Position numbers and translations under genes: made by a program. A stretch of 45,855 nt of DNA from a virus. The DNA is taken from the IMG/VR virus record IMGVR_UViG_3300014494_000003, one strand, 5' to 3'. Numbering within the stretch: position 1 is the first letter of the stretch; each line of letters opens with the position of its first letter. The notes below the pieces were generated by a model. The model was given only the letters and a program-made list of their open reading frames with translations. It was not told the origin of the DNA and did not search any database. Positions 1 to 45,855 of this stretch are shown here, in pieces.

Positions 1-123
1 ACGCAGGGCGGGTATGCGAGTGACCCGATCCGGTGCTCCGTCGCGATCGTGGAAGCCAACACCTGCCAGGGCATCTACGGCAAGAACTTCCATTTCGAGC
101 AGAACGAGTCGGTGCCGCACCTG
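1..123. repeat. Terminal direct repeat, exact copy of 45733..45855 (circularisation overlap)
   Basis: Both window ends read acgcagggcgggtatgcgag...gtgccgcacctg, 123/123 identical by eye. The repeat lies inside a continuous reading frame. Confidence 0.95.
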
Positions 124-1125
124 AAATTGAACGGGGTCAGCGGCTACGACTTCAGCCAGTTGTCGCACTACTTCATGAACCCCACCGGAAGCCCGCGGAC
201 AGTCCCGGTGGTCATCGACATTGTGAACTCGCACGGGCAGATCCGCGAGAGCACGACCATTGTGAACAACGGCACGGTGACCATCACCGCCCACATTCAC
301 GACTACCTGGCGGGGACGTGGGACGACTACTACCCGAACTACCCCGTTACGGTGACCGGCTTCTACGGCGCCGGATCGGTTGGCTGCTGGTCGCGGCAGA
401 GGGACGTTGCGACCCAGTGGGGCAACCACTACATCGCGGCCAAGCCCCCGGCTGCCGACCTCCCGAACTACTACTTCGGGATGTGGCTGGCCGGCAACGC
501 CTGGATCTTCGGCGACGCCGAAGGGCCAGGACTGGGCAGCAACCTGCGGCGCAAGGCGGACAATACCGGCTTCGAAGCGATCGACAAGAGCAAGCCTTGT
601 TGGGGCGTGATGTGCAACTACCTCAACGACACCATGACGGTGTTCCGCGCTCCTGCCGGCGCGAGCTTCGTGCCGGCGACGATCTTCAAGATTGAAGTCA
701 CCGGCGCCGGCGCGAAAACCTTCGTCGGCGCGATTCCCGGGCAGACCGGCAACGTCTACGAGGTGCGCAACGAAGCGGGTTCCCCGGTGTTCGCCGTCAC
801 CCCGGACAGCCTCACTCACGTGGCGGGGTTCAAGCTGGGGGCCGCGTCGGTCACGGCGGGGACGTTTGCCGTGCCGTCCAACGTGGCCAGCATGCGCTGC
901 GACGCCACGGCGGGCCCGGTCACTCTCAGCCTGCCATCGGCGGCCACGGTGCCGGGGCGAGTGTTGTGGGCCAAGAAAGCCGACGCCAGCGCGAACCACG
1001 TCACGCTTACGCCAGCGGGCGGCGAAACCATCGACGGGGCCGCATCCTACGTGCTGGCGACGCTCTGGAAGTACGTGCAGATTGTCAGCGACGGCACCGC
1101 CTGGATGATTGTCGGGGCGAACTGA
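1..1125 (+). CDS. Tailspike, C-terminal part (same gene as 44836..45855; 1..123 is duplicated sequence)
   Basis: Position 1 is in phase with 44836 through the repeat, and with listed ORF 49..1125. The joined product is 673 aa. The C-terminal region is Gly/Ala/Thr-rich and beta-rich. Confidence 0.75.
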   Translation, partial: TQGGYASDPIRCSVAIVEANTCQGIYGKNFHFEQNESVPHLKLNGVSGYDFSQLSHYFMNPTGSPRTVPVVIDIVNSHGQIRESTTIVNNGTVTITAHIHDYLAGTWDDYYPNYPVTVTGFYGAGSVGCWSRQRDVATQWGNHYIAAKPPAADLPNYYFGMWLAGNAWIFGDAEGPGLGSNLRRKADNTGFEAIDKSKPCWGVMCNYLNDTMTVFRAPAGASFVPATIFKIEVTGAGAKTFVGAIPGQTGNVYEVRNEAGSPVFAVTPDSLTHVAGFKLGAASVTAGTFAVPSNVASMRCDATAGPVTLSLPSAATVPGRVLWAKKADASANHVTLTPAGGETIDGAASYVLATLWKYVQIVSDGTAWMIVGAN

Positions 1126-1131
1126 GGGGCC

Positions 1132-1944
1132 ATGAAACTGGAGGATCTGCGCCAGCTCGCGTACCTGGACCTGGACGAAGATCCGGCCAGCCCGAGGTAC
1201 TACACGGACGCCGAGGTCCGCGACGCGCTCAATGAGGCGGAGCGGTTCTTCTGCCTGCTGACGCTCTGCCTGGAGACGACCCGGCCTTTCGCGCTGACGC
1301 CTGGCGTGCGGTTCTACCCGCTGCTGCGCGAGTGGCACGACTGGATTGCGCCGCTGCGCGTGCGCTTGTCGAGCGACGTGGCGGAAGGGATCACCGCGCT
1401 CGACGACGGCGTCACCGCCGACACGGCCATGCCGAACGAGCAGGCGCATCCGGGCCTGGTCGCTTCAGCGACGCCAAAACTAGCCCCCTCGACCATGAGC
1501 GAGATGTGGGGTCTCAATTCCGACTGGCTGACCGCCACGGGCTACCCTGAGCGCTACGGATGTCTGGGCTTCGATCTGCTGTTTCTCGACAAGGTGGCGA
1601 CGTTGGGCGGCGTCAAGCTGCTGATCACCTACGCGCGGTCGCCGCGGCCGATGGTGCTGGACACCGACGCGCCCGAAATCCTCGAGGCCGACCATCACGC
1701 GCTGGTGGATGGCGCGGTCTCGCTGCTGCGGATGAAGGAAGGCGGCGACGAGCTGGCTGGCGCCATGGCCGGACTCGGCCGCTACCTACAGGTGGCCGCG
1801 AAGCGTGCGGCCCAGGTGCGGGGCCGCAGCCTGGCGCAACGCTACGACAAGCTCCCGCTGGAGCTGGAACGCTACGACTTCTCGCGGCTGCTCAAGATCC
1901 GGCCCGACCTGGCGCCGCATCGCAAGGGGGTTCCGAATGGTTGA
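1132..1944 (+). CDS. Hypothetical virion protein (adaptor or tail-associated by position)
   Basis: ATG preceded by gagggg. Third codon positions are G/C-rich. It lies between the tailspike and the large tail protein. The N-terminus (YYTDAEVRDALNEAERFF) resembles the N-termini of 1937..2551 and 43979..44839. Confidence 0.6.
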   Translation: MKLEDLRQLAYLDLDEDPASPRYYTDAEVRDALNEAERFFCLLTLCLETTRPFALTPGVRFYPLLREWHDWIAPLRVRLSSDVAEGITALDDGVTADTAMPNEQAHPGLVASATPKLAPSTMSEMWGLNSDWLTATGYPERYGCLGFDLLFLDKVATLGGVKLLITYARSPRPMVLDTDAPEILEADHHALVDGAVSLLRMKEGGDELAGAMAGLGRYLQVAAKRAAQVRGRSLAQRYDKLPLELERYDFSRLLKIRPDLAPHRKGVPNG

Positions 1945-2551
1945 CCTCAGCCTGTGGCTCCCTGCTCTGTGCGCCCGGCTCAACGCCGCCGGCGTGGCCG
2001 ACCTGGTCTTCTGGACCGAAGCGGAGCTGTACCAGCGCGCCACGGGGGCGCTGCACTCGCTGGCGCGGGAGAGCAATCTGTTCTGCGAAGCCTGCCCGCC
2101 GATCACGTCGGCTGAACCTTTGGTGCCGATCCCGGCTGAGCACCTGGCGCTGTTTCTGGTGGCGCGCGACGGAACCGTGCTGACTCCGGCCAGCGTGGCG
2201 GAACTCGAGGCTCTGGATTCCGACTGGGAAGAGACGGCCGTCTCCGGAGGCGGCAGCGTCACGCACTGGGTGGGCGACTACCTGGGGCTGCGCTTCCTGC
2301 GCTTCTACCCCATCCCGGCGACCTCCGCTGACGTGCTGCTGGTGCGCGCGTGTCTGCCCTCGATCCCCACCGCCAAGTCGGCGGGCGTGGCGATTCCCGC
2401 GCCCTTCGCCGACTACCTGGCGCTGGCGACGCTGCGGGACGCCAGGGCGAAGCAGGGCGACGCGCGGATGCCCGAGGTCGCGCAGCACATCGACCAACGC
2501 CTGAAGCTCTACGACCAGGTGGTGCAGGCGTATTGGGGGGGCGGGTACTGA
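1937..2551 (+). CDS. Hypothetical virion protein, 204 aa
   Basis: Internal ATG of listed ORF 1805..2551, overlapping the upstream stop by 8 nt. Its size and position just before an 828-aa protein recall the small/large tail-tubular pair of T7-like phages. This is inference only. Confidence 0.55.
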   Translation: MVDLSLWLPALCARLNAAGVADLVFWTEAELYQRATGALHSLARESNLFCEACPPITSAEPLVPIPAEHLALFLVARDGTVLTPASVAELEALDSDWEETAVSGGGSVTHWVGDYLGLRFLRFYPIPATSADVLLVRACLPSIPTAKSAGVAIPAPFADYLALATLRDARAKQGDARMPEVAQHIDQRLKLYDQVVQAYWGGGY

Positions 2552-5037
2552 TGCAGACCCAGAGCGAACAGCTTTTGGCGGGCAGCCTCAACCTGCTGCC
2601 TCCCGCCGACCAGATCCCCGACCAGGACGCCATCGCGCTCCAGAACTGGCGCGCCGACCAGGCCGGGGCGCTGCGCTCCCGCAAGGGGAGTGCCGCCGTG
2701 CTGTTCAGCGTGGCCGAGACCGTGCGCGCCATCTTCAAGGCGGCCGGCGCGACAGTGCGGCGCTACTACGCCGCGGGCTCGATGATGTACCGGAACTCGT
2801 CCGCGATCGCGGCGGGGCTGGAGCTGCACCCTCCCAGCATCGCCAGCATGAACGGCTGGGCCTGGATCATGAACCGGGGCCGGCAGATCAAAGACGACGG
2901 GACGCACACCTACGCCTGGACGCCGGCAGCTCCGGATGCCGCGCCGACTGACAGCACCGCAAGCGGCGGATTGCTTAACGGCGACGTGAGTTACTGGGTT
3001 ACCTGGGACACCGACGCGGAGCACGAATCGAACCCCTCGCCCGAGTTGGCGCTCACCGCCCTAGTGAATCAGAAGGTCACCATCACCCGGCCTTCGGCAG
3101 TGCCCGACGCGCAGGTTACCACCTGGAACCTGTACCGCATGGACGACGTACTGCCCGAACCGTACAAGGTGAATTCGGCGCCGATTCCGCTGGCGACGAC
3201 GACGTTCCTGGACGATGGGGCAACCGGCACGCTCTCCGCCGCCGACCTGGCGGGGCGCGGCGAGGTGTTGAGCTTCGACCACGATCCGGCGCCAATGGCG
3301 CGCGGCTGCTGCCAGTTCCAGAGCAAGATGCTGGCCTGGTCCACGGCGGAACATCCCAACCGGCTGTATTGGTCGATGACCGAGAAGCCCTGGTGTTTCC
3401 CCGGCTCGGCCGACGAAGAAGAGGGCAACTGGACGCCGGTAGGTGAAGAGGATGAGGAGTTAGTAACGGTCGCCGACTTCCCCAAGTTGGCCATCCTGCT
3501 CAAGGAGCGGTCCATTTACCGTATGGTGGGCGATCCCGACGAAAGCTGGTCTGAGATCGACCGCATCGCCCCCGACATCGGCCTGGTGGGTGAGAAGGCC
3601 TGGTGTCATGCCGGCGGGCGCGTTTACCTGCAAGGCGGCGAAGGCATCTACCGCGTCGACGGCGAGACCTGCGTCAAGGTCTCGCCCCAGCTCGACCCGA
3701 TCTTCAAGGGCGACGCGCTCTGGTTGGGCGCGCTGCCCGCGCTGCCCATCAACCCGGATCCGGTTATTCGGGCGCTTTCGTCGATGGAGTACATCAATGG
3801 GCGGGTGTATTACTCCTACGCCGACAGCTCGGCCACGCTGCCGAACACGACGCTGGTGTTCGACGAAGCCGGCAACCGCTGGTATTCGGATTCCCGCGCC
3901 TTCGACGCCCTCTACTACGAAGGCCAGGGCGGGCTGCTGCTGGGGGCCATCCGGGGCTCAGTCTTCCCGCTGGAGTCGGGGCTCACCGACAACGGCCTGG
4001 CCATCGACCTGGTCTACCAGTCGCGCTACTACAACCAGCAGGCGCCCAACAACGACAAGACCTACGTCGATCTGACCATCGAGCACAACACGGGCGGGCG
4101 CGTGCTCACCGTGCTGGCCTACCTCGACAACGGCAGCCGCGTCGTCAACCTGGGCACGATTTCGTCCTTGGTCCGCACGTCTACGCCGTTCCGCTTTAAT
4201 GAGGGCGACGGCGAGACGGCTCGGAACGTCTCGATCCGGCTCATCAGCAGCGGCACCGGCAGCATTGACGCCGAGATTTTCGGGATCGGTTTGCAGTATT
4301 ATGTGAACCCCCCTGACGGGCTGACCTGGGACTCCGGCAAGGTGACGCTAGACCCGCTCAAGGTGCAGCAGGTGGACTGCGTCGCCTTCGACGTGGAGGC
4401 GACGGCGGGCGCGGAGCTCGACTGGAAGGTCAGTACAGACCTCCCGGGCGACGAGCTGCAAGTGCGGGACAGTGGCAGCACCGGAGAGGACGGCACGGCC
4501 ACCATCCGGCGTTTCACGATGCCCCTGTTGGCGGTACGCGAGGCGCGCTGGCTGCGCGCGGTGCTGACCTCGGCGAAGCCCTTTCAGATTCGCGGCGCCT
4601 ACATCCACGCCCGCACGATTGGGGTCTACCTGGCCGGGACCCAGGACGTCTATCGCAGCGATCAGCTCACGCTCGGCACGGCGATGCTCAAGCTGTGGCG
4701 CGAGATGCGGGTGTACTGCGACACCGATGGCACGCTGACCGGGACGTTCCTCACGGATCTGCCCGCCGAGAGGATGGACGCGCGAGCCTCCGGCCCCCTC
4801 GACACCACGGTTACGACTCCGGGGGCGCGGTGGATGCGGTTGCGGTTCGACGGCTCGACGCGCGGCCGCGCGGGTGAGGTGCAGCTCCGCGCCAGCGCTC
4901 CCGCCCGGATCTACGCCCTGCAGGTGCGCGCCAAGGTGCTGGGGGCGGGCCTGACGGGCTGGCAGTGGGTGGACGTGCCCCTCGCGGAGACTTCGCCGGC
5001 GTTTCAATGGGTGGCGCTCGGGGGAGGCTCTCAGTGA
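2551..5037 (+). CDS. Large tail structural protein, 828 aa (possible nozzle / tail-tubular-B analogue)
   Basis: ATG 2551 overlaps the upstream TGA (ctgATG). The frame is long and clean with G/C-rich third positions. Assignment is by position in the tail module; no diagnostic motif was recognised. Confidence 0.6.
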   Translation: MQTQSEQLLAGSLNLLPPADQIPDQDAIALQNWRADQAGALRSRKGSAAVLFSVAETVRAIFKAAGATVRRYYAAGSMMYRNSSAIAAGLELHPPSIASMNGWAWIMNRGRQIKDDGTHTYAWTPAAPDAAPTDSTASGGLLNGDVSYWVTWDTDAEHESNPSPELALTALVNQKVTITRPSAVPDAQVTTWNLYRMDDVLPEPYKVNSAPIPLATTTFLDDGATGTLSAADLAGRGEVLSFDHDPAPMARGCCQFQSKMLAWSTAEHPNRLYWSMTEKPWCFPGSADEEEGNWTPVGEEDEELVTVADFPKLAILLKERSIYRMVGDPDESWSEIDRIAPDIGLVGEKAWCHAGGRVYLQGGEGIYRVDGETCVKVSPQLDPIFKGDALWLGALPALPINPDPVIRALSSMEYINGRVYYSYADSSATLPNTTLVFDEAGNRWYSDSRAFDALYYEGQGGLLLGAIRGSVFPLESGLTDNGLAIDLVYQSRYYNQQAPNNDKTYVDLTIEHNTGGRVLTVLAYLDNGSRVVNLGTISSLVRTSTPFRFNEGDGETARNVSIRLISSGTGSIDAEIFGIGLQYYVNPPDGLTWDSGKVTLDPLKVQQVDCVAFDVEATAGAELDWKVSTDLPGDELQVRDSGSTGEDGTATIRRFTMPLLAVREARWLRAVLTSAKPFQIRGAYIHARTIGVYLAGTQDVYRSDQLTLGTAMLKLWREMRVYCDTDGTLTGTFLTDLPAERMDARASGPLDTTVTTPGARWMRLRFDGSTRGRAGEVQLRASAPARIYALQVRAKVLGAGLTGWQWVDVPLAETSPAFQWVALGGGSQ

Positions 5038-6398
5038 ACAAGCAGACGCTTGTGGAGCTGCCTGCCGGCACGCTGCCGGATGAGGCCCTGGCGGTGGTCA
5101 ACGACCGCATGCGCCGCGTCGGTGGACGCCTGGCCGAACACGCCACAGCCTTCGACGATCTGCCCGTGATTCTCAGCGGAACGCACTTCGAGCGGATCAA
5201 CCTGCACCAGGCGAAGAAGTACCCGGTCGATTCGACCTTTTGGGAGACGGATCGCAGCTCGCAGTACGTGCTGCGGATGTACGGCGCCATCAAGGCCTGG
5301 TTCTACGAAGAGGGCCTTGCCCGCGGGCTGCGCGCGGAACGCTACACGGACCTGAGCGCCCTGGACACAGATTTCCGCTTCTACGCGAAGGACAACTACG
5401 TCACCTACCGTTGGACGGGCTCGGCCTGGGAACCAATGCCAATGGTCGGCGTGATCGCGGTGGACACGCACGCCAACCGCCTGGCGAAGTATCCCGCCAC
5501 GGACTACCCAGTGGCTTCCCACTTCCGCGAGAGCGATCGCGGCGCGCTGTACCGCAACACGGGCTCGGCGTGGGTCTACGAGAGCGGGATCATGCGCACC
5601 GCGACCATTGCGGACAAGCCCACCGGCCTGGGGGCCAACGATGTGGGCTTCCTGTGGTTCACCGCCGACTACAAGCACACCTGGCGCTGGCTGGGCAGTG
5701 CGTGGACGTATGAGGACGATCCCAGCGGCGTGTTCCTGTACACCGACTCCGATCCTGGAGCGGGCTATCACCTGTGCGATGGCTCGACGGTCACGCGCAC
5801 CAGGAGCGACGCCACGACGGCCAGCGTCACGCTGCCGGATGAGACGGCCGGCTCGCTCCGCAAGGGCGCAGGGGCCTACAGCGGGACGGTGAATGCGGCC
5901 GTGGCGGCGAGCCTTACCGGCGCCCCTGGCGCGGCCTCCGCTGGGACGCCAGCGGGAACGGTCTCGCAGCCTTCGCTCACCTTGGATTCGTACACGCCGG
6001 CGGGGACGGTCTCGGCTCCGACGTTCACTGGAACGGCTCTGGGAACCCACGTCCACGAATTGCCGATGGACATCTCCAGCACTACCGTGGCCAGGTTCAT
6101 CGTTGGCTCCCCGTTCGCATCGTCCGGGTCGTCTCACATGGCCAACAGCAAGGTGACGACGACGCCCGACTCCACGAGCGCCTGGACGATCCAGAGCGGT
6201 CCAACGGCTGCCGGGACTCCAGCAGGCTCGGTGTCGGCTCCGTCCTTCACGGGGACGGGGGCCGTGCCAACGGGCACGGTTTCGCAGCCGACGTTCAGCG
6301 GTACCGCGATGGCGGATCACACCCACAGCGCCGGGACGCTGGCAGTGTCGGGGGGCTCGGAGGCGAATTTGGAGGTTTTGCCGTACTTCCGCTTGTGA
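5034..6398 (+). CDS. Tail fibre protein
   Basis: GTG 5034 overlaps the upstream stop (GTGA); ATG 5007 is an alternative. It has three Trp-containing repeats (YRWTGSAWEPM, YRNTGSAWVYES, WRWLGSAWTYED). The C-terminus has repeated P(A/T)G(T/S)VSxP(S/T)F(T/S)GT units ending in HVHEL and HTHSAG, which are HxH motifs typical of fibre tips. Confidence 0.7.
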   Translation: MNKQTLVELPAGTLPDEALAVVNDRMRRVGGRLAEHATAFDDLPVILSGTHFERINLHQAKKYPVDSTFWETDRSSQYVLRMYGAIKAWFYEEGLARGLRAERYTDLSALDTDFRFYAKDNYVTYRWTGSAWEPMPMVGVIAVDTHANRLAKYPATDYPVASHFRESDRGALYRNTGSAWVYESGIMRTATIADKPTGLGANDVGFLWFTADYKHTWRWLGSAWTYEDDPSGVFLYTDSDPGAGYHLCDGSTVTRTRSDATTASVTLPDETAGSLRKGAGAYSGTVNAAVAASLTGAPGAASAGTPAGTVSQPSLTLDSYTPAGTVSAPTFTGTALGTHVHELPMDISSTTVARFIVGSPFASSGSSHMANSKVTTTPDSTSAWTIQSGPTAAGTPAGSVSAPSFTGTGAVPTGTVSQPTFSGTAMADHTHSAGTLAVSGGSEANLEVLPYFRL

Positions 6399-6431
6399 GG
6401 GGGCTGTTGCCGATTGAAGGAAGAGGGGGAT

Positions 6432-6938
6432 ATGGGGATCACGGTCGCATCGCCGTTTCCGGCTTGGGCGCTGCCCCAAGTGTGGGCCTGGATCGAGTCG
6501 TTCCGAGACCGCGTGTGTGACGACTACGCCCCGAAGTCCCTGGATGAATTCCTGGCGGAGTGGGAACAACGGCAGCCACGGGAGCGGAGCTGGGCGGTCT
6601 ACGAAGAAGACGAGATCGGCGGCGTGATCGCCGTGCAGACCGTCAACCCGGATGCGGCGCTGTGCCGCTGCTACTTCAAGCGGGCGGCCTGGTCGACGGC
6701 GGTGGTCGTGCCGGCGCTGCGGGCGGTCTACGCCGAGGTATTCCAGGGCTCCACGGTCAAGATCAGCCTGCCGGTGTTCGAGGACAACTGGGATTTGCGG
6801 CGGCTGGCGCTGAACGCCGGCGCCGTCGAGGAGACGCCGAAGCATCGGCCTTTGCGCGACGCGACCAGGCGCGACGGGAAGTTGATCGGGGTTCGGATTC
6901 TATCGGTTTTCAAGGGGGTGAGCCATGGGGTTGCTTGA
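6432..6938 (+). CDS. GNAT-like acetyltransferase-fold protein (degenerate)
   Basis: ATG 6432 follows gaaggaagaggggga. The pattern WAVYEEDEIGGVIAVQ...ALRAVYAEVF...VKISLPVFEDNWDLRRLALNAGAVEE...RDGKLIGVRILSV matches the strand/helix layout of RimJ/L-type GNATs. The Q/RxxGxG/A loop is not obvious. Confidence 0.45.
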   Translation: MGITVASPFPAWALPQVWAWIESFRDRVCDDYAPKSLDEFLAEWEQRQPRERSWAVYEEDEIGGVIAVQTVNPDAALCRCYFKRAAWSTAVVVPALRAVYAEVFQGSTVKISLPVFEDNWDLRRLALNAGAVEETPKHRPLRDATRRDGKLIGVRILSVFKGVSHGVA

Positions 6939-7569
6939 CACGTTGGGTTCGATCGGGGGGGCGATAGCGGCTCCTTTCACGGGGGGTCTGAGCTCCCTCT
7001 TGATGCCCGCGCTGGGTGCGGTGGCCGGCGGGTTGAATAACCGCAGCACCTTGTCGGCCGGGCAGAAGGCGGTCTCCGGCTCGCTGGAGGACCAGCTCAA
7101 CTCGATCATGACCGACCCGAGCGCCGGGACGAATCCCATGCGCGTCGCCGGGCGGGCGCAGATCAATAGCCTGTACGCGGGCGCGCCGGACCAGATCGCG
7201 CGCCAGATGTACGCCCGCGGCTTCGGGGCCAGCGGCAAGGAGGGCAAGGCGGTGATTCAGTCCGACATGGCGCGGCGCGGCCAGATGTCGAACCTGGAAT
7301 CGCAGCTCGCCGAGTACGCCCTGCAACGCCAGCTCGCGGCGATGAAGATCGCGCAGGGGTACGTCGAAAGGCCGGTGGGCGGGAACGTCGCCGGCGGCGC
7401 GATCTCGGGGGGACTCCAGACTCTCATGGCGATGATGACGGCCAAGGGCGGGGCCGGCGGCGGGGGCGGCGGGCTGACGGTGAACAACCTGCCGACCTGG
7501 AACGGAAGCGCTGGGGGGCTGACGCCTTACCAGCTCTCCCCTGGCTACGGCGTGGACTACGGGGGGTAA
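6925..7569 (+). CDS. Gly-rich internal virion protein (candidate)
   Basis: ATG 6925 overlaps the upstream gene by 14 nt. The protein has Gly/Ala-rich hydrophobic ends and a G6 run. Assignment is by position ahead of the giant ORF. Confidence 0.5.
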   Translation: MGLLDTLGSIGGAIAAPFTGGLSSLLMPALGAVAGGLNNRSTLSAGQKAVSGSLEDQLNSIMTDPSAGTNPMRVAGRAQINSLYAGAPDQIARQMYARGFGASGKEGKAVIQSDMARRGQMSNLESQLAEYALQRQLAAMKIAQGYVERPVGGNVAGGAISGGLQTLMAMMTAKGGAGGGGGGLTVNNLPTWNGSAGGLTPYQLSPGYGVDYGG

Positions 7570-7575
7570 ACCAAC

Positions 7576-8823
7576 ATGCCAACGAACAACCCGATCATCG
7601 ACGGGATCATGGACGGGCTCCTGATCCGCGAGCACATGGCGAAGATGACGCAGGACCAGGGCGACTACGAACACCGCATGGCGGCGGACCAGCGCGCGCA
7701 GCAGGAGTTTGAGAACAACATCGTCCAGCAGCGATGGCAGCACCAGCACCAGCAGACTCAGGACCAGCTTCAGGACATCAACACGCGCCTGGCGCTGGGC
7801 ACGAACCCGGGCCTGATCCAGGTGCAGCCAGGCGAGGACACGCGCACGGTGCAGTTGCCGCTCGACGAGACGATGCAGAAGGCCTACGGCGGCATCCCTG
7901 CGCTTTCGATGAGCGTGCCGATCGACAACACCGTCGAGTATGGCGGCCGGCGCTACGCCATGCGCAGCGCGGAGGAACTCGAAGCCGACAAGATGCGCGA
8001 TCTGAACGCGACCAGCGCGCTGAAGCTGAAAGACACACTGGCGGCGAAGAGCCTGGAGCAACAGATGAACCAGGTGTATGTGCCGGGCATCGGCTACGTG
8101 GACAAGAGCGTCGCTCCGAGCTTCATCAACTCGGCGTCGCGGGAGAAGGAGGGCGCGGCGAACCGAACCAACGCCGTCACGGTCGCCAACATCCGCGGCT
8201 CGGCGACGCGCGACACAGCGGCGCGCCGCGACCAGTTGACCCCCAGCGGGGTCGAGTCTGTCCAATCCAACATCCGTAGGGATTTGGCCGCTCAAGAGCG
8301 GGCCGAAGCGCCGCTGGAGCAACTGCGCCAGCGGATCAAAGCCAAGGGGGATGGTAAAGCACTCAACTACACGACCTTCGATAGAGACGGCCTTCCGGCT
8401 ACTGTCAGTCTCACGTCAGAGGAGGCCACACAACGGCTCGGGGAAGTGGAGAACTCGCTGGCCGGGATTCGCAAGAAGAAGGCGCAGATCTACCAGCGCA
8501 TGCTGAACCACGGCTTCATCACTAGCGACGACTACGAGCGCATGGTCGGCGATTTGGGTCTGCCACCCGAACAGAAGACGCCCTCGCCGGCTCCCCAGTC
8601 GCACGCGCCCACAGCCGCTCCCACGCCGGCGCCGACGCCTGCGCCGAAACCGGCGGCAGCTCCGGCGGCCAATCGCCCCGCCAGCGCCGCCTCAACCGCG
8701 AGGCCGCCGCAGGCTGCGCTCGACGCCATTCCGCCCGGGCAGACGGCGACGTTCCGCAATGGCCAGGTGTGGACGAAGAACGCCGCTGGCCAGGTTACCC
8801 AGATCCAACCGCAGGCCCAGTGA
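7576..8823 (+). CDS. Gln-rich coiled-coil internal virion / ejection protein (candidate)
   Basis: ATG 7576. The protein has a QQ/HQ-rich helical N-terminal half and a Pro/Ala-rich tail. Its stop overlaps the start of the giant ORF. Confidence 0.5.
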   Translation: MPTNNPIIDGIMDGLLIREHMAKMTQDQGDYEHRMAADQRAQQEFENNIVQQRWQHQHQQTQDQLQDINTRLALGTNPGLIQVQPGEDTRTVQLPLDETMQKAYGGIPALSMSVPIDNTVEYGGRRYAMRSAEELEADKMRDLNATSALKLKDTLAAKSLEQQMNQVYVPGIGYVDKSVAPSFINSASREKEGAANRTNAVTVANIRGSATRDTAARRDQLTPSGVESVQSNIRRDLAAQERAEAPLEQLRQRIKAKGDGKALNYTTFDRDGLPATVSLTSEEATQRLGEVENSLAGIRKKKAQIYQRMLNHGFITSDDYERMVGDLGLPPEQKTPSPAPQSHAPTAAPTPAPTPAPKPAAAPAANRPASAASTARPPQAALDAIPPGQTATFRNGQVWTKNAAGQVTQIQPQAQ

Positions 8824-11800
8824 TGCCGAGCGAATGGGACATCGTCGATGTGTCGAAGCCGCCCGCCAAGCCCGACCCTTGGGCGGTCGTCGCGATCTCC
8901 CCATCCGCCACGCCGGCACCGCCCGCCGCTGACTCGAGCCCCAACGTCCCCGGTGCCGAGAAGACCGGCCTGCCCGGTCTGCCCGCCATGCCCGTCTCGG
9001 TGACCGAGGAGCCGACGCTCCTCGAGCGCATCGGCAACGTGTTCGGTAAGGGCGCGCAGAATGCTGCCGACTTTCTGCTGCAGAACGCCAAAATGGGCAT
9101 TGCGCCAGGCGCGCCCGTCGCTGCTGCGGCCCCTCCGCCGGGAATTACCGCGAAGCAGGCGACGCAGGCGGCCAAGACCTACGAGACCCCGATGCTCCCG
9201 GTCTCCGAGTTACTCCCCGAGAGTCCCAACGACGGGAACGTGACTAAGTTCGCCAGGGGGGCGCTCCAAGGGGCCGAGGGGCTGACCACTCCGGTCAACC
9301 TGGCGCTGATGGCGGCGCTCGGCGCGGCCGGAGCTACGGCCAGGGCGTCAGTTGAACCGGCAGTACAGCAAGGCTGGCATTTGGCCGACGCGGCGCTTTC
9401 CGCCTACTTCTCGGGCCAGGCCGCGCACGGATTGTATGGTGCCGGCAAGGATGCCGTGGAAGCGGTCGGCAAGGGCGACTGGGGCAAGGCCGCGACCGAC
9501 CTCGGTTTGGGCACGGTGGACGGTCTGATCGCCTACTTGGGAGCGCGCAATGCCTTCAAGAACGTGCAGGGCGCGGCGGAGATCGGCCGGACGCAGCGCA
9601 TTCTCCAGGAGAACCTGAACCGGCGGGAGGCCGCGCGGCGTGCGGCTGAACCCAAGCCTGCCACGGAGTCGATTCCGCCTGCTTCCGGCGCAGTTCCCAC
9701 CGCGACGCGGCTGCTGCCTCCTGGGGAAGCGCCCGAAGCCAAGCCGCCAGCGCCGCCGCCTGAACTGCCGGGAGGGAAGAAGCTGCTGGCCCCCGGAGAA
9801 GCGCCGCTGCCCGAACCGCCGCCTGAAGTGCCTGCCGGATGGCAGATCGTCAAGAGCGAGCCCGCGCCTGAAGTCGAGCCAGCGGCTCCTCGCTCGGGGA
9901 GCGCGTGGCCGCAGGGGATCGCGCCGCCCGTGGGCGTCGAGGTGTTCGACCGCGCGGCGGAGCTGGCCCGGAGCCGAGGCAGCATTTCGCCTATCGTGCT
10001 TCAGCGTGAGCTGGAGATTCCACAGCTCGAGGCTCAGGGACTCTTCCGCCGCCTCATTGGCCAGGGGGTCGTCGACCGGATTGGACGCATCCCCGCGCCG
10101 CCGGAGGATTCCGGACCGGCAGCGGCCCCGCCCCAGAGTGGAGCAGCCAAGGGCGCGCCCGCGATCCAGCCGAAGCCCGACTCAGTCGATTACTACGACC
10201 AGGCTGTCAGCCTGGCGCGCCAGAACGGCGCGATCAGCCGCACCGGTCTGCAGAACGCGTTCGGCCTGAACCGGGACGACGCGCAGTCGCTGCTCAGCCG
10301 GATGATCCAGGGCGTCAACGGCGAGCCGGGCGTGGTCTCGCCGAACGGTAGGTTGATCGCTCCGCAGAAACCCGCTGTTGCGCCGGGCGGCCAGCGGGAG
10401 CTGCCGCTTGTGGCGCAGGGACCGGCGCAGGCGAGCCCGGAGAGCCCGGTCGAGGCTCCTCCATCCCCCGAAGCTCCCCCGCTTCCGCCAGCGGCCCCGC
10501 AGCCGCCGCAAGCGACGCTCTACGACCGCGCCGTCGAGTTCGGCGCGAAGTACGGCAAGGTCAGCCAGGCCGGTCTGCGGCTGCACCTGGGCATTAGCGC
10601 CAGTCGCGCCGACTCGCTTCTGACGCAGTTGTCGCAAGCGGGAAAGATCGACCCGAACACCAAGAAGTGGATCGGCGGCAGGACCGCCCCCATCGGCAAG
10701 CCGGCTCCTCCGCAGATTCTCCCCATAGACAACCGCCCGCCCATGACCTCGGCCCAGCCGGGCGCGCCCGTGACTCCGCTCCCGGCGCCGGCGCCCGCGC
10801 CCGCGGGCGATTTCGAGGGCGCGGCCGACGATCTTCCGCCCGAGCGGGTGGGCCGCACGGAAGAGGTCAGCACGCCCGAGGGGACGAAGGCGCAGGCGCA
10901 ATGGCGGGTCGTCGATCTCGCCCACGACAACCTGCTCACGTCGCACAGTTACGCCGGGGTGGAGAACCCGGAGTATCCGCAGGAGTATCAGAACCGCGAC
11001 CGCTCGCGCATCGCCAGCGAGACGCAGATCCGCGGCATCGCCGCCAACCCGGTTGCCAAGCGGCTCAGCCAAAACTACCTGACGAGCGAGGGCGCGCCGA
11101 TCTACGCCAACCGCGACGGCCGGCGGACGGTCATCTCCGGAAACGGGCGGACGGAAGCGATCAAGCTGGCCTACAAGCAAGGCACCGCCGCGGGCTACCG
11201 CGCGGGCCTGCCCGAGGAGCTGACCGCCGCCGGGATCGATCCGAAGGTGCTCGAAGGAATACAGCAGCCGATGCTGTCCAGGGCGCTGGTCGGCAAGATG
11301 CCGCTCGGCCGCATCGCCCGGGAATCCAACGCGCCCAGCGTCGCCGAGCGCAGCCCGGTCGAGCTGGCGCGGGCGGATGCCAAGCGCCTCACCGGCGCGC
11401 TGATGGAAGCCTTCAAGCCAGGCGAGGACGGGCGGATCGTCACCACCGAAAACTGGCCCTTCATTCAAACCTTCTTCCGCGAGCTGCTCACCGCCGCGGA
11501 GCGGGGGAAGTACACGCTCGGCAACGGCGGCATCAACCAGGCCGGCATCGCGCGCATTCGCAACGCGGTTTTCGCCAAAGCCTACGGGGAGTCGGCCGCG
11601 CTCGAAAACGTGGCCGAGGATCCCGACGACAATGTGCGCAGCATCACCGCCGCCATGCTGCGCGCGGCTCCGTCGTTTGCGCGCGTGGGGGAAGGCGTCG
11701 CCGCGGGCACGCTCCACGATCTCAACATCGCGCCCGACGTTGCCGCCGCCGCCGGCAAACTGTCGAGCCTCCGCGCGCAGGGCACCACGGTCGAGGACTA

Positions 11801-14800
11801 CCTGAACCAGGAGGAGCTGTTCGCGCCCGAACTGTCCCCGCTGGGCCGCGAGATGCTTCGCGTCTTCGGCGTCCACAGCCGCAGCTCCGCCCGGCTGGCG
11901 GAGATTCTGACTAACTACGCCAGCGCCGTCGAGGCGCTCGGCAGCCCTCAGCAAGCCAGCTTGCTGGGTGATACAATTCCGACCAGGGCCGAAGTTCTCG
12001 AGGCGGCAGTCGAGGCCACCGAGGCGAGAGCCAAGCTCCTGGCTGAGCAGCGAAAGGCCAAGAAAGATGTACAGTCCCAAGCACGTAACGACGCGGCCGG
12101 CAGTGGTGGCGAAGTTGGTGACGTTGATGGACAAGGTCCATCAGGGCCAGACCGCGCAGCAGATCCGGCAGGAGTTCGAGCAGGAGCAGAAGCTCCGCCA
12201 GTTCAATCCGCCCCCCGGCAGCAAGCCCCAGTAGCGCCGTCGCCCCGACCTCTAGAACCGCAGCAACCGCCCGCGGCTACGACTGCGGCCTGGCGAGCGG
12301 GTGCTTCGGCGTTGCCTATCGACGTTCAGGAGATTCGTGATTGGTTGCGGGACAACGAAGGGACCGGGAAGCCTGCGACCGTTGAGTACGCGAGGCAGTA
12401 CCTGGCTGGGGCGGACTCTCAGGCCCGGCCGATGCCGCAAGCCGAACCGGCGGCGCAGCCGAAGGCGGAGGCATCCGCACCTGCCCCGCGCTTGCCCCAC
12501 GAGCTCGCCAGTGCGAAGCCGAACTATGCCTTCGGAGCGAAGGAGTTCGCCCTCGATTTCGAGAGCGACATCGACAAAGCGGCTTTCATCGCCGCGCAGT
12601 TTAAGCCATCGAAGGCCGATGCGCAGTACGTTGGCTTCGTTCGCCAGGCGACGGGGCTGTCGACGCAAGCGGTTCGATCCGCCGGTGTGCGCGTGCGCTC
12701 GGCCATCAAGGAGTTGGCGCGTGACGCAGAACCGGGAGTGCTGCGCGTGCCGGACGTCTTGGGGCGGCGCCTGAAGCCACCAGGGGGCGAGACATTCTTC
12801 GCCCCGAAGTTGAAGGATGCCCGCGGCGCGCGAAGCCCGCAAGAGTACTTCGCCGCGGCCGACTCCCGATACGAGGCGTTGCTGCGGGATCGACCTGGCC
12901 ATATTTACGTGAACGCCCCGGCCCACGGGTTAATTGTGAGCGCGCTGCGCCACGCGGGCCTTCCCGCGCAGAACTTCGCCGGCCTCACGCTGGGACCGGC
13001 GGATGCCAACTTGCTGTACCGCGCCCTCGGGGAGTTTGAACAGACCGAGCAGGAGCCCGGCGTCCGCGCCGCGATTGGTCAGATGCGCGCGGCCATGCGC
13101 CAGGCGGCTGGCGAGAGCAAGACTCTGACTTTCGTAAGGAGCGGCCCCGACGTCTCCGCCATGGAACGGCGGACCGCGCGGCGGGAGGAGGAATTCCATC
13201 GGCAACAAATTCTGCGCACGCGCGGGAAGGTGCTCGAAGGTCATGTCGACTCACAGCGCCTCAGTCAAAACCAAACGGTTCACAAAGGCCTGAGGGCCAT
13301 AGAGCGTGACCGCCACGAGACCGGGCAGCGCGCTTATGTGGAACTGGCTGCGAGCTTGGCCAGCGGGCAGTGGGGAGATCTCGGGCTGACGCGAGAGGAG
13401 GCCATCGATGCGCTCCACGCTTACATCGGCGAGATCGTCCGGCTCCACGGAGACCAGGCAGGAGGTATTATCAACCATGTCCACCCAGCAATCCGAAACG
13501 CTGTCCAGGAACGACTGGCGGCATCCGGACAACCTGCAACAGTGGCTGCGCGAACGCTACGGCGACGGCCAGGTCACGACGCCGGGCCAGGTAGCGGCGG
13601 ACAATTTTACCGACCTCTTCGAGGCGTACCGGAGGGGCGGCCAGAAGACCTTCCGAGCCAAGTTCGATCAGATCTTTCCGCCCGAACAGCACCCGTAGAA
13701 CACGCCGGGCCCGGAACTCTGGACCTATTCGGAGAAGAGGCCAACCAAACCAGCCGCGAAGCCGCCAAGAGCGATGCCGCCAAACTCGAAGCCGACCGGC
13801 TCACCGCCGAGTTCGGCAGCGCGCTGAATCGCAATAACCTCCGCAAGAAACTGAAGCCCGGCGAAAAGCCGCAACAGGGCGACCTGTTTGGAGGGATGCC
13901 GGAGAAACCCGCGCAGGGCAAGCTACTGTTTCAGAAGGGCGGGACTGGTCCGCACGGTCCGATCTTCACCGAGTTCCGGCATGACGCCGCCGGCGCGATC
14001 GCCAAGCTGCGCCAGGCGCAGAGCGGCGAAGCCGTGGCGGCGCTGCACCATCCCGCGGTCGGGGACATTGATCTGATTTGGGGCGAGAGCGGCACTAGTC
14101 CGGGAAACGGCTACGGACTGGCAAAGCTGGCGAAATGGCATCCGGAAATCCTGGACAACCTGCAGGAGACGCTGGACACGATGACCGCTGCGGCGCGCAA
14201 CGAGAACACGGTTCAATTGGACAGCGCGACGCACCACGCTGTCGTCCGCAGAAATTGGAAAGGGAACCCTAAGACTTGGCTGCTAACGGCCTTCGAAAAG
14301 AAGCAGCCGTCACTAGCCGGAAGGACGATGGACATTTCCGGCACGCGAGAGGCGCGGCGGGATGACACAGCTCCCCCGCCGAGTGGCGGCACTTCCAGTA
14401 TGGCCCCAACCGGAGAGGGCGGCAAGCGGGAAAAGACCTCAGATTTCTGGAAAGACGAGAGCGGCGAATTCGACCTGGCGAACCTGCGGGCAGGGCTGCG
14501 CGAGAAGTTCGGCGAAGCGGCGAACCAGGCCAACTACACCGGTCTGGGAGCCAAGGACATATTCCTACGCAACTTGTCGCAATTGGAGAAAACTAGCTCC
14601 GCGGGCCACGCCGCAGCGGTCCGTGCGGCCGCCAGCAAGGGACAAGTGGCAGCACTGCTGCGCGCCGCCGTTCCGCGCATCGAGGCGGCCATTGGCAAGC
14701 GCGGGCCGACGTGGACCGAGTTCAGAACGGCGTTGATCGAAAGCCGGCTGCGGGGGATCCGCGAGCGGTGGCGCGCCATGGCCGAGCAGGCTCTCGACAT

Positions 14801-16943
14801 GAGCCCGGCGCAGATGCAGGCCAGCTTCGACAATGGCGTGCTGACGCTGCTGGAGAACATCCAGGACAAGCGAGGCCTCGGGCAAGACTTGGCCGAAACC
14901 GCCGCCGCGATGTTCCAGTCCGCGCAGGAGGGCGACCTGGCGCAGAAGAAACCCGGAGAGCCCGCCTACCCCGTGCTGAGCGAGGGCCCCCACCTGCGGG
15001 CGCTGCGAGACTTTCTCTCGACCACTTACCTCGACGCGGCCGAGTCGGTGGCCGAAGTCTTGCCGGATGAGTTCTTCCATCGTATTACCAGCAGCCCTGG
15101 ATTTGCGCGCGGCCTCGAAGCGTACCGCGAACTGCTCGAGAAGCCGATGGCCGACAATCACGCCCTGAACGAGGGCGTGTTCAGCGATGCTCTGGGCCCG
15201 GTGGGAGCCTACTATCCGCTGGTGCCGGTCACGAGCGCCGAGGCGGCGCAGGCGAAAGCCCCGGGAACGACCTCAGGCTACCGCAAGCCGCGCAACATCT
15301 CCAATGATTTCGCCACGGGCCTCGCGCTCCGGTACGACGCGGGAATGGAGGCGCTGCGCAACCGCTTGACGCGAGCGATCAAAGCTAACAACAAAGCTGC
15401 GCTGATCCAGACGCTGGAAGACGAAGGGCTGCTGCGGAAGATGCGGCCGAACGAAGTAGCGGGGGACGTCATCAACATCGGCGGCGAGGATTTCAAGGCC
15501 GACTACATCAAATCCGAAGGCGTATTGGTTCCGACCTGGCTCCGAAAGGAGCTGGTTCCGATTCTGGAACTCGAAGGCCGGCCGCACCAGCTGGTTCAAT
15601 ATGTCAACCAGGTGATGCAGGTGTTGAACAAACTCTCTCTAGTGGGGCCGCTCAATCTCGTTTACCATGCCACGAACCTGCTGGGGACTTTGACCTTCAA
15701 CACACCTTTCATCCCCGGGTCTGTCCTGGGGGAGAAGGTTGGCAACTCGCCGTTAACAAAACAGTTCTACGCCCTGGTGCGCATCCTTCACACCGACCCC
15801 ACAACCGCGGACGCGGTTGCAGACATGACCGAGATGGCCAAGGTGGGCGCCTTGCCCGACCGCTTCGGCTCGGAGACCTTCTCCCAGCGGTTCGCCGAGC
15901 AACTCGGCGCCGAAGACAAGATGTGGAGGTTCGAAGTGGGCGGTAGGAATCTGGCCCTCCCGAAGAGCGCGGGTCCGATCCTCTTCGGCCCCAAGGGCAT
16001 GGACATTCGGGCGCGCCTGCTGATGTGGCGGATCGCGAAACAACTCCAGCCGCAGGGGAACCCGCAAAGCTGGGCTAGGTCCACGAATCAACTCGGCGTC
16101 TACGTGCGTGGGATGCAGAGCGACATAGAACGCGCGCTGAAGGCGAGCGGTTTCTCTCCGTTCTTCACCGCCGGTTCCACGATGGTGCGCAACGGGATCA
16201 ACGGCTTTCTGGGACGTGGCCCGATCACGAGCGACAAGTTCAGTTATCGACTAAAACAACTACTGACGGGGGGGGCCCCTGCGCTCATCGCCATCTGGGC
16301 TCTGATCAACAAGGCGTACCGGGGCAAGTGGCCCTGGGAAGAGCCAAATTCGAAACTCTTGGCGTTCGCCGTGAAGCCGGCCGACCGCAATTCCGCACTG
16401 GGCCGGGCGCTGTGGGGCTCGAAGCCGGGCACGGCCTACGTGAATCTGGCCTTCATCAATCCGTTGCTGGCGCGCGGCCTGCGCGCACTGGGCATCATGG
16501 ACGCCTACGAGACGCGGCAGCTCGGCGGGTCGTTCGATCAGATCACGAAAGCCGCAGTAAAGGGATCGGCGAATGCGTTTATCGGGCCGGCCGCCGGCCC
16601 TCTGGTGCGGACCGGCATGATCGCCGCGACGGGCCGCGAGCCGTATCTGACGGACGTGCAGGATGTGACCTTCATGCGAGCGGCGGCGAAAAAGCCGGGA
16701 TTCCTACGCAGTCGCGTCGAGTATGGCAAAGAGGCCGCGCTCAGCCTCAATAATTTCTTTGGCAACCTGGCCACGGCTACTGGGATCGGGTACGAAGCGG
16801 AGCGCGCAGCGAAGACCGGTAACGCTGCGTTGCGGATGCTCACCGATCTGGCTGCACCCCGCCTGGTGGGAACGGTTTCGGATCAGTCGGCCAAAGCGAG
16901 ACGGCTGGCCAACGAGCGCCGGGCAGCGGCGCGGGAGCGGTGA
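8823..16943 (+). CDS. Giant polyvalent virion protein, 2,706 aa: 3x FtsK-gamma-like wHTH, a ParB/Srx-like module, a small nuclease-like module and a hydrophobic C-terminal third
   Basis: ATG 8823 overlaps the upstream TGA. There is no frame-0 stop for 8.1 kb. Recognisable modules are separated by Pro/Ala-rich linkers (see findings). The position is equivalent to the ejected core proteins of podoviruses. Confidence 0.7.
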   Translation: MPSEWDIVDVSKPPAKPDPWAVVAISPSATPAPPAADSSPNVPGAEKTGLPGLPAMPVSVTEEPTLLERIGNVFGKGAQNAADFLLQNAKMGIAPGAPVAAAAPPPGITAKQATQAAKTYETPMLPVSELLPESPNDGNVTKFARGALQGAEGLTTPVNLALMAALGAAGATARASVEPAVQQGWHLADAALSAYFSGQAAHGLYGAGKDAVEAVGKGDWGKAATDLGLGTVDGLIAYLGARNAFKNVQGAAEIGRTQRILQENLNRREAARRAAEPKPATESIPPASGAVPTATRLLPPGEAPEAKPPAPPPELPGGKKLLAPGEAPLPEPPPEVPAGWQIVKSEPAPEVEPAAPRSGSAWPQGIAPPVGVEVFDRAAELARSRGSISPIVLQRELEIPQLEAQGLFRRLIGQGVVDRIGRIPAPPEDSGPAAAPPQSGAAKGAPAIQPKPDSVDYYDQAVSLARQNGAISRTGLQNAFGLNRDDAQSLLSRMIQGVNGEPGVVSPNGRLIAPQKPAVAPGGQRELPLVAQGPAQASPESPVEAPPSPEAPPLPPAAPQPPQATLYDRAVEFGAKYGKVSQAGLRLHLGISASRADSLLTQLSQAGKIDPNTKKWIGGRTAPIGKPAPPQILPIDNRPPMTSAQPGAPVTPLPAPAPAPAGDFEGAADDLPPERVGRTEEVSTPEGTKAQAQWRVVDLAHDNLLTSHSYAGVENPEYPQEYQNRDRSRIASETQIRGIAANPVAKRLSQNYLTSEGAPIYANRDGRRTVISGNGRTEAIKLAYKQGTAAGYRAGLPEELTAAGIDPKVLEGIQQPMLSRALVGKMPLGRIARESNAPSVAERSPVELARADAKRLTGALMEAFKPGEDGRIVTTENWPFIQTFFRELLTAAERGKYTLGNGGINQAGIARIRNAVFAKAYGESAALENVAEDPDDNVRSITAAMLRAAPSFARVGEGVAAGTLHDLNIAPDVAAAAGKLSSLRAQGTTVEDYLNQEELFAPELSPLGREMLRVFGVHSRSSARLAEILTNYASAVEALGSPQQASLLGDTIPTRAEVLEAAVEATEARAKLLAEQRKAKKDVQSQARNDAAGSGGEVGDVDGQGPSGPDRAADPAGVRAGAEAPPVQSAPRQQAPVAPSPRPLEPQQPPAATTAAWRAGASALPIDVQEIRDWLRDNEGTGKPATVEYARQYLAGADSQARPMPQAEPAAQPKAEASAPAPRLPHELASAKPNYAFGAKEFALDFESDIDKAAFIAAQFKPSKADAQYVGFVRQATGLSTQAVRSAGVRVRSAIKELARDAEPGVLRVPDVLGRRLKPPGGETFFAPKLKDARGARSPQEYFAAADSRYEALLRDRPGHIYVNAPAHGLIVSALRHAGLPAQNFAGLTLGPADANLLYRALGEFEQTEQEPGVRAAIGQMRAAMRQAAGESKTLTFVRSGPDVSAMERRTARREEEFHRQQILRTRGKVLEGHVDSQRLSQNQTVHKGLRAIERDRHETGQRAYVELAASLASGQWGDLGLTREEAIDALHAYIGEIVRLHGDQAGGIINHVHPAIRNAVQERLAASGQPATVAARTLRRRPGHDAGPGSGGQFYRPLRGVPEGRPEDLPSQVRSDLSARTAPVEHAGPGTLDLFGEEANQTSREAAKSDAAKLEADRLTAEFGSALNRNNLRKKLKPGEKPQQGDLFGGMPEKPAQGKLLFQKGGTGPHGPIFTEFRHDAAGAIAKLRQAQSGEAVAALHHPAVGDIDLIWGESGTSPGNGYGLAKLAKWHPEILDNLQETLDTMTAAARNENTVQLDSATHHAVVRRNWKGNPKTWLLTAFEKKQPSLAGRTMDISGTREARRDDTAPPPSGGTSSMAPTGEGGKREKTSDFWKDESGEFDLANLRAGLREKFGEAANQANYTGLGAKDIFLRNLSQLEKTSSAGHAAAVRAAASKGQVAALLRAAVPRIEAAIGKRGPTWTEFRTALIESRLRGIRERWRAMAEQALDMSPAQMQASFDNGVLTLLENIQDKRGLGQDLAETAAAMFQSAQEGDLAQKKPGEPAYPVLSEGPHLRALRDFLSTTYLDAAESVAEVLPDEFFHRITSSPGFARGLEAYRELLEKPMADNHALNEGVFSDALGPVGAYYPLVPVTSAEAAQAKAPGTTSGYRKPRNISNDFATGLALRYDAGMEALRNRLTRAIKANNKAALIQTLEDEGLLRKMRPNEVAGDVINIGGEDFKADYIKSEGVLVPTWLRKELVPILELEGRPHQLVQYVNQVMQVLNKLSLVGPLNLVYHATNLLGTLTFNTPFIPGSVLGEKVGNSPLTKQFYALVRILHTDPTTADAVADMTEMAKVGALPDRFGSETFSQRFAEQLGAEDKMWRFEVGGRNLALPKSAGPILFGPKGMDIRARLLMWRIAKQLQPQGNPQSWARSTNQLGVYVRGMQSDIERALKASGFSPFFTAGSTMVRNGINGFLGRGPITSDKFSYRLKQLLTGGAPALIAIWALINKAYRGKWPWEEPNSKLLAFAVKPADRNSALGRALWGSKPGTAYVNLAFINPLLARGLRALGIMDAYETRQLGGSFDQITKAAVKGSANAFIGPAAGPLVRTGMIAATGREPYLTDVQDVTFMRAAAKKPGFLRSRVEYGKEAALSLNNFFGNLATATGIGYEAERAAKTGNAALRMLTDLAAPRLVGTVSDQSAKARRLANERRAAARER
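12067..12234 (+). CDS. Nested +1-frame small ORF, 55 aa, inside a linker of the giant ORF
   Basis: ATG preceded by gaaagg..agaaag, ending in TAG. By hand count, 50 of 55 codons end in G/C in this frame, against about 20 of 56 in the giant frame over the same span. Confidence 0.4.
   Translation: MYSPKHVTTRPAVVAKLVTLMDKVHQGQTAQQIRQEFEQEQKLRQFNPPPGSKPQ
13477..13698 (+). CDS. Nested +1-frame small ORF, 73 aa, inside a second linker of the giant ORF
   Basis: AGGAGG at 13460..13465, then an AT-rich spacer gtattatcaacc, then ATG; it ends in TAG. By hand count, 61 of 73 codons end in G/C here, against 32 of 74 in the giant frame. Confidence 0.45.
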   Translation: MSTQQSETLSRNDWRHPDNLQQWLRERYGDGQVTTPGQVAADNFTDLFEAYRRGGQKTFRAKFDQIFPPEQHP

Positions 16944-16947
16944 TGCG

Positions 16948-17202
16948 ATGCGCGGCGTGACGCGGCGGGCCTGGTTTCTGGTGCTGGCTGGAGTCCCCCT
17001 GGCGGCGCGGCCGTCGCTGCGCGATGAGGTCGCGATCGCGGGCAACGCGCACAGCGTGCAGTATGCGGAATGGACGAAGGCCATGAACGCGCACCGCGCC
17101 CCCGGGACTGTCGACGCGCGGGTAGTGGAAGCCTGGGGCCCGCTGCCGGAGCTGTGGCGGCGGCTAGAAAAGGCCTGGCGGCATTGGATGCTGGGGAGTT
17201 GA
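16948..17202 (+). CDS. Small secreted protein, 84 aa, with a Tat-like signal
   Basis: ATG 5 nt after the giant ORF stop. The N-terminus MRGVTRRAWFLVLAGVPLAARP has an RR followed by a hydrophobic stretch. Confidence 0.5.
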   Translation: MRGVTRRAWFLVLAGVPLAARPSLRDEVAIAGNAHSVQYAEWTKAMNAHRAPGTVDARVVEAWGPLPELWRRLEKAWRHWMLGS

Positions 17203-17206
17203 GGCG

Positions 17207-17416
17207 ATGAGTGCGAATCCGGAGATTTACATATCGATTGTGCTGGGCCTGATCGCCGTCGCGGGACAGCTCTGCAACGTGATCCTGAACCTGTCGATCA
17301 AGGCCGCGATCCTGGCGAGCGAGAAGGCCGCCCGCGAAAAGGTCGAGGCCGACTTCGTGCTGGAAAAGACGTGCCAGGCCCGAATGGTCTGCTCCCCGCG
17401 GCGCGACTACGCCTGA
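17207..17416 (+). CDS. Single-pass membrane protein, 69 aa (holin or spanin-like candidate)
   Basis: The TM segment is IYISIVLGLIAVAGQLCNVIL, followed by a charged helix. It is the last gene of the late operon. Confidence 0.5.
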   Translation: MSANPEIYISIVLGLIAVAGQLCNVILNLSIKAAILASEKAAREKVEADFVLEKTCQARMVCSPRRDYA

Positions 17417-17456
17417 CGGCCGGCGGCGAGTTCCCTGCCCTGGGCTTCGCGCTGCA

Positions 17457-17933
17457 TCACGTCAACGCCTTTCGGGCCTTTGCCGCTTCCCTTTCGCGAA
17501 CCGCCGCATACGTGATTCCGGGCTGCTTCCGAGCGTACTTCCTCATGAGGTCTATGGCCTTGTCGAGGTTGGCGACCGCGCGGTGCTTGTCCCCCCTGTG
17601 CTCCTTCCAAATCTGTGCCCGATACATCCGCAGTTTACGCAGCGTTGCGTCGGCGAACGGGATCCGCTCGCCTGACTGGAGGACGATACGGCGCGGCACC
17701 GAAAAGCCGAGAGAGAGTTGGAGATCCGTCTCGCCCCGGACTTTCAGGCGACGGGCACGGACGAGCCCGGCGAGCTTTTCAATGATCCACTCGCGGGAAA
17801 AATGCGCGATCAACTCCGGGATGGAATCGTACAAGGTTTCGGCAACCACGCGACTTGGCGCGGTCGCCTCCGCGTCCCTGGCAGCCATTTCAACGGCGAC
17901 GGTTAACTCCTCGGCGACGCTCAGTCTTGCCAT
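17457..17933 (-). CDS. Hypothetical protein, 158 aa
   Basis: ATG 17933 lies 7 nt after GAGGAG. The listed ORF extends to GTG 17990. No motif was recognised. Confidence 0.55.
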   Translation of the reverse strand: MARLSVAEELTVAVEMAARDAEATAPSRVVAETLYDSIPELIAHFSREWIIEKLAGLVRARRLKVRGETDLQLSLGFSVPRRIVLQSGERIPFADATLRKLRMYRAQIWKEHRGDKHRAVANLDKAIDLMRKYARKQPGITYAAVREREAAKARKALT

Positions 17934-18041
17934 CTCGTGCTCCTCTTGGGGTGTTCGAGTGACTCCGCTATCGCGTGGCTCTTCCGCCACAAGTTGCAGG
18001 GCGAGGCTTTGTCGTTTATTTTCATTGGTTCGAGCCCTCCA

Positions 18042-18176
18042 TCAGCTCGTCGATAGCTCAGAATCCGCCTCGATGACGTGTTCGCAAATCGATCGAATCG
18101 GGGCTCCCGAAGGGGCCACGATCAAAGCGTTATCTAGTATTTCTTCCAGTTGTTTGGCGAGAACCGTCTTTAGCAT
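18042..18176 (-). CDS. Small hypothetical protein, 44 aa (below the ORF-track cutoff)
   Basis: My reverse-strand translation gives aagggaggtggaaaATG, then MLKTVLAKQLEEILDNALIV... Confidence 0.35.
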   Translation of the reverse strand: MLKTVLAKQLEEILDNALIVAPSGAPIRSICEHVIEADSELSTS

Positions 18177-18243
18177 TTTCCACCTCCCTTGATACGCCCG
18201 CTTGGGCGTTCGTGTAGCTTTTCCGCCACGTAGTTGCTGCAGA

Positions 18244-18486
18244 TCACTGCTTAGCCTTCTTTCCCCATCGGGCTTGTGCCGCTGCCTTGGCGATCTCCTT
18301 GCGCCGTTCCGGGCTCAGTTTCGCCGTGCGCATGGCAGCCAGGCCCACCGCGAGAGCGTTCCTGGGCGGGACCTGCTTAGCCTCACGGCTTGGCTGAGAC
18401 TTCGCCCAGCGGGCCTTGGCGGCGGCTCTCCCAATTTCGCTCCGCCGCTCGGGCGGTAATTTCGTCCGAGTTTTCTTCTTGCTCAT
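18244..18486 (-). CDS. Small basic repeat protein, 80 aa (two xERRxEIxxAAAxARW repeats)
   Basis: Internal ATG of ORF 18244..18546. The repeats are LPPERRSEIGRAAAKARWAK and LSPERRKEIAKAAAQARWGKK. It looks paralogous to 20440..20670. Confidence 0.6.
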   Translation of the reverse strand: MSKKKTRTKLPPERRSEIGRAAAKARWAKSQPSREAKQVPPRNALAVGLAAMRTAKLSPERRKEIAKAAAQARWGKKAKQ

Positions 18487-18550
18487 CGTATCGGCAGAGT
18501 AGCACAACGCATATGCTAGCGCAAGCACAAAAGCGGTCGATAACAATAAT

Positions 18551-19096
18551 GTGCTGCCTCAGTCACAGCCACAAGCCGCAGCCACCGTTCGGTTGCCGCG
18601 GTCGGCCTCGCGGCGCGGGCAGGTCACGTACTGCAAGCTGCTGCGCGCAGCGCGGCCGAACCGCACCTCCGGCGGCTGGGACCTCGACGGGGAGTTGCTA
18701 CGTCCGGGCGCAACGCTCAAGGAATGCGAACTGTGGCCGGCGGCGGACTACCCCGAGGTGCCTTTGCTTCTTGAGTGCGCCGGCTCAGATGGGTCGGGCT
18801 GGGGGCATCCGCGTGCCCCGTGCGTGTATATCCTCTGGCGCTGGGAGCAGGCGGCCGGCGCCTGGCGCGAGCTGGCGCGGGCGGCGTCGGTGAACCGCGA
18901 CTGGACGGAAGACCTGGGGCCGATCGCGAAGCGGCAACTGGAACCGCCGCGTCCGGTGCTGGTGGATCCGCGCGCGGCCGTGGGGCGGATGATGGCGACG
19001 CTGGAACACGAGCTCGAGCCGCTAGACCGCCAGGCGCAGCGGGTGGTCTTGCTTGCCGCCTACGACCAGGTGGCCGCTCGGGTGGTGGAGGGGTGA
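18551..19096 (+). CDS. Hypothetical protein, 181 aa (start uncertain)
   Basis: This frame has G/C-rich third positions. It is divergent from 18486 across a relatively AT-rich 64-nt spacer. Confidence 0.5.
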   Translation: MLPQSQPQAAATVRLPRSASRRGQVTYCKLLRAARPNRTSGGWDLDGELLRPGATLKECELWPAADYPEVPLLLECAGSDGSGWGHPRAPCVYILWRWEQAAGAWRELARAASVNRDWTEDLGPIAKRQLEPPRPVLVDPRAAVGRMMATLEHELEPLDRQAQRVVLLAAYDQVAARVVEG

Positions 19097-19144
19097 CACC
19101 GGCATCGGAGCGGCGAGGGCTGTGGGCGCGGTAGGCTGAACGCA

Positions 19145-19324
19145 ATGGATGTGCAGCTCGACAGTGGCCGGCTGATCTTCAGCCCCGAGGACGAAGCGGA
19201 CCAACTCATCATCGAGCGATGGTATGGGCAGCTTCACGACCCGGTCCGGCCCGACAAGGCGCCGAGTCTCCGGATTGAATTCGTCAACCTCCGGAGCGCG
19301 GTGATCCTGAGCTCTGGAGAGTGA
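19145..19324 (+). CDS. Small hypothetical protein, 59 aa (below the ORF-track cutoff)
   Basis: My translation is MDVQLDSGRLIFSPEDEADQLIIERWYGQLHDPVRPDKAPSLRIEFVNLRSAVILSSGE. About 80 percent of codons end in G/C. Confidence 0.4.
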   Translation: MDVQLDSGRLIFSPEDEADQLIIERWYGQLHDPVRPDKAPSLRIEFVNLRSAVILSSGE

Positions 19325-19463
19325 TCTCGCGAACGTGCTGGCATAACAAGCCCGCGATGTACTCCTCGATGCTCTGATCCTTGGCCAAGGCCAGGCGTTC
19401 GAGGGCGGCGTAGGTCTTCCCTGGTAGGTCAACCCTCTGGACGACGACCACTCGTTCCTTCAT
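19284..19463 (-). CDS. Ribbon-helix-helix (Arc/MetJ/CopG-like) DNA-binding protein, 59 aa (below the ORF-track cutoff)
   Basis: My translation is MKERVVVVQRVDLPGKTYAALERLALAKDQSIEEYIAGLLCQHV... This has the beta-strand then helix-helix pattern of RHH repressors. Confidence 0.6.
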   Translation of the reverse strand: MKERVVVVQRVDLPGKTYAALERLALAKDQSIEEYIAGLLCQHVREITLQSSGSPRSGG

Positions 19464-19532
19464 AGCCGGATTCTAGCGCGTGGACCTCTTCCCCCACCAG
19501 GTCGCCGCGCGGGTGGTGGAGGGCTAGGCGGC

Positions 19533-19775
19533 TTACCGCAGTGCAGCGCGCACGACGTGTAATGCGACGAAGGCGGCAGACACAACCTGGGCCCACCGGA
19601 AGTACCTGACCCAGACACGGCTTCCCTGCCACGCCGCTTCAATTTCTCCGACAGCGCCAACCATGCACACGCTCGACAGCCAGAAGGTGATTCCAAGCGC
19701 GTGCGGTACGCTGATGATCCCGATCACGAGGATCGCCCGCATGACACGCAGAGTGTGTAGGGTGTCGCGAGTCAC
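19533..19775 (-). CDS. Membrane protein, about 80 aa, two predicted TM segments
   Basis: The hydrophobic stretches are AILVIGIISVPHALGITFWLSSVCMVGAV and WAQVVSAAFVALHVV. The start could be GTG 19775 or ATG 19742. Confidence 0.5.
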   Translation of the reverse strand: MTRDTLHTLRVMRAILVIGIISVPHALGITFWLSSVCMVGAVGEIEAAWQGSRVWVRYFRWAQVVSAAFVALHVVRAALR

Positions 19776-19844
19776 ACCATACGCATCGGCAGAATCGTCG
19801 CCGGCTCTACGCGCAGGATTTCTTGCCCCACCGGGCGGCGGGAG

Positions 19845-20090
19845 TCAGTGGGGGGAACCCCGCCCTCTGAGTTGCCAGAGCAGCAACAAGCCCATGACCA
19901 CTATCACCAGGGCGAAGTGGCTGCGCTCACGGGGATGCAGGGCTGGTTGCAAGTAGCCAGGCAGCCCCCATGCTCCAGTCGAGTCAGGCAGGAAGTGAGA
20001 CAAGCGCAACCCCAACCAGACGTGACTTGCGACGAGGAAGGTGCCCCAGATCACAGCCCATTGCAGTCGGCTGGGCTGCCACGTCTTCAT
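19845..20090 (-). CDS. Membrane protein, 81 aa, two predicted TM segments
   Basis: ATG 20090 overlaps the upstream stop (ATGA). The TM segments are WAVIWGTFLVASHVWLGL and FALVIVVMGLLLLW. Confidence 0.55.
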   Translation of the reverse strand: MKTWQPSRLQWAVIWGTFLVASHVWLGLRLSHFLPDSTGAWGLPGYLQPALHPRERSHFALVIVVMGLLLLWQLRGRGSPH

Positions 20091-20425
20091 GCCGTTCGAT
20101 CCTTCCTTCCGCGTTCCAGAAAGAAGACGGTATCCCTTATTCGCTTCAGTGTTGGACCGATGTCAGGGCTCGTAATCGTGCCGAGCAACGTTTGGATCGT
20201 CTGAAGGGCGTCCTTCGCTCCCGCAACCTTCACATCGACGACTTCGAAGTAGCGCTTCAGCGCTGCGCCAATGAGGCACCGCCAACCACAAACCGTGAAG
20301 CGGATATCATTGCGGCTTTCAACCACCACCCAGTGCGTGAGCCGCTGGCCACATTCGTGGCACTGTTCGTCTACGTGTGCGTTCTCCATGATGGAGGGTT
20401 CGGAGGCGCGCGGCGGTTTCTGCAT
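20087..20425 (-). CDS. Four-Cys zinc-ribbon-like protein
   Basis: It contains CHECG...CGWRC. ATG 20425 lies 14 nt after the upstream stop; ATG 20389 is an alternative. Confidence 0.5.
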   Translation of the reverse strand: MQKPPRASEPSIMENAHVDEQCHECGQRLTHWVVVESRNDIRFTVCGWRCLIGAALKRYFEVVDVKVAGAKDALQTIQTLLGTITSPDIGPTLKRIRDTVFFLERGRKDRTA

Positions 20426-20439
20426 ACGCAGCGACGGTG

Positions 20440-20670
20440 CTAAGGTGTTTTTTTCTCTGAGCCTGGGGGCCTCTTTGCACCCCACCTAGCGGCCGCAGCC
20501 TTCCGGGCGATGGCGGAGCGCTTGCCCTTCGAGAGCTTCTGGGCGCGGGCCTTCCCTCCGACGTGACCGGCCTTGCGGCCAATGTCACTGAGCTGCTCGG
20601 GCGTAAGAGCGGCGGCACGGGCCACGCCTCCGAGTTTTCCGAGCGCCACCGCATGGCGGTTCTTTGGCAT
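20440..20670 (-). CDS. Small basic repeat protein, 76 aa (KGG/YciG-like flavour)
   Basis: It contains NRHAVALGKLGG...SDIGRKAGHVGGKARAQKLS...RSAIARKAAAARWG. It is the first gene of the leftward transcript from the switch. Confidence 0.6.
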   Translation of the reverse strand: MPKNRHAVALGKLGGVARAAALTPEQLSDIGRKAGHVGGKARAQKLSKGKRSAIARKAAAARWGAKRPPGSEKKTP

Positions 20671-20736
20671 GCCTGCCCTAGCTTAACATAGCGGCACACA
20701 AAGGATACCCAGTAGATCACAAGCTAGGGTCTTTTT

Positions 20737-20764
20737 ATGCTTGACATTGTGCTATGTCAAGCAT
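20737..20764. promoter_or_regulatory. Perfect 11-bp inverted repeat (ATGCTTGACAT n6 ATGTCAAGCAT) carrying two back-to-back TTGACA -35 boxes: divergent promoters plus operator
   Basis: On the + strand, TTGACA at 20741..20746 is followed by a 17-nt spacer and TACTCT at 20764..20769, then AGGAGG and ATG 20789. On the - strand, TTGACA (complement of 20755..20760) is followed by a 17-nt spacer and TAAAAA (complement of 20732..20737). Confidence 0.6.
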
Positions 20765-20788
20765 ACTCTGAGACAGGAGGAAGTTTGA

Positions 20789-21019
20789 ATGCGAAACACA
20801 AGGGATTACCACGAAGAAGCCGAAGCGCTGCGCGCTGCGGAGCCAGGACAACTGAGGGCGCTATTGGTCGCCTTCGACGACGTCGACGACGCCTACCGGG
20901 CGAACAGGGCGATCCTCGAGCGGCTGCGCCGTACACCGGAGCAAGCGCGTTTGGATGATGCCGCGCTCGGCGCACCGGGTCCGCACGTGCAAACGCTGGA
21001 GGGAAACCGCAATGCGTGA
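20789..21019 (+). CDS. Hypothetical early protein, 76 aa
   Basis: AGGAGG lies 8 nt upstream of the ATG. It is the first gene of the rightward early operon. Confidence 0.55.
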   Translation: MRNTRDYHEEAEALRAAEPGQLRALLVAFDDVDDAYRANRAILERLRRTPEQARLDDAALGAPGPHVQTLEGNRNA

Positions 21020-21623
21020 GACGATTCGGTTTTCAACCAACGTACCAGCGGTGGTCGCGCTGGCCTTCGACGAAGGCAAAGACGTCGAGGGGCGGTTTGG
21101 CGACCAGGTGATGTATTCACTTCAGGGGGAGCGGGTGATGTACGTTCCTCCAATCGTGCGCGACAGGATGGTCGCGCTCGGGATCAAGCGGAACGACCCG
21201 ATCCGGATAACCAAGGCCGAGACAAAAGACGGCAACCGGAAGGGCATTCAGTGGTTCGTGGAGCGGGTGGAGCCCGAGGAGTTCGTACCTGAGGCGGTCT
21301 CGTCGCCGGCGGCTAGGCGAGCTGACGAGACCGTTCAGGTAGGTCCGGGAAACCCGGGTTCCAATGGCAAGTCTAGCAGCAACGGCCCTGGGGGAACCAA
21401 CGGCAACGGCCACGCGACGCACAACGGGATCCCGTACTGGGACGGCCCGACCGAGTTGCTGGATTGCTACCGTGAAGCGCTCGACCTCGCGTCAAAGATC
21501 GAGACCGTGGCGGCAGAGCGGAAGCGGCCCTTCAAAGTCAGTGACGACAAGGTCGGCGAAATGGCGGCGACGCTGTTCATCGAGCGCTGCAAGCGCCGTT
21601 CCGCATTCGGCGGTGCGCGATGA
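21012..21623 (+). CDS. Hypothetical early protein, 203 aa
   Basis: ATG 21012 overlaps the upstream gene by 8 nt. It has an N-terminal beta-rich domain, a Gly/Asn-rich linker and a helical C-terminus. Confidence 0.55.
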   Translation: MRETIRFSTNVPAVVALAFDEGKDVEGRFGDQVMYSLQGERVMYVPPIVRDRMVALGIKRNDPIRITKAETKDGNRKGIQWFVERVEPEEFVPEAVSSPAARRADETVQVGPGNPGSNGKSSSNGPGGTNGNGHATHNGIPYWDGPTELLDCYREALDLASKIETVAAERKRPFKVSDDKVGEMAATLFIERCKRRSAFGGAR

Positions 21624-21709
21624 CGGCGATCTGGTTCGATTTCGTTGTGGCGGCGGCCGTGGCGGTCCTCGCGGTTCGCACCTGGTGGTGGAAAGGCGGC
21701 AGGCCATGA
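21620..21709 (+). CDS. Micro membrane peptide, 29 aa
   Basis: It has ATGA overlaps at both ends. The sequence is MTAIWFDFVVAAAVAVLAVRTWWWKGGRP. Confidence 0.35.
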   Translation: MTAIWFDFVVAAAVAVLAVRTWWWKGGRP

Positions 21710-21912
21710 TGAATCCGGAAGCGGCGGGGTTTCATCTGATGGTGGCGGCGCTGAATGCCGTCGACGAGCTGCTCGAGATTCCCCGGCTGCCGGCGAGTCC
21801 ACGGTATGCGGATCTTCCCGCTGACGAGCGGGCGATGCGCGAGGCGTGGGACGAAGAGACCCGGCGGCTGGAATCGCAGGCCCGCCTCAATGCGGCCGGG
21901 GGGTGGCTATGA
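21706..21912 (+). CDS. Hypothetical protein, 68 aa
   Basis: ATG 21706 is in an ATGA overlap with the micro-ORF. Confidence 0.45.
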   Translation: MMNPEAAGFHLMVAALNAVDELLEIPRLPASPRYADLPADERAMREAWDEETRRLESQARLNAAGGWL

Positions 21913-22736
21913 GCACGGTGCTGGAGTTCAGGAAGGGGGCGGCGACGGCCGCCCCCTCCGAGCAATTGGGCCTGGCCGACGTGCTTTCTCCATCCCAGGT
22001 GGCCACGTTCCTTGCCTGCCCTGCCAAGTGGTGTTTTAAGTATCTCCTGGATCTGAAGGAACCGAAAACCAGCAGCCTGGCGGTCGGCCTGGCTGTGCAT
22101 GCGCCCATCACGCAGGCCCTGGAGTGGAAGCGGTTGAACGGCATGGATGTCGAGGCCGGCGCCGTCGATGAGCTGTTCGAGCAGGCCTGGGCCGAGGAGA
22201 CGGACCAGACGGAGTTTCGCGACGATGAGGAGCCGGGCCAGCTCCACGACCAGGCGCGGGCGATGGTGCGGAAGTACATGACGGAGGCGGCGCCCTACCT
22301 CAAGCCCGCGGCGGTCGAGCTGCCGATCGCGGGCGAGATCGGCGGCGTGCGGATCCGCGGGCGGCTCGACATCCTGGAGGAGGATGGCTGCGTCACCGAG
22401 ATCAAGACGGCCGCTCGAAACCCGGGCGACGAGATGACGACCGATCACCGGGCGCAGCTCGCCACCTATTGCCTGCTCTGCCCGAAGGCCTCGGGCAAGG
22501 CGCGGCGGGATACGATCACGAAAACCAAGGTGGTGCAGATTGTCCCGCAGCCGATTGAGATCGGGCCGGCGGACGTGGCCTACCTGGAGGCGATCTATCC
22601 GCAGGCGCAGGAGGCGATGCGGGACGGCGTCTTCTACCCCCGCCGCGATTCGACGATGTGCAGCCGGAAGTACTGCGCGTTCTGGCGCGACTGCGAGAAC
22701 GAGTACGGCGGCGTGGTGAAAGGCGGTGGACGATGA
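21909..22736 (+). CDS. PD-(D/E)XK nuclease, Cas4/RecB-like, with a Cys cluster
   Basis: The start is in an ATGA overlap. GRLDILEEDGCVTEIKT provides the D...ExK motif. An N-terminal Cys (FLACPAKWCF) plus the C-terminal CSRKYCAFWRDC fit an Fe-S cluster pattern. Confidence 0.8.
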   Translation: MSTVLEFRKGAATAAPSEQLGLADVLSPSQVATFLACPAKWCFKYLLDLKEPKTSSLAVGLAVHAPITQALEWKRLNGMDVEAGAVDELFEQAWAEETDQTEFRDDEEPGQLHDQARAMVRKYMTEAAPYLKPAAVELPIAGEIGGVRIRGRLDILEEDGCVTEIKTAARNPGDEMTTDHRAQLATYCLLCPKASGKARRDTITKTKVVQIVPQPIEIGPADVAYLEAIYPQAQEAMRDGVFYPRRDSTMCSRKYCAFWRDCENEYGGVVKGGGR

Positions 22737-22903
22737 GGGGTGCGGGGCATCCGCAGGAGGAGATTCTCGAGTCCGCGGTGCGCGGGCGGTTGTCCGATGA
22801 GGACCTCGACGAGCTCGTCCAGCACCTGCTGGTGTGCGGCGACTGCCAGGTGCTGCTGTTGGAGGCGATGGAGAAGGTCGCGCAGGAAGGCGGTGTGCAG
22901 TGA
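22733..22903 (+). CDS. zf-HC2 anti-sigma-factor-like protein, 56 aa, no TM segment
   Basis: The start is in an ATGA overlap. RGRLSDEDLDELVQHLLVCGDCQ matches the HxxxCxxC signature of anti-sigma N-terminal domains. Confidence 0.55.
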   Translation: MRGAGHPQEEILESAVRGRLSDEDLDELVQHLLVCGDCQVLLLEAMEKVAQEGGVQ

Positions 22904-23127
22904 CGAAGCTCGAAAAGCGTGTCGTGCGGGAAGCTCGGCAGCGACACATGGGCGATGTGATGATCGTGGCGCTGGATCCGGCGGGATTCTTTGAGGTCCG
23001 GCTGAAGGGTACGCGGGTCGAGCCCTATCGGGTCACCTTCGACCAGGTGGTTAGCCGGGAAGCCGAAGCGCGGGCCAAAGAGGCGCGGGCGGCGAAGGCG
23101 CTGGCCAAGAGGTTGCGGCGGCGCTGA
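22900..23127 (+). CDS. Hypothetical basic protein, 75 aa (possible excisionase or DNA-binding protein, by position only)
   Basis: The start is in a GTGA overlap. It is the last gene before the terminator and the recombinase. The C-terminus is Lys/Arg/Ala-rich. Confidence 0.45.
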   Translation: MTKLEKRVVREARQRHMGDVMIVALDPAGFFEVRLKGTRVEPYRVTFDQVVSREAEARAKEARAAKALAKRLRRR

Positions 23128-23150
23128 GCGCAGATCGAGTTCGGGGTGTG

Positions 23151-23190
23151 AGCCCGCGGCCGGCGACGGTCGCGGGCTTTTCGTGTTTCT
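23151..23190 (+). terminator. Intrinsic terminator
   Basis: agcccgcggccg GCGA cggtcgcgggct forms a 12-bp stem (one G-U pair) with a GNRA tetraloop, followed by tttcgtgtttct. Confidence 0.7.
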
Positions 23191-23208
23191 GGGGGACGAC
23201 GCGCACAG

Positions 23209-23224
23209 CCGGGCCAGGCGAGCT
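23209..23224. repeat. 16-nt direct repeat cgggccaggcgagctc, copy 1
   Basis: It is identical to 24033..24048. The two copies bracket the recombinase gene. Confidence 0.5.
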
Positions 23225-23452
23225 CGCCGAGGGCTGGGTGATGCCTGGATACCTGCCAGGAGGTTGGCGGGGCTGCCACGTGTTGCCGATTGGAGGGGTA
23301 GGAGGGTCGGCGGCGCCGCAGGGCGCGAATCTTGCGAATGTCCCATTACCTCAAAAGTCGAGTGCTCCGGACATGCTCTATGTCGTTGATTCTACGTGCG
23401 GCGATGCGTGCGAATGGCTCAATCTGGTTAGAGTGGGACATTGGGGGGCGGA

Positions 23453-24022
23453 ATGGCCTGGCCTAAGGGAGTCCTCCCTAAGTACTTGACAGAAGAGGAG
23501 TTACTGGCCTTGCTCGCGGGCATCAAAGACCCGCGCGACCGGGCTATGTTCACCCTCGGATTCTGGCGTGGGCTGCGGGCCAGCGAAATCGGGTTGCTGC
23601 GGCTCGAGTTCTGGAAGCCGAAAACCGGCCGGCTGTTCGTGCGACGCCTGAAGGGGTCAATCAGCCAGGACTACCGTCTGCTCCCCGATGAGGAGCGGGC
23701 GCTGCGGGCCTGGTTGCGAGTCCGGGGCAAGGTGCCCGGGTTGCTGTTCGGTGGGTACAAGGGCCGGGGGATCGGACGCCGGCAGCTCGACCGGCTCATG
23801 AAGCAGTACGGAGCTGCGGCGGGCATTCCTCCGGAAAAGCGGCACTGGCACATCCTGAAGCATAGCTGCGGGACGTACCTGCGCGACCACGGCGAGGCAA
23901 TCGAGATGGTTCAAGACCACCTGGGGCATGCGTGCATCACGTCGACGATGATCTACGCGCATACGACGACGCGCCAGCGCGATGGGCTGGCGGACCGGCT
24001 CTCATTGCTTCGCGTCGCGTGA
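23453..24022 (+). CDS. int: Tyrosine recombinase, short (189 aa), FimB/FimE-like size
   Basis: The motifs are WRGLRASEI (Arg I), HILKHSCGTYL (HxxK where HxxR is expected) and LGHACITSTMIYAH (His/Tyr). Confidence 0.85.
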   Translation: MAWPKGVLPKYLTEEELLALLAGIKDPRDRAMFTLGFWRGLRASEIGLLRLEFWKPKTGRLFVRRLKGSISQDYRLLPDEERALRAWLRVRGKVPGLLFGGYKGRGIGRRQLDRLMKQYGAAAGIPPEKRHWHILKHSCGTYLRDHGEAIEMVQDHLGHACITSTMIYAHTTTRQRDGLADRLSLLRVA

Positions 24023-24160
24023 GCAGTGCGCTCGGGCCAGGCGAGCTCCAGAGCACCACGCTTTGCACTTCGGGCAGCGGGTGCGCTTCTTGGGGCGCCC
24101 TCCGGAGAACGTGTTCCTGAGGGCGGCGAGTTTGCGGCCGGCGTCTCTACCGATTGCCAT
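24002..24160 (-). CDS. Small basic Cys-containing protein, 52 aa (below the ORF-track cutoff from this ATG)
   Basis: The sequence is MAIGRDAGRKLAALRNTFSGGRPKKRTRCPKCKAWCSG... Third positions are G/C-rich. It overlaps the recombinase 3' end convergently by 21 nt. Confidence 0.4.
   Translation of the reverse strand: MAIGRDAGRKLAALRNTFSGGRPKKRTRCPKCKAWCSGARLARAHCSRDAKQ
24033..24048. repeat. 16-nt direct repeat cgggccaggcgagctc, copy 2
   Basis: It is identical to 23209..23224. It lies just past the recombinase stop, inside small (-) ORF 24002..24160. Confidence 0.5.
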
Positions 24161-24425
24161 CGGGATCTCCATTCCCCACTGGGGCCGCATCAAGCTCGAA
24201 CCCCCACTCGATGCCACTCCAGGCTGATTCTGCCAGGCTGATAGCCTCATCGATGGTGCGCCCGGAGATCTCGGTGTCGCTGCCATCATCGCCGAACCAG
24301 CGATAGCGGCCATCCTCGCTGAGGTGCAGGCTCATGTGTGCGCGGCCGTTCTCGGCCTGGCCGTCATTGTTCACCGTGGCGCCCACTGGGGCCGCGGCGG
24401 GGTTGGTTGCGGATTCGTTTTCCAT
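24147..24425 (-). CDS. Hypothetical acidic protein, 92 aa
   Basis: ATG 24425 has no SD-like motif upstream and an extended -10-like TGtAACAAT 5 nt upstream. Confidence 0.5.
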   Translation of the reverse strand: MENESATNPAAAPVGATVNNDGQAENGRAHMSLHLSEDGRYRWFGDDGSDTEISGRTIDEAISLAESAWSGIEWGFELDAAPVGNGDPDGNR

Positions 24426-24647
24426 GGTTCATTGTTACACAATCTGCGCTGTTTGTGCAAGTGGTGTTATACCTTAGGTCGATCTACGTCGAGGTGTGAA
24501 GTGAGACGGAACGCTACAACCAGAGGGGGGGGTGGGGCCTGATTTCCGAGGGCGCGGCTCGCTTTCTGGCGCCTCCTGCGTGCGCGCGAGGGTGAGCGGC
24601 AGTCCACTGCCGGTCAGTTGGTGAGCAATTCGCGGCCGGTGGAGAAA

Positions 24648-24711
24648 CCCGGGCCTGGAAAGTAGCGGTGCCGACCAATGGGCATCGGTGGGCACCTGAT
24701 GCAGGCCCGGG
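24648..24711. other. Nested stem-loop element in a non-coding region
   Basis: CCCGGGCCTG (24648..24657) pairs perfectly with CAGGCCCGGG (24702..24711). This encloses an inner GGTGCC...GGCACC stem. Confidence 0.35.
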
Positions 24712-24878
24712 GGATCTTAGCAGCAACCATTGTTGCCCATTTCTCTGCGGTTTTCCAGTCCCAGTGGTTGGTTTTTTGGGCCTGGTACCTTTGCGTGGGT
24801 GGGTGGGTCCTGCCTGGCTGACCAACCTACGAAGAGAGTAGAGGAACGGAGGTTCTGGATTCTACTTCAAGGATGGGC

Positions 24879-24960
24879 GGAACTGGAGTTCCCTCTCAGG
24901 GTGAACTGGAGTTCCTGGTGCCGGCGGTTTTCTGGGCCGTTGGGGTGAACTGGAGTTCAC
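24879..24960. repeat. Iteron array (3 copies of GAACTGGAGTTC with flanks): candidate replication origin
   Basis: The cores lie at 24880..24891, 24903..24914 and 24947..24958, spaced 23 and 44 bp apart. The array is just upstream of the Rep gene, and an AT-richer stretch follows. Confidence 0.7.
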
Positions 24961-25256
24961 TGAAAGGACTTACACCGAAGATTTAGGGTTTGCGCGGGCG
25001 CGGCGGTTGGGAGTAAAATCGTGGCGATCTTAGCTCTGTACCGGCGGGGTCCGAGCGACCCATGCACTTTTGTTCAACCTGTCCCGCCGGATTTCGGCAT
25101 CATGACGTCATAAGCGGAGCGGGTGGCTGGCACCGAAGTATACGTTATCGGAAGCTGAGCCCTCGCCCGGAAAGTAGAGAAGTGGGAAATGGGCAACACG
25201 GAAGGTTCCTCCTGTAGGTCTGGTGTTCCCCCTTGTGGTCTCGGTTGGAGGCGCGT

Positions 25257-26570
25257 GTGAGCGCGGCCGCGCAGTCTGGCCGGCGGCGCGTTCCGCGCAT
25301 CGGGCGCGGCTACAACCTGGGGCGGTTCGAGAAGCGCGGTGTCATCCCCTACGAGTTCACGCCAGTGCTGAAGGGGCTGTTTGTCCTTGGCTACGCCGCT
25401 GACCTGATCGGCACGAAGTTGCTGGCGATCGGAATCGTCAATGATCTCCTCTGGGGGCGAGCCAACAACGATGGAGCGCCGGAGTGGACAGACCCGGTGG
25501 ACGTGAATGGCATGGCGGAGGCTGCGAACGTCTGCAAGCGCGACATGCAGGACACGCTGACCGAGTTGGTGGAGCTGGGGCTGCTGGAACGCCGACCGGC
25601 GGGCGTGACGTTCCGCTATCGGGTCAACTGGCCAGCGGTGAAGGCGCTGCGACAGCGAGCCCCGCGGCGGATCAAGCAGCCGGCCAGGACGGCGCGGGTT
25701 GACGGTCCGCAGCTCATGGCTGCCAAGACGGGTATCAAGGAACCTGAGCCCGAGCCTGAACTTGAGACCGTCGAGGCGGTGGTCCAGTGTCCGGGGTGCG
25801 GCCTGGTCTACCCGGTCGAGCTGGTCGAGATCGACGGCGTGCTGACGAGCGAGGGCCTGGCGCCGATTGCGGCTGCCCGGGGGGGTCCTACCACTGATTA
25901 CCACCCTCCTGGCAAGGAAGCAGTTTCCGAAAACTCGCCCGTGCAGTTTCATCAACTTAACCTCGTGGAGGTGAACTCCAGTTCACCCCAAGAAAACGCG
26001 GATGTACCACCACCCGAGCGGAGGCACGTCGGGCGGAGCTGGGAAGCGGTCAAGCGACGCTTGGCCGACAAACTGTCCCCCGAGGCGTTCGATAACTGGC
26101 TGGCTGGGACTCGAGAAGTCGGCCACACGAACGTGATGCTCGCCGTCCACGTCCCGAACCTGGCAACGAAGCAGTGGCTCACCGAGGAGTACGACGACCT
26201 GGTGCGCGATGCGATGCTCGCCGAGGGGCTGGCGGTCCGCGTCGAGTATGTGATTCCAGCGACGTTCGTCTGCCGGCCTGGGCCAGAGGAGGACGATGGC
26301 GAGCCTGAGCTGAAGCTACCATCTTCCGACGACTCCAAGGCGGCGATGGTGAAGTGGCTGGAGTCGGTGGTGCCCGCGGACACGGTCGGTCGGGGCCTGT
26401 CGACATGGCAGGCCGAGGAGCTCTGGAAGCTGAAGCGGAAGATCGGCCGGGAGAAGTTCTGCAACGCGGTGCTGGCGAAGGTGCGGAGCGGCTACCAGAT
26501 TCGAAGCTGGGGCCTGGTGATCCAGGTGGTGCAGGATGCCGCGAAGATCGCGGCAGAGCGGAGGCACTGA
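25257..26570 (+). CDS. Replication initiator: winged-helix domain plus DnaA-domain-I-like module
   Basis: GTG 25257 lies 5 nt after GGAGG. TLTELVELGLLERRP looks like a wHTH. SWEAVKRRLADKLSPEAFDNWLAGT...VMLAVHVPNLATKQWLTEEYDDLVRDAM resembles the DnaA N-terminal domain. Iterons lie upstream. Confidence 0.7.
   Translation: MSAAAQSGRRRVPRIGRGYNLGRFEKRGVIPYEFTPVLKGLFVLGYAADLIGTKLLAIGIVNDLLWGRANNDGAPEWTDPVDVNGMAEAANVCKRDMQDTLTELVELGLLERRPAGVTFRYRVNWPAVKALRQRAPRRIKQPARTARVDGPQLMAAKTGIKEPEPEPELETVEAVVQCPGCGLVYPVELVEIDGVLTSEGLAPIAAARGGPTTDYHPPGKEAVSENSPVQFHQLNLVEVNSSSPQENADVPPPERRHVGRSWEAVKRRLADKLSPEAFDNWLAGTREVGHTNVMLAVHVPNLATKQWLTEEYDDLVRDAMLAEGLAVRVEYVIPATFVCRPGPEEDDGEPELKLPSSDDSKAAMVKWLESVVPADTVGRGLSTWQAEELWKLKRKIGREKFCNAVLAKVRSGYQIRSWGLVIQVVQDAAKIAAERRH
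25971..25986. repeat. Fourth iteron copy, inverted (GTGAACTCCAGTTCAC), inside the Rep gene
   Basis: It is the exact reverse complement of 24945..24960. It falls between the two Rep domains. Confidence 0.6.
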
Positions 26571-27016
26571 TGGCTGAAGACACGACTCGAACCGGGTTTT
26601 TGATGTCGCTGGCGCGGATGGCGGCGGCGATTTGGGTGGGGTTGCTGGCGGCTCTCGGGATGCAGGGCGCCACGCGCGTGGCGCTGAGCCAGTTGCACGG
26701 GGCACCAGGCGCGCAGTTGGTGGGACTCGATGCGAACGGCAACGGCGTGCCGATCACGCTCAAGCCGGGGATCACCCTGCAGGACGGTTACCTCAACATC
26801 GAGCTGTCGAGCACGCCGATCCGCTCCTACAACATCGTTCTGACGCGTGACGCGTCGGGCACTTACACGGTGCCATCGCAGGCCGTGCGCTCGACGATCA
26901 TACTTCGCAACGGGATCCGGCAGGCGCTGACTTTGGACTACACCATGGTGGGCGCGGTGGTGACTCCGGTGGGCGCGTGGGCGGCCGATGACTTCGTGGC
27001 ATGCGACGGGCAGTAA
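26570..27016 (+). CDS. Membrane-anchored or secreted beta-rich protein, 148 aa
   Basis: The ATG overlaps the Rep stop. The N-terminal hydrophobic segment is MAAAIWVGLLAALG. Confidence 0.5.
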   Translation: MAEDTTRTGFLMSLARMAAAIWVGLLAALGMQGATRVALSQLHGAPGAQLVGLDANGNGVPITLKPGITLQDGYLNIELSSTPIRSYNIVLTRDASGTYTVPSQAVRSTIILRNGIRQALTLDYTMVGAVVTPVGAWAADDFVACDGQ

Positions 27017-27028
27017 GCGGAGGCGGCG

Positions 27029-27253
27029 ATGGACATGGATCAGGTCTCGGTTGTTTTGGATGACGTGACTTTTTTCGGTTGCCCGGAAACCGGGACGATC
27101 GGGATGCGCATCCGTGGTGTCACCGTGCAGGTGGAGCCGGCCTTTGCTCGGGCGATGGCCACAGCGCTGATGCAAGCGGCCAACTACGTCGAGTCTTCGC
27201 GAGAGATGCAGGCGGCAGTCAAGGGTGGTGGGTTGAGGAACGCGGTGAACTGA
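27029..27253 (+). CDS. Hypothetical protein, 74 aa
   Basis: A ggagg motif lies upstream of the ATG. Confidence 0.5.
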   Translation: MDMDQVSVVLDDVTFFGCPETGTIGMRIRGVTVQVEPAFARAMATALMQAANYVESSREMQAAVKGGGLRNAVN

Positions 27254-27750
27254 TGCCCTGCCCGTTCTACGGCTTCAAAGTACACGCGGTCGAGCACGTC
27301 TTGACGGCCTCGGTGGGCATGCAGTGCTCGCTGCGCATGGTGGAGTACGCGCCGTGCCGCATGGTAGTCGACGAGCACCGGGAGCCGAATTGGCAGACGT
27401 GCCATTGGTTCAACTTCGCCGGCCTCGGCAGGCCTGCGGTGGCGCTCTTCGAGAGCTTCTCCGTCTGCTTTTTCGACGGTCGCGAGGCGATCCCGTTTCG
27501 GCAGTGGTTCTTGGAGCATGGAGGTACGAATGCGGGAGACGACGCAGCCGGAGGCGTTCCGGAAGCTGCTCCAGGAGCTGGATTGTCTGGCGATCCAGAT
27601 GATGGTCGCGGTGAAGGAGGCGGGCTGCGGCGGCTGCACCGTGATCAAGTGGCGATACCACAACCCGGAGAGGACCGTAGTGCTCGGGGTTCAAAGGCTG
27701 GCGAGGACGCTGGCGAGGCGCACGGACGCGATCCACATGAAGCGGTTTGA
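27253..27750 (+). CDS. Cys/His-rich hypothetical protein whose frame runs on into the next gene
   Basis: The ATG overlaps the upstream TGA. The coding-like signal lasts to about 27520. The remaining 77 or so codons to the stop have A/T-rich third positions. Confidence 0.4.
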   Translation: MPCPFYGFKVHAVEHVLTASVGMQCSLRMVEYAPCRMVVDEHREPNWQTCHWFNFAGLGRPAVALFESFSVCFFDGREAIPFRQWFLEHGGTNAGDDAAGGVPEAAPGAGLSGDPDDGRGEGGGLRRLHRDQVAIPQPGEDRSARGSKAGEDAGEAHGRDPHEAV

Positions 27751-27805
27751 CGTGAGGATCGACGTGGTTGGTGACGAGGAGAAGGCCGGTGCCGCTCACT
27801 CCTGA
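27530..27805 (+). CDS. Hypothetical protein, 91 aa
   Basis: GGAGG lies 5 nt upstream of ATG 27530. Third positions are G/C-rich. Confidence 0.55.
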   Translation: MRETTQPEAFRKLLQELDCLAIQMMVAVKEAGCGGCTVIKWRYHNPERTVVLGVQRLARTLARRTDAIHMKRFDVRIDVVGDEEKAGAAHS

Positions 27806-28208
27806 GCAACGGAAGCTCTGCGACGCCAACGGCGACCGCATCTACAACGGTCGGGCGTATGAGGCGCGGCGGGCGCGGCTGATCGAGCGCGCGGGCGACA
27901 AATGCGAGTTTTGCCGTGTGCCGAATTACAAGACGGTCCGGCGGGCGCACGGGGGTTCCTGGAAGCATGGCGACCACTGGTACTCTCCGGACGGTCTTCC
28001 GCCCCGCGCGTGGCGCAAAGTGCGCACGGTTCGCATCGTGCTGACGCTGGCGCACCTGTGGCACGATCCGCAGCGCAACGCCGACGACGAGCTGGCGATG
28101 CTGTGCCAGTGGTGTCACTTCCACCACGACACGGGCCAGCACAAGCAGACGCGGATCGCGCACAAGGACGCCAGGCGGCCGCTGTTCGCAGCGTTGGAGG
28201 CGGCGTGA
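27789..28208 (+). CDS. HNH endonuclease
   Basis: The motifs are CEFCRV...LTLAHLWHDP...DELAMLCQWCHFHHD. GTG 27789 lies 7 nt after GAGGAG; the listed ORF starts at TTG 27768. Confidence 0.8.
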   Translation: MPLTPEQRKLCDANGDRIYNGRAYEARRARLIERAGDKCEFCRVPNYKTVRRAHGGSWKHGDHWYSPDGLPPRAWRKVRTVRIVLTLAHLWHDPQRNADDELAMLCQWCHFHHDTGQHKQTRIAHKDARRPLFAALEAA

Positions 28209-28438
28209 CGGAGACGCAAAAGCTGATCCAGACTAAGATGAGCGCGGTCGTGTGGATGACGGCGCGCGAGATCGCCGACAAGGCCAACCCCGCAGGTAGT
28301 GTGGTGCACGGGCTGGGCGTGCTGCTGCGCTTGGGTCTCATCGAAGCGAAGCTGCTGCGCATGCGCCCGTTGAAGGTGTACGGCTACCGATTAGCGAAGG
28401 GCGAGGAGGTGGCGCGTGCCAACAAAGCAGCCTCCTAA
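28205..28438 (+). CDS. Winged-helix DNA-binding protein, 77 aa
   Basis: The start is in a GTGA overlap. The sequence MTAREIADKANPAGSVVHGLGVLLRLGLIEAK...YGYRL fits a winged helix. Confidence 0.5.
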   Translation: MTETQKLIQTKMSAVVWMTAREIADKANPAGSVVHGLGVLLRLGLIEAKLLRMRPLKVYGYRLAKGEEVARANKAAS

Positions 28439-28685
28439 GCTCGCAACGAAGGGGGAGGTCACCCACAAGGTACGGTTGGATCGCGATGGCTACGTGCGGT
28501 GCCGCGTCTGCAGCTGCACCGAGCGCGAGCCGTGCGATCCGCCGTGCTCGTGGGCGGAAGAGGACCTGTGTTCCCTTTGCGCCAGCGCGGTGGACGCTCT
28601 GTTCCACTGGGAGAGCGGCGCGCATCGCCCGAGCTGGGCGGCGCTGCGGCGCGACGTCGCGCGACTGCTGGGGGGAATGCGATGA
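28416..28685 (+). CDS. Cys-rich protein, 89 aa
   Basis: It contains CRVCSCTEREPCDPPCSWAEEDLCSLC. Confidence 0.45.
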   Translation: MPTKQPPKLATKGEVTHKVRLDRDGYVRCRVCSCTEREPCDPPCSWAEEDLCSLCASAVDALFHWESGAHRPSWAALRRDVARLLGGMR

Positions 28686-28906
28686 AGGTCGGCGACACGG
28701 TGGAGGTCCTGACGCCCGGGGCGCTGTTCCCGAAGGACGTGCTTGGCAAGGTGAATCGGATCGCCGGCGACCGCGTCGTGGTCTGCTTCCCTGGGAATTG
28801 GCGGGTCTACTACCTACCTGATCAGATTCGAGTGGTCGATTCCGTGGAGGAAGGTAAGGAGGTGCGGATGGCGCAAGAGGCCACGGCGAGGGCCGTGGTC
28901 ACATGA
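28682..28906 (+). CDS. Small beta-barrel-like protein, 74 aa
   Basis: The start is in an ATGA overlap. MKVGDTVEVL...GDRVVVCFPG has a KOW/SH3-like flavour. Confidence 0.5.
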   Translation: MKVGDTVEVLTPGALFPKDVLGKVNRIAGDRVVVCFPGNWRVYYLPDQIRVVDSVEEGKEVRMAQEATARAVVT

Positions 28907-28924
28907 TCGTGATACCCGGCAACG

Positions 28925-28949
28925 AGCGGGCGGGTCCGCCCTGCCCGCT
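28925..28949. terminator. Hairpin between convergent genes (no clear U tract)
   Basis: agcgggcggg tccg ccc(t)gcccgct forms a 10-bp stem with one bulge. Confidence 0.35.
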
Positions 28950-28962
28950 TCCCTGCCCTGCC

Positions 28963-29466
28963 TCAGAGCTTCTCCAGGTCGAGGCGGTTCACCCGCAGCG
29001 GGGCCTTCTCGCCCGTACACGCGACGCGGATCTTGCCCATGAGCCCGGCTGCGCGGATCATGGCCATCGGCAGGCCGGTGATGTGGGCGGCGCGGCGCAC
29101 GCCTACGTAGTAGGGCTCCGGCTCCGGCGGGCCCAGCCTGGCGCCGAGCTTCTCCAGGATCGGGCCGAGTTCCTGCATGTGGCTGATCGAGGCGGCGAAG
29201 GCGTCGAGCGCGGAGGCGACCGGGGCGACGGTGGCCAGCGCGTTCGCGTAGACCTCGCGCGCCGGTGGCTGGGGTTGGCCTGGCGGGATGGCCGGCACCA
29301 ACTCACCGGATTCGAGCTTGTCCTTCAGGGCCTCCACGTCTCCGATGGAGTAGCGACCGCGGCCGATGCGGCGGAGGTGCCCGGCTTTGGCGTAGCGTTC
29401 GACCTGGCGGATGCTGCATTGCAGACGCCTGGCGGCGTCGTCTCGGGTGAGGAATGGCTTGGTCAT
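28963..29466 (-). CDS. DNA-binding protein with two MerR/excisionase-type HTH modules
   Basis: The N-terminal module is FLTRDDAARRLQCSIRQVERYAKAGHLRRIGRGRYSIGDVEAL. The C-terminal module is YVGVRRAAHITGLPMAMIRAAGLMGKIRV. A Pro-rich linker separates them. Confidence 0.6.
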   Translation of the reverse strand: MTKPFLTRDDAARRLQCSIRQVERYAKAGHLRRIGRGRYSIGDVEALKDKLESGELVPAIPPGQPQPPAREVYANALATVAPVASALDAFAASISHMQELGPILEKLGARLGPPEPEPYYVGVRRAAHITGLPMAMIRAAGLMGKIRVACTGEKAPLRVNRLDLEKL

Positions 29467-29484
29467 CGGGATAAGTATACGACG

Positions 29485-29501
29485 CGCGGGCCTGGCCCGC
29501 G
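29485..29501. promoter_or_regulatory. 17-bp palindrome CGCGGGCC t GGCCCGCG, candidate operator
   Basis: The arms are 8 bp and perfect. It lies 19 to 35 nt upstream of the double-HTH gene start. Confidence 0.35.
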
Positions 29502-29519
29502 TGACGTTTTGGGCCTTAG

Positions 29520-29651
29520 ATGATCTGGTATTCGGTGGTGGTACTTATAGCCTGCGCGGGGGCGGTACTGGTCTCTGGATGGTGGAAGAAGCGGAAGGCC
29601 GGCCGGGAACTCGCACAGATGCGGCAGCATTGCCGCGACTACCATTCGTAG
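29520..29651 (+). CDS. Micro membrane peptide, 43 aa (below the ORF-track cutoff)
   Basis: My translation is MIWYSVVVLIACAGAVLVSGWWKKRKAGRELAQMRQHCRDYHS. Confidence 0.35.
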   Translation: MIWYSVVVLIACAGAVLVSGWWKKRKAGRELAQMRQHCRDYHS

Positions 29652-29722
29652 CCCGTGCGGAGCGATGATCGGTCGCCCCGCGCGAGGTTGTTGAACTCAA
29701 TCTGACGTGAGCGCGACCGCTC

Positions 29723-29917
29723 TCACGCCGCCCGTTCTCCCCAATCGGAGTACTCCTCGGGTCGAATCTCGAGCTGCTGAAGCCTTCGGTAGAGCGTGGA
29801 GCGGCCCATTTGGAGAACATAGGCCGCGCCGTCTTTGCTGCCGTGGGTTGCGCGCAGTCCGTTCACGATCGTCTCGCGAACAGCTTCGATAACGGTTTTG
29901 GGAGCGGGCGCGCTCAC
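29723..29917 (-). CDS. Fis-type HTH DNA-binding protein, 64 aa
   Basis: GSKDGAAYVLQMGRSTLYRRLQQLEI matches the Fis/NtrC C-terminal HTH pattern. The start is in a GTGA overlap with the upstream gene. Confidence 0.65.
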   Translation of the reverse strand: MSAPAPKTVIEAVRETIVNGLRATHGSKDGAAYVLQMGRSTLYRRLQQLEIRPEEYSDWGERAA

Positions 29918-30186
29918 TCGTTCTTGCCCCCTGCAAGTAAGAGAACAATGCCGGCGGCGAGGCCGCCGAACAGAAAAATCCGAACGTCAGACAGCAAACG
30001 GATGCGATTGGCTTCGGAGCGGCGGAGATCGCCCATAACAGGGCACTCCTGTTCTGAACAGAGAACACGGGGGGCGCTGGGTCGCCATTTCGCATCGGCC
30101 ATTGCTAGCCTCTGCATTTGCTTCAGGATAGGCCGGAAAACTCTTAGTGTAAAGTTCTTCACGTTGTTCTCCTCTCCATTGGCCAT
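29914..30186 (-). CDS. C-terminally anchored membrane protein, 90 aa
   Basis: It starts at ATG 30186. The C-terminal segment is IFLFGGLAAGIVLLLAGG. Confidence 0.5.
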   Translation of the reverse strand: MANGEENNVKNFTLRVFRPILKQMQRLAMADAKWRPSAPRVLCSEQECPVMGDLRRSEANRIRLLSDVRIFLFGGLAAGIVLLLAGGKNE

Positions 30187-30215
30187 TGGCTGCCCGCGTG
30201 CCGATGTAGGGTTGG

Positions 30216-30731
30216 ATGGCACCGAAGAGTAAACCGAGAAAGCCCACCAGCCAGGCCAAGCGCAGAGTTCGGCGCGTGAAGGTCGCGCAGGGATTACTGG
30301 CCGGCAAGACGCCGGCGGTGATCGCGCAGGAAGAGGGGATCAGCCGCGCGACAGCTTGCCGCGACGCTGCTTCTCCCGAATGCCGCATCCTCATCGCGAA
30401 GGCCCTGGACGGGCGCGCGGTGCGTATCGAGTCGCTCATAGATGATTCCTTGGACGCCATCGCCGCGGCGCTCAAGGCCTGCGCGTTTCAGCTCGTCGTC
30501 ACCGACACCACGAAGGGCGAAGGCGGCGAAGTGCGCACGCACAAGTCCGTGCAAGTGGGCGTCGACCACTACGCGCGCATGACCGGGGTGCGGCGCCTGA
30601 TTGACCTCTGTCTCGCTGGGAGACCCACTCCGAAACCCGATGAGGGACCCAAGGAGCTGGAGTCGATCACGTTTGAGCAGTTCAAAACTCTCCTGGAGAA
30701 ACACACCCGTGGAAATACAGGCACGGAATGA
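30216..30731 (+). CDS. Small terminase-like protein with an N-terminal HTH
   Basis: It has a basic N-terminus, then AQGLLAGKTPAVIAQEEGISRATACRD. It lies upstream of TerL. Confidence 0.45.
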   Translation: MAPKSKPRKPTSQAKRRVRRVKVAQGLLAGKTPAVIAQEEGISRATACRDAASPECRILIAKALDGRAVRIESLIDDSLDAIAAALKACAFQLVVTDTTKGEGGEVRTHKSVQVGVDHYARMTGVRRLIDLCLAGRPTPKPDEGPKELESITFEQFKTLLEKHTRGNTGTE

Positions 30732-31245
30732 GTTGGTCGAGAGGCACCTGCACCTGGCCAGGGCCGTTGCTTCGGCTCTGGTGAGCAGGCTGCCGTCCAA
30801 CGTGGATATCAGGGAAGACCTGGAGGCTGAGGCCTCTTTGCAGTTGATTGCAGGCGTGGAACGGTACGACCCGCGCCGGGGGGTTCCCATCGACCTCTGG
30901 CTGACGCGGTTTCTGATGTGGCGTACCAGGGAAATGTTCCGGCGGCGGAACCTGCGCGAGGCGAAGGCGGACCAGTTACTCGATACCTACGACCGCGCCG
31001 ACCCCGCGACGCAGGAGAGGGACGTTGACCACGCCCGGGTGCGGGCCAAAGTGCGGGCCCGGATCAACGAGCTGCCTGAACGCAGCCGCAAGGTGATCGA
31101 GATGCGCTACGACCACGGGCACCGGCTGAAGCAGATCGGCAAAGACCTCAAGGTGAGCGAGAGCCGAACCTCACAGATCCACACGGAGGTGATGGCCGAA
31201 CTGCGCGCCGATTGGAGGATGCAGGAGCTGAGGCGTGCTGCGTGA
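30709..31245 (+). CDS. Sigma-70 family protein (regions 2 and 4; ECF/FliA-like size)
   Basis: Region 2 is DLEAEASLQLIAGVERYDPRRGVPIDLWLTRFLMWRTREMFRR. Region 4 is LPERSRKVIEMRYDHGHRLKQIGKDLKVSESRTSQIHTEVMAELR. The GTG 30709 start is inferred. Confidence 0.7.
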   Translation: MEIQARNELVERHLHLARAVASALVSRLPSNVDIREDLEAEASLQLIAGVERYDPRRGVPIDLWLTRFLMWRTREMFRRRNLREAKADQLLDTYDRADPATQERDVDHARVRAKVRARINELPERSRKVIEMRYDHGHRLKQIGKDLKVSESRTSQIHTEVMAELRADWRMQELRRAA

Positions 31246-32996
31246 CGTATGAGGGTCAGTACCTGACTGACTATGACGCGGCGTGGAACACGCACGCGAA
31301 GTGGTGCCGGCAGTGCCTCACCATCCGCAATAAGCGCGGCGTGCCCGTGCCGATGTCGCTCGGCCCGGCGCAACGCCGGCTGAGCGATAAGATCCGCGAG
31401 CTGCGCGCAGCGGGGCGGCCGGTGCGCATCGTCTACCTCAAGGCCCGGCAGGTCTGGGTCTCCACCGGATTCGCCGCAGAGGTCATGCACGAGGTGCCCT
31501 TCGCGCCTGGGCAGCGCGCGCTGGTGGTCGCGCACGATGAGGACAGCGCCACCAACATTTTCGGCTACTACAAACAGTTCCATCAGGCGTTCAAGCCTTT
31601 CGCCAGGGGGCTGCCTCCGCAAGCGCGGTTCAGCGAAGAGGGGCTGATCGAGTACGTCAACGGCAGCCGCATCGAGGTGGCCACGGCGGGCACGACGACG
31701 GTAGGCCGCTCGAAGTCGCTGCGCTTCCTGCACCTGAGCGAGTTCGCCTTCTGGCCGAATCCCAAGGTGCTGATGGATGGGCTGATGCAGTCCGTCCCCG
31801 ACGATCCCGACACGATGGTGGTGGTCGAGAGCACCGCCAACGGCATGGGCGGCGAGTTCTACCAGCTCTGGCAGCGCGCGATGGATCCGGCTGTCGAGAC
31901 CGAATGGGTGCCGCTGTTCTTCGCCTGGTGGGAACACCCGGAGTACTCGCGCGATCTGGAGTGCTCGCGCCGCGAGTTCCAGGAGTCGCTCGACGCCGAG
32001 GAGCAAACGCTGATGCGCGTGCATCAGGTGACGTTCGAGCAGCTCGCCTGGAGGCGCTGGAAGATCGCCAACGACCTGGGCGGCAGCGTCGAGTCGTTCC
32101 ATCAGGAGTTCCCTTCCACACCCGACGAAGCCTTCATCGCGTCGGGCCGGCCGCGCTTCAGCCAGCCGCACCTGTCGCGGATGCCGGTCCGGGACGGGAT
32201 GCGCTGCAACCTCGAGCTCGACCAGGACAGCGGGCGCGAGACCGTAGCGGTTGTGGCCGACGAGCACGGCATCCTCACCGTCTTCAAGCGCCCGGCGGAG
32301 CGGCATCGCTACTCGATTGGCGTGGATGTGTGCGAGGGCGTGGATGTGAACGCGATCGCGGGGCGCAGCCAGATCGGTGGGGAGAATCCGGACTTCTCCG
32401 TGTCGTGCGTCTTGGACATTGAGACGTGCGAGCAAGTCGCGCTGATGCGCTGGCGGTTGCAGCCTTCGGCCTGGGCGCGGATGAATTACCTGCTGGGGCG
32501 CTGGTACAACTGGGCGTACAGCACGCCGGAAGCCAACGGGCCGGGGATCGCCTTCCTGGAGGAGCTGCTGCGCCTCGGCTATCCACCCGGCAAGATCTAT
32601 CACCGCGAGCCCGACCCGAGCGAGCGCTACAGCACCGAGGCCTCGAACACCCTCGACAAACTCGGCTGGAAGACGACGACGGTCACCCGGCCGCAGCTCA
32701 TCAGCAAACTGGACCGCGCCATTCGCGACATGTCGCTGCAGATCTACGACGCGGTGACGCTGAGCGAGTGCCGCAGCTTCGTCATCAAAGCCTCGGGCAA
32801 GGCGGAACACGCCAACGGCTGCCACGACGATACCGTCATCGCGACGGCGCTGGCGCTGGTGGGCCTGGAGGCGGCGCCGCAGAGTGCGGACATTCGCGCG
32901 CAGCGCAAATCAGTCGAGCAGCTCGCCGGCCTCGGCGGTGTGCGTCGGTACGGCCAACGCCGATCAGAGGGTAGAGGTGCATTGATACGGCTTTGA
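31242..32996 (+). CDS. terL: Terminase large subunit
   Basis: GTG 31242 is in a GTGA overlap with the sigma gene. It has the Walker-A-like YLKARQVWVSTG, then ...VVVESTANGMGGEFY..., and a nuclease-half motif CHDDTVIA. Confidence 0.85.
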   Translation: MTYEGQYLTDYDAAWNTHAKWCRQCLTIRNKRGVPVPMSLGPAQRRLSDKIRELRAAGRPVRIVYLKARQVWVSTGFAAEVMHEVPFAPGQRALVVAHDEDSATNIFGYYKQFHQAFKPFARGLPPQARFSEEGLIEYVNGSRIEVATAGTTTVGRSKSLRFLHLSEFAFWPNPKVLMDGLMQSVPDDPDTMVVVESTANGMGGEFYQLWQRAMDPAVETEWVPLFFAWWEHPEYSRDLECSRREFQESLDAEEQTLMRVHQVTFEQLAWRRWKIANDLGGSVESFHQEFPSTPDEAFIASGRPRFSQPHLSRMPVRDGMRCNLELDQDSGRETVAVVADEHGILTVFKRPAERHRYSIGVDVCEGVDVNAIAGRSQIGGENPDFSVSCVLDIETCEQVALMRWRLQPSAWARMNYLLGRWYNWAYSTPEANGPGIAFLEELLRLGYPPGKIYHREPDPSERYSTEASNTLDKLGWKTTTVTRPQLISKLDRAIRDMSLQIYDAVTLSECRSFVIKASGKAEHANGCHDDTVIATALALVGLEAAPQSADIRAQRKSVEQLAGLGGVRRYGQRRSEGRGALIRL

Positions 32997-33538
32997 ATGT
33001 CCTGTGCAGAGGCGTGGCGCTGGCGAACGGGCAACACGATTGTGTGGTCTGCCATGGCGAGGGCTGGATCACGTGGGTGCGCCAGCCGCACGCCTGCAAT
33101 TGCGTCTACCGCGCCGTGTTCCGGCTGTGCCTGGAGCGGCATCACCGGATGCGCTACGAGTTCAACGCCTGCCGGCCTTCGGTGAGCAAGCTGCGGCGCG
33201 GCGGCCTGGTGGCCGGCTACCCGAGCGTGGAGTACATGGCTGACTTCGAACTGCTCTGCCGGCGCGTCCTCGATCCGTGGCACCGGAAGTTGTGGCGGCT
33301 GTTCCACATGCAGGAGCGGGAGTTCACCGACTGCCTGCTGCCGCTGCGGACGAACCGGGGCGCGTTCTTCCACGGCGTTTACCGCGTCGAGGAGCGTGTG
33401 GGGCGGGCGGCGATTGAGATGGAACCGTACCCGCTTTACCCCTTCTCCGCCTACTTCGGGGGCACCGCGGTCGTGTTGATCCGCTCGCCAAAGGCGGAGG
33501 GCCGGTCCGTGTCCCACATTCAGGCGTTGGCCGCTTGA
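32993..33538 (+). CDS. Cys-rich protein with a DnaJ-type CxxCxGxG motif
   Basis: It contains CVVCHGEGWITW. The TTG 32993 start overlaps the TerL stop; GTG 33014 is an alternative. Confidence 0.45.
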   Translation: MNVLCRGVALANGQHDCVVCHGEGWITWVRQPHACNCVYRAVFRLCLERHHRMRYEFNACRPSVSKLRRGGLVAGYPSVEYMADFELLCRRVLDPWHRKLWRLFHMQEREFTDCLLPLRTNRGAFFHGVYRVEERVGRAAIEMEPYPLYPFSAYFGGTAVVLIRSPKAEGRSVSHIQALAA

Positions 33539-33570
33539 CGGGCTGACGCCGATCAAAGGGTAGGCGGGAC

Positions 33571-33960
33571 ATGGCGAAAACGAAGCCGGGAGTTGGATTG
33601 GGCGCGCTGGTCGACGAACTGGGGGCGCTGGAGCCCAAGGTTGCGGCGATTCGACCGCTGCAGAAACGCGCGGACGCGATCCGCGCGGAGCTGAAGTCCA
33701 CCTGCAGGAACCCGAAGAAGGGCGCGCGGTTCAGTGGCGAGAAGTACACCGCCGAGATCACGGAGCAGGAGGAGCGCAGAGAGATCCTCTCGGCCGAGGC
33801 GGTCTACAAGGCGCTGGGGCATGCCCGCTTTCTCGACCTGGCGGTGATCCCCGTGGGCGCCCTGGAAGAGGCGCTGCCGCTTCAGAAGTTCGAGCCGCTG
33901 GTCAAGCTGCGCCACTGCGGCCCTCGCAAAGTCACGATTCGACCGATCACGGAGGCTTAA
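33571..33960 (+). CDS. Hypothetical protein, 129 aa
   Basis: The frame is clean with G/C-rich third positions. Confidence 0.5.
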   Translation: MAKTKPGVGLGALVDELGALEPKVAAIRPLQKRADAIRAELKSTCRNPKKGARFSGEKYTAEITEQEERREILSAEAVYKALGHARFLDLAVIPVGALEEALPLQKFEPLVKLRHCGPRKVTIRPITEA

Positions 33961-34145
33961 TGCAGAACGTTTCTCGGAACTGGAAGACCACGCTCAGCGG
34001 CATCCTCACGATCCTGCTGGGCGCGTTCGCGATCTACACGGACCATTCAAAGGCCGCCGACCCGACGACCATGAGCATGATCGTCGGCGGCGTGGGCCTG
34101 ATTCTCGCCAAGGACGCCAGCGTCGCGGGCGTCGCAACGAACTGA
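33960..34145 (+). CDS. Two-TM small membrane protein, 61 aa (holin-like candidate)
   Basis: The start is in a TAATG overlap. The hydrophobic segments are NWKTTLSGILTILLGAFAIY and MSMIVGGVGLILA. Confidence 0.5.
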   Translation: MQNVSRNWKTTLSGILTILLGAFAIYTDHSKAADPTTMSMIVGGVGLILAKDASVAGVATN

Positions 34146-34146
34146 C

Positions 34147-36441
34147 ATGCTCCCGGGCCAGCCGCCGCAGCTTCCGATTCCGCCTGCGCAGTCGCCGCAG
34201 CCACCCTTGCCGCCGCCGGATCTCCCGCCGCCGCCGGCAAGGGTTCCTCGCAAGGCCTACGCGCCGCAGATCGAGCTGCCCGACCACGAGCTGCAACGCC
34301 TGGCCAACCGGATCGAGGAAGGCTTCGAGGCGGCGCAGGTGGACCACACCGAGCGGATGGCGCGCTTCACTCGCGCCTATGCGCGCTGGCGCAACCGCGC
34401 CGAGCCCGCGGAAGCGGGCAAGGAAGACAAGGCGAATTTCCGCGTCCCGATGACGCAGTGGCAGACCTACATCAAGTGGGCCAAGGAGCTGGAGGCCATG
34501 TTCGGCGACGACGCCGAGATCGTGGCCGAGCCGGTCGGCCCGAGCGATCACCGCAGCGCCGAGAAGGTCGAGGCCTTCGTCAATTGGCGGGTCTTCAACT
34601 CGATGCAGTTCGTCTCGCCGATGGCGGTGTTCAGCTTCCGCAAGATCCTCTTCGGACGCGCTCACGCGCTGCTGGAGTGGGACCGGCGGACGTTTCGCGT
34701 GCCGATGGAAGACGGGGGCTGGGAAGACCAGGTCTGCTACGACGGCCAGGTGTTCAAGCCGCTCTGGCCCGACGACCTGGTGGTGCCAGGCGAGGACGCC
34801 GAGACGATTCAAGACTTCTCGTGGGTGATCCGCAAGTTCGACGCCACGCCCGACGACCTTCTGCACGGCGAGGATGATGGCACCTACGCCAACATCAGCG
34901 ACAACCTGGATCAGATTCTCGCCTGGAGCGAGCAGCGGCAGCGGCGCACCTACGACGACCCGATGAAGCGCGAGGCCGACGAAGCCGAGGGCGTGGTGCG
35001 CGAGGGCAGCATGAGCGCGGCGAACACGCTGCGCGTGTGGGCCTGGTACGGGCGCTGGAGGCGACTGAAGGGCCGCAAGAGCGCGCGGCCGGAGAACGCC
35101 AAGGGGCGCGAACGCTATGAGAGCGATCTGCTGGTGTACTACCTGCCAGATTTGCGGCTGGTGGTCGGATGCCAGGACCTGGCAGAGATGTTCCCGACGT
35201 CGCCGGACCGGCGTCCGATTGTTGAGGCGGCGCTGGTGCATGACGGTAGCTACTGGTCGCCCGGGTTCTTCGAGCTGCTGGAATTGGTCGAAAACGAGCT
35301 CACTGTGGCCCACAACCTGGGCTCGCAGGCTGGGCAGTTTTCCGTGGGCCCGATCATTTTCTACGATCCGGCCAGCGGCTTCGATCCCGACAGCTTCGTG
35401 TATGAGCCGTTCGTCAGCGTGCCCGTCAAGAATCCTGCGGGCATCAACATCGTGCAGCCGAAGGCCGATCTGACTTACCCCATTACCGTAGGGCAGCAAG
35501 TTCAGGCCATCGGCGAGCGGTTGACCGGCCTGGATGATTCCAACGTGGGCCGCAGCTCCGACCGACCGAACGCGCCGCGCACCGCGCGGCAGTTCATCGG
35601 CCTCCTGGAGCAGGGCAACATTCGCGCGTCGCTCGACACGCGCATGATGCGCGAGGATACCGCCCTCATACTCCGGCGGATCTGGGCGCTTGAGCAGATG
35701 TATGGTTCGGCGCGGGTGTTTTTCCGCGTCACCGAGGAGGACGCCAAGGGGCTGTTCGAGACCAGCCAGGGCGGCGCCTGGATGACGAGCGAGGAGCGCG
35801 GCGGCCGCTATGACTTCAAGCTGAATTTCGCCACGTCGGTCTGGTCGCGCGAAGCGCAGAAAGAGCGCCAGATGACGCTCTACCAACTCGACCTTCAGAA
35901 CCCGCTGGTGGTGCAGAATCCGCGGGCGCTGTGGAAGGTTACCTCCCAGGTTCACAAGGCGCTGGGCGATCCGAACTTCGCCGACCTGGTGCCGGAGCCG
36001 CCCGACATGGGCGGCCCGAAGACGCCGCAAGAGGAGTGGACCTTGATGCAGGAGGGCCAGGACGTCACGATCCGGCCCGAGGACCACGACGACCTACACC
36101 TGCTGATCCATTTCAAGCAGTTGGCCCAAGAGCAAGCTGGGACCGACCCGGACGTGGGCGCGATCCAGATGCTGAAGCAGCACATCACGGATCACCAGCG
36201 GCAGCGGCAGGAAAAGAAGCTCATGGGCGCGCTGGCCAGCGCACTCACCACGCAGATCGCGGGGGCGCAGCGGCCAGGGATGCCGATGCAGCCGGGCGCT
36301 GCCGGCGCGCCAGGCATGGACGGCTTGCAGCAGTTCCTGGGTCAGATGTCGGCAGCCGGGCAGCCACCGCAGAACGTAGCGCCGCCGCAACAGCCGGCGG
36401 CAGAAACCGGAGAAACACCGAACGATGAAGCAGGCCTATGA
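34147..36441 (+). CDS. Portal protein (candidate), 764 aa
   Basis: This large acidic protein follows TerL and precedes the scaffold and capsid genes. It has Pro-rich N- and C-terminal extensions. Assignment is by position and size. Confidence 0.6.
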   Translation: MLPGQPPQLPIPPAQSPQPPLPPPDLPPPPARVPRKAYAPQIELPDHELQRLANRIEEGFEAAQVDHTERMARFTRAYARWRNRAEPAEAGKEDKANFRVPMTQWQTYIKWAKELEAMFGDDAEIVAEPVGPSDHRSAEKVEAFVNWRVFNSMQFVSPMAVFSFRKILFGRAHALLEWDRRTFRVPMEDGGWEDQVCYDGQVFKPLWPDDLVVPGEDAETIQDFSWVIRKFDATPDDLLHGEDDGTYANISDNLDQILAWSEQRQRRTYDDPMKREADEAEGVVREGSMSAANTLRVWAWYGRWRRLKGRKSARPENAKGRERYESDLLVYYLPDLRLVVGCQDLAEMFPTSPDRRPIVEAALVHDGSYWSPGFFELLELVENELTVAHNLGSQAGQFSVGPIIFYDPASGFDPDSFVYEPFVSVPVKNPAGINIVQPKADLTYPITVGQQVQAIGERLTGLDDSNVGRSSDRPNAPRTARQFIGLLEQGNIRASLDTRMMREDTALILRRIWALEQMYGSARVFFRVTEEDAKGLFETSQGGAWMTSEERGGRYDFKLNFATSVWSREAQKERQMTLYQLDLQNPLVVQNPRALWKVTSQVHKALGDPNFADLVPEPPDMGGPKTPQEEWTLMQEGQDVTIRPEDHDDLHLLIHFKQLAQEQAGTDPDVGAIQMLKQHITDHQRQRQEKKLMGALASALTTQIAGAQRPGMPMQPGAAGAPGMDGLQQFLGQMSAAGQPPQNVAPPQQPAAETGETPNDEAGL

Positions 36442-36949
36442 TCCGATCACTGTACTGAACCTTTTCCCGACCTACGCCACGCAGGAAGACTACACGCGGG
36501 CGACGGGAAAGCCGTGTCCTCCCTGGACGCTCGACAAGCACCCGAAGTACTGGTTCGATCCCAAGCCGAAGAAGATGACCACCGGGCCGGATGGGACGGC
36601 GTACACCATGTACACCAACAGCTTTCTGGGCAGCTTCGACCCCGACACGCAGGCGCCGATTTTCGAGTCGCTGATGCTGAGCCTCACCGAGGCGGCCACG
36701 GTCAACATTCCCCCCACCGGGACAGGCGAGACGAACGTGCCCGGCGCCGATGCCAACCCCGTCCAGTGCCCATCGAAGGCCCTCACCGCCAACCAGCAGA
36801 TTGTGCGCTACGGCGTGTTGCAGATCCCCGCTGTCCGAAACCTGGACGTGCCGCTCCCCAGCGACGACGCAAGCAACTTCACCAACGCCGACCGGGCGCT
36901 GCTGGTGGGCATCGCCAACAAATTGCAGGTGCAACATTGCGAGCCGTAG
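36425..36949 (+). CDS. Hypothetical head-module protein, 174 aa
   Basis: The ATG overlaps the portal 3' end by 17 nt. Confidence 0.5.
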   Translation: MKQAYDPITVLNLFPTYATQEDYTRATGKPCPPWTLDKHPKYWFDPKPKKMTTGPDGTAYTMYTNSFLGSFDPDTQAPIFESLMLSLTEAATVNIPPTGTGETNVPGADANPVQCPSKALTANQQIVRYGVLQIPAVRNLDVPLPSDDASNFTNADRALLVGIANKLQVQHCEP

Positions 36950-36987
36950 GCGATCTTCCGAAGCTCCACAGCACCGGGCGCGAGTAC

Positions 36988-37248
36988 ATGCCGCCGCCCC
37001 TGCCGCGATCCAGGATGCGGTTCGTCGGCAAGCGCAAGAGCGTTCTCGAAGAAATCGGCGAGCTCGAGCCGGAACGCCTGGCGGGCTTGCTGCGCGCCTA
37101 CCCGGTGGACATGCACGAACTCAAGCGGCTGTTCGTGCAGTGGGCCACGGCGCATGACAAGGGCCGCTGGCCGTACTGGCTGGAGGCCTGGCTCGACTTT
37201 CGCACCGAGGCGCTGACGCCGGCCGTGCTGAAGGACATCTGCGCGTGA
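36988..37248 (+). CDS. Hypothetical protein, about 86 aa (start uncertain)
   Basis: It starts at an internal ATG of listed ORF 36514..37248. The upstream part of that ORF is a shadow of 36425..36949. Confidence 0.45.
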   Translation: MPPPLPRSRMRFVGKRKSVLEEIGELEPERLAGLLRAYPVDMHELKRLFVQWATAHDKGRWPYWLEAWLDFRTEALTPAVLKDICA

Positions 37249-37508
37249 AGATCGCGACGCACGCCGAGACTCCCCTTGATGGGGTGGACCGCGAGCACCT
37301 GGAGCAGACGCTCCGGACCCGCGGGTGGCAGATCATCGAGCGGCGACTCGTGGCCATGCTGCAACGCGAAAGCGGACGTTGCGAATCGACCGACGATGAG
37401 TTGTCAATCCGGCGGGCGCAAGGCGCCGTTGCGGCGGTTCGCGAAGTACTCGCCCTGCCGGCGGGCATCCTGCGCGAGATCAATGAGCGGCAGCGGAGGA
37501 GGGGCTGA
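37245..37508 (+). CDS. Hypothetical protein, 87 aa
   Basis: The start is in a GTGA overlap. Confidence 0.5.
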   Translation: MKIATHAETPLDGVDREHLEQTLRTRGWQIIERRLVAMLQRESGRCESTDDELSIRRAQGAVAAVREVLALPAGILREINERQRRRG

Positions 37509-37834
37509 TGCTGAGGATCAAAGCGGGGGCGACTGGCGCGCGGTTGAGCGGCTTGCGCGTTGAGATCCTGGCCGCGCTCATGGTCGCCGTCTCTGTCTAC
37601 GACAGCGCCAAATGCGACCTGCTGCTGACCTGTGGGACGGATTCGAAGCACATGGCGACCAGCCTCCACTATGTCGGCCTGGCGATTGACATTGCTCTGC
37701 CTAACGCCGTGCCGGTGGAGGTCTCCGCCATCAAGCAGGCGCTGGAGTGGGCGCTGGGCGACGACTACGACCTGGTGGTGGAAGAGGACCACTGGCACAT
37801 CGAATTTCAGCCGAAACGCGGCGTGAATTTATGA
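37508..37834 (+). CDS. Peptidase M15-like (VanY / L-Ala-D-Glu peptidase type) cell-wall hydrolase, 108 aa
   Basis: SLHYVGLAIDIAL provides HxxGxAxD, and VVEEDHWHIEF provides the second metal-binding motif. Confidence 0.55.
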   Translation: MLRIKAGATGARLSGLRVEILAALMVAVSVYDSAKCDLLLTCGTDSKHMATSLHYVGLAIDIALPNAVPVEVSAIKQALEWALGDDYDLVVEEDHWHIEFQPKRGVNL

Positions 37835-38184
37835 GGGGGCTGGTGGCGGCCATCCTGCGCCTGCCGCACCGCTGCCGGTTCTGCGGCAAGTTCTACCCCA
37901 TTGAGGAGTTCGTTGGGGGCGGCCCGTCGACCGGCTACTGCCTGCGCTGCTATGGCGACCTGGCCGTCAAAATCGCCCTGCTGCGGGGGATTCGAGGCTG
38001 CCAGGAGTGCGGGGCCAGCTTCGAGCTGCTAACCGCTCGGGCGGCTGGTGCCGATGTACGGATGCGGATGTACGCCAAAGACGGCGTTTGGCAGCTCCTC
38101 TGCGGCGCCTGCGGCGATTCCTACGAGCGAAAGCGCTTGGACATGTTCGGTTCGACTCCGTACCAGCTTGAACGCGATGCGTGA
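37831..38184 (+). CDS. Zinc-ribbon protein, 117 aa, four CxxC pairs
   Basis: The start is in an ATGA overlap. The pairs are CRFCG, CLRCY, CQECG and CGACG. Confidence 0.5.
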   Translation: MRGLVAAILRLPHRCRFCGKFYPIEEFVGGGPSTGYCLRCYGDLAVKIALLRGIRGCQECGASFELLTARAAGADVRMRMYAKDGVWQLLCGACGDSYERKRLDMFGSTPYQLERDA

Positions 38185-39119
38185 ATATGCCTTCTGAAGT
38201 CGAGGAGTTGGTCCCAGCAGCAGACGAGATCGAGGGCGGGCAGCCTGCGGCTGACGATCCCTCACTGAACCCGCTTGACGACCGGATCACCGCCGATGGT
38301 GATCCCGCGCCACGCAAGGAAGCCACTCCACCCCCAGGACCGGACAAGGAAGTTCGGCGGCTCGAGAAGCAGCTCGCCCGGGAACGCACCGCCCGGCGGG
38401 ACGCGGAAACGAACGCGCGGACGTGGTACGACCGCCTAACAGCGGCTCAGAGCACAGGGAAGCCGGCCGCCGAAAAGGTGGATCCGGAACTGGCGAAGGA
38501 AGAGGATCTCGTCGACGCGATCCAGAGCGGCGACAAGGGGCGCATTCGCACGGCGCTGAAGCAGGTTGGCCTGGCCACCGTCGATGATGTGGAGACGCAC
38601 ATCTCGCGCGGCGTCGAGGCCAAGATGGCGACGGTGACGCGGGACGCGGGGATCTACGACCGTTTCCCTGACATGCGCGACACCAAGAGCGAGCTTTTCC
38701 GCACCGCGCAGCAGATCTACGCCAGGCGCATGGACGCCGATCCGCACGCCAGGACCAACCCGTTTTTCATGGAGGACTGCACCAACGCCGCGGCGATGGA
38801 GCTGGGAGTTGCGCCGAAGCGGGCGGGCGCACGCCTGCCGAAGTACGACGGCGTGCTGCCCGAGGGTGACGACGACGAAGAAAACGACGAGCCCGAGCTG
38901 GTGGGGCGCGGGAAGGGCGAGGAGCCCGAACAGGAGCGCGCCGACCGCATCAAGAGCCAGGCGGCCGGATCGGGACGCGCCAGAGGGCCGGCACGAACCG
39001 GCAGCGACGACCGTCTGAGCTCGCAGCAGCGCGAAATCGCGCGCAAGTTCGGGCTGACCGAGGCCGAATACGCGAAGCACGCCAGGCAAGGCGTGCGGAT
39101 GGCCGGGCGGCCGAGGTAA
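38181..39119 (+). CDS. Scaffolding-like protein (acidic, helical)
   Basis: The start is in a GTGA overlap; ATG 38187 is an alternative. The sequence is Glu/Asp/Arg-rich and coiled-coil-like, two genes upstream of the capsid gene. Confidence 0.45.
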   Translation: MNMPSEVEELVPAADEIEGGQPAADDPSLNPLDDRITADGDPAPRKEATPPPGPDKEVRRLEKQLARERTARRDAETNARTWYDRLTAAQSTGKPAAEKVDPELAKEEDLVDAIQSGDKGRIRTALKQVGLATVDDVETHISRGVEAKMATVTRDAGIYDRFPDMRDTKSELFRTAQQIYARRMDADPHARTNPFFMEDCTNAAAMELGVAPKRAGARLPKYDGVLPEGDDDEENDEPELVGRGKGEEPEQERADRIKSQAAGSGRARGPARTGSDDRLSSQQREIARKFGLTEAEYAKHARQGVRMAGRPR

Positions 39120-39121
39120 CG

Positions 39122-39820
39122 ATGGCAACCACCAAAAAGTCACATCACGGCAAGCCTGCGGGGGCGGGTTCGTTTGTTTCCCCTTCCCCCGCCGCTTCCT
39201 TGACGATCAACGGCAAGCCGATCCCTGCGGAGTTTGCGCACGCGATCGCGTTCCAGTACACGGACCAGGGCATCGAAGAGGCCAACCGTGGGCGCGTCCT
39301 GGAGAAGGGCGCGGGCGTGACGGTGATCCGCGCCGAGGGCTTCGACGCTGACATGGAGCACCGGCGCGACGCCGGCGACGGCAAGATCGACATTTTCACC
39401 GCCCCCGATCCGCTGAAAGAAGCGATCGACAAAGTGCGGGAACCGGGCTTCAAGTACAAAGCACTGAGCCCGAAAGTCATCGAACGGCGTGGGCTGCGGG
39501 GCTTCGAGGTCTGCAGGGACCCGAAGACCGGCCAGGCCGTGACGATGGCGAACATGGTGGTGGGGCGGATGCCGAACGCAGTCGCGGACCAGCGCAACAA
39601 GCACTACCGCGACATCGGCAATTCGGCCCTGGCGGAGTCCGAAAGGCATTTCAAAGCGCAGCAGGAACAGTTGATTCAAGCCCGTGGCGGTGTGGGACTC
39701 AGTGTCCTCAGCCCCGGCGAATCACTGCACGGCGCGGACCTGGGCGGCCAGGATCGCGACGTCACCGTTGGTCTGCGTTCTCAGCGTGGCAACAGCCACT
39801 TCATCGAAGAAGCGGCGTAA
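39122..39820 (+). CDS. Hypothetical head-morphogenesis protein, 232 aa
   Basis: Assignment is by position between the scaffold-like and decoration-like genes. Confidence 0.45.
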   Translation: MATTKKSHHGKPAGAGSFVSPSPAASLTINGKPIPAEFAHAIAFQYTDQGIEEANRGRVLEKGAGVTVIRAEGFDADMEHRRDAGDGKIDIFTAPDPLKEAIDKVREPGFKYKALSPKVIERRGLRGFEVCRDPKTGQAVTMANMVVGRMPNAVADQRNKHYRDIGNSALAESERHFKAQQEQLIQARGGVGLSVLSPGESLHGADLGGQDRDVTVGLRSQRGNSHFIEEAA

Positions 39821-39871
39821 GCCGCAGCTCCGATTCCAGCCGCAGCGAAATCAGACAGAAGGAGTGTGTCT

Positions 39872-40396
39872 ATGGCGAACGTGAACAATCCCTTCGGCCT
39901 GCGCTCTCTCGGCGTCACGCTGAGCGGGGGCGCGCCGCAAATCGAACTTTATGACAAGGTCGTCGGCTACGGCACGGCGGTCTTTCCCGGCGATGCCGTC
40001 AACCAGGTGGCGGACGGCTCGATCGAGAAATCGGCGACGCCAGGCTCGACGCTGTTCAGCGGCGTGGCACTGGACTACGGCGCCGCCCTCAAGGCCACGG
40101 ATCACCTGGTGATCGTCAGCCCCGACGCGATCTTCGTGACACAGTGCGACGACGATGCCACCGGCCTGGTGGCCGCGGATCGCGGCCTGAACTGCAACCT
40201 GATCCTGGGCGCGGGCAGCGCGACCACGCTCAAAAGCGCTCACCAGCTCGACACCAGCACCAAGCAGACCACCAGCACGCTCGACATGAAGCTGCGGCGG
40301 CTGTTCGGTGTTCCGGACAACGCCTACGGCGAATGGTCCCGCTGGGAAGTGGTGTTCAACAACCACCGCAACGCGATGGGGACGACTGCCGTCTAG
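39872..40396 (+). CDS. Head decoration / cement-like beta-barrel protein (candidate)
   Basis: AAGGAG lies 7 nt upstream of the ATG. MANVNNPFGLRS...AVFPGDAVNQVADGSI recalls decoration proteins encoded just before the capsid gene. Confidence 0.45.
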   Translation: MANVNNPFGLRSLGVTLSGGAPQIELYDKVVGYGTAVFPGDAVNQVADGSIEKSATPGSTLFSGVALDYGAALKATDHLVIVSPDAIFVTQCDDDATGLVAADRGLNCNLILGAGSATTLKSAHQLDTSTKQTTSTLDMKLRRLFGVPDNAYGEWSRWEVVFNNHRNAMGTTAV

Positions 40397-40434
40397 CGGA
40401 AACCCGCGAAGACTGAACAGGAGAAGACACAGAA

Positions 40435-41364
40435 ATGATGATCAGAACTCAGTACCCCGACCTCTTCTTGGCGAGCATGTTGCCCGCCATCAACGCCAGC
40501 GTGATGAAACGGTTCCAGCGCGACGCTCCGGTCTACTCGCAGGTGTTCCGCGTGGAGACCAGCTCGCGCTCCATCGAGCAGCACAGCGAGATCACCGGCC
40601 TCGGCAACATGGTCGAGATCCCCGAGGGCGGGGACATGCGCTACGACTACAGCGTGCCCGGGTTCGACAAGACCTTCGTGCACAGCCAGTTCGGTTTGGG
40701 CTTCAAGGCCAGCCGGCTGCTGGCCGACGACGACCGCTTCGGCATCATCAAGAAGCTCTCCAGCGAGCTGGGACGCTCCGCCGCCGAGACCATCGAGCTG
40801 GCGGCCGTCAGCGACTTTAACAACGGCTTCACGGCTGGCTCTACGGCCGGCCCGGATGGCGTGGCGCTGTTTTCGACCGCACACCCGATGGTGAAGAGCG
40901 GCGCCACGCAGGCGAACACGCTCAGCTCCGCCGCCGACCTGGACATCGCGTCCCTCGAACTGGCGCTGACCGACTTCCGGCTGATGAAGGACCCGGCCGG
41001 CAAGATGATCCGGTTGGAGCCCAAGCAGCTCATCATCCCGGCGCAGCAGGAGTTCGCCGCCGCCGAGATGCTGAAGGGCACGATGCGGTCCGACACCGCG
41101 AACAACACCATCAACGCCTTCAAGAACCGCATCGGCATGGAGTCGTTCGACTCCATCCTCGTCTGGAAGTACCTCAGCGACGCCGATGCCTGGTTCATCC
41201 GCGCCGACAAGGAAGACATCGACCTGATCTTCTACTGGCGCGAGCGCTTCAACGTGGTCCACGAGGTTCACTTCGATTCGAGGACGATCAAGACCGCTTC
41301 CTGGATGCGGTTTTCACACGGCTGGTCCAACTGGTACGGCCTGTATGGAGTTCCGGGGGTCTAA
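40435..41364 (+). CDS. Major capsid protein, HK97 fold
   Basis: It is 309 aa. The pattern ...ITGLGNMVEIPEGGDMRYD...FGLGFKASRLLADDD...GPDGVALFSTAHP...LIIPAQQEFAAAEML... is typical of gpT/E-type major capsid proteins. Confidence 0.8.
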   Translation: MMIRTQYPDLFLASMLPAINASVMKRFQRDAPVYSQVFRVETSSRSIEQHSEITGLGNMVEIPEGGDMRYDYSVPGFDKTFVHSQFGLGFKASRLLADDDRFGIIKKLSSELGRSAAETIELAAVSDFNNGFTAGSTAGPDGVALFSTAHPMVKSGATQANTLSSAADLDIASLELALTDFRLMKDPAGKMIRLEPKQLIIPAQQEFAAAEMLKGTMRSDTANNTINAFKNRIGMESFDSILVWKYLSDADAWFIRADKEDIDLIFYWRERFNVVHEVHFDSRTIKTASWMRFSHGWSNWYGLYGVPGV

Positions 41365-41386
41365 GCGGCCCTGAAGACAGATTGAC

Positions 41387-41408
41387 GGGGCTGCCTGCGC
41401 GCGGCCCC
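41387..41408 (+). terminator. Hairpin after the capsid gene (possible attenuator)
   Basis: ggggctgc ctgcgc gcggcccc forms an 8-bp stem including one G-U pair, followed by tcctct. Confidence 0.35.
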
Positions 41409-41437
41409 TCCTCTGAAAGGACACAAGGAAAACCACC

Positions 41438-42421
41438 ATGGGAATCACGAAATTTGACATTCTCCAGGCCAACGCCTACTTGGGGGCGATGTTCCCCTCG
41501 CGGGGCAAGGACATCTTCGTCCTACCGAGCAGCGGCAAGGACGGCAACGACGGGCTATCGCCGTACACTGCGGTGAAGACGCTCCCTGCAGCTCTCGCGC
41601 TGGCCACGGCCAACCGGAACGACCGGGTGTGGCACATCAGCGAGGGCAACTCTGCCGCGCTGTGCACGGATTACCAGTCCAGCACGCTCGACTGGAACAA
41701 GGACGGCGTCCATTTGTACGGCGTGAACAGCGGCGTGAGCGCTTCGCCGCGCAGCCGGGTCAGCCTGCTTGCCGCATACGCCACCGCTTCCAATCTGTTC
41801 ACTGTCTCGGCGTCCAACTGCCGGATTCGCGGGATGGGGTTTTGGGCGGGAGTCGCCAGCGTGCTGCCGACCGGCTGCGTGAAGGTGACCGGCCAGCGCA
41901 ACCGCTTCGAAGGTTGCCACTTCGTCGGCATCGGCGCGACCACCAACGATATTGCGGCGGCCTACTCTCTGAAGCTCGACGGAGCCGAAGAGAACGAATT
42001 CGACCACTGCGTGATCGGCACTTTCAACACGGTTCGCGGCGCGGCGCTCAACAGCGAGATTCTGTTCGACACCGGCGCGAAGGAGAACCTGTTCGAGAAT
42101 TGCCGCGTGATCAGCCAGGTCAGCCACGCCAGCAACCACGTTCTCGTCGAGTTCGCGGACGCGACCAGCGTGGACGGGTACAACTACTTCCAGAACACGA
42201 AGTTCCTGTACCAGTCGGCGAACTACGGCGTGGGCGCGACGGGCGTCATGCGCATCCCGGCTCTGACGCAGGGCTACATCCTCGTCGATGAGCGCTGCGG
42301 GGCGCGGTCTGACTCGAGTGCCGTCACCGTCAAGTGGGACGTCAACGACAACAACAAGATCGTTCTGCTGGGCGCGGCGACTCCGGCGGCCGACACCACG
42401 GGCGTAGGCCGGCTGGTCTAG
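41438..42421 (+). CDS. Right-handed beta-helix protein, 327 aa
   Basis: SSGKDGNDGLSPYTAVKTLPAALALA is a pectate-lyase-type entry motif. Repeated short strands (NCRIRG, NRFEGCHF, NEFDHCVI, NLFENCRV) mark the helix rungs. Confidence 0.6.
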   Translation: MGITKFDILQANAYLGAMFPSRGKDIFVLPSSGKDGNDGLSPYTAVKTLPAALALATANRNDRVWHISEGNSAALCTDYQSSTLDWNKDGVHLYGVNSGVSASPRSRVSLLAAYATASNLFTVSASNCRIRGMGFWAGVASVLPTGCVKVTGQRNRFEGCHFVGIGATTNDIAAAYSLKLDGAEENEFDHCVIGTFNTVRGAALNSEILFDTGAKENLFENCRVISQVSHASNHVLVEFADATSVDGYNYFQNTKFLYQSANYGVGATGVMRIPALTQGYILVDERCGARSDSSAVTVKWDVNDNNKIVLLGAATPAADTTGVGRLV

Positions 42422-42468
42422 GCCGGGCCTGAGCTCGCTGACGACGCGACCGTGAGGAGGATCGACCG

Positions 42469-42810
42469 ATGACGGGACAGCTTCATTTCAAAATCGCCGC
42501 CGGGGCGTCGCTCTCGGGGGCCTGGATGGTGGGGAACCGCGTGCCTGTGCGCATCGAGATGCCCGCAGCATGGGACGCGGCCAACCTCACCTTCCAGACC
42601 TCGCATGACGGCGTCACCTTCCAGAACAAGTACGACGGAATGGGCGCGGGGGCGGAGTTCACGGTAGGCGCGGCAGCCGCGCGCAACATCGACCTGAACC
42701 CTGCGGATTGGATCGGCGTGCGCTGGCTCAAGATCCGCAGCGGCACGGCGGGCACGCCCGTCACGCAGAGCGCGGCGCGGGACATCTACCTCATCACTCA
42801 GGAGGTGTAG
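42469..42810 (+). CDS. Small beta-sandwich-like structural protein, 113 aa
   Basis: ggagg lies upstream of the ATG. Confidence 0.5.
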   Translation: MTGQLHFKIAAGASLSGAWMVGNRVPVRIEMPAAWDAANLTFQTSHDGVTFQNKYDGMGAGAEFTVGAAAARNIDLNPADWIGVRWLKIRSGTAGTPVTQSAARDIYLITQEV

Positions 42811-42812
42811 CC

Positions 42813-43982
42813 GTGGCCTCACGAGCAACCCTACAAGCTCCGCGCGTGGTGCGCAGCGGGCTGGTGGCCGGCTGGCGCATGGGCTGGGACAACCTGCTCC
42901 GCTGCGCCTGCGAACTGGATAACACGACTTGGTGGACCGGGTCCAGCGTCAGCGTCACGCCGAACTCGGTAGCCGCACCGGACGGCACGATGACGGCTGA
43001 CACCATCACGCCGTCGAGCTCAAGCGGCTACCTGTTCCAGAAAGACACGCGCTGGAACTACGCCAACGTGGTCCTCACCTTCAGCGTTTGGCTGCGGGTG
43101 GCCAGCGGGACGAAAACCGTTACCATTGGCGGGCTGGACAATGGCGGCGGGCGCTTCACGAATAACGTCACGGTGACGACGACGTGGCAGCGGTTCTCTA
43201 CGACGGGCTCGACCACCTACTCAACCGAGTTCTGGGGGGCCTTCATCCAATCGCAGAACAACACCACGCCGTTCTATGCCTGGGGCGCCCAGATGACCGA
43301 AGGCAGCGCCGTGCTGGGGCTGCAAAGCAACGGCGCCGCCCTGACCATATCCGACTTCAGCGGCCTGGGCAACAGCCTCACCGTTCCCGCGACTCCCTAC
43401 AACCCCTACACGCGCCTGGCGGGCTTCAGCTTCGTCGGCCAGGCCGGCGTTGATCCTCACGACTACGCCGACGCGGCGGTGGAGTCGCTGAGCGGGGTCA
43501 AGCTGCTCTGCTCGAGTGCGCAGGCCTGGACGGCGGTCGTGGCGGCGCAGGTGCCGGCGGCGCAGCCGCGCGTCAGCTTCGGGACGCTCCTGGGCCGCGC
43601 CAGCGACACAGCAGCCAGCCGCACCTTCGAGCTGGGCGCGACGAACACCGGCCCGGCCTTCTTCGCTTACCTGCGGGGGAGCCTGACCGCCTTGCCCGCG
43701 AACGACGCGCTCTGGCACGTCCACACGATCCGCTGGGACGGGGCGAGCGCGAGCTATTGGATGGACCGAGGCGCGGCCGTGGCCTGCAACGTGGGCGCGG
43801 CGGCCGAGGAAACCGGGCAGCGGATCATCGTAGGCGGCCGAACCAACGGCACCAAGAGCTGCATGTCCGGCATGGTCGGCTGCGTTCTGGTCTACAACCG
43901 TGCGCTGGGCGAGCGCGAGATCCACCGCAACTACAAGGCGCTGGCGCGCGAGCTGAAACCGCGAGGGGTGACTCTGCTATGA
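42813..43982 (+). CDS. Lectin-fold protein: N-terminal carbohydrate-binding-like domain plus C-terminal LamG domain
   Basis: GTG 42813 lies 7 nt after GGAGG. It contains TPNSVAAPDGTMTADTI, and a C-terminal GCVLVYNRALGEREIHRNY, which is the LamG 'vriYnRALs..Ei' signature. Confidence 0.6.
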   Translation: MASRATLQAPRVVRSGLVAGWRMGWDNLLRCACELDNTTWWTGSSVSVTPNSVAAPDGTMTADTITPSSSSGYLFQKDTRWNYANVVLTFSVWLRVASGTKTVTIGGLDNGGGRFTNNVTVTTTWQRFSTTGSTTYSTEFWGAFIQSQNNTTPFYAWGAQMTEGSAVLGLQSNGAALTISDFSGLGNSLTVPATPYNPYTRLAGFSFVGQAGVDPHDYADAAVESLSGVKLLCSSAQAWTAVVAAQVPAAQPRVSFGTLLGRASDTAASRTFELGATNTGPAFFAYLRGSLTALPANDALWHVHTIRWDGASASYWMDRGAAVACNVGAAAEETGQRIIVGGRTNGTKSCMSGMVGCVLVYNRALGEREIHRNYKALARELKPRGVTLL

Positions 43983-44839
43983 CCTGGGGCGAGATCCGGC
44001 TGCTGCTGGTGCGCTTCCGCGCGGGCATTGACGTGGCTCAAGTGACCTCCTGGATGCAGGCGCGCTATGAGCTGATTCTCGACTTCCACGCCTGGAAGGG
44101 GCTCGAGGTCGAGACCTACCTGCAGACGGTCGCGGTGTATCAGACGGGCACCGTCAACGTCACGCAGGGCTCGACGGCGATCACCACGACGGGCACCTGG
44201 ACCGGCTTCACCGGCCGCAAGATCCGCGTGGGCGGGCGCAGTGAGTTCTACACCATCACTTACTCAGGCTCGGCCTGGTCGCTCGACCGCGTGTACGAAG
44301 GCGACAGCGACGCGGCGGCGAGCTACTACGTTTTCCAGCACGTCTACGCGCTGCCCGCCGACCTGAAGACCCTCACGGCGCTGGACTCACCGGACACCGG
44401 CCTGCCTTTGGCGGACTGGACCCGGGAGCAAATGCGCGAGGCGGTGGGGCGCGGGGCCACGCTGGGGCGGCCCGCGGCCTGGGCGCTGACCGACGCCGGC
44501 GACGTGGAAATCTGGCGGGTGCCGGAGGCCTCGACGGGCATACCGCTGCGCTACATCAAGACGGCTCCGGCCTTCACCGGAACGAACACGCGCGACTCCC
44601 CCCTGTCCTGGGTGCCGGCCAACACCATCATGGAGGGAGTGCGCGCGGACATCCTCTTCGCGCTCGAAGACTACAACGGCTCCGACCGCAAGGAGCGGGC
44701 CTTCGCCGAACAGCTCGCCACGATGATGGGCAACGAAGCCATTCGCAAGGGCCCGCGCCCGCTGCGGATGGCCAGCGAGTACACACACCACCGGGTAGAG
44801 CGCGGCCTGCCGCGCAGAGGGAACTTCAGACTGCCATGA
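43979..44839 (+). CDS. Hypothetical virion protein, 286 aa
   Basis: It has ATGA overlaps at both ends. It lies just upstream of the tailspike. Confidence 0.55.
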   Translation: MTWGEIRLLLVRFRAGIDVAQVTSWMQARYELILDFHAWKGLEVETYLQTVAVYQTGTVNVTQGSTAITTTGTWTGFTGRKIRVGGRSEFYTITYSGSAWSLDRVYEGDSDAAASYYVFQHVYALPADLKTLTALDSPDTGLPLADWTREQMREAVGRGATLGRPAAWALTDAGDVEIWRVPEASTGIPLRYIKTAPAFTGTNTRDSPLSWVPANTIMEGVRADILFALEDYNGSDRKERAFAEQLATMMGNEAIRKGPRPLRMASEYTHHRVERGLPRRGNFRLP

Positions 44840-45855
44840 ACACCCCAAAGTATCCACTGGCCGCCGTCGCCTTGAAGGACTTCGGCATCGCGCGCAACCG
44901 CGCCGAGACCACGCTGCTGGCGGCGATCACGTCGGCCTCGCAGACCACCTTCACGGCCTCGGGCAGCGGCTTCGCCGCGCCCTGCTTCGTCACCATCGAC
45001 AACGAGATTCTGGCGATCTACGACGTGACGGGCGACACCTTCACGGTGGGTTATGCGAGTTCGGGCAACGTGGACGGGCGTGGCTGGGACACGGCCAACG
45101 GCGGAGGCGCGGCCGCGGCGCACCTGCTTGGCGCGAAGGTGCGCATCCTGATCGACGCGCAACCGCTCAACCAGGCGTCGGTTGAATTGGTGGAGATCGA
45201 GAAGAAGCTCTCAACCGAGTTCATCAGCGTGCTGGACAAGGGCGCCGATCCTACGGGCAGGACCGACTCCACCGCCGCCTTTCAGGCCGCCATCGACGCG
45301 CTGGACATCAGTACGACCTACGGCACGCTGCGCGGCACGCTCTACATCCCCAAGGGCGAGTACCTGATCTCCAGCATCGTGCTGAAACCCCGCATGACCA
45401 TCCAGGGCGACACGAGCGTGATCCGCAAGACGGGCTCGTCGACCGACCCGATGATGTACCTGCCGGATCTGGGCGTGTTCAGTCCGGACGTGATCCTGCG
45501 CGACTTCCAGCTCTTTGGCGATCCGACCATCGTGCATGACGGGATCTTCCTCGATGGCCGGGCCTCGGTCGCCGGCGGCATCAGCAACGTGCTGGTGTAC
45601 TGGTGCGGCGGCAACGGCATCCACCTGGACCAGGCCAACGTCTATTACCTCCGCAACATCACCGCCCACGCCAACGGCCTCAGGGACATCTTCATCGAGC
45701 ACTCGAACGACGTTTGGATGAGCGACATGACGACGCAGGGCGGGTATGCGAGTGACCCGATCCGGTGCTCCGTCGCGATCGTGGAAGCCAACACCTGCCA
45801 GGGCATCTACGGCAAGAACTTCCATTTCGAGCAGAACGAGTCGGTGCCGCACCTG
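44836..45855 (+). CDS. Tailspike / depolymerase-like protein with right-handed beta-helix, N-terminal part (continues at 124..1125 after circularisation)
   Basis: ATG 44836 overlaps the upstream stop (ATGA). The frame is open to the window end with no stop. My translation contains VLDKGADPTGRTDSTAAFQAAIDA...LYIPKGEYLISS, the entry motif I associate with pectate-lyase-3-type phage tailspikes. Confidence 0.8.
   Translation, partial: MNTPKYPLAAVALKDFGIARNRAETTLLAAITSASQTTFTASGSGFAAPCFVTIDNEILAIYDVTGDTFTVGYASSGNVDGRGWDTANGGGAAAAHLLGAKVRILIDAQPLNQASVELVEIEKKLSTEFISVLDKGADPTGRTDSTAAFQAAIDALDISTTYGTLRGTLYIPKGEYLISSIVLKPRMTIQGDTSVIRKTGSSTDPMMYLPDLGVFSPDVILRDFQLFGDPTIVHDGIFLDGRASVAGGISNVLVYWCGGNGIHLDQANVYYLRNITAHANGLRDIFIEHSNDVWMSDMTTQGGYASDPIRCSVAIVEANTCQGIYGKNFHFEQNESVPHL
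45733..45855. repeat. Terminal direct repeat, exact copy of 1..123
   Basis: Same 123-nt string as the window start. Confidence 0.95.

What the first reader, a model, noticed from the sequence alone, without database searches (positions are those of the whole stretch)
8823..16943. A 2,706-codon ORF in the ejected-core-protein slot that looks like a virion-delivered polyvalent protein
One stop-free frame of 8.1 kb follows two internal-virion-like genes and ends the structural operon. This is where podoviruses encode proteins injected with the DNA. Instead of a single ejection protein, it is a string of separable modules joined by Pro/Ala-rich linkers:
- an N-terminal Gly/Ala-rich region
- three FtsK-gamma-like winged helices
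- a ParB/Srx-like module
- two helical blocks
- a small nuclease-like module
- a C-terminal stretch of about 850 aa with hydrophobic segments (for example LLTGGAPALIAIWALI)

Linker motifs such as LDLFGEE and QGDLFGG recur. This is the architecture described for polyvalent proteins of phages and conjugative elements, which are thought to act on arrival in the new host for anti-restriction and DNA protection. A triple DNA-binding array fused to a putative ejection or membrane module is not a combination I recognise.
Basis: partly seen in the sequence, partly recalled or inferred. Interest (0 to 1): 0.8.

Follow-up and report, generated by a model that had tools for sequence, protein, structure and literature searches.

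The report
Giant multi-tool protein of a phage
This 2,706-residue phage gene strings DNA-binding, ParB-like and RNase-like "arrival tools" onto a conserved 800-residue tail module. That module anchors more than a thousand giant proteins of uncultured phages, so this is a new variant of a known kind of virus-delivered protein, not a new kind of system.

Summary
The ORF is real: 8823..16943, 2,706 codons, ATGA-coupled to the upstream gene, 17.7% of a 45.9-kb circular phage genome.

- three FtsK-gamma-like winged helices
- a DdrB-type ParB region, 35% identical to phage P1 DdrB
- a PBECR1 RNase-like domain
- an ~800-aa C-terminal module

It is a phage-type polyvalent protein. It sits where Bcep22-like, Stx and phiARM81mr-like phages encode a giant last structural gene; mass spectrometry detected that protein in JC1 and phi24B virions. 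Delivery of this one is inferred, not shown.

What is new is the chassis. The C-terminal module has no match in Pfam, PHROGs, the PDB, GenBank phages or PLSDB plasmids. Yet it defines 1,011 representative clusters, mostly at the extreme C-terminus of 1,400-5,700-aa proteins with shuffled cargo, and sometimes stands alone. It models confidently (pLDDT 90, pTM 0.88) as one compact helical body. Its only fold matches are terminal segments of other uncultured-phage polyvalent proteins. A second conserved module (aa ~120-260) marks the N-terminus of a subset.

Hydropathy does not support the "membrane segment" idea. Verdict: new variant of a known kind, moderate interest.

The parts
8823..16943 (+). 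Giant ORF: 2,706 aa polyvalent protein, 17.7% of the genome
9180..9602 (+). N-module (aa ~120-260). Gly/Ala-rich conserved block with the pattern 'ALSAYFxxQ...GDWxxAAxxLGxGxVDGL'. Found near the N-terminus of at least 21 other giants that carry the same tail module.
9927..10106 (+). Winged helix 1, FtsK-gamma-like (aa 369-428)
   Evidence: E 0.0018
10179..10364 (+). Winged helix 2, FtsK-gamma-like (aa 453-514); the weakest of the three
   Evidence: E 0.13; 40% identical to winged helix 1
10509..10682 (+). Winged helix 3, FtsK-gamma-like (aa 563-620)
   Evidence: E 0.00019
10842..12023 (+). DdrB-like region (aa 674-1067): ParB/Srx core at aa 686-820 plus a helical extension. The SGNGRT and QNRDRSR motifs are conserved with P1 DdrB.
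12426..12767 (+). Block 'mid1' (aa ~1202-1315). No known family; recurs in 4 other family giants.
   Evidence: no Pfam hit
12828..13691 (+). Block 'mid2' (aa ~1336-1623). No known family; recurs in 6 other family giants.
   Evidence: no Pfam hit
13704..13946 (+). Linker element (aa ~1628-1708) with two D-L-F-G motifs (TLDLFGEE, QQGDLFGG). Recurs in 8 other members, mostly right before the tail module.
13944..14306 (+). PBECR1 (barnase/EndoU/colicin-E5/RelE-like) predicted RNase, aa ~1708-1828
14520..16940 (+). C-module (aa 1900-2706): conserved ~800-aa tail module modelled as a compact helical fold. It defines the family.
6414..8823 (+). Three tightly packed upstream genes (174, 214 and 415 aa) with no significant family match (one sub-threshold GNAT hit). 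Genes of matching size and order precede the giant in L002, L010 and L015; L003 has only part of the pattern. Candidate partner virion or ejection proteins, by position only.
1132..1944 (+). SU10-type head-to-tail adaptor, which marks the start of the tail-side structural genes
   Evidence: 45% identical to its L005 counterpart

Best explanation
**What it is.** The ORF encodes a phage-type polyvalent protein: a beads-on-a-string array of independent modules joined by Pro/Ala-rich linkers. It is the last long gene of the late structural block; two short + ORFs follow before the strand switch. The phage is distantly related to the 933W, Bcep22 and phiARM81mr group.

**Shown here.** Domain identities, the conserved N- and C-terminal modules, the family-wide layout of variable cargo in front of a fixed C-module, and the gene's position.

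**Inferred mechanism.**
1. The protein is made late. It is packed into the capsid through its conserved end modules and leaves through the tail with, or just ahead of, the DNA, as shown for P1 Dar proteins and N4 vRNAP.
2. In the new cell, the three FtsK-gamma-like winged helices and the DdrB-type ParB module bind the incoming double-stranded DNA and shield or mark it against restriction. P1 DdrB is a component of the P1 Dar anti-restriction set.
3. The PBECR1 module cuts host RNA.
4. The C-module, together with the N-module where present, is the ancestral virion or ejection component. It exists on its own in some phages. Cargo modules have been repeatedly inserted in front of it or swapped.
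For: - **Domains.** ddrB-ParB E 1e-21, PBECR1 32.5 bits, and three FtsK_gamma-like winged helices. The region is 35% identical over 279 aa to P1 DdrB, with the SGNGRT arginine motif kept.
- **P1 precedent.** Dar proteins including DdrB are internal head proteins co-ejected with the DNA (PMC12810830; PMC5512222).
- **Phage context.** TerL, major capsid protein, SU10 adaptor and a sigma factor are present. The start is ATGA-coupled to the upstream gene.
- **Family.** The C-module profile finds 1,011 representative clusters (285 at E <= 1e-30). In 124 full-length hits the median N-terminal extension is 1,407 aa and the median C-terminal tail is 5 aa; 13 stand alone.
- **Cargo in other members.** Sno/SNF2 helicases, Eco57I-type methylase, ParB, FtsK_gamma, a 2H ligase, His-phosphatase, ART-PolyVal, and an N-terminal SLT lytic transglycosylase as in T7 gp16.
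- **Shuffling.** The window's own modules recur in other members at other positions.
- **Cultured analogues.** Three giant last structural genes, each preceded by small virion-protein genes where neighbours are reported. Two were detected in virions by mass spectrometry: JC1 gp69 (4,515 aa, 51 peptides; PMC9144972) and phi24B gp47 (2,811 aa). phiARM81mr p69 (3,190 aa, MTase + ddrB-ParB + LPD38) is only annotated as a putative virion structural protein.
- **Terminase link.** The window's TerL is about 28% identical to the TerL of phiARM81mr and other listed phages. The 672 matching records also include many Stx2-converting, Ralstonia and Burkholderia phages.
- **Fold link.** The C-module model (pLDDT 90.2, pTM 0.88) matches only terminal segments of uncultured-phage proteins named as polyvalent: 32 hits at E <= 1e-3, mostly prob ~1.0, TM 0.18-0.44 normalised to the query.
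Against: - There is no direct evidence of packaging or ejection for this protein or for any member of its C-module family.
- None of 50,697 GenBank phage records carries the C-module at tblastn E <= 1.
- The protein has no zincin metallopeptidase, the usual processing hub of polyvalent proteins.
- The C-module is predicted as one rigid ~800-aa body, which is awkward for passage through a tail channel unless it unfolds or stays behind.
- It has no clear membrane helix.
- It has no fold match to solved ejection proteins.
- It shows no profile similarity to LPD38-type tails (hhalign probability below 1%).
- The upstream genes have no detectable relation to known ejection proteins.
Confidence: 0.7

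Rival explanations
1. The C-module is itself an enzyme or effector, not a packaging or ejection chassis. It might act on the envelope or on nucleic acid in the new host. Its constant C-terminal position would then reflect a folding or processing constraint, not a delivery role.
For: It forms a confident, compact globular fold, unlike the extended, poorly modelled shapes typical of ejection proteins. About a dozen invariant or near-invariant polar residues sit in short motifs: HxxNEG, PxNxxN, HSxNL, GxDxRAR and QLGNY. It also occurs alone as an 835-1,150-aa protein.
Against: It matches no known enzyme by sequence or fold. It lies at the extreme C-terminus in nearly all members whatever the cargo, whereas effector domains in this family are shuffled freely. 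The stand-alone genes occupy the same last-late-gene slot.
Confidence: 0.15
2. The protein is a late-expressed intracellular factor that is never packaged. It might act on progeny or host DNA in the producing cell, or in superinfection exclusion. Its place among the structural genes would then be only a matter of timing.
For: There is no packaging evidence for this family, no peptidase, and the predicted C-module is bulky.
Against: The closest characterised relatives of both the domain (P1 DdrB) and the gene slot (JC1 gp69, phi24B gp47) are virion proteins. One family member starts with an SLT domain, which is useful only at cell entry. The gene is translationally coupled to the preceding late gene.
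Confidence: 0.1
3. The long ORF is an artefact: an assembly chimera, or separate genes fused by sequencing errors.
For: It comes from a single metagenome contig seen in one sample. In relative L005, the ParB gene and the tail-module gene are called separately.
Against: A coding signature runs through all 2,706 codons. More than 100 independent representative proteins share the same layout of cargo plus tail module. In L005 the two ORFs overlap in different frames and the tail module is broken a second time, so L005 is the sequence with the errors or decay.
Confidence: 0.03

Closest known systems
Phage-type polyvalent proteins (Iyer, Burroughs, Anand, de Souza, Aravind 2017, J Bacteriol; PMC5512222)
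   Same: Many unrelated modules sit in one polypeptide. It carries the hub domains DdrB-ParB and PBECR1 and the rare FtsK winged helix. It lies in a late, virion-gene neighbourhood, and its modules are shuffled among relatives.
   Different: It has no zincin metallopeptidase, methylase-helicase dyad, ART or MuF. It has none of the numbered LPD domains held in Pfam. It ends in an ~800-aa module that is not in Pfam.
Giant last structural gene of Bcep22-like, Stx and phiARM81mr-type phages (Burkholderia phage JC1 gp69, 4,515 aa; phi24B gp47, 2,811 aa; Aeromonas phage phiARM81mr p69, 3,190 aa)
   Same: The giant gene closes the morphogenesis block and is preceded by small genes of ~200 and ~450-500 aa. 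The terminases are related (~28% identity). phiARM81mr p69 also carries ddrB-ParB. JC1 gp69 and phi24B gp47 were found in virions by mass spectrometry.
   Different: Those proteins end with an LPD38-containing tail. The window protein has no LPD38 by Pfam, and hhalign probability is below 1%. Its tail module is a separate sequence family that has only fold-level resemblance to terminal segments of proteins named as polyvalent.
Phage P1 DdrB (Dar anti-restriction system)
   Same: The N-terminal ~300 aa of DdrB aligns at 35% identity, with the ParB arginine motif conserved. DdrB is an internal head protein co-ejected with the DNA.
   Different: DdrB is 995 aa with a C-terminal peptidase-like region and works within the DarA/Hdf/DarB/Ulx set in a myovirus. 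Here only the ParB region is shared, and no Dar partner turned up among the window genes that were scanned.
Coliphage N4 virion RNA polymerase gp50 and its ejection cassette gp51/gp52
   Same: A ~3,500-aa beads-on-a-string protein is encoded next to two small ejection-protein genes. Its end domains serve injection and encapsidation, and its central part acts in the cytoplasm.
   Different: There is no sequence or fold relation. The cargo there is an RNA polymerase, not DNA-binding and nuclease modules.

Membership tests
Polyvalent proteins (Iyer et al. 2017) | Two or more domains of disparate biochemical activity in one polypeptide | tested here: met
   ParB/Srx-type domain, PBECR1 RNase-like domain and winged-helix DNA binders
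Polyvalent proteins (Iyer et al. 2017) | Encoded by a phage or conjugative element next to virion or transfer genes | tested here: met
   The phage has TerL, a major capsid protein and an adaptor. The ORF is the last long gene of the late + strand block; two short + ORFs follow
Polyvalent proteins (Iyer et al. 2017) | Carries recognised hub domains of the polyvalent network | tested here: met
   DdrB-ParB and PBECR1; both are named as hubs in PMC5512222
Polyvalent proteins (Iyer et al. 2017) | Zincin metallopeptidase for processing (the most common hub, not obligatory) | tested here: not met
   No peptidase family at E <= 1 in Pfam
Polyvalent proteins (Iyer et al. 2017) | Injected into the recipient cell with the DNA | not testable with these tools
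   Needs virion proteomics and infection assays
P1 DdrB orthologue | DdrB-type ParB N-terminal region with the conserved arginine | tested here: met
   35% identity over 279 aa, E 1e-42, SGNGRT conserved
P1 DdrB orthologue | C-terminal peptidase-like region and a dar operon partner set (DarA, Hdf, DdrA, DarB, Ulx) | tested here: not met
   The alignment stops at DdrB residue ~300. No Dar-family hit among the window genes scanned; not every ORF was scanned
LPD38-tailed giant virion proteins (JC1 gp69, phi24B gp47, phiARM81mr p69) | Giant gene closing the morphogenesis module, preceded by small virion-protein genes | tested here: met
   Gene sizes of 174/214/415/2,706 aa here, against 196/510/4,515 in JC1 and 212/124/85/466/3,190 in phiARM81mr. 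Position and size only.
LPD38-tailed giant virion proteins (JC1 gp69, phi24B gp47, phiARM81mr p69) | LPD38 domain near the C-terminus | tested here: not met
   No LPD38 hit at E <= 10. hhalign of the C-module against LPD38 tails gives probability 0.1-0.2%.
LPD38-tailed giant virion proteins (JC1 gp69, phi24B gp47, phiARM81mr p69) | Detected in purified virions | not testable with these tools
   Uncultured phage
Podovirus ejection proteins (T7 gp14/15/16, P22 gp7/20/16, N4 gp50-52) | Sequence or fold relation to a solved ejection protein | tested here: not met
   No PDB hit by sequence or by fold (best E 0.047)
Podovirus ejection proteins (T7 gp14/15/16, P22 gp7/20/16, N4 gp50-52) | Membrane-inserting helices | tested here: inconclusive
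   Two marginal segments only, Kyte-Doolittle 19-residue means of 1.28 and 1.49
FtsK gamma domain (PF09397) | Score above the Pfam gathering cut-off | tested here: inconclusive
   The whole protein scores 31.8 bits against a cut-off of 30.6, summed over repeats. Each repeat alone is below the cut-off at 12-21 bits, but FtsK_gamma is the top hit for all three.
C-module family (defined here) | Full-length match to the ~800-aa profile at the C-terminus | tested here: met
   The window sequence seeds the profile. It is 40-45% identical to P0030-P0038 (73-100% of the query, >=93% for seven of the nine) and 33% to P0001/P0002.

The most novel reading that the evidence does not exclude
The ~800-aa C-module, with the N-module in a subset, is a previously undescribed delivery chassis. 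It has a fold with no solved relative and is used by a large, so far uncultured group of phages, possibly soil phages of Acidobacteriota, to carry interchangeable arrays of anti-defence and takeover enzymes into the host. If so, everything fused in front of it in more than a thousand protein clusters is a ready-made catalogue of injected effectors, including unnamed modules such as mid1 and mid2.
Probability: 0.35. Interest if true: 0.7.

Novelty: new variant of a known kind. Interest (0 to 1): 0.5.

Why it matters
Polyvalent proteins are thought to be the first phage weapons to act in a newly infected cell, but few have been studied.

This ORF belongs to a large unannotated branch of them: 1,011 representative clusters, with none found in GenBank phages, Pfam or PHROGs. 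The branch is held together by a conserved, confidently modelled 800-residue module that has no solved structural relative.

Recognising that module gives a simple rule for finding candidate injected effectors in metagenomes. It also supplies natural fusion points for testing what targets a protein to the capsid and out through the tail.

For this phage in particular, it predicts an arrival kit built from DNA binders, a ParB-type NTPase/nuclease and an RNase. That differs from the methylase-helicase kit of Bcep22-like phages (JC1 gp69).

Tried and rejected
- **Nucleotide search.** Megablast of window 1-25000 against GenBank phages found nothing.
- **Whole-protein searches.** phmmer against PDB sequences and a scan of NCBIfam found nothing.
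- **First structure model.** The first AF2 model of the C-module, built from 10 sequences, was poor (pLDDT 55). Its Foldseek hits were meaningless and were discarded. A 47-sequence alignment fixed the model.
- **LPD38 hypothesis.** I tested whether the C-module is a divergent LPD38 tail. Pfam, hmmsearch with --max, and two hhalign runs gave no signal, so I do not file it under LPD38.
- **Membrane-segment reading.** Hydropathy gives only marginal segments.
- **Upstream-gene homology.** blastp and phmmer among the upstream genes of the window, L002, L003, L010 and L015 show conservation of size and order only; the sole cross-locus hit among these (L015 vs L010) was marginal, E 2e-4. tblastn of the 415-aa and 895-aa neighbours against GenBank phages found nothing.
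- **Plasmids.** tblastn of the C-module against PLSDB found nothing, so there is no sign of a conjugative-element counterpart.
- **L005 as a split version.** It looked like a natural split, but the frames overlap and the tail module is broken twice. I treat it as error or decay.
- **Beta-clamp idea for Q-x-D-L-F-G.** The motif matches only Q1, L4 and F5 of the QLxLF consensus (PMC4549789). It is kept as a low-probability idea only.
- **Terminator.** No convincing terminator lies right after the ORF.
- **Unused or blocked resources.** The third large homology search was not used.
Full report
**1. Observation**

The ORF exists as described. On the + strand one frame is open through to the stop codon ending at 16943. 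The ATG at 8823 overlaps the stop of the preceding ORF (7576..8823) as ATGA. Translation from it gives 2,706 residues.

At about 67% G+C, roughly 2.3% of random codons are stops. A run of 2,706 stop-free codons therefore has a chance probability near 1e-27 (my arithmetic). GC3 exceeds GC2 in every 200-codon block, as in the neighbouring genes. GC3 dips to 0.64-0.72 in aa 1001-1200 and 1401-1800, which hints at a mosaic origin.

The exact protein is on record once, on ENA metagenome contig ERZ27247323:k141_2258840 (45,873 nt). The window is a rotated copy of that contig. The contig ends meet at window 7053/7054 inside an ORF that reads through. The window therefore looks like a complete circular or terminally redundant genome, and the giant gene takes up 17.7% of it.

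**2. Genome context**

The genome is a phage. Recognisable genes are:
- a sigma-70-family factor (30601-31245)
- large terminase (31212-32996)
- a major capsid protein (40435-41364)
- an SU10-type adaptor (1132-1944)
- a PD-(D/E)XK nuclease (21846-22736)
- a short tyrosine-integrase catalytic domain (23510-24022)
- a DnaA_N-containing protein (25233-26570)

After the adaptor come an 895-aa protein with a weak internal-virion-protein match and a 477-aa protein. Then follow three tightly packed genes of 174, 214 and 415 aa, and then the giant ORF. The three small genes have no significant family match (one sub-threshold GNAT hit), and the 415-aa gene, the only one tested, has no PDB or GenBank-phage match.

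No nucleotide relative exists in GenBank phages. The terminase is about 28% identical to that of Aeromonas phage phiARM81mr and other listed phages; the matching records also include many Stx2-converting (933W/phi24B type), Ralstonia and Burkholderia phages.

**3. Modules of the giant protein**

- Pfam gives ddrB-ParB at aa 686-820 (E 1e-21), FtsK_gamma, and PBECR1 at aa 1742-1828.
- PHROGs has an unnamed family covering aa 674-1067 (E 5e-73).
- Scanned separately, all three winged-helix segments have FtsK_gamma as their best match (E 0.0018, 0.13, 0.00019). PBECR1 then rises to 32.5 bits, above its cut-off.
- The three winged helices are 24-40% identical to one another.
- The ParB region aligns with the N-terminal 300 residues of phage P1 DdrB at 35% identity (E 1e-42). 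The QxRDR and SGNGRT motifs are conserved, including the arginine that defines the ParB/Srx active site.
- In GenBank phages only this region (aa ~675-1050) finds matches, in 61 records.
- The stretches aa 1-360 and 1100-1700 have no Pfam family.
- Only two marginally hydrophobic segments exist, so the 'membrane segment' idea is not supported.

**4. The C-terminal module defines a large family**

This was the main new result.

*Sequence relatives.* Residues ~1900-2706 align at 33% identity with the extreme C-termini of two other giants that carry quite different cargo:
- P0001 (3,517 aa): His-phosphatase, SNF2/helicase, and 'N12 class adenine-specific DNA methylase' in the source's own name.
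- P0002 (2,159 aa): ART-PolyVal.

Searched alone, the module finds proteins that are 40-45% identical. Seven are stand-alone proteins of 835-1,150 aa matched over 93-100% of the query; two shorter ones (609 and 670 aa) cover 73-79%.

*Family size and layout.* An exhaustive profile search of 1.84 billion representative proteins gives 1,011 clusters at E <= 1e-3 and 285 at E <= 1e-30. Among 124 full-length matches:
- the median N-terminal extension is 1,407 aa (maximum 4,811)
- the median C-terminal overhang is 5 aa
- only 13 are stand-alone

Ten IMG/VR loci show the same thing; in eight of them the ORF holding the match is 1,931 to more than 4,269 aa.

*Absence from reference collections.*
- not in Pfam or PHROGs
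- no match in PDB sequences, even with a profile
- no match in 50,697 GenBank phage records or 72,556 plasmids at tblastn E <= 1

In GTDB genomes it appears only in Solibacteraceae and Bryobacteraceae MAGs, a weak hint of acidobacterial hosts.

**5. Cargo in the family is diverse and shuffled**

In 14 giants Pfam finds:
- Strawberry-notch-type and SNF2 helicases
- Eco57I-type methylase
- ddrB-ParB and FtsK_gamma
- a 2H RNA ligase and an intein
- in one case an N-terminal SLT lytic transglycosylase, as in T7 gp16

The window's own modules recur in other members in other orders (WH-like count):

| Module | Other representatives carrying it |
|---|---|
| ParB | 4 |
| mid1 | 4 |
| mid2 | 6 |
| PBECR1 | 2 |
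| WH-like domains | 6 |

A ~70-aa linker element carries the two D-L-F-G motifs. It recurs in 8 members, mostly directly before the C-module, and it starts the stand-alone protein P0032. The strict motif is about eight times enriched in the 120 residues before the C-module, though it is present in only 8 of 124.

A second conserved block is the Gly/Ala-rich aa ~120-260. It lies within the first ~430 residues of 19 of at least 21 other members that carry it (two lie at ~430-760), including L010, L011, P0045, P0084 and P0001. The layout in that subset is therefore N-module, variable cargo, C-module. The later iterations of that search are self-reinforcing. However, the single-sequence hits (E 1e-15 to 1e-8) and the consistent N-terminal position argue that the relationship is real.

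**6. Split and fused forms**

In L004 a 3,418+ aa polyvalent protein is followed by four small genes. Next comes a stand-alone 1,150-aa C-module gene, and then an Acb2/Tad1-type gene.

L005 is a true relative of the window phage: its adaptor is 45% identical and the 895-aa protein 35% identical. There an 837-aa ddrB-ParB gene abuts the C-module gene. But the two ORFs overlap by about 250 nt in different frames, and the C-module is interrupted again. This looks like sequencing error or decay, not a natural split.

Upstream of the giants in the window, L002, L010 and L015, genes of about 150-215, 215-277 and 415-610 aa recur in the same order with almost no detectable sequence similarity.

**7. 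Structure**

With 10 sequences the C-module modelled poorly (pLDDT 55). With 47 sequences it reached pLDDT 90.2 and pTM 0.88. The model is one compact, mostly helical body with three small beta elements.

Foldseek finds no solved relative; the best hit has E 0.047 and TM about 0.1.

Against predicted viral structures it finds 32 matches at E <= 1e-3, mostly with probability ~1.0, with TM 0.18-0.44 normalised to the query and 10-14% identity. Most are the last segments of long proteins of uncultured tailed phages; a few are whole proteins of ~950-1,350 aa. Their names include:
- 'large polyvalent protein associated domain-containing'
- 'RelA/SpoT'
- 'ART-PolyVal-like'
- 'LPD38 [Podoviridae sp.]'
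- a 'structural protein' of a Flavobacterium podovirus

Profile-profile comparison with LPD38-type tails finds nothing; hhalign probability is below 1%. The relation to those tails is therefore fold-level at best and is not membership.

**8. Comparison with what is known**

The class is established. Iyer et al. 2017 defined polyvalent proteins, named DdrB-ParB and PBECR1 as phage-type hubs, and listed the FtsK winged helix as a rare DNA binder in them (PMC5512222).

P1 Dar proteins, including DdrB, are internal head proteins co-ejected with the DNA (PMC12810830).

Giant polyvalent proteins as the last morphogenesis gene have been detected in virions of two podoviruses:
- JC1 gp69: 4,515 aa with LT-like, methylase-helicase, LPD3 and LPD38 domains; 51 unique peptides. 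It is preceded by virion proteins of 196 and 510 aa (PMC9144972).
- phi24B gp47: 2,811 aa (bioRxiv 10.64898/2026.04.10.717836).

phiARM81mr p69 (3,190 aa) combines a methyltransferase, ddrB-ParB and LPD38 in the same slot.

N4 vRNAP offers a mechanistic analogue. It is a beads-on-a-string giant ejected after two small ejection proteins. Its N-terminal domain joins the ejectosome (PMC13434306), and its C-terminal region is needed for encapsidation (as summarised in PMC5512222).

**9. Mechanism and confidence**

Shown:
- domain identities
- the conserved end modules
- family-wide cargo shuffling
- the gene's position

Inferred:
- late synthesis, packaging via the conserved end modules, and ejection with the DNA
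- the winged helices and the ParB module coating or acting on incoming DNA against restriction
- PBECR1 cutting host RNA

Confidence is about 0.7 that this is a virion-delivered polyvalent protein. It is about 0.5 that the C-module is the packaging or ejection chassis and not an effector in its own right.

The main tension is that a rigid 800-residue body is awkward cargo for a tail channel. It may unfold, fold only after ejection, or be the part that stays behind. Its invariant polar residues could equally mark an active site.

**10. Verdict**

The 'unrecognised combination' is one instance of a widespread but unannotated family. It is a new variant of a known kind. Interest is moderate (0.5), mainly for the C-module and N-module chassis and the effector catalogue it opens.

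Noticed in passing
window 7053/7054 (inside ORF 6925-7569): The window is a rotated copy of a 45,873-nt metagenome contig. The contig ends meet here inside an ORF that reads through, which suggests a complete circular or terminally redundant genome.
   Followed up: partly
window 30601-31245: A phage-encoded sigma-70-family factor (regions 2 and 4) whose end overlaps the start of the large terminase gene. The placement is unusual, and it implies phage-directed late transcription.
   Followed up: no
window 23510-24022: A 170-aa ORF consisting only of a tyrosine-integrase catalytic domain (PF00589, E 2e-19). It may be truncated or a minimal recombinase.
   Followed up: no
window 25233-26570: A 445-aa protein with a DnaA N-terminal domain at aa 269-328 and no other recognised domain. 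It could be a replication-initiation hijacker.
   Followed up: no
window 11823-12422 and 13023-14222 (aa 1001-1200 and 1401-1800 of the giant ORF): GC3 falls to 0.64-0.72 here, against 0.8-0.9 elsewhere in the ORF and in neighbouring genes. This suggests the mid and PBECR1 modules were acquired more recently.
   Followed up: partly
window 8835-8846 and 9840-9851 (aa 5-8 and 340-343): A short W-[DQ]-I-V motif followed by a Pro/Ala-rich tail sits at the very N-terminus and again before the first winged helix. P0045 has the same double motif and P0117 a single copy. Only 2 of 140 other giants examined have it within the first 60 residues.
   Followed up: partly
window 13722-13733 and 13881-13892 (aa 1634-1637 and 1687-1690): These are the two Q/T-x-D-L-F-G motifs in a linker element that recurs before the tail module in other family members. 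They loosely resemble the bacterial beta-clamp-binding consensus QLxLF (Q1, L4 and F5 only). Their function is unknown.
   Followed up: partly
L004 13517-13723: In a 67.6-kb contig, the stand-alone tail-module gene is followed directly by a gene with an Acb2/Tad1-hairpin domain, a family I recall as anti-CBASS/Thoeris nucleotide sponges. So the giant-gene slot borders an anti-defence gene there.
   Followed up: no
L005 9677-9925 and 11828-11839: In the closest relative, the ParB gene and the tail-module ORF overlap in different frames, and the tail module is broken a second time. This indicates either frameshift errors in that assembly or a decaying gene.
   Followed up: partly
alignment A4 members: One giant family member contains an intein splicing domain, and another begins with an SLT lytic transglycosylase.
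   Followed up: no

Follow-up and report, generated by a model that had tools for sequence, protein, structure and literature searches.

What are three tandem repeats that resemble the gamma domain of FtsK doing inside a giant phage protein? The repeats had been noticed in a preliminary description of a viral DNA stretch of 45,855 nucleotides (hereafter the window), which took them for winged-helix modules of the FtsK/SpoIIIE gamma type and proposed that they bind phage or host DNA in a sequence-directed way. The phage genome is complete and circularly assembled (45.7 kb), and the giant open reading frame (ORF) holding the repeats lies in the late (virion) operon of a tailed phage, with genes for an SU10-type adaptor, an internal-virion-protein-like protein, the large terminase, a portal-like protein and the capsid as neighbors, all on the plus strand. 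The label 'structural protein' that its product had been given is an inference from this gene context. Separately, a reading of the 123-nt identical ends of the window as physical terminal repeats was ruled out: the contig was assembled as a MEGAHIT k141 circle, with a gene running across the junction.

The giant ORF can be read from a GTG at 8769, but its real start is probably the ATG at 8823, which is favored because it forms a TGATG overlap with the upstream stop and matches the public gene call of 2706 aa. All residue numbers below take GTG 8769 as the first codon, so 18 must be subtracted to obtain those for a start at ATG 8823. The features of the gene are listed here.

8769..16943, plus strand: giant ORF, 2724 codons from GTG 8769 (ORF list, translation, GC3 0.78)
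9048..9569, plus strand: N-terminal conserved module, aa 94–267 (BLASTP, 38% identity to aa 209–377 of relative P0002)
9936..10091, plus strand: winged-helix module 1, aa 390–441 (Pfam FtsK_gamma 18.4 bits alone; AF2 pLDDT about 93)
10092..10184, plus strand: linker 1, Pro/Ala-rich, 31 aa, 29% Pro (composition; pLDDT <50, predicted disordered)
10185..10361, plus strand: winged-helix module 2, aa 473–531 (Pfam FtsK_gamma 12.5 bits alone; AF2 pLDDT about 91)
10362..10505, plus strand: linker 2, Pro-rich, about 50 aa, 33% Pro (composition; pLDDT <50, predicted disordered)
10506..10676, plus strand: winged-helix module 3, aa 580–636 (Pfam FtsK_gamma 21.4 bits alone; AF2 pLDDT about 94)
10878..12023, plus strand: DdrB-like ParB/Srx domain, aa 704–838, with a conserved C-terminal extension to about aa 1085
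14046..14306, plus strand: PBECR1 domain (predicted barnase/EndoU/colicin-like RNase), aa 1760–1846 (Pfam PF18809)
14457..16934, plus strand: C-terminal module of ~820 aa, aa 1897–2722, mostly alpha-helical (BLASTP to relatives)

The presence of three repeats of ~55 aa in this ORF was confirmed. The three peptides quoted in the preliminary description are exact in the ORF frame (aa 390–435, 473–523 and 582–627, corresponding to nt 9936–10073, 10185–10337 and 10512–10649), and the start it gave, 9935, is off by one base relative to that frame. Pairwise local BLOSUM62 scores among the modules were 74, 54 and 73, compared with shuffle means of about 20 (z = 12.7, 9.3 and 12.5), and 0 of 2000 shuffles matched the observed score. 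Over the aligned stretch the modules are mutually 24–39% identical, and no similarity among them was found at the DNA level, which indicates that the duplication is old. The spacers are indeed Pro-rich by composition, with 29% Pro over 31 aa in the first and 33% over 52 aa in the second.

The assignment to the FtsK-gamma winged-helix family held up in HMM, profile–profile and structural comparisons. Pfam FtsK_gamma (PF09397) scored 42.4 bits over three stretches within aa 368–657 and 31.8 bits on the whole protein, above the cut-off of 30.6. Each module taken singly falls below that cut-off, and a public precomputed FtsK_gamma match on the giant protein is flagged 'faint'. A profile built from seven modules found FtsK gamma structures as its best matches in the PDB (2j5p, 2j5o and 2ve8; E 9e-10 to 7e-8), and hhalign of the modules against 40 true gamma domains gave a probability of 99.3% (E 3.8e-20). 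With an 18-module core profile (A3), all 120 listed of 291 matches were PF09397, in short FtsK fragments. AF2 predicted an H1-b-H2-H3-wing arrangement with pLDDT >90 in every module: H1 390–403, H2 408–415 and H3 419–431 in module 1; H1 475–486, H2 491–498 and H3 502–514 in module 2, with a 5-residue insertion ahead of the wing; and H1 581–595, H2 600–607 and H3 611–623 in module 3, the wing following directly in modules 1 and 3. Foldseek aligned the modules to 2ve8, 2ve9, 2j5o and 2j5p with a probability of 1.00, TM 0.6–0.78 and rmsd 0.7–2.8 Å; the accompanying E-values are weak (0.1–0.7) because the domain is only ~50 aa long. Against viral models, Foldseek returned generic small HTH proteins only. 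Thus aa 390–636 are three diverged FtsK-gamma-type winged helices. In the AF2 model of the triplet the linkers are disordered and no packing between modules is predicted, given a pTM of 0.30, so that the modules are modeled as independently folding beads strung on long, disordered Pro-rich linkers. Module 1 might instead belong to a GemA-like domain as its winged helix, given the GemA N-motif that lies just upstream in relatives, but Pfam detects no GemA signal in module 1 itself.

The modules share with FtsK/SpoIIIE gamma the winged-helix fold, a similar length (~55 aa) and charge, and a detectable sequence homology. Their net charge ranges from 0 to +5 (E. coli gamma, +2); module 3 is the most basic (+5), module 1 is also basic, and module 2 has no net positive charge. 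Unlike FtsK gamma, they occur three to a chain on long Pro-rich linkers, not far from the N-terminus in a phage protein of 2.7 kaa, and they come without the alpha/beta motor, Pfam finding no FtsK_SpoIIIE or FtsK_alpha domain on the giant protein. The residues by which gamma recognizes its partners differ as well. E. coli FtsK gamma reads KOPS through R1300, E1303 and E1306 (PMC2680272) and contacts XerD through R1289, R1292 and N1296 (PMC5052618). In the HMM alignment, the three KOPS-reading positions are G/R/I in module 1, S/S/I in module 2 and S/T/S in module 3; no module retains R1292 or N1296, and only module 1 retains Q1288 and R1289. The near-invariant gamma signature (K-AS, QR, IGYNRAA, ME-EG) is largely lost. 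With the KOPS and XerD residues mostly replaced, the modules presumably do not read KOPS, and any specificity would differ from that of FtsK.

The phage's own DNA offered no obvious target either. Among 7–10-mers in the 45.7-kb genome, none was over-represented or strand-skewed under a maximal-order Markov model (best z 4.6, 6 copies), which leaves the proposed phage-DNA target without a motif. Canonical KOPS, GGGNAGGG, occurs twice on the plus and five times on the minus strand; KOPS, SRS and the L. lactis motif are all at background level, and long direct or inverted repeats form chance-level families only. Sequence-specific DNA binding by the array is a conjecture.

The rest of the protein places the array in a recognizable setting. 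The product is a phage-type polyvalent protein, in which effector domains are strung along one polypeptide. Pfam identifies ddrB-ParB, FtsK_gamma and PBECR1 in it; NCBIfam finds nothing. At least four further conserved modules are shared piecemeal with other giant proteins. The counterpart of the N-terminal module in P0002 lies upstream of that protein's single gamma module (aa 442–507). The DdrB-ParB domain (Pfam PF18763, E 1.1e-21; PHROG 5143/2299) lies 3' of the array, separated from it by a 70-aa Pro-rich linker, and by BLASTP its region is about 60–70% identical to that of P0001. PBECR1 scores 26.4 bits for PF18809, marginally below the cut-off of 27.6, and its region is 51% identical to the same region in P0011 and P0053, which pass or carry PF18809. 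The C-terminal module is 30–36% identical by BLASTP to the C-terminal regions of P0002, P0003 and P0004 and 26% identical to P0009. Other giant proteins also have it at or close to their C-terminus, and some of these carry a lytic transglycosylase domain (PF01464 in P0002 and P0004). An AF2 model of this module (835 aa, 5 sequences) was poor, with pLDDT 51. No Pfam peptidase family was found in the giant protein at E<=10, and HExxH/HExxxH motifs of a zincin metallopeptidase are absent.

FtsK wHTH domains in phage and plasmid polyvalent proteins were published in 2017 (Iyer et al., 2017; PMC5512222), so the array extends that observation and adds no new category. In that account, polyvalent proteins are predicted to accompany the DNA on delivery, and FtsK wHTH is one of the dsDNA-binding domains that they rarely carry; the main text describes it as infrequent and does not state its copy number. 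Our protein resembles those described there in being a giant multi-domain product of a late operon with a DdrB-ParB hub, PBECR1 and a wHTH accessory, and differs in having three tandem wHTH modules and in lacking the metallopeptidase, which is the commonest though not an obligatory hub. Related systems include DdrB of phage P1, which is a processed head-internal protein, and the Dar system head proteins. P1 DdrB has a DdrB-like ParB domain in common with the giant protein (tblastn, about 30% identity over 350 aa); the match is confined to the ParB region and does not include the winged-helix array. P1 DdrB also has a C-terminal metallopeptidase (PMC5512222), absent from the giant protein here.

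The repeats are not confined to this protein. Relatives carry modules at the same N-proximal position: two in P0001, one each in P0002 and P0017, and three each in P0053 and P0054, so that the count is 1–3, possibly 4. Module 1 has its nearest counterparts in P0001_a and P0053_2, module 2 pairs with the first module of P0001 in BLASTP, and module 3 is 46% identical to module 3 of P0053; this variable number was produced by separate duplications. To P0001 the modules are 32–35% identical, well below the figure for the neighboring ParB region. The gene order GNAT-x-x-giant recurs on the contigs of P0002 and P0017. Only 3 of 47 recovered DdrB-ParB giant proteins have the modules, indicating that the array is dispensable for the DdrB-ParB domain. 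More distant searches yielded little: none of 50,697 GenBank phages matched the triplet region in tblastn, and aa 368–1110 found one related contig (L001 = L002) across IMG/VR, JGI metagenomes and GTDB, with no match in GTDB genomes. A homologue search with a linker-containing alignment (A2) returned nothing, probably because Pro-rich words swamped the candidates.

We think it reasonably likely that the array is a flexible device for tethering effector domains to double-stranded DNA. The three modules would bind dsDNA and hold on it chiefly the DdrB-ParB domain just downstream, and also the PBECR1 nuclease-like domain. By analogy with engineered covalent FtsK gamma trimers, three weak binders on one chain may provide avidity. 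The position of the gene and the relatives that carry a lytic transglycosylase (PF01464 in P0002, P0004 and P0010) suggest that the giant protein is packaged in the virion and delivered with the DNA. The incoming phage genome would be its most probable target. Several observations count against a tether: the signature residues are lost, module 2 has no net positive charge, the phage genome yields no motif, the modules are found in so few DdrB-ParB giants, and the protein lacks a zincin peptidase (HExxH) that could set its domains free.

A more specific possibility is that the array acts as a single-chain KOPS-like reader whose modules dock head to tail on one short asymmetric site of 7–12 bp. 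This would anchor the array sequence-specifically, and possibly in one orientation, at phage ends or at polar motifs in the host chromosome. Three modules is the number of gamma domains on one KOPS (PMC3384302), and covalent 3-gamma binds 1:1 and far above the monomer (PMC3384302, PMC5052618). P0053 and P0054, which are distant relatives, also reached three, via different duplications, and three gamma domains are also found in small natural proteins. However, conservation does not extend to the base-reading residues, the linkers are far longer than those of engineered 3-gamma, and no inter-module packing is predicted. Copy number in relatives varies (1, 2, 3 and 3–4), with two the commonest (121 of the 150 top database matches), and no repeated or skewed motif was seen in the phage genome. 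We consider such a reader unlikely. Its boldest form, a natural single-chain '3-gamma' in which diverged modules jointly read one asymmetric DNA word (a phage or host polar motif), strikes us as quite improbable. If it were true, the injected ParB-like NTPase/nuclease and RNase would be positioned or oriented at defined DNA sites, and the count of three would have been selected, as it was reached independently in at least three giant-protein lineages by different duplications.

Two other readings dispense with DNA. The modules could mimic the XerD-contacting gamma surface and engage a tyrosine recombinase, of the host or the phage, or some other host protein. The H2–H3 surface of FtsK gamma serves both KOPS and XerD, and a 9-residue stretch of it is enough to activate recombination (PMC5052618); 3-gamma activates XerCD/dif (PMC3384302); module 1 retains the Q1288/R1289 equivalents; and in P0017 a tyrosine integrase is encoded two genes downstream of the giant gene. 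Against this, modules 2 and 3 lack R1289 and none of the three modules has the other two XerD contacts, no integrase or Xer-like gene turned up in the scanned ORFs of the window, and the XerD interaction is species-specific, which makes a mimic very improbable in our judgment. We give least credence to the view that the modules are inert or decaying, as relics or folded spacers of a mosaic protein that have lost ligand binding. Their lost functional residues, their faster evolution than the ParB region, their varying copy number and their absence from most DdrB-ParB giants would all fit. Yet all three modules keep their hydrophobic core pattern and a confidently predicted fold, and two of them are still basic; the same position is kept in P0002, P0053 and P0054, relatives with little else in common; and the modules have been repeatedly duplicated, not lost.

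If the array binds DNA, the tether we favor would show how a phage-delivered multi-effector protein stays on DNA. It would also be a natural counterpart of engineered 3-gamma (Nolivos et al., 2012; PMC3384302), in which the covalent linkage was made to tighten binding to a short DNA motif and was needed to measure KOPS binding at all. One KOPS is bound by three gamma domains, and the engineered chains bind a 7–8-bp motif 1:1 and better than monomers do (PMC3384302). Both consist of three gamma-type winged helices with flexible linkers on one polypeptide; the engineered protein has identical modules on 14–16-aa Gly-rich linkers, whereas here the modules are diverged and the linkers are Pro-rich, of 31 and about 50 aa.

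Several gamma domains on one chain are no rarity. Since polyvalent proteins were already known to contain the domain and tandem copies are frequent, the array is a solid but fairly ordinary case. Arrays of two or three gamma modules are widespread; small proteins, plasmid FtsK homologues and phages commonly have gamma-type winged helices in tandem, which are essentially unstudied, and this wider point may be of more use than the single case here. Natural proteins of ~200 aa with three PF09397 domains include P0049, P0050 and P0057, and P0061 and P0067 are FtsK translocases with two to three. Phage-borne gamma modules occur in gp60 of Rhodobacter phage RcKemmy and in the gamma-bearing small terminase of Bacillus phages Sam46 and Sam112 (PMC8190038). 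Like the array here, these proteins depart from the one-per-FtsK arrangement in having tandem or phage-borne gamma domains; unlike it, none lies inside a polyvalent protein, and they are nearer to canonical gamma (110–250 bits in Pfam), with the signature residues kept.

The giant protein of this phage (plus-strand ORF 8769-16943; residues counted from GTG 8769) carries three modules, at aa 390-441, 473-531 and 580-636, that are very probably diverged winged helices of the FtsK-gamma family within a polyvalent protein. The peptides quoted in the preliminary description all occur verbatim in the frame of this ORF, at aa 390-435, 473-523 and 582-627 (nucleotides 9936-10073, 10185-10337 and 10512-10649), although the starting coordinate given there, 9935, is one base out of frame. 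The modules are alike, as had been proposed, with local BLOSUM62 scores of 74, 54 and 73 against shuffle means of about 20 (z = 12.7, 9.3 and 12.5), and 0 of 2000 shuffles reached the observed scores. No similarity among the three was seen at the DNA level, indicating that the duplication is ancient. The spacers, of 31 and about 50 residues, are indeed proline-rich (29-33% proline).

The most probable start codon is ATG 8823, which in TGATG (8821-8825) overlaps the TGA stop of the upstream ORF 7576-8823, and the gene is probably translationally coupled to this neighbor. Starting there takes 18 codons off the mechanical ORF and gives a 2706-aa product, the same as the gene call in the public assembly (ENA ERZ27247323 k141_2258840). 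We kept the numbering from GTG 8769; subtracting 18 gives positions in the real protein.

The proposed kinship to FtsK gamma was borne out by profile comparisons. Pfam FtsK_gamma (PF09397) matched the array in three stretches with 42.4 bits (gathering score 30.6; E 5.7e-11) and was the sole family above its own cut-off in this region. Scored singly, the modules reached 18.4, 12.5 and 21.4 bits, each under threshold, so the Pfam call depends on the summed score. A profile of seven modules (these three and four from relatives) searched against the whole PDB retrieved the solved FtsK gamma structures, led by 2j5p (E 8.9e-10) and followed by 5dcf, 2ius, 2j5o and 2ve8, with the next family weaker by four orders of magnitude. 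Built from 18 modules, all of them from giant phage-type proteins, a second profile had 291 matches among 5.8 billion proteins; all 120 matches listed carry PF09397, and the named ones are annotated FtsK/SpoIIIE. Aligned by hhalign to 40 true gamma domains from its matches, this profile gave 99.3% probability (E 3.8e-20, 58 columns).

AlphaFold2 modeled aa 375-645 with pLDDT above 90 in every module, each folding as helix, short strand, helix, helix and beta wing. Linker pLDDT below 50 and a pTM of 0.30 indicate that the model depicts three independent modules threaded like beads on a flexible chain. Single modules matched FtsK gamma of P. aeruginosa and E. coli (2ve8, 2ve9, 2j5o, 2j5p) in Foldseek with probability 1.00, TM 0.6-0.78, rmsd 0.7-2.8 Å and 25-31% identity; the small size of the domain, about 50 residues, alone accounts for the weak E-values. 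Sequence and structure thus agree that the fold and family were correctly assigned. The next-best match was to winged helices in chromatin-binding regions of the eukaryotic HORMA protein Hop1 (9mug, 9myp; profile E 1.6e-4; Foldseek with the model, probability 1.00, 23-35% identity).

The window represents a complete genome of 45,732 bp, assembled as a circle, and its ends (1-123 and 45733-45855) are 100% identical over 123 nt. This repeat comes from overlap in the assembly; we rejected a physical terminal repeat, because a 674-aa plus-strand ORF (GC3 0.90) spans the junction and the contig of origin, of 45,873 bp, is a MEGAHIT k141 circle. The late genes include:

Late genes of the phage
31212-32996, plus strand, large terminase
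34147-36441, plus strand, portal-like gene
40435-41364, plus strand, capsid
1132-1944, plus strand, SU10-type adaptor
2350-5037, plus strand, internal-virion-protein-like gene, ahead of the giant gene

A putative replication region encodes a 445-aa protein (25233-26570) with a DnaA N-terminal domain (PF11638, E 1.2e-9), and a PD-(D/E)XK nuclease lies at 21846-22736 (E 1.1e-26).

Besides the array, the giant protein contains:

Other regions of the giant protein
aa 94-267, 1183-1331 and 1346-1733, conserved blocks common piecemeal to other giant proteins
aa 704-838, DdrB-like ParB domain (E 1.1e-21; about 30% identity with phage P1 DdrB), with a conserved extension to about 1085
aa 1760-1846, PBECR1 domain (26.4 bits, cut-off 27.6; 51% identity with PF18809-carrying relatives)
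aa 1897-2722 (window 14457-16934), helical module of about 820 aa, C-terminal or nearly so in several giant proteins

No metallopeptidase was found in it. This architecture is that of the phage-type polyvalent proteins, named by Iyer et al., 2017 and predicted to be packaged and delivered with DNA (PMC5512222). The mostly helical C-terminal module may serve in virion incorporation or ejection; its AlphaFold2 model (pLDDT 51) was too poor for a fold search. It recurs at 26-36% identity in the otherwise different giants P0002, P0003, P0004 and P0009, and some giants with it also have a lytic transglycosylase.

Among GenBank phages, matches were confined to the ParB region of the giant protein, and the triplet region had none; IMG/VR and JGI metagenomes held one related contig (46,110 bp) and GTDB genomes none, so the phage is rare. 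The repeats are conserved in the homologues examined, in varying number:

Giant proteins with gamma-like modules
P0001, from the related contig, 2062 aa, two modules, 60% identity over aa 475-1119, GemA-like motif ahead of the modules
P0002, 4726 aa, one canonical module, methylase/helicase, SLT
P0017, 2288 aa, one module, DdrB-ParB
P0053, 1843 aa, three modules, from an exhaustive HMMER search
P0054, 2386 aa, three modules, DdrB-ParB, PBECR1
P0065, 2202 aa, two modules
P0160, 2184 aa, three to four modules

By pairwise scores, module 1 has counterparts in the first module of P0001 and the second of P0053, and module 3 in the third of P0053 (46% identity) and the second of P0001; module 2 lies between these types. 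In P0053 the first and second modules are mutually closest, as are all three in P0054. Different lineages thus acquired their arrays through separate duplications. Among the 47 giants of DdrB-ParB type recovered first, just 3 carry any module, which makes the array an optional accessory. The window and the P0002 and P0017 contigs have the same gene order, a small GNAT-like acetyltransferase gene, two ORFs and then the giant gene, which suggests a tail or ejection module common to these phages; the GNAT-like gene and the two function-unknown ORFs occupy 6414-8823 of the window, 6235-9997 of contig L003 and 7385-9606 of contig L004. A phage Mu GemA-like motif (PF06252, cut-off 27) adjoins the modules in P0001 (aa 350-400, about 9800-9950 of contig L001; 22.8 bits) and P0053 (aa 437-490; 29.3 bits); the window's giant protein has none. 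Because the P0001 match continues into the first winged helix of that protein, a related winged helix may be part of GemA itself.

In E. coli FtsK, recognition-helix residues R1300, E1303 and E1306 are required for KOPS recognition (PMC2680272), and Q1288, R1289, R1292 and N1296 contact XerD through a surface overlapping the DNA-contacting one (PMC5052618). Mapped through the seven-module profile alignment, these positions read:

FtsK functional positions in the modules
Module 1, R1300/E1303/E1306 replaced by G/R/I; Q1288 and R1289 kept, R1292 and N1296 replaced
Module 2, replaced by S/S/I; Q1288 kept, R1289, R1292 and N1296 replaced
Module 3, replaced by S/T/S; Q1288, R1289, R1292 and N1296 all replaced

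Of the signature near-invariant in true gamma domains (K-AS, QR, IGYNRAA, ME-EG), there remain the hydrophobic core, the YD-A opening helix 1 and one alanine in helix 3. Neither KOPS reading nor XerD activation can be assumed of these modules. Net charges of +1, 0 and +5 are comparable with E. coli gamma (+2), which keeps DNA binding plausible. It is very unlikely that the modules mimic the XerD-contact surface and bind protein, and inert relics are a highly improbable reading.

One KOPS is bound by three gamma domains, and gamma in isolation binds DNA poorly; engineered single-chain proteins of three gammas with 14-16-aa linkers bind a 7-8-bp motif 1:1, detectably better than the monomer, and also activate XerCD (PMC3384302; PMC5052618). 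The most economical reading by analogy is that three modules would bind double-stranded DNA with avidity and serve as a tether for the polyvalent protein, keeping its DdrB-ParB domain, 70 residues downstream of the array, and its PBECR1 domain, farther off, at the DNA while delivery proceeds or afterwards. On balance we expect the modules to bind double-stranded DNA as such a tether; this binding, the packaging of the protein in virions and the nature of its target are all inferences. A specific reader of a composite site, its modules forming a compact KOPS-like complex, is unlikely: the linkers are long and proline-rich, AlphaFold2 predicts no inter-module packing, copy number differs between relatives, the base-reading residues are gone and the phage genome lacks an enriched or skewed candidate word. 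It is quite unlikely that the array is a natural single-chain three-gamma protein that reads an asymmetric DNA word and owes its three copies to convergent selection.

Covalent gamma multiplets are not unusual. Re-scanning the best 150 module-profile matches among 1.84 billion representatives, a ranking that favors multi-copy proteins, found two modules in 121 and three in 15. P0049, P0050 and P0057 are proteins of about 200 aa made of three canonical gamma domains (Pfam, 158-254 bits), P0061 and P0067 are FtsK/SpoIIIE translocases with two or three, and plasmid FtsK homologues also have tandem gamma-like modules. This kind of array is already known: Iyer et al. described FtsK wHTH domains of polyvalent proteins in 2017 (PMC5512222), and multi-gamma architectures are common in sequence databases. 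Added here are a well-documented, confidently modeled triple array, evidence for the repeated origin of arrays in giant phage proteins, and the finding that FtsK functional residues are not kept in the modules. Bacillus phages have a small terminase with a fused gamma domain, and the study describing it remarks that the roles of solo phage gamma genes are unknown (PMC8190038). Tandem gamma-like modules also form the N-terminus of gp60 of Rhodobacter phage RcKemmy, annotated as hypothetical. This 444-aa protein of a cultured phage (MW677517.1, L005 3031-4365) adjoins an AAA-ATPase and matched a three-gamma query with 89% coverage and 33% identity.

Follow-up and report, generated by a model that had tools for sequence, protein, structure and literature searches.

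A probable small gene nested in the +1 frame of a giant polyvalent phage gene at the end of its DdrB-like ParB module

Introduction

Programmed frameshifts are known from several phage structural genes, among them lambda G/GT, T7 10A/10B and the +1 shift of Listeria phage PSA. In frameshifts of the lambda G/GT type, the two products share their N-terminal part, the slip site is conserved, and the second frame has neither a start codon nor a ribosome-binding site. Both products of the lambda Rz/Rz1 pair are made from one mRNA by independent initiation, and the embedding of the small gene is thought to have arisen partly from the loss of a stop codon, which extended the upstream gene (PMC6139136). 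In HBV, the polymerase spacer lies over preS/S, proposed to be a short gene between two genes that were fused by reading through (PMC8227390). The same work provides a codon-usage criterion for deciding which of two overlapping frames is the older (PMC8227390). Polyvalent proteins with DdrB-like ParB modules, such as phage P1 DdrB, were surveyed by Iyer et al. in 2017, and this survey contains no mention of overlapping or embedded ORFs or of frameshifts (PMC5512222).

The window analysed in this study is a stretch of 45,855 nucleotides of viral DNA (IMG/VR record IMGVR_UViG_3300014494_000003), and all positions given below refer to it. A preliminary description of the window drew attention to a short ORF (sORF1) that is nested in a linker of a giant ORF and carries the coding signal there. 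We propose that sORF1 is likely to be a genuine protein-coding gene under selection, read in the +1 frame of this giant polyvalent gene at the end of its DdrB-like ParB module. On this proposal, which is drawn from codon usage and the comparison of relatives, the overlap gives rise to two products and the small frame is the older one.

Results

The giant ORF (8769..16943, + strand) encodes 2724 amino acids and was classified as a polyvalent protein of virion or ejection type, the host of the nested ORFs, on the basis of the ORF list, its Pfam matches (ddrB-ParB, FtsK_gamma and PBECR1), PHROG 5143 and its neighbourhood. The protein joins several unrelated effector-type domains, namely a DdrB-like ParB module, wHTH (FtsK_gamma-like) repeats and a PBECR1 nuclease-like domain. 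Neighbouring genes encode an SU10 adaptor and an internal virion protein, which is a late or virion context; in phage Piluca, the homologous module sits in tail/pilot genes resembling epsilon15 gp16/gp17. The ParB module (10842..12065, + strand) consists of the ParB domain at about 10878-11282 and a conserved helical extension. It matches PF18763 over aa 704-838 (E = 1e-21; 77.6 bits, cutoff 27.6) and phrog_5143 over aa 692-1085, and is 30% identical to P1 DdrB over 86% of the query by tblastn. Its identity to the relatives L001, L010 and L011 is 74-76% up to query residue 199, where the alignment ends at 12065. The PBECR1 domain (14046..14306, + strand; PF18809, phrog_13543) lies further downstream, beyond a second nested ORF; its PF18809 match over aa 1760-1846 (E = 1e-5) scores 26.4 bits, marginally below the cutoff of 27.6.

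sORF1 (12067..12234, + strand) comprises 55 codons and a TAG stop and encodes MYSPKHVTTRPAVVAKLVTLMDKVHQGQTAQQIRQEFEQEQKLRQFNPPPGSKPQ. From its ATG (12067-12069) to its TAG (12232-12234) it is in the +1 frame relative to the giant ORF, which encloses it entirely on the same strand. The ATG begins one base past the last aligned codon of the ParB module, the 3' end of which is the junction. Codons ending in G or C account for 50 of the 55 in sORF1 vs 20 of the 56 in the giant frame (12066..12233); these counts, the coordinates and both translations in the preliminary description proved exact on recheck. When synonymous codons were resampled from the giant ORF's own codon usage, codon choice across the span was aberrant in the giant frame (z = -7.0) and native-like in the nested frame (z = +1.05). 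The modules 3' of the overlap show ordinary frame-0 codon usage. A scan of GC3 in 10,194 fifty-codon segments of 32 genes of the window (mean 0.84, sd 0.09) found values below 0.5 in four regions only: 2362-2580, 43787-43978, sORF1 and a second nested ORF, sORF2 (13477..13698). The first two regions belong to listed ORFs that are over-extended at the 5' end into the true upstream gene, so that sORF1 and sORF2 are the only real coding segments of the window with a frame switch. Over the overlap, the frame-0 third positions are about 36% G+C in a genome of 66% GC with the mean GC3 given above, which calls for constraint at these sites as second codon positions of sORF1. The same asymmetry of codon choice is repeated in L010, L011, L012, L019, L020, L034 and L041, while codon choice favours frame 0 in some low-GC relatives (L027, L021, L048 and L049).

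The length and openness of sORF1 were dropped as evidence of a gene after comparison with a synonymous-shuffle null. Given the giant-frame amino acids, an open ATG-started +1 ORF is expected in the window with P = 0.49; across the null as a whole P was 0.03-0.8, with a Fisher combined value of 0.05 over 20 relatives. The openness is insignificant because stops in the +1 frame require NTA or NTG codons, which are absent from the hydrophilic linker. This expectation is also the starting point of a different reading, in which sORF1 is a non-functional by-product or relic: the +1 frame would be open owing to linker composition, and the codon usage would be the fading imprint of a recently swallowed gene that is no longer expressed. 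The absence of a family, fold or free-standing homolog, the weak Shine-Dalgarno (SD) motif of the window and the ambiguous codon signals in the low-GC relatives are all compatible with a relic. However, unconstrained third positions would not remain 36% G+C in a 66% GC genome, and a relic would drift, which is not the pattern found among the relatives described below. We therefore regard the relic as an unlikely reading and the selected gene as the likely one.

The nested architecture recurs in dozens of contigs from metagenomes and in a Brevibacillus genome (prophage). Independent metagenomic relatives retain a +1 ORF with an ATG start at the junction, and the motif R-P-x-V-V-x-x-L recurs in it. 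sORF1 is conserved in L010, L011, L012, L032, L093 and others; for the most distant +1 ORFs, homology to sORF1 could not be demonstrated. No counterpart of the +1 ORF exists in relatives whose C-terminal domain is a different one. What follows the junction varies: one downstream module is common to the window and L010 and another to L011 and L012, in L032 and L069 a stop and then a hydrolase gene follow, and in L032 and L093 frame 0 ends about 60 nt past the sORF, so that the ParB gene overlaps the sORF and is fused to nothing downstream. The sORF thus accompanies the ParB module and not the downstream content. A 6.3-kb JGI contig (L068) matches the window throughout this region at 100% identity and therefore adds no independent information.

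The preliminary description had named compensating indels, and a +1 frame broken by stops in relatives, as observations that would tell against a gene. Independent assemblies keep both frames and their indels are in-frame, and the +1 frame is unbroken in the relatives that share the linker architecture. These data bear on the suggestion that sORF1 is an assembly or sequencing artefact, in which two compensating 1-nt indels would hide the fact that the true giant protein reads the sORF sequence in frame. The sharpness of the frame switch and a C6 homopolymer at 12211-12216 might raise this suspicion. However, ATG, stop and frame are retained in independent assemblies with in-frame lengths of 55, 46 and 46 codons (window, L011 and L010), the position of the +1 stop being conserved in L010 and L011 in spite of in-frame indels and many substitutions. 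The recurrence of the architecture in so many contigs and in the Brevibacillus genome speaks against an artefact too, as does the identical JGI contig, although this contig is perhaps not independent. An artefact is in our opinion hardly credible.

Comparison of the relatives indicated which frame is constrained. The z score of peptide conservation was higher in the +1 frame than in frame 0 for the pairs of the window with L011 (21.3 vs 7.4), L012 (5.6 vs 0.3) and L032 (3.5 vs 1.7), and the means over 171 pairs were 1.81 vs 0.73. In alignments independent of the peptide, frame-0 third positions held 54% of the differences in the upstream control but 30% of those in the overlap (p = 9e-11). Rates at these positions were 0.20 in the overlap vs 0.40 in the control for window-L011, and 0.19 vs 0.68 for L046-L048. 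Under the two-frame classification of six pooled pairs (pNS 0.50, pNN 0.215, pSN 0.24), omega was about 0.43 for the sORF and about 0.9 for the linker in frame 0; the window-L011 pair alone gave no separation in this test (NN 0.29 vs NS 0.30). When the differences were placed at random, the identity of the sORF peptide exceeded expectation in 10 of 11 pairs, three of them within the window clade, with P = 0.013 for window-L011, 0.006 for window-L010, 0.004 for L010-L011 and <0.0002 for L032-L093. The tested pairs, which are not fully independent phylogenetically, span clades whose ParB modules are merely about 30-50% identical to that of the window. As judged from these substitution patterns, selection is shown to preserve the sORF1 peptide, not the giant-frame linker, in the window clade and several other clades. 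A relic would not have its +1 peptide spared by the differences in 10 of 11 pairs; nor would the frame-0 third positions evolve at half the control rate or less, or the omega of the sORF lie so far below that of the linker.

Lower variation at the frame-0 synonymous sites would likewise be expected if the constraint were on a nucleic-acid element, such as an RNA structure, an internal promoter or a packaging-related site, and not on a peptide. However, the variation has the three-base periodicity of coding DNA: differences at sORF codon positions 1, 2 and 3 numbered 15, 12 and 27 for L032-L093 and 20, 11 and 29 in a further comparison, the order being 3 > 1 > 2 in both. Amino-acid identity is specifically spared, and neither a promoter-like site nor an excess of terminator-like sites was found in 11700-13900. 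We judge the selected peptide to be the likely cause of the constraint, and a nucleic-acid element to be very improbable.

The stretch of the giant frame that overlaps sORF1 belongs to a linker rich in G, A, P, D and Q (12066..12300, + strand), which is open and appears unconstrained at the amino-acid level. Its peptide was no better conserved than under randomly placed differences in 10 of 11 pairs (P = 0.16-0.997), the lone exception being a marginal conservation in L017-L024 (P = 0.03). The probability that frame 0 would be open, given the amino-acid sequence of the sORF, was 0.001-0.044 in 14 relatives of 40-60% GC; the value for the window itself (0.29) is uninformative alone. The host frame thus appears to be maintained across the overlap as well (dual coding), and because it is also kept open, both products are probably made from the overlap DNA.

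A weak SD-like motif, GAAAGG (12052..12057, + strand), lies 9 nt upstream of the sORF1 ATG, and the preliminary description had pointed to it. Its duplex with the anti-SD sequence is only -3.2 kcal/mol, which gives it a rank of 0.55 among the out-of-frame internal ATGs of the giant ORF. In 12 of 19 relatives, the corresponding motif is among the strongest 10% (p = 2.6e-8), and GAAAGG is also used by the gene at 41438 of the window; the SD-like motifs may partly be by-products of a conserved ...V-E-G/E... motif in the giant frame. The +1 ATG is built from NAT+G codons, and its position is kept across relatives in which the giant frame encodes D, N, H or Y there. Ten of 19 relatives have a +1 stop 0-7 codons before the ATG, and in nine of these no other start codon intervenes.

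These observations bear on the possibility, also raised in the preliminary description, that the +1 frame is reached by recoding. A programmed +1 frameshift near 12060, terminating at TAG 12234, would yield a short ParB-module isoform with the sORF1 peptide as its tail beside the full-length protein. Such a short product is plausible, as P1 DdrB occurs as a shorter processed form (PMC5512222). Purifying selection on the +1 frame would be predicted by this model too, the window has no +1 stop in the 52 codons before the ATG, and the AAG AAA G before the ATG could in principle permit re-pairing of tRNA-Lys. However, as the preliminary description had noticed, there is no canonical X XXY YYZ heptamer in frame across 11900-12240. 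No slippery sequence is conserved at the junction, the upstream context varies among relatives, and the AAA G context is not kept even in L011. In 10 of 19 relatives, the stops 0-7 codons before the ATG bar any entry into the +1 frame from upstream. Maintenance of the ATG and enrichment of SD-like motifs are both superfluous to a frameshift, and in L032 and L093 an isoform would serve no purpose since frame 0 ends so soon after the sORF, yet the sORF is strongly conserved. Recoding was therefore set aside; we hold a frameshift to be quite unlikely and favour independent initiation at the sORF1 ATG.

The sORF1 product was predicted to fold into a helical hairpin (H11-25/H30-46) with a mean pLDDT of 77.8, rising to 87-92 over residues 11-40; it has a pI of 10.0 and no Cys. 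Six sORF peptides compared with Pfam and PHROGs gave no match below E = 0.006 and none above threshold, and Foldseek against the PDB gave no match for sORF1. Free-standing homologs were found neither by a word-indexed search with a 10-sequence profile nor by exhaustive HMMER against 1.84 billion representatives, both of which returned solely nested copies called on truncated contigs (P0001, P0002 and P0004). DNA comparison with 50,697 GenBank phages in distant mode gave no match, and the inspected GenBank phage records carry no annotation at the junction. In IMG/VR, single-sequence peptide patterns of sORF1 and sORF2 retrieved nothing and an alignment-derived pattern re-found the L001 contig alone. 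A scan of genome contigs yielded nothing with automatically chosen patterns and 23 loci with a hand-made one; these were mostly unrelated or truncated, and L076 alone, a Brevibacillus migulae prophage region that carries the junction ORF, was informative. The searches gave neither a free-standing copy of the small gene nor any match in Pfam, PHROGs or the PDB, so that the scenario of an older independent gene is a putative one and any function of the peptide tentative.

The next inter-module linker contains sORF2 (13477..13698, + strand), a nested +1-frame ORF of 73 codons and a TAG stop, which was recognized by its GC3 frame switch. It is preceded by an AGGAGG SD sequence (13460..13465, + strand) 11 nt upstream of its ATG, and 61 of its 73 codons end in G or C vs 32 of 74 in the giant frame. 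A +1 ORF starting with ATG is also present in L002 at the same junction, and the two ORFs have similar motifs (QQIQWFLERH vs NLQQWLRERY). A single-sequence prediction for sORF2 gave three helices with a pLDDT of 69. The homolog search returned only sORF2 itself, and Foldseek against the PDB only matches with E > 4.

Discussion

Codon usage and the comparative data both uphold the view of the preliminary description that, in a linker of the giant ORF, the coding signal lies with a nested +1 ORF. An overprinted small gene, one of the explanations it offered, is the best-supported reading, with the refinement that the small ORF would be the older of the two and the giant-frame linker the overprinted one. 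The sORF1 frame is probably older than the linker because its codon usage is the genome-like one, according to the criterion cited above. Another suggestion, that separate ancestral genes were fused by stop loss, agrees with these data in part: an older small frame and two products fit it, whereas a free-standing version was not found and the ParB genes of L032 and L093 are unfused downstream.

We propose the following course of events. The gene of the ParB module would have lost its stop and been extended over the small gene; in L032 and L093 the extended ParB gene stops just past the sORF, and in most other relatives it would have become fused to variable downstream modules. One product would be the long polyvalent protein, whose flexible G/A/P-rich linker is whatever the other frame permits. 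The other would be a basic protein of about 40-55 amino acids, with the R-P-x-V-V-x-x-L motif on its first helix, to which the window clade adds a second helix and a Pro-rich tail. This small protein may be made by independent initiation at the SD-like motif and ATG on the same late mRNA, as Rz1 is within lambda Rz.

Since the sORF keeps to the ParB module irrespective of the downstream content, we speculate that its peptide serves the DdrB-like effector as a module-specific partner, such as a chaperone, a packaging aid, or an inhibitor that keeps the effector inert in the producing cell. The DdrB-like ParB module belongs to the P1 Dar anti-restriction system, and a dedicated small partner would give an experimental handle on it. 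A wider generalization is conceivable, although we think it doubtful at present: inter-module linkers of polyvalent proteins may commonly hide independently translated +1 small genes, each encoding a dedicated partner of the effector module beside it (a chaperone, a packaging adaptor, or an inhibitor or immunity factor) and shuffled along with that module, of which sORF1 and sORF2 would be the first two examples. If this were true, linkers of giant genes would be swallowed partner genes, and effector-partner pairs would form a hidden layer of the counter-defence repertoire of phages. Nested ORFs go unreported by gene callers, and sORF1 has been called publicly only where a contig end truncated the giant gene. 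The peptide is nevertheless conserved, with purifying selection acting on it, in relatives among which are a Brevibacillus prophage and many phages from metagenomes. These results suggest that linkers of other polyvalent proteins are worth screening in alternative frames, and GC3 exposes such cases in high-GC genomes.

sORF1 would be a previously unannotated overlapping gene of a known kind, comparable to Rz1 in Rz and to S in the spacer of P in HBV. It differs from the frameshifts of the lambda G/GT type in that it has no slip site, shows conservation of an ATG and an SD-like motif, and often has its frame closed by a stop shortly before the start. The likeness to lambda Rz/Rz1 is that a larger late phage gene wholly contains, on its own strand and in its +1 frame, a small gene of about 40-60 codons. 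Unlike Rz1, sORF1 and its relatives have no Cys, and sORF1 has no lipobox or signal sequence. The host of sORF1 is a polyvalent virion protein of 2724 amino acids and not the inner-membrane i-spanin of a lysis cassette, the overlap falls on an inter-module linker and not on a functional periplasmic domain, and there is no sequence or fold similarity. An o-spanin (Rz1-like) role was considered and rejected for want of a Cys, a lipobox and a hydrophobic signal segment.

The host gene resembles P1 ddrB and other polyvalent genes, with which it shares a DdrB-ParB domain, PBECR1, a location among late or virion genes and modules that vary among relatives (PMC5512222). P1 ddrB differs in having no sORF1-like +1 ORF at the junction. 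P1 iddB, which lies inside ddrB, was rejected as a counterpart since it is encoded by the opposite strand and lies in another part of ddrB. The HBV polymerase spacer resembles the present overlap in that a disordered linker is read over a shorter gene with stronger constraint and genome-like codon usage. The two cases differ in virus, host and scale (about 1200 nt vs 165 nt here), and the HBV products are experimentally established whereas here we infer expression. With this difference, sORF1 would represent a clean case, in a bacterial virus, of a linker that arose when a small gene already in place was read through, that is, of modular overprinting of the HBV-spacer type.

Results

In this phage-like genome (~46 kb, 65% G+C), sORF1, a small nested ORF, runs on the + strand from ATG 12067 to TAG 12234 in the +1 frame of ORF 8769..16943, the giant ORF. 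It encodes the same 55-aa peptide that was quoted in the preliminary description, whose hand counts of G/C-ending codons (20/56 in the giant frame and 50/55 in the nested frame) proved exact. A sliding position-specific GC plot showed that giant-frame GC3 falls from ~0.9 to ~0.36 across 12040-12300, where third-position GC of the +1 frame climbs to at least 0.9; a second dip of like kind lies at 13450-13750. When synonymous codons were resampled using the giant ORF's own usage, codon choice across the overlap gave z = -7.0 for the giant frame and z = +1.05 for the nested frame. GC3 was below 0.5 in just four regions when 10,194 windows of fifty codons were examined across 32 genes; two of these are the nested ORFs (sORF1 and a second one, sORF2) and two are over-extended listed ORFs. 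The original observation is confirmed.

The latter two regions, 2362-2580 and 43787-43978, are the sole other such stretches inside listed long ORFs. At the first, ORF 2350..5037 runs over the 3' end of 1805..2551, the high-GC3 ORF before it; at the second, ORF 43757..44839 does so with 42708..43982, likewise an ORF of high GC3. Over-extended start codons are the most likely cause at both sites, rather than nested genes.

The existence of the +1 ORF is not evidence for a gene. Stops in this frame require NTA or NTG codons followed by A or G, so a hydrophilic linker leaves the frame open for free. With the giant-frame protein fixed and its synonymous codons shuffled, an ATG-started +1 ORF of at least the observed length arose with P = 0.03-0.8 per locus (window, 0.49; Fisher combined P = 0.05). 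Because this null yields equally long ORFs, it is the tests of selection that matter.

The one close relative in IMG/VR is L001 (the contig of L009/L011; 46,110 bp), with 74-76% aa identity in the DdrB-like ParB module, and a single scan of metagenomes with the last 199 aa of the module returned 53 loci at 25-75% identity. In L011 and L010, the +1 ORF keeps its ATG, its frame and a stop, and it has 46 codons versus 55 in the window through in-frame differences. An assembly or sequencing artefact behind the frame switch, for which compensating indels had been named as the sign, is excluded for practical purposes, since these independent assemblies carry in-frame indels and a stop conserved in position. 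Farther relatives, including 40-50% G+C genomes and a Brevibacillus prophage, have a +1 ORF that opens with ATG and spans 37-60 codons at this junction, where the ParB module ends, and in many of these ORFs the motif [KR]-x-R-P-x-V-V-x-x-L recurs ahead of a basic tail. A separate group of relatives lacks the ORF; its C-terminal domain is of another type and closes with ...AAECALLNG*. The downstream modules vary: the window has the L010 type and L011 the type of another relative, L012, and the sORF is present with both. In relatives L032, L069 and L093, the ParB frame ends ~60 nt past the sORF; an alpha/beta-hydrolase gene and a resolvase gene come next. The sORF thus stays with the ParB module regardless of what lies downstream. 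In these three loci no further modules are joined to the ParB-module gene, and the genomic context is unlike that of the podovirus-like window.

The giant frame has a junction motif of its own, ...[TS]-x-[LI]-F-x-G-Q-G-M-G-G... (e.g. L017 ~2650-2720, L018 ~4540-4600 and L012 ~4560-4600), which could be a processing site. Relatives that lack the sORF still keep ...D-L-F-K-T-P... there, and the motif is lost in the window, L010 and L011. Its codons overlap the N-terminal R-F-S of the sORF, and therefore the first ~ten sORF codons are dual-constrained in many relatives.

Selection was assessed in both frames of the same DNA. Peptide conservation was higher in the +1 frame than in the giant frame for window-L011 (z 21.3 vs 7.4), window-L012 (5.6 vs 0.3) and window-L032 (3.5 vs 1.7), and z exceeded 3 in 34/171 pairs in +1 and 13/171 in frame 0. 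In nucleotide alignments built without peptide guidance, a comparison of homologous contigs that the preliminary description had called for, the share of differences at giant-frame third positions dropped from 54% in 120 upstream codons to 30% in the overlap (p = 9e-11), favouring the sORF. A merely unconstrained linker is excluded because the absolute rate at these positions is halved or more in the overlap (window-L011, 0.20 vs 0.40 upstream; L046-L048, 0.19 vs 0.68). Differences between L032 and L093 number 15/12/27 at sORF positions 1/2/3; constraint imposed by an RNA or DNA element is contradicted by the codon periodicity of the differences.

The effect of every difference was also scored in each of the two frames. 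With six pairs combined, the values were 0.50 for synonymous in the sORF and nonsynonymous in the giant frame, 0.215 for nonsynonymous in both, and 0.24 for nonsynonymous in the sORF and synonymous in the giant frame; window-L011 by itself (0.29, 0.30 and 0.22) is not discriminating. The pooled omega is ~0.43 for the sORF versus ~0.9 for the linker. When the observed number of differences was placed at random sites, sORF aa identity exceeded expectation in 10/11 pairs, including all three within the window clade (P = 0.013, 0.006 and 0.004). For giant-frame identity the excess was marginal in L017-L024 (P = 0.03) and absent from the remaining 10/11 pairs (P = 0.16 to 0.997). The sparing of sORF identity and the lower omega make the overprinted small gene the best supported of the explanations first offered, and purifying selection in several clades contradicts a decaying relic or by-product. 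In the reverse shuffle, with the sORF peptide fixed and its codons shuffled, 14 relatives with 40-60% GC had a giant frame that was open against expectation (P = 0.001-0.044); the window (P = 0.29) is uninformative. Both frames are thus maintained: what is kept is the sequence of the small one and the continuity of the large one.

The +1 ATG arises from an NAT codon and a G-initial codon, and the giant-frame residue there is D, N, H or Y. Ranked against out-of-frame internal ATGs of the same ORF, upstream SD-like pairing is in the top 10% in 12/19 relatives (binomial p = 2.6e-8), with the caveat that these motifs overlap a conserved giant-frame ...V-E-G/E... motif. The window's GAAAGG, the motif noted earlier before the ATG, lies 9 nt 5' of it and is average (rank 0.55); a window gene at 41438 also uses it. 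A +1-frame stop lies 0-7 codons 5' of the ATG in 10/19 relatives, in nine of these ten with no other start codon in between. Because the ATG is kept over varying residues, SD-like pairing is enriched and +1 stops lie close upstream, we favour independent initiation, which probably makes the product, over entry through frameshifting. A +1 recoding event, also among the first explanations, is hard to reconcile with these stops, with conservation of the sORF in L032/L093, or with the lack of a slip site, the canonical X XXY YYZ heptamer being missing here as previously remarked. A promoter scan found no promoter-like site near sORF1.

The peptide is basic (pI 10.0; relatives, 10.3-12.0) and contains no Cys. 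The predicted structure is a helical hairpin (H11-25 and H30-46; pLDDT 87-92 across residues 11-40) that leads into a Pro-rich tail. No family match was found in Pfam or PHROG, no fold match in the PDB, and no free-standing homolog in a profile search of 5.8 billion proteins or an exhaustive HMMER search of 1.84 billion representatives; copies were called only where a contig end cuts the big gene short. On the 6.4-kb contig L068 (JGI 3300037105, Ga0395709_0007887), 100% identical to window 11957-18234, the JGI gene caller reported sORF1 (55 aa) and a 1503-aa gene from the ATG equivalent to window 12432, because the giant ORF is truncated by the contig end. The nested gene is hidden or revealed depending on gene calling.

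sORF2 (13477..13698, + strand, 73 aa) occupies the +1 frame of the next inter-module linker, with the same GC3 frame switch (G/C-ending codons, 61/73 nested vs 32/74 giant frame). A strong SD, AGGAGG (13460-13465), lies 11 nt 5' of its ATG, and three helices are predicted (pLDDT 69). At the equivalent junction, L002, a relative with 38% identity in the module before it, carries a +1 ORF that opens with ATG and contains a similar QQ-W-[LF]-x-ER motif.

The giant ORF (8769..16943, +, 2724 aa) contains a DdrB-like ParB domain (aa 704-838; Pfam, E = 1e-21) within a PHROG 5143 match (aa 692-1085), FtsK-gamma-like winged-helix repeats (Pfam) and a PBECR1 nuclease-like domain (aa 1760-1846; Pfam 26.4 bits, slightly below the 27.6 cutoff). 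sORF1 starts one base after the last aligned codon of the ParB module. An SU10-type adaptor and an internal virion protein are among the products encoded nearby. The ParB module shares 30% identity with DdrB of phage P1, and phage Piluca has a homologous module in an epsilon15 gp16-like gene adjoining a gp17-like 'pilot' gene. From this domain content, neighbourhood and homology, the giant ORF is what Iyer et al. 2017 (PMC5512222) call a 'polyvalent protein'; these authors report processing of P1 DdrB ahead of packaging and make no mention of overlaps, embedded ORFs or frameshifts. In P1 (NC_005856), the annotated iddB (3477-3875, minus strand) lies inside ddrB; it was considered as a counterpart of sORF1 and rejected as unrelated, being on the strand opposite to ddrB.

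Three tandem repeats of ~70-100 aa at ~9950-10680 (giant ORF aa ~400-640) carry the FtsK-gamma-like winged-helix signature (...GSISPIVLQRELEI..., ...GAISRTGLQNAFGL..., ...GKVSQAGLRLHLGI...) and are spaced by Pro/Ala-rich stretches, which suggests an N-terminal DNA-binding array. Two genes upstream of the giant gene, a 174-aa ORF (6414..6938) has a weak GNAT acetyltransferase-like match (E = 0.006, below the Pfam cutoff).

Discussion

Comparative sequence evidence indicates that sORF1 is a real and conserved overlapping gene, so far unannotated, in the linker that follows the DdrB-like ParB module of a polyvalent virion protein. It may act as a partner of this module, since the sORF follows the module whatever lies downstream. 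Linkers of this kind may have originated as partner genes that were swallowed.

A criterion for overprinting based on codon usage, in which the frame nearer genome usage is ancestral (PMC8227390), makes sORF1 the older frame. As de novo frames tend towards disorder, the newer reading is that of the G/A/P-rich linker in the giant frame. The preliminary description had offered separate cistrons fused by stop loss. Stop loss is retained as the simplest path: the ParB-module gene would have lost its stop and extended across a downstream small gene, a state that L032/L093 resemble, and fusion with variable downstream modules would have followed. No unfused ancestor-like arrangement was found among the relatives, so this history remains a model.

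sORF1 belongs to a known kind, the embedded out-of-frame phage genes. Extension by stop loss has also been discussed for embedded spanins (PMC6139136), and a like route has been proposed for the spacer of the HBV polymerase over the S gene (PMC8227390).

Follow-up and report, generated by a model that had tools for sequence, protein, structure and literature searches.

The segment 13477..13698 on the + strand of the window (the whole 45,855-nucleotide stretch of viral DNA analysed here, IMG/VR record IMGVR_UViG_3300014494_000003) is, judged from its sequence, very probably a true protein-coding gene that lies nested in the +1 frame of the gene for a giant phage virion protein of the polyvalent type. 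It has a coding signal, it is conserved, it has start signals of its own, and the host frame across it is under selection to remain open. The nested gene begins with ATG 13477, runs for 73 codons, and ends with TAG 13696..13698; its homologues are nested ORFs of the related contigs L018, L020, and L021. The ATG is preceded by a Shine-Dalgarno-like hexamer, AGGAGG at 13460..13465, and by the spacer GTATTATCAACC. All these coordinates and the peptide had been given correctly in the preliminary description of this DNA, whose main proposal, a small +1 ORF with its own ribosome-binding site inside a giant ORF that keeps its frame, is supported by the analysis.

The giant host ORF (8769..16943, + strand) comprises 2724 codons and was recognized as a polyvalent-type virion protein gene from the ORF listing, Pfam and PHROG matches, and its neighbourhood. 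We call its frame f0 (codon base 1 at coordinate mod 3 = 0) and the frame of the nested ORFs f1 (+1). The giant protein contains ddrB-ParB (77.6 bits, Pfam cut-off 27.6) and FtsK_gamma (31.8 bits, cut-off 30.6), further matches in the PHROG scan, and a match to PBECR1 (14046..14306, + strand, residues 1760-1846, E=1e-5) that is slightly below its cut-off of 27.6 with 26.4 bits. Several effector domains, including hallmark domains of the polyvalent class, are combined in one polypeptide. The ORF also has the phage context of the class beside virion genes, with an internal-virion-protein PHROG match upstream and the large terminase downstream in the window, and its relatives are IMG/VR viral contigs. 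Pfam and PHROG scans of the 2724-aa protein revealed no peptidase family and thus no MPTase hub domain, which is frequent but not obligatory in the class. With DdrB-ParB, PBECR1, and virion-gene neighbours, and with methylase plus SNF2 helicase domains in relatives, the ORF resembles the polyvalent proteins of phages and conjugative elements. These have been described by their domain architectures only, in a text in which the words frameshift, overlapping, and linker do not occur and nested genes are not mentioned (Iyer et al. 2017, PMC5512222). In L019, one of the relatives, the upstream genes are separate and a single in-frame stop is found within the giant frame.

Two parts of the giant protein are conserved in related contigs. 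A host-frame domain at 12804..13520 (+ strand, residues 1346 to ~1584) with the motifs EEEFHRQQ ... GIINHV shows 35-42% identity to L001 and L010 in tblastn searches and alignments, and its end overlaps the initial codons of the nested gene. A C-terminal module of ~800 residues (14475..16889, + strand) was found by tblastn with 33-46% identity in L018-L024. This module is common to all related giant genes and the family-1 nested genes are located directly upstream of it, while PHROG and PDB searches with the module itself gave no match.

The coding signal changes its frame over the small ORF. A codon-usage log-odds model trained on the remainder of the giant ORF gives -36.9 bits for f0 and +24.5 bits for f1 over 13477..13695, and f1 of the + strand scores best among the six frames. 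The resulting f1-f0 gap is +61.4 bits, whereas 755 control windows taken from the giant ORF give -83.2±17.4 bits with a maximum of -35.0. The minus-strand ORF 13471..13692 reaches 7.1 bits versus 25.5 for f1, and antisense coding was rejected. Recomputing the share of codons ending in G or C (GC3) reproduced the earlier hand counts, 61/73 (0.84) for the nested and 32/74 (0.43) for the giant frame, and the giant frame does regain its coding signal behind the TAG, its score being positive from ~13700. The same geometry had been noted for another +1-frame ORF, nested gene 1 (12067..12234, + strand, 55 codons plus TAG), and the switch is seen there as well both in the log-odds (f0 -20.2, f1 +21.2) and in GC3 (0.91 in the nested frame versus 0.36). 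The 55-aa protein has no detectable homologue, and paralogy to the 73-aa protein is not demonstrable by comparison.

Two frame changes inside 222 nt, caused by paired compensating indels in the sequencing or assembly, would shift an in-frame segment and yield such a GC3 pattern. However, this explanation is almost certainly wrong. JGI contig L008 (1258 bp), a separate deposit, matches 13121..14378 with 100% identity and shows none of the indels that had been considered, the segment has an ATG and a TAG as its bounds, the relatives have f1 stops upstream of the ATG, and the same geometry recurs in eight further assemblies that come from different samples. The earlier argument that two nested instances speak against sequencing errors is therefore upheld. 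The JGI gene caller predicted the same 73-aa protein on L008.

Altogether we found 15 nested ORFs at nine loci, of which every one is in the +1 frame, is intact, and opens with an ATG near the onset of the coding switch. A profile HMM of the nested family was built from three sequences only, the nested ORFs that L018, L020, and L021 carry at the analogous place in their related giant genes. Run against 3665 six-frame ORFs, it places that of the window at the top (E=2.1e-5, 22.7 bits; runner-up E=0.47), whereas the host-frame control of the same test gave E=91. The nested product is thus conserved beyond what the host frame can explain, and a lack of +1 ORFs in related genomes, considered earlier as an argument against the gene, was not found. 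The family, now a profile of four members, has 22-32% identity, and its motif [FL]D.[IVML][FY]PP varies synonymously at third codon positions of the nested frame, whereas the peptides read there in the host frame are unrelated. The nested ORFs of L001 and L010 begin at the same position as that of the window, and no significant similarity was detected among the three proteins; the 131-aa nested protein of L010 matched only itself in the database. Close relatives suitable for a substitution-rate test were found neither among GenBank phages (DNA or protein) nor in GTDB genomes, and the JGI metagenomes contained relatives at 30-47% identity and none closer. A degenerate DNA pattern for FD..FPPE retrieved only the L020 contig again and unrelated proteins. 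The candidates obtained with a junction-spanning protein query were dominated by low complexity.

The start regions of the nested ORFs differ from those of other ATGs. Shine-Dalgarno cores are located upstream of 11 of the 15 nested ATGs compared to 47 of 336 control ATGs (14%, p=3e-7), and the folding energy of the start regions is -11.8 versus -16.8 kcal/mol (p=5.5e-5), which means weaker RNA structure. The suspicion that ATG 13477 might be without a translation signal is accordingly not borne out. The AGGAGG is 11 nt away from the ATG, at the long end for Shine-Dalgarno sequences. It also constitutes two Gly codons of the host, and together with the AT-rich spacer it encodes the host residues G-G-I-I-N, a stretch that two relatives have conserved. 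Because hexamer and spacer are both also conserved host codons, their conservation is not assignable to one frame. In the three-way DNA alignment of the window, L001, and L010 the pattern GAGG..AT.AT.AA..ATG does not vary. The +1 ATG falls in the homologous codons for N-[HY]-[VA], and the His/Tyr codon carrying it ends in T in all three sequences (CAT, TAT, and TAT). An alternative f1 start is present at 13396..13410 on the + strand, where AGGAGG 13396..13401 and a 6-nt spacer precede ATG 13408; its product would have 96 residues. Although its Shine-Dalgarno sequence is better spaced than that of ATG 13477, this start is disfavoured, given the negative codon score of f1 over 13410..13470 and the fact that the homologues start at the position of ATG 13477.

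Could the nested ORF be a relic of an independent small gene, swallowed when its neighbours fused into the giant ORF, that still shows its former codon bias without being translated or needed any longer? Codon usage indeed marks the nested frame as native and makes the host spacer look like the later arrival, and the degree of fusion differs among the relatives, as L019 demonstrates. However, an unexpressed ORF would lose its frame, its bias, and its start signals. Instead, all nested ORFs are intact, there is an excess of Shine-Dalgarno cores and of open start regions, three lineages have retained the His/Tyr codon with a final T in which the ATG lies, and the family persists at 22-32% identity with protein-level substitutions. 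We thus regard a relic as unlikely. Another explanation is programmed +1 ribosomal frameshifting, by which some ribosomes translating the giant ORF would slip into f1 near 13470 and end at the TAG; this would generate a shortened isoform with 73 alternative residues at its end and no free small protein. Internal Shine-Dalgarno-like elements upstream of the shift site are known to stimulate frameshifting in RF2 and dnaX, and such an element precedes the candidate shift site here. Furthermore, f1 of the window is open from 13390, 29 codons ahead of the ATG. But in nine of the 15 nested ORFs an f1 stop is found one to seven codons upstream of the ATG, so that there is scarcely any room to shift, and an ATG is present at every switch onset. 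The window, L001, and L010 do not share a slippery or stop-codon shift motif at the homologous site, and Rfam shows no known recoding element. Frameshifting is therefore highly unlikely, and an independently initiated nested gene remains the preferred reading.

The preliminary description had placed the small ORF in a linker of the giant ORF. It does lie in a spacer, but homology of the host domain extends about 10-15 codons beyond ATG 13477, so that the linker proper begins only ~15 codons past it. This host-frame spacer (13521..13697, + strand) is rich in rare codons and has the low GC3 of 0.43, is unconserved in the profile test, and is predicted by AF2 to be coil: the model of the f0 spacer peptide has a pTM of 0.23 with residues 18-55 as coil. 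Predicted host-spacer peptides include LAASGQPATVAAR and GVPEGRPEDLPSQVR. As to why the nested genes are in the +1 frame, a host stop needs a T at a nested third codon position and a GC3-rich gene will thus rarely create one; +1 is the only geometry in which this is the case. The chance of the host frame staying open over nested gene 2 is about 0.10. For eight nested ORFs at four loci, chosen without regard to openness, the product of the single chances is ~1e-8. Behind the nested stop, a host-frame coding stretch with a high codon score (13698..13895, + strand) contains 66 codons without any ATG, GTG, or TTG, and the first f0 start downstream of the TAG is ATG 13896. The f0 frame must therefore be entered from upstream and the spacer be read through. 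There are no consistent host-frame starts after the other nested stops either. With its openness kept and no start over these 66 codons, the host frame appears to be functional across the overlap. Its openness is under selection, and both frames are probably translated, with ribosomes reading through the spacer.

These data also bear on the possibility that the giant ORF is not one protein but a series of separate cistrons, in which the open host frame would be accidental or not translated through. For a single gene the chance of an open host frame is 0.1-0.3, and in the gene calls for short contigs the region is broken up. The joint chance of the eight unbiased cases, however, is far too small, the open frames exceed 4100 codons in four relatives, and the upstream block has no host-frame stop to terminate it. 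Moreover, the downstream block has no start codon over its first 66 codons here and none over more than 130 in L018, yet homology and coding signal resume immediately. It is hard to believe that the region consists of separate cistrons, and we continue to treat the giant ORF as one gene.

The 73-aa product, whose segments include NDWRHPDNLQQWLR and FDQIFPPEQHP, is predicted from the single sequence by AF2 to form three helices with moderate confidence (pLDDT 68.8, pTM 0.49). A Foldseek search of the PDB with this model gave no match at E below 4. A word-indexed search and exhaustive phmmer, covering 5.8 billion clustered proteins and 1.84 billion representatives, returned no homologue except the protein itself. 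Six extra phmmer matches are repeat proteins (TPR-like, NHL, and eukaryotic) that owe their inflated scores to 4-10 partial matches each; they were judged spurious. In Pfam and PHROGs the small nested proteins have no family match. TnpV (PF14198) was considered and dismissed for the 73-aa and 55-aa proteins of the window, which do not match it; a nested ORF of L024 (4356..4736) scores 23.4 bits against TnpV (E=6e-5), below the cut-off of 27. We found no promoter, terminator, or known RNA family.

Based on these features, the late mRNA is probably read in two ways. Ribosomes coming from the start of the giant gene would pass the region in f0 and thereby produce a spacer of ~60 residues between two modules; this spacer lacks conservation, contains many rare codons, and is probably disordered. 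Other ribosomes would load at the internal AGGAGG and ATG in the AT-rich, weakly structured stretch and make the three-helix protein, stopping at the TAG where the next conserved host module starts. Because the nested frame fits the codon usage of the genome and the host spacer does not, the nested gene would, by the standard codon-usage criterion, be the older or dominant reading, and the host spacer a read-over joining modules.

The closest analogues are the overlap of the hepatitis B virus (HBV) polymerase spacer with preS/S and the phage Rz/Rz1 genes. HBV is the model case of modular overprinting, for which sliding-window codon usage suggests that the small gene pre-existed and that the domains of the large gene were joined by reading across it (PMC8227390). 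As in the window, the small gene is completely contained in another frame of a far larger gene on the same strand, the overlapped part of the large protein is a tolerant and poorly conserved inter-domain spacer, and the codon usage suggests a pre-existing small gene. HBV, however, infects animals and replicates by reverse transcription; almost all of its bases code twice, and its nested gene encodes the envelope protein. The giant ORF, by contrast, is an 8-12 kb virion-protein gene of a dsDNA phage, with several unrelated small genes in different spacers, each with a bacterial Shine-Dalgarno sequence. In phage lambda, Rz1 is embedded wholly in the +1 frame of Rz and has its own start, just like the nested gene described here. 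But Rz is a small protein and not a multidomain giant, both sequences are functionally constrained over the overlap, and Rz1, a lipoprotein of the outer membrane, has a signal sequence and a lipobox cysteine. The 73-aa sequence has neither a cysteine nor a hydrophobic N-terminal stretch, and an embedded spanin of the Rz1 type was rejected. The nested genes of the phiX174 type (B in A, E in D, and K) are same-strand phage genes that are likewise found via frame-specific composition. There, the nested gene is a de novo frame with atypical codons inside an ancestral host; here the polarity is reversed, with native usage in the nested frame and atypical usage in the host frame.

Concerning the function of the 73-aa protein, it had been suggested that it neutralises the downstream PBECR1 nuclease. 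This is not supported, as L018 and L021 have homologous nested ORFs in giant genes whose proteins show neither PBECR1 nor any other Pfam domain, so that an immunity protein or antitoxin of PBECR1 was rejected for want of co-occurrence. The distance from the nested stop to the C-terminal module is 15 codons in L018 and 69 in L021. The nested family travels with the C-terminal module and not with the upstream domain or the nuclease, and from this synteny we tentatively propose that the nested protein could be a dedicated, cis-made partner of that module, for example a chaperone or a helper in assembly, packaging, or ejection. More generally, and somewhat more doubtfully, giant polyvalent genes might be built by reading across small, pre-existing, and still expressed genes. 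The host would use the -1 frame of the nested gene, which rarely meets stops, the spacers would be overprinted on working genes, and the nested proteins would be cis-encoded partners, such as chaperones or regulators, of the adjacent modules.

Gene callers do not allow one gene to lie within another. All 15 small nested genes are therefore invisible to normal annotation, which misses a layer of phage proteins, and the 73-aa protein looks like an orphan among billions of database proteins. The dual coding described here combines different kinds of selection, on the sequence in the nested frame and on mere openness in the host frame, and native codon usage is found in the nested frame, opposite to the situation in classical overprinting. 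Single substitutions that are silent in the host can abolish the nested start, which offers a clean test. The nested proteins are candidate helpers of virion-packaged effectors, a class of which few members have been characterised experimentally. The findings suggest that giant multi-domain phage proteins can grow through fusion, by reading over intervening genes. If true, genes within the linkers would constitute a general, unannotated coding layer, and reading across them would be a mechanism for the growth of the multi-domain anti-defence giants.

The giant ORF (8769..16943, plus strand, 2724 codons; its frame is named f0) contains nested gene 2 in its +1 frame (f1) at 13477..13698, and re-reading the sequence confirmed every coordinate of the preliminary description, namely AGGAGG at 13460..13465, ATG 13477, TAG at 13696..13698, and the 73-aa peptide. 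The spacer between AGGAGG and the ATG region comprises 12 nt and is A/T-rich, and the window is GC-rich (G+C about 0.65). The earlier hand counts of G/C-ending codons (61 of 73 in f1, 32 of 74 in f0) agree with the recomputed GC3 of 0.84 and 0.43. With a log-odds model of codon usage trained on the giant ORF minus the tested stretch, f1 scores +24.5 bits and f0 -36.9 bits over 13477..13695. This f1-f0 gap of +61.4 bits compares with -83.2±17.4 bits (maximum -35.0) in 755 control windows of equal length from the same ORF, and among all six frames f1 of the plus strand scores highest. The f0 score is positive from about 13700, so the giant frame indeed regains its coding signal after the TAG. 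A stop-free antisense ORF of 73 codons (13471..13692, minus strand) mirrors nested gene 2 but scores 7.1 bits versus 25.5 for f1; shadow ORFs of this kind are usual in GC-rich genes. Within the long ORFs of the window, frame switches of this type are confined to the giant ORF. As proposed, nested gene 1 (12067..12234, plus strand, 55 aa) shows the same switch in codon scores and GC3 (0.91 vs 0.36 in the host frame); its SD signal is weak, and no homologues were detected, including among the other nested ORFs. A sequencing artefact, already argued against in the preliminary description, is a very unlikely explanation, because the separately deposited JGI contig L008 (sample 3300050009) is 100% identical across 13121..14378 and the geometry recurs in other assemblies. 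The JGI gene caller predicted the identical 73-aa protein on L008.

In public protein collections the 73-aa protein matched only itself, apart from false matches inflated by repeats, as one would expect if nested genes always escape gene callers. Six further related giant genes were retrieved via the conserved C-terminal module. In a blind frame-switch scan every giant ORF had one to three +1 segments, each holding an ATG-initiated ORF, and no +2 segments were found within these giant ORFs; the total is 15 nested ORFs across nine loci, all in the +1 frame. When the 73-aa protein was compared by phmmer with 3665 local six-frame ORFs, its best matches other than itself were the nested ORFs of the related contigs L018 and L020. 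A profile seeded only with the nested ORFs of L018, L020, and L021 returned the window ORF as top non-seed match (E=2.1e-5, 22.7 bits; next E=0.47), whereas E was 91 when the host-frame translations were treated likewise. The +1 ORF is thus conserved in relatives. All four proteins share the motif [FL]D.[IVML][FY]PP, with S-P-x-x-L-A and an amphipathic helix ahead of it; the motif's differences at third codon positions of the nested frame are synonymous, and the same bases give unrelated peptides in the host frame.

The host domain ending at nested gene 2 is shared with two other relatives, L001 (35-38% identity) and L010 (42%), and the host-frame homology continues across the SD, spacer, and ATG (window GGIINHVHPAIRNAV, L001 RGIIKYVRP--RYAKE, L010 RGIINYAQAHIRGEV). 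The textbook AGGAGG and AT-rich spacer are therefore present as described, but the same bases also encode host Gly-Gly-Ile-Ile-Asn. In all three, the +1 ATG lies within homologous N-[HY]-[VA] codons, the His/Tyr codon ends in T (CAT, TAT, TAT), and GAGG..AT.AT.AA..ATG is invariant. The +1 ORFs from that ATG have 73, 53, and 131 codons in the window, L001, and L010, each with GC3 above that of its open host frame. The 131-aa ORF of L010 (339..734), predicted by the ENA gene caller and without homologue, has an internal direct repeat seen in both frames (nested SPSIAPP../NPSTAPA.., host EPLHRPTSGEP/EPLYRPSGER) and includes a stretch resembling a folded domain (RRSYFVWSDRISYYEIGEDGQLLLH).

Of the 15 nested ATGs, 11 have a GGAG/GAGG/AGGA core 4-18 nt ahead of them; among 336 control ATGs, which are the other +1-frame ATGs of these giant ORFs, 47 do (p=3e-7). 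Predicted RNA structure is weaker in the 60 nt surrounding a nested start (-11.8 vs -16.8 kcal/mol, p=5.5e-5), and G+C is lower there too. We give less weight to the nested ORF being an untranslated relic. That its product is a +1 frameshift isoform is also unlikely, given that an f1 stop precedes the ATG by 1-7 codons in nine of the 15; the nested ORFs are discrete stop-ATG-stop units whose frames are not entered by slippage. An alternative f1 start at 13396..13410 (plus strand; AGGAGG 13396..13401, ideal 6-nt spacing, ATG 13408) would add 23 residues. ATG 13477 is favoured because f1 codon scores are negative over 13410..13470 and homologue N-termini align from it (MSTQQSETL vs MSRSSKTKL), but ATG 13408 could be used alongside.

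The blocks and small ORFs might also be separate cistrons. This is an unlikely arrangement because no f0 stop closes the upstream block, and although the f0 score is high immediately after the nested TAG, the first f0 ATG/GTG/TTG is at 13896, 66 codons on. In L018 there is no host-frame start for more than 130 codons past the nested stop, yet homology with the window protein sets in 45 nt past that stop. When synonymous codons of each nested protein were resampled, the chance of an open host frame was 0.10 at nested gene 2 and 0.005-0.34 at other nested ORFs, jointly about 1e-8 for eight nested ORFs in four loci that were not picked for openness, since a single open frame spans their entire 10-kb flank. 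The host spacer is unconserved, rich in rare codons, and predicted to be coil, except for its first ~17 residues, which extend the upstream domain. Given conservation and openness together, selection acts on both frames: on the sequence in the nested frame, and on openness in the host frame. Short LDLFG/GDLFG/RDLF motifs occur in the host frame right after the nested stop (13716..13736, ~13875..13895; L001 ~7000), and presumably resemble beta-clamp-binding QL[SD]LF motifs.

On the best reading, a single late mRNA would carry a dual-use stretch, read in f0 by elongating ribosomes as a flexible tether, while internally initiating ribosomes would make the small nested protein. AF2 predicts three helices for the latter (pLDDT 68.8, pTM 0.49), and no structural neighbours of the model were found. 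The suggestion that it neutralises the downstream nuclease-like module as antitoxin of PBECR1 fails, since the family and PBECR1 do not co-occur consistently. In the four related nested genes, the distance to the downstream C-terminal module is 15 to 260 codons, and the domains upstream of them differ. Because the family travels with this module, the 73-aa protein could tentatively be its cis-encoded partner, e.g. a chaperone, assembly or ejection helper. A second nested +1 family (L024 4356..4736, L022 3063..3311, L020 2754..3107, L023 2937..3194; motif HW[RQE]E..P...G.L), of which the window has no member, lies just upstream of methylase/SNF2-helicase modules in giant genes of the relatives; its L024 member matches Pfam TnpV (PF14198) under the cut-off of 27 (E=6e-5, 23.4 bits).

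In Pfam the giant protein itself matches ddrB-ParB (77.6 bits) and FtsK_gamma (31.8 bits), while PBECR1 (26.4 bits) falls slightly short of its cut-off; the window also encodes an internal-virion-protein homologue and the large terminase. The relatives are IMG/VR viral contigs with giant ORFs of more than 4100 codons and methylase, SNF2-helicase or 2'-5' RNA-ligase-like domains. These features fit the class that Iyer et al. 2017 (PMC5512222) describe as "polyvalent proteins". No relatives were found in GenBank phages or GTDB genomes, and the lineage is therefore uncultured. The ~800-aa C-terminal module (14475..16889), which every related giant gene carries (33-46% identity) and which has no Pfam, PHROG or PDB match, is an uncharacterised conserved virion-protein module. 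By eye, aa ~395-640 (~9950..10690) contain three similar ~45-aa segments (DRAAELARSRGSISPIVLQRELE.., YDQAVSLARQNGAISRTGLQNAFG.., LYDRAVEFGAKYGKVSQAGLRLHLG..), probably a triple winged-helix DNA-binding array; only the third reaches FtsK_gamma (aa 583-631). A sub-threshold Rfam match at 12255..12291 to the Mycobacterium sRNA Ms_IGR-4 (26.8 bits vs gathering score 55, E=0.061) is most likely a chance hit; the stretch is GC-rich and Pro/Ala-rich.

A host-frame stop requires T at the nested third position, which is rare in a GC3-rich gene, whereas in the other offset it requires T at the second position, where T is common. We infer that this constraint of the genetic code explains the 15/15 +1 pattern. 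By the codon-usage criterion applied to viral gene overlaps (see the review PMC8227390), the nested frame is native and the host spacer the newcomer, which suggests that modules were fused by reading over an intervening gene. It is possible instead that an old de novo gene has since adapted to genomic codon usage. The extent of fusion varies among relatives: in L019 (1..12448), the part that precedes the giant ORF consists of separate genes in different frames, with one in-frame giant-frame stop at 7313..7315, and may represent an unfused or partly fused state. L019 also has a nested ORF (9258..9506) in a place comparable to nested gene 1, upstream of a DFESDIDKA domain, and the similarity between the two is not significant.

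Nested +1 genes are known in phages from Rz/Rz1 and phiX174. For the hepatitis B polymerase spacer, which overlies the S gene, read-over has been put forward as a model (PMC8227390); there the small gene lies under a polymerase spacer, here under a virion-protein spacer. In the founding paper on polyvalent proteins (PMC5512222) the words frameshift, overlapping and linker do not occur, and literature searches found no report of genes nested within those for polyvalent or giant virion proteins. The arrangement seen here has an unusual polarity, a native nested frame over a junk host frame, and it recurs within one gene family.
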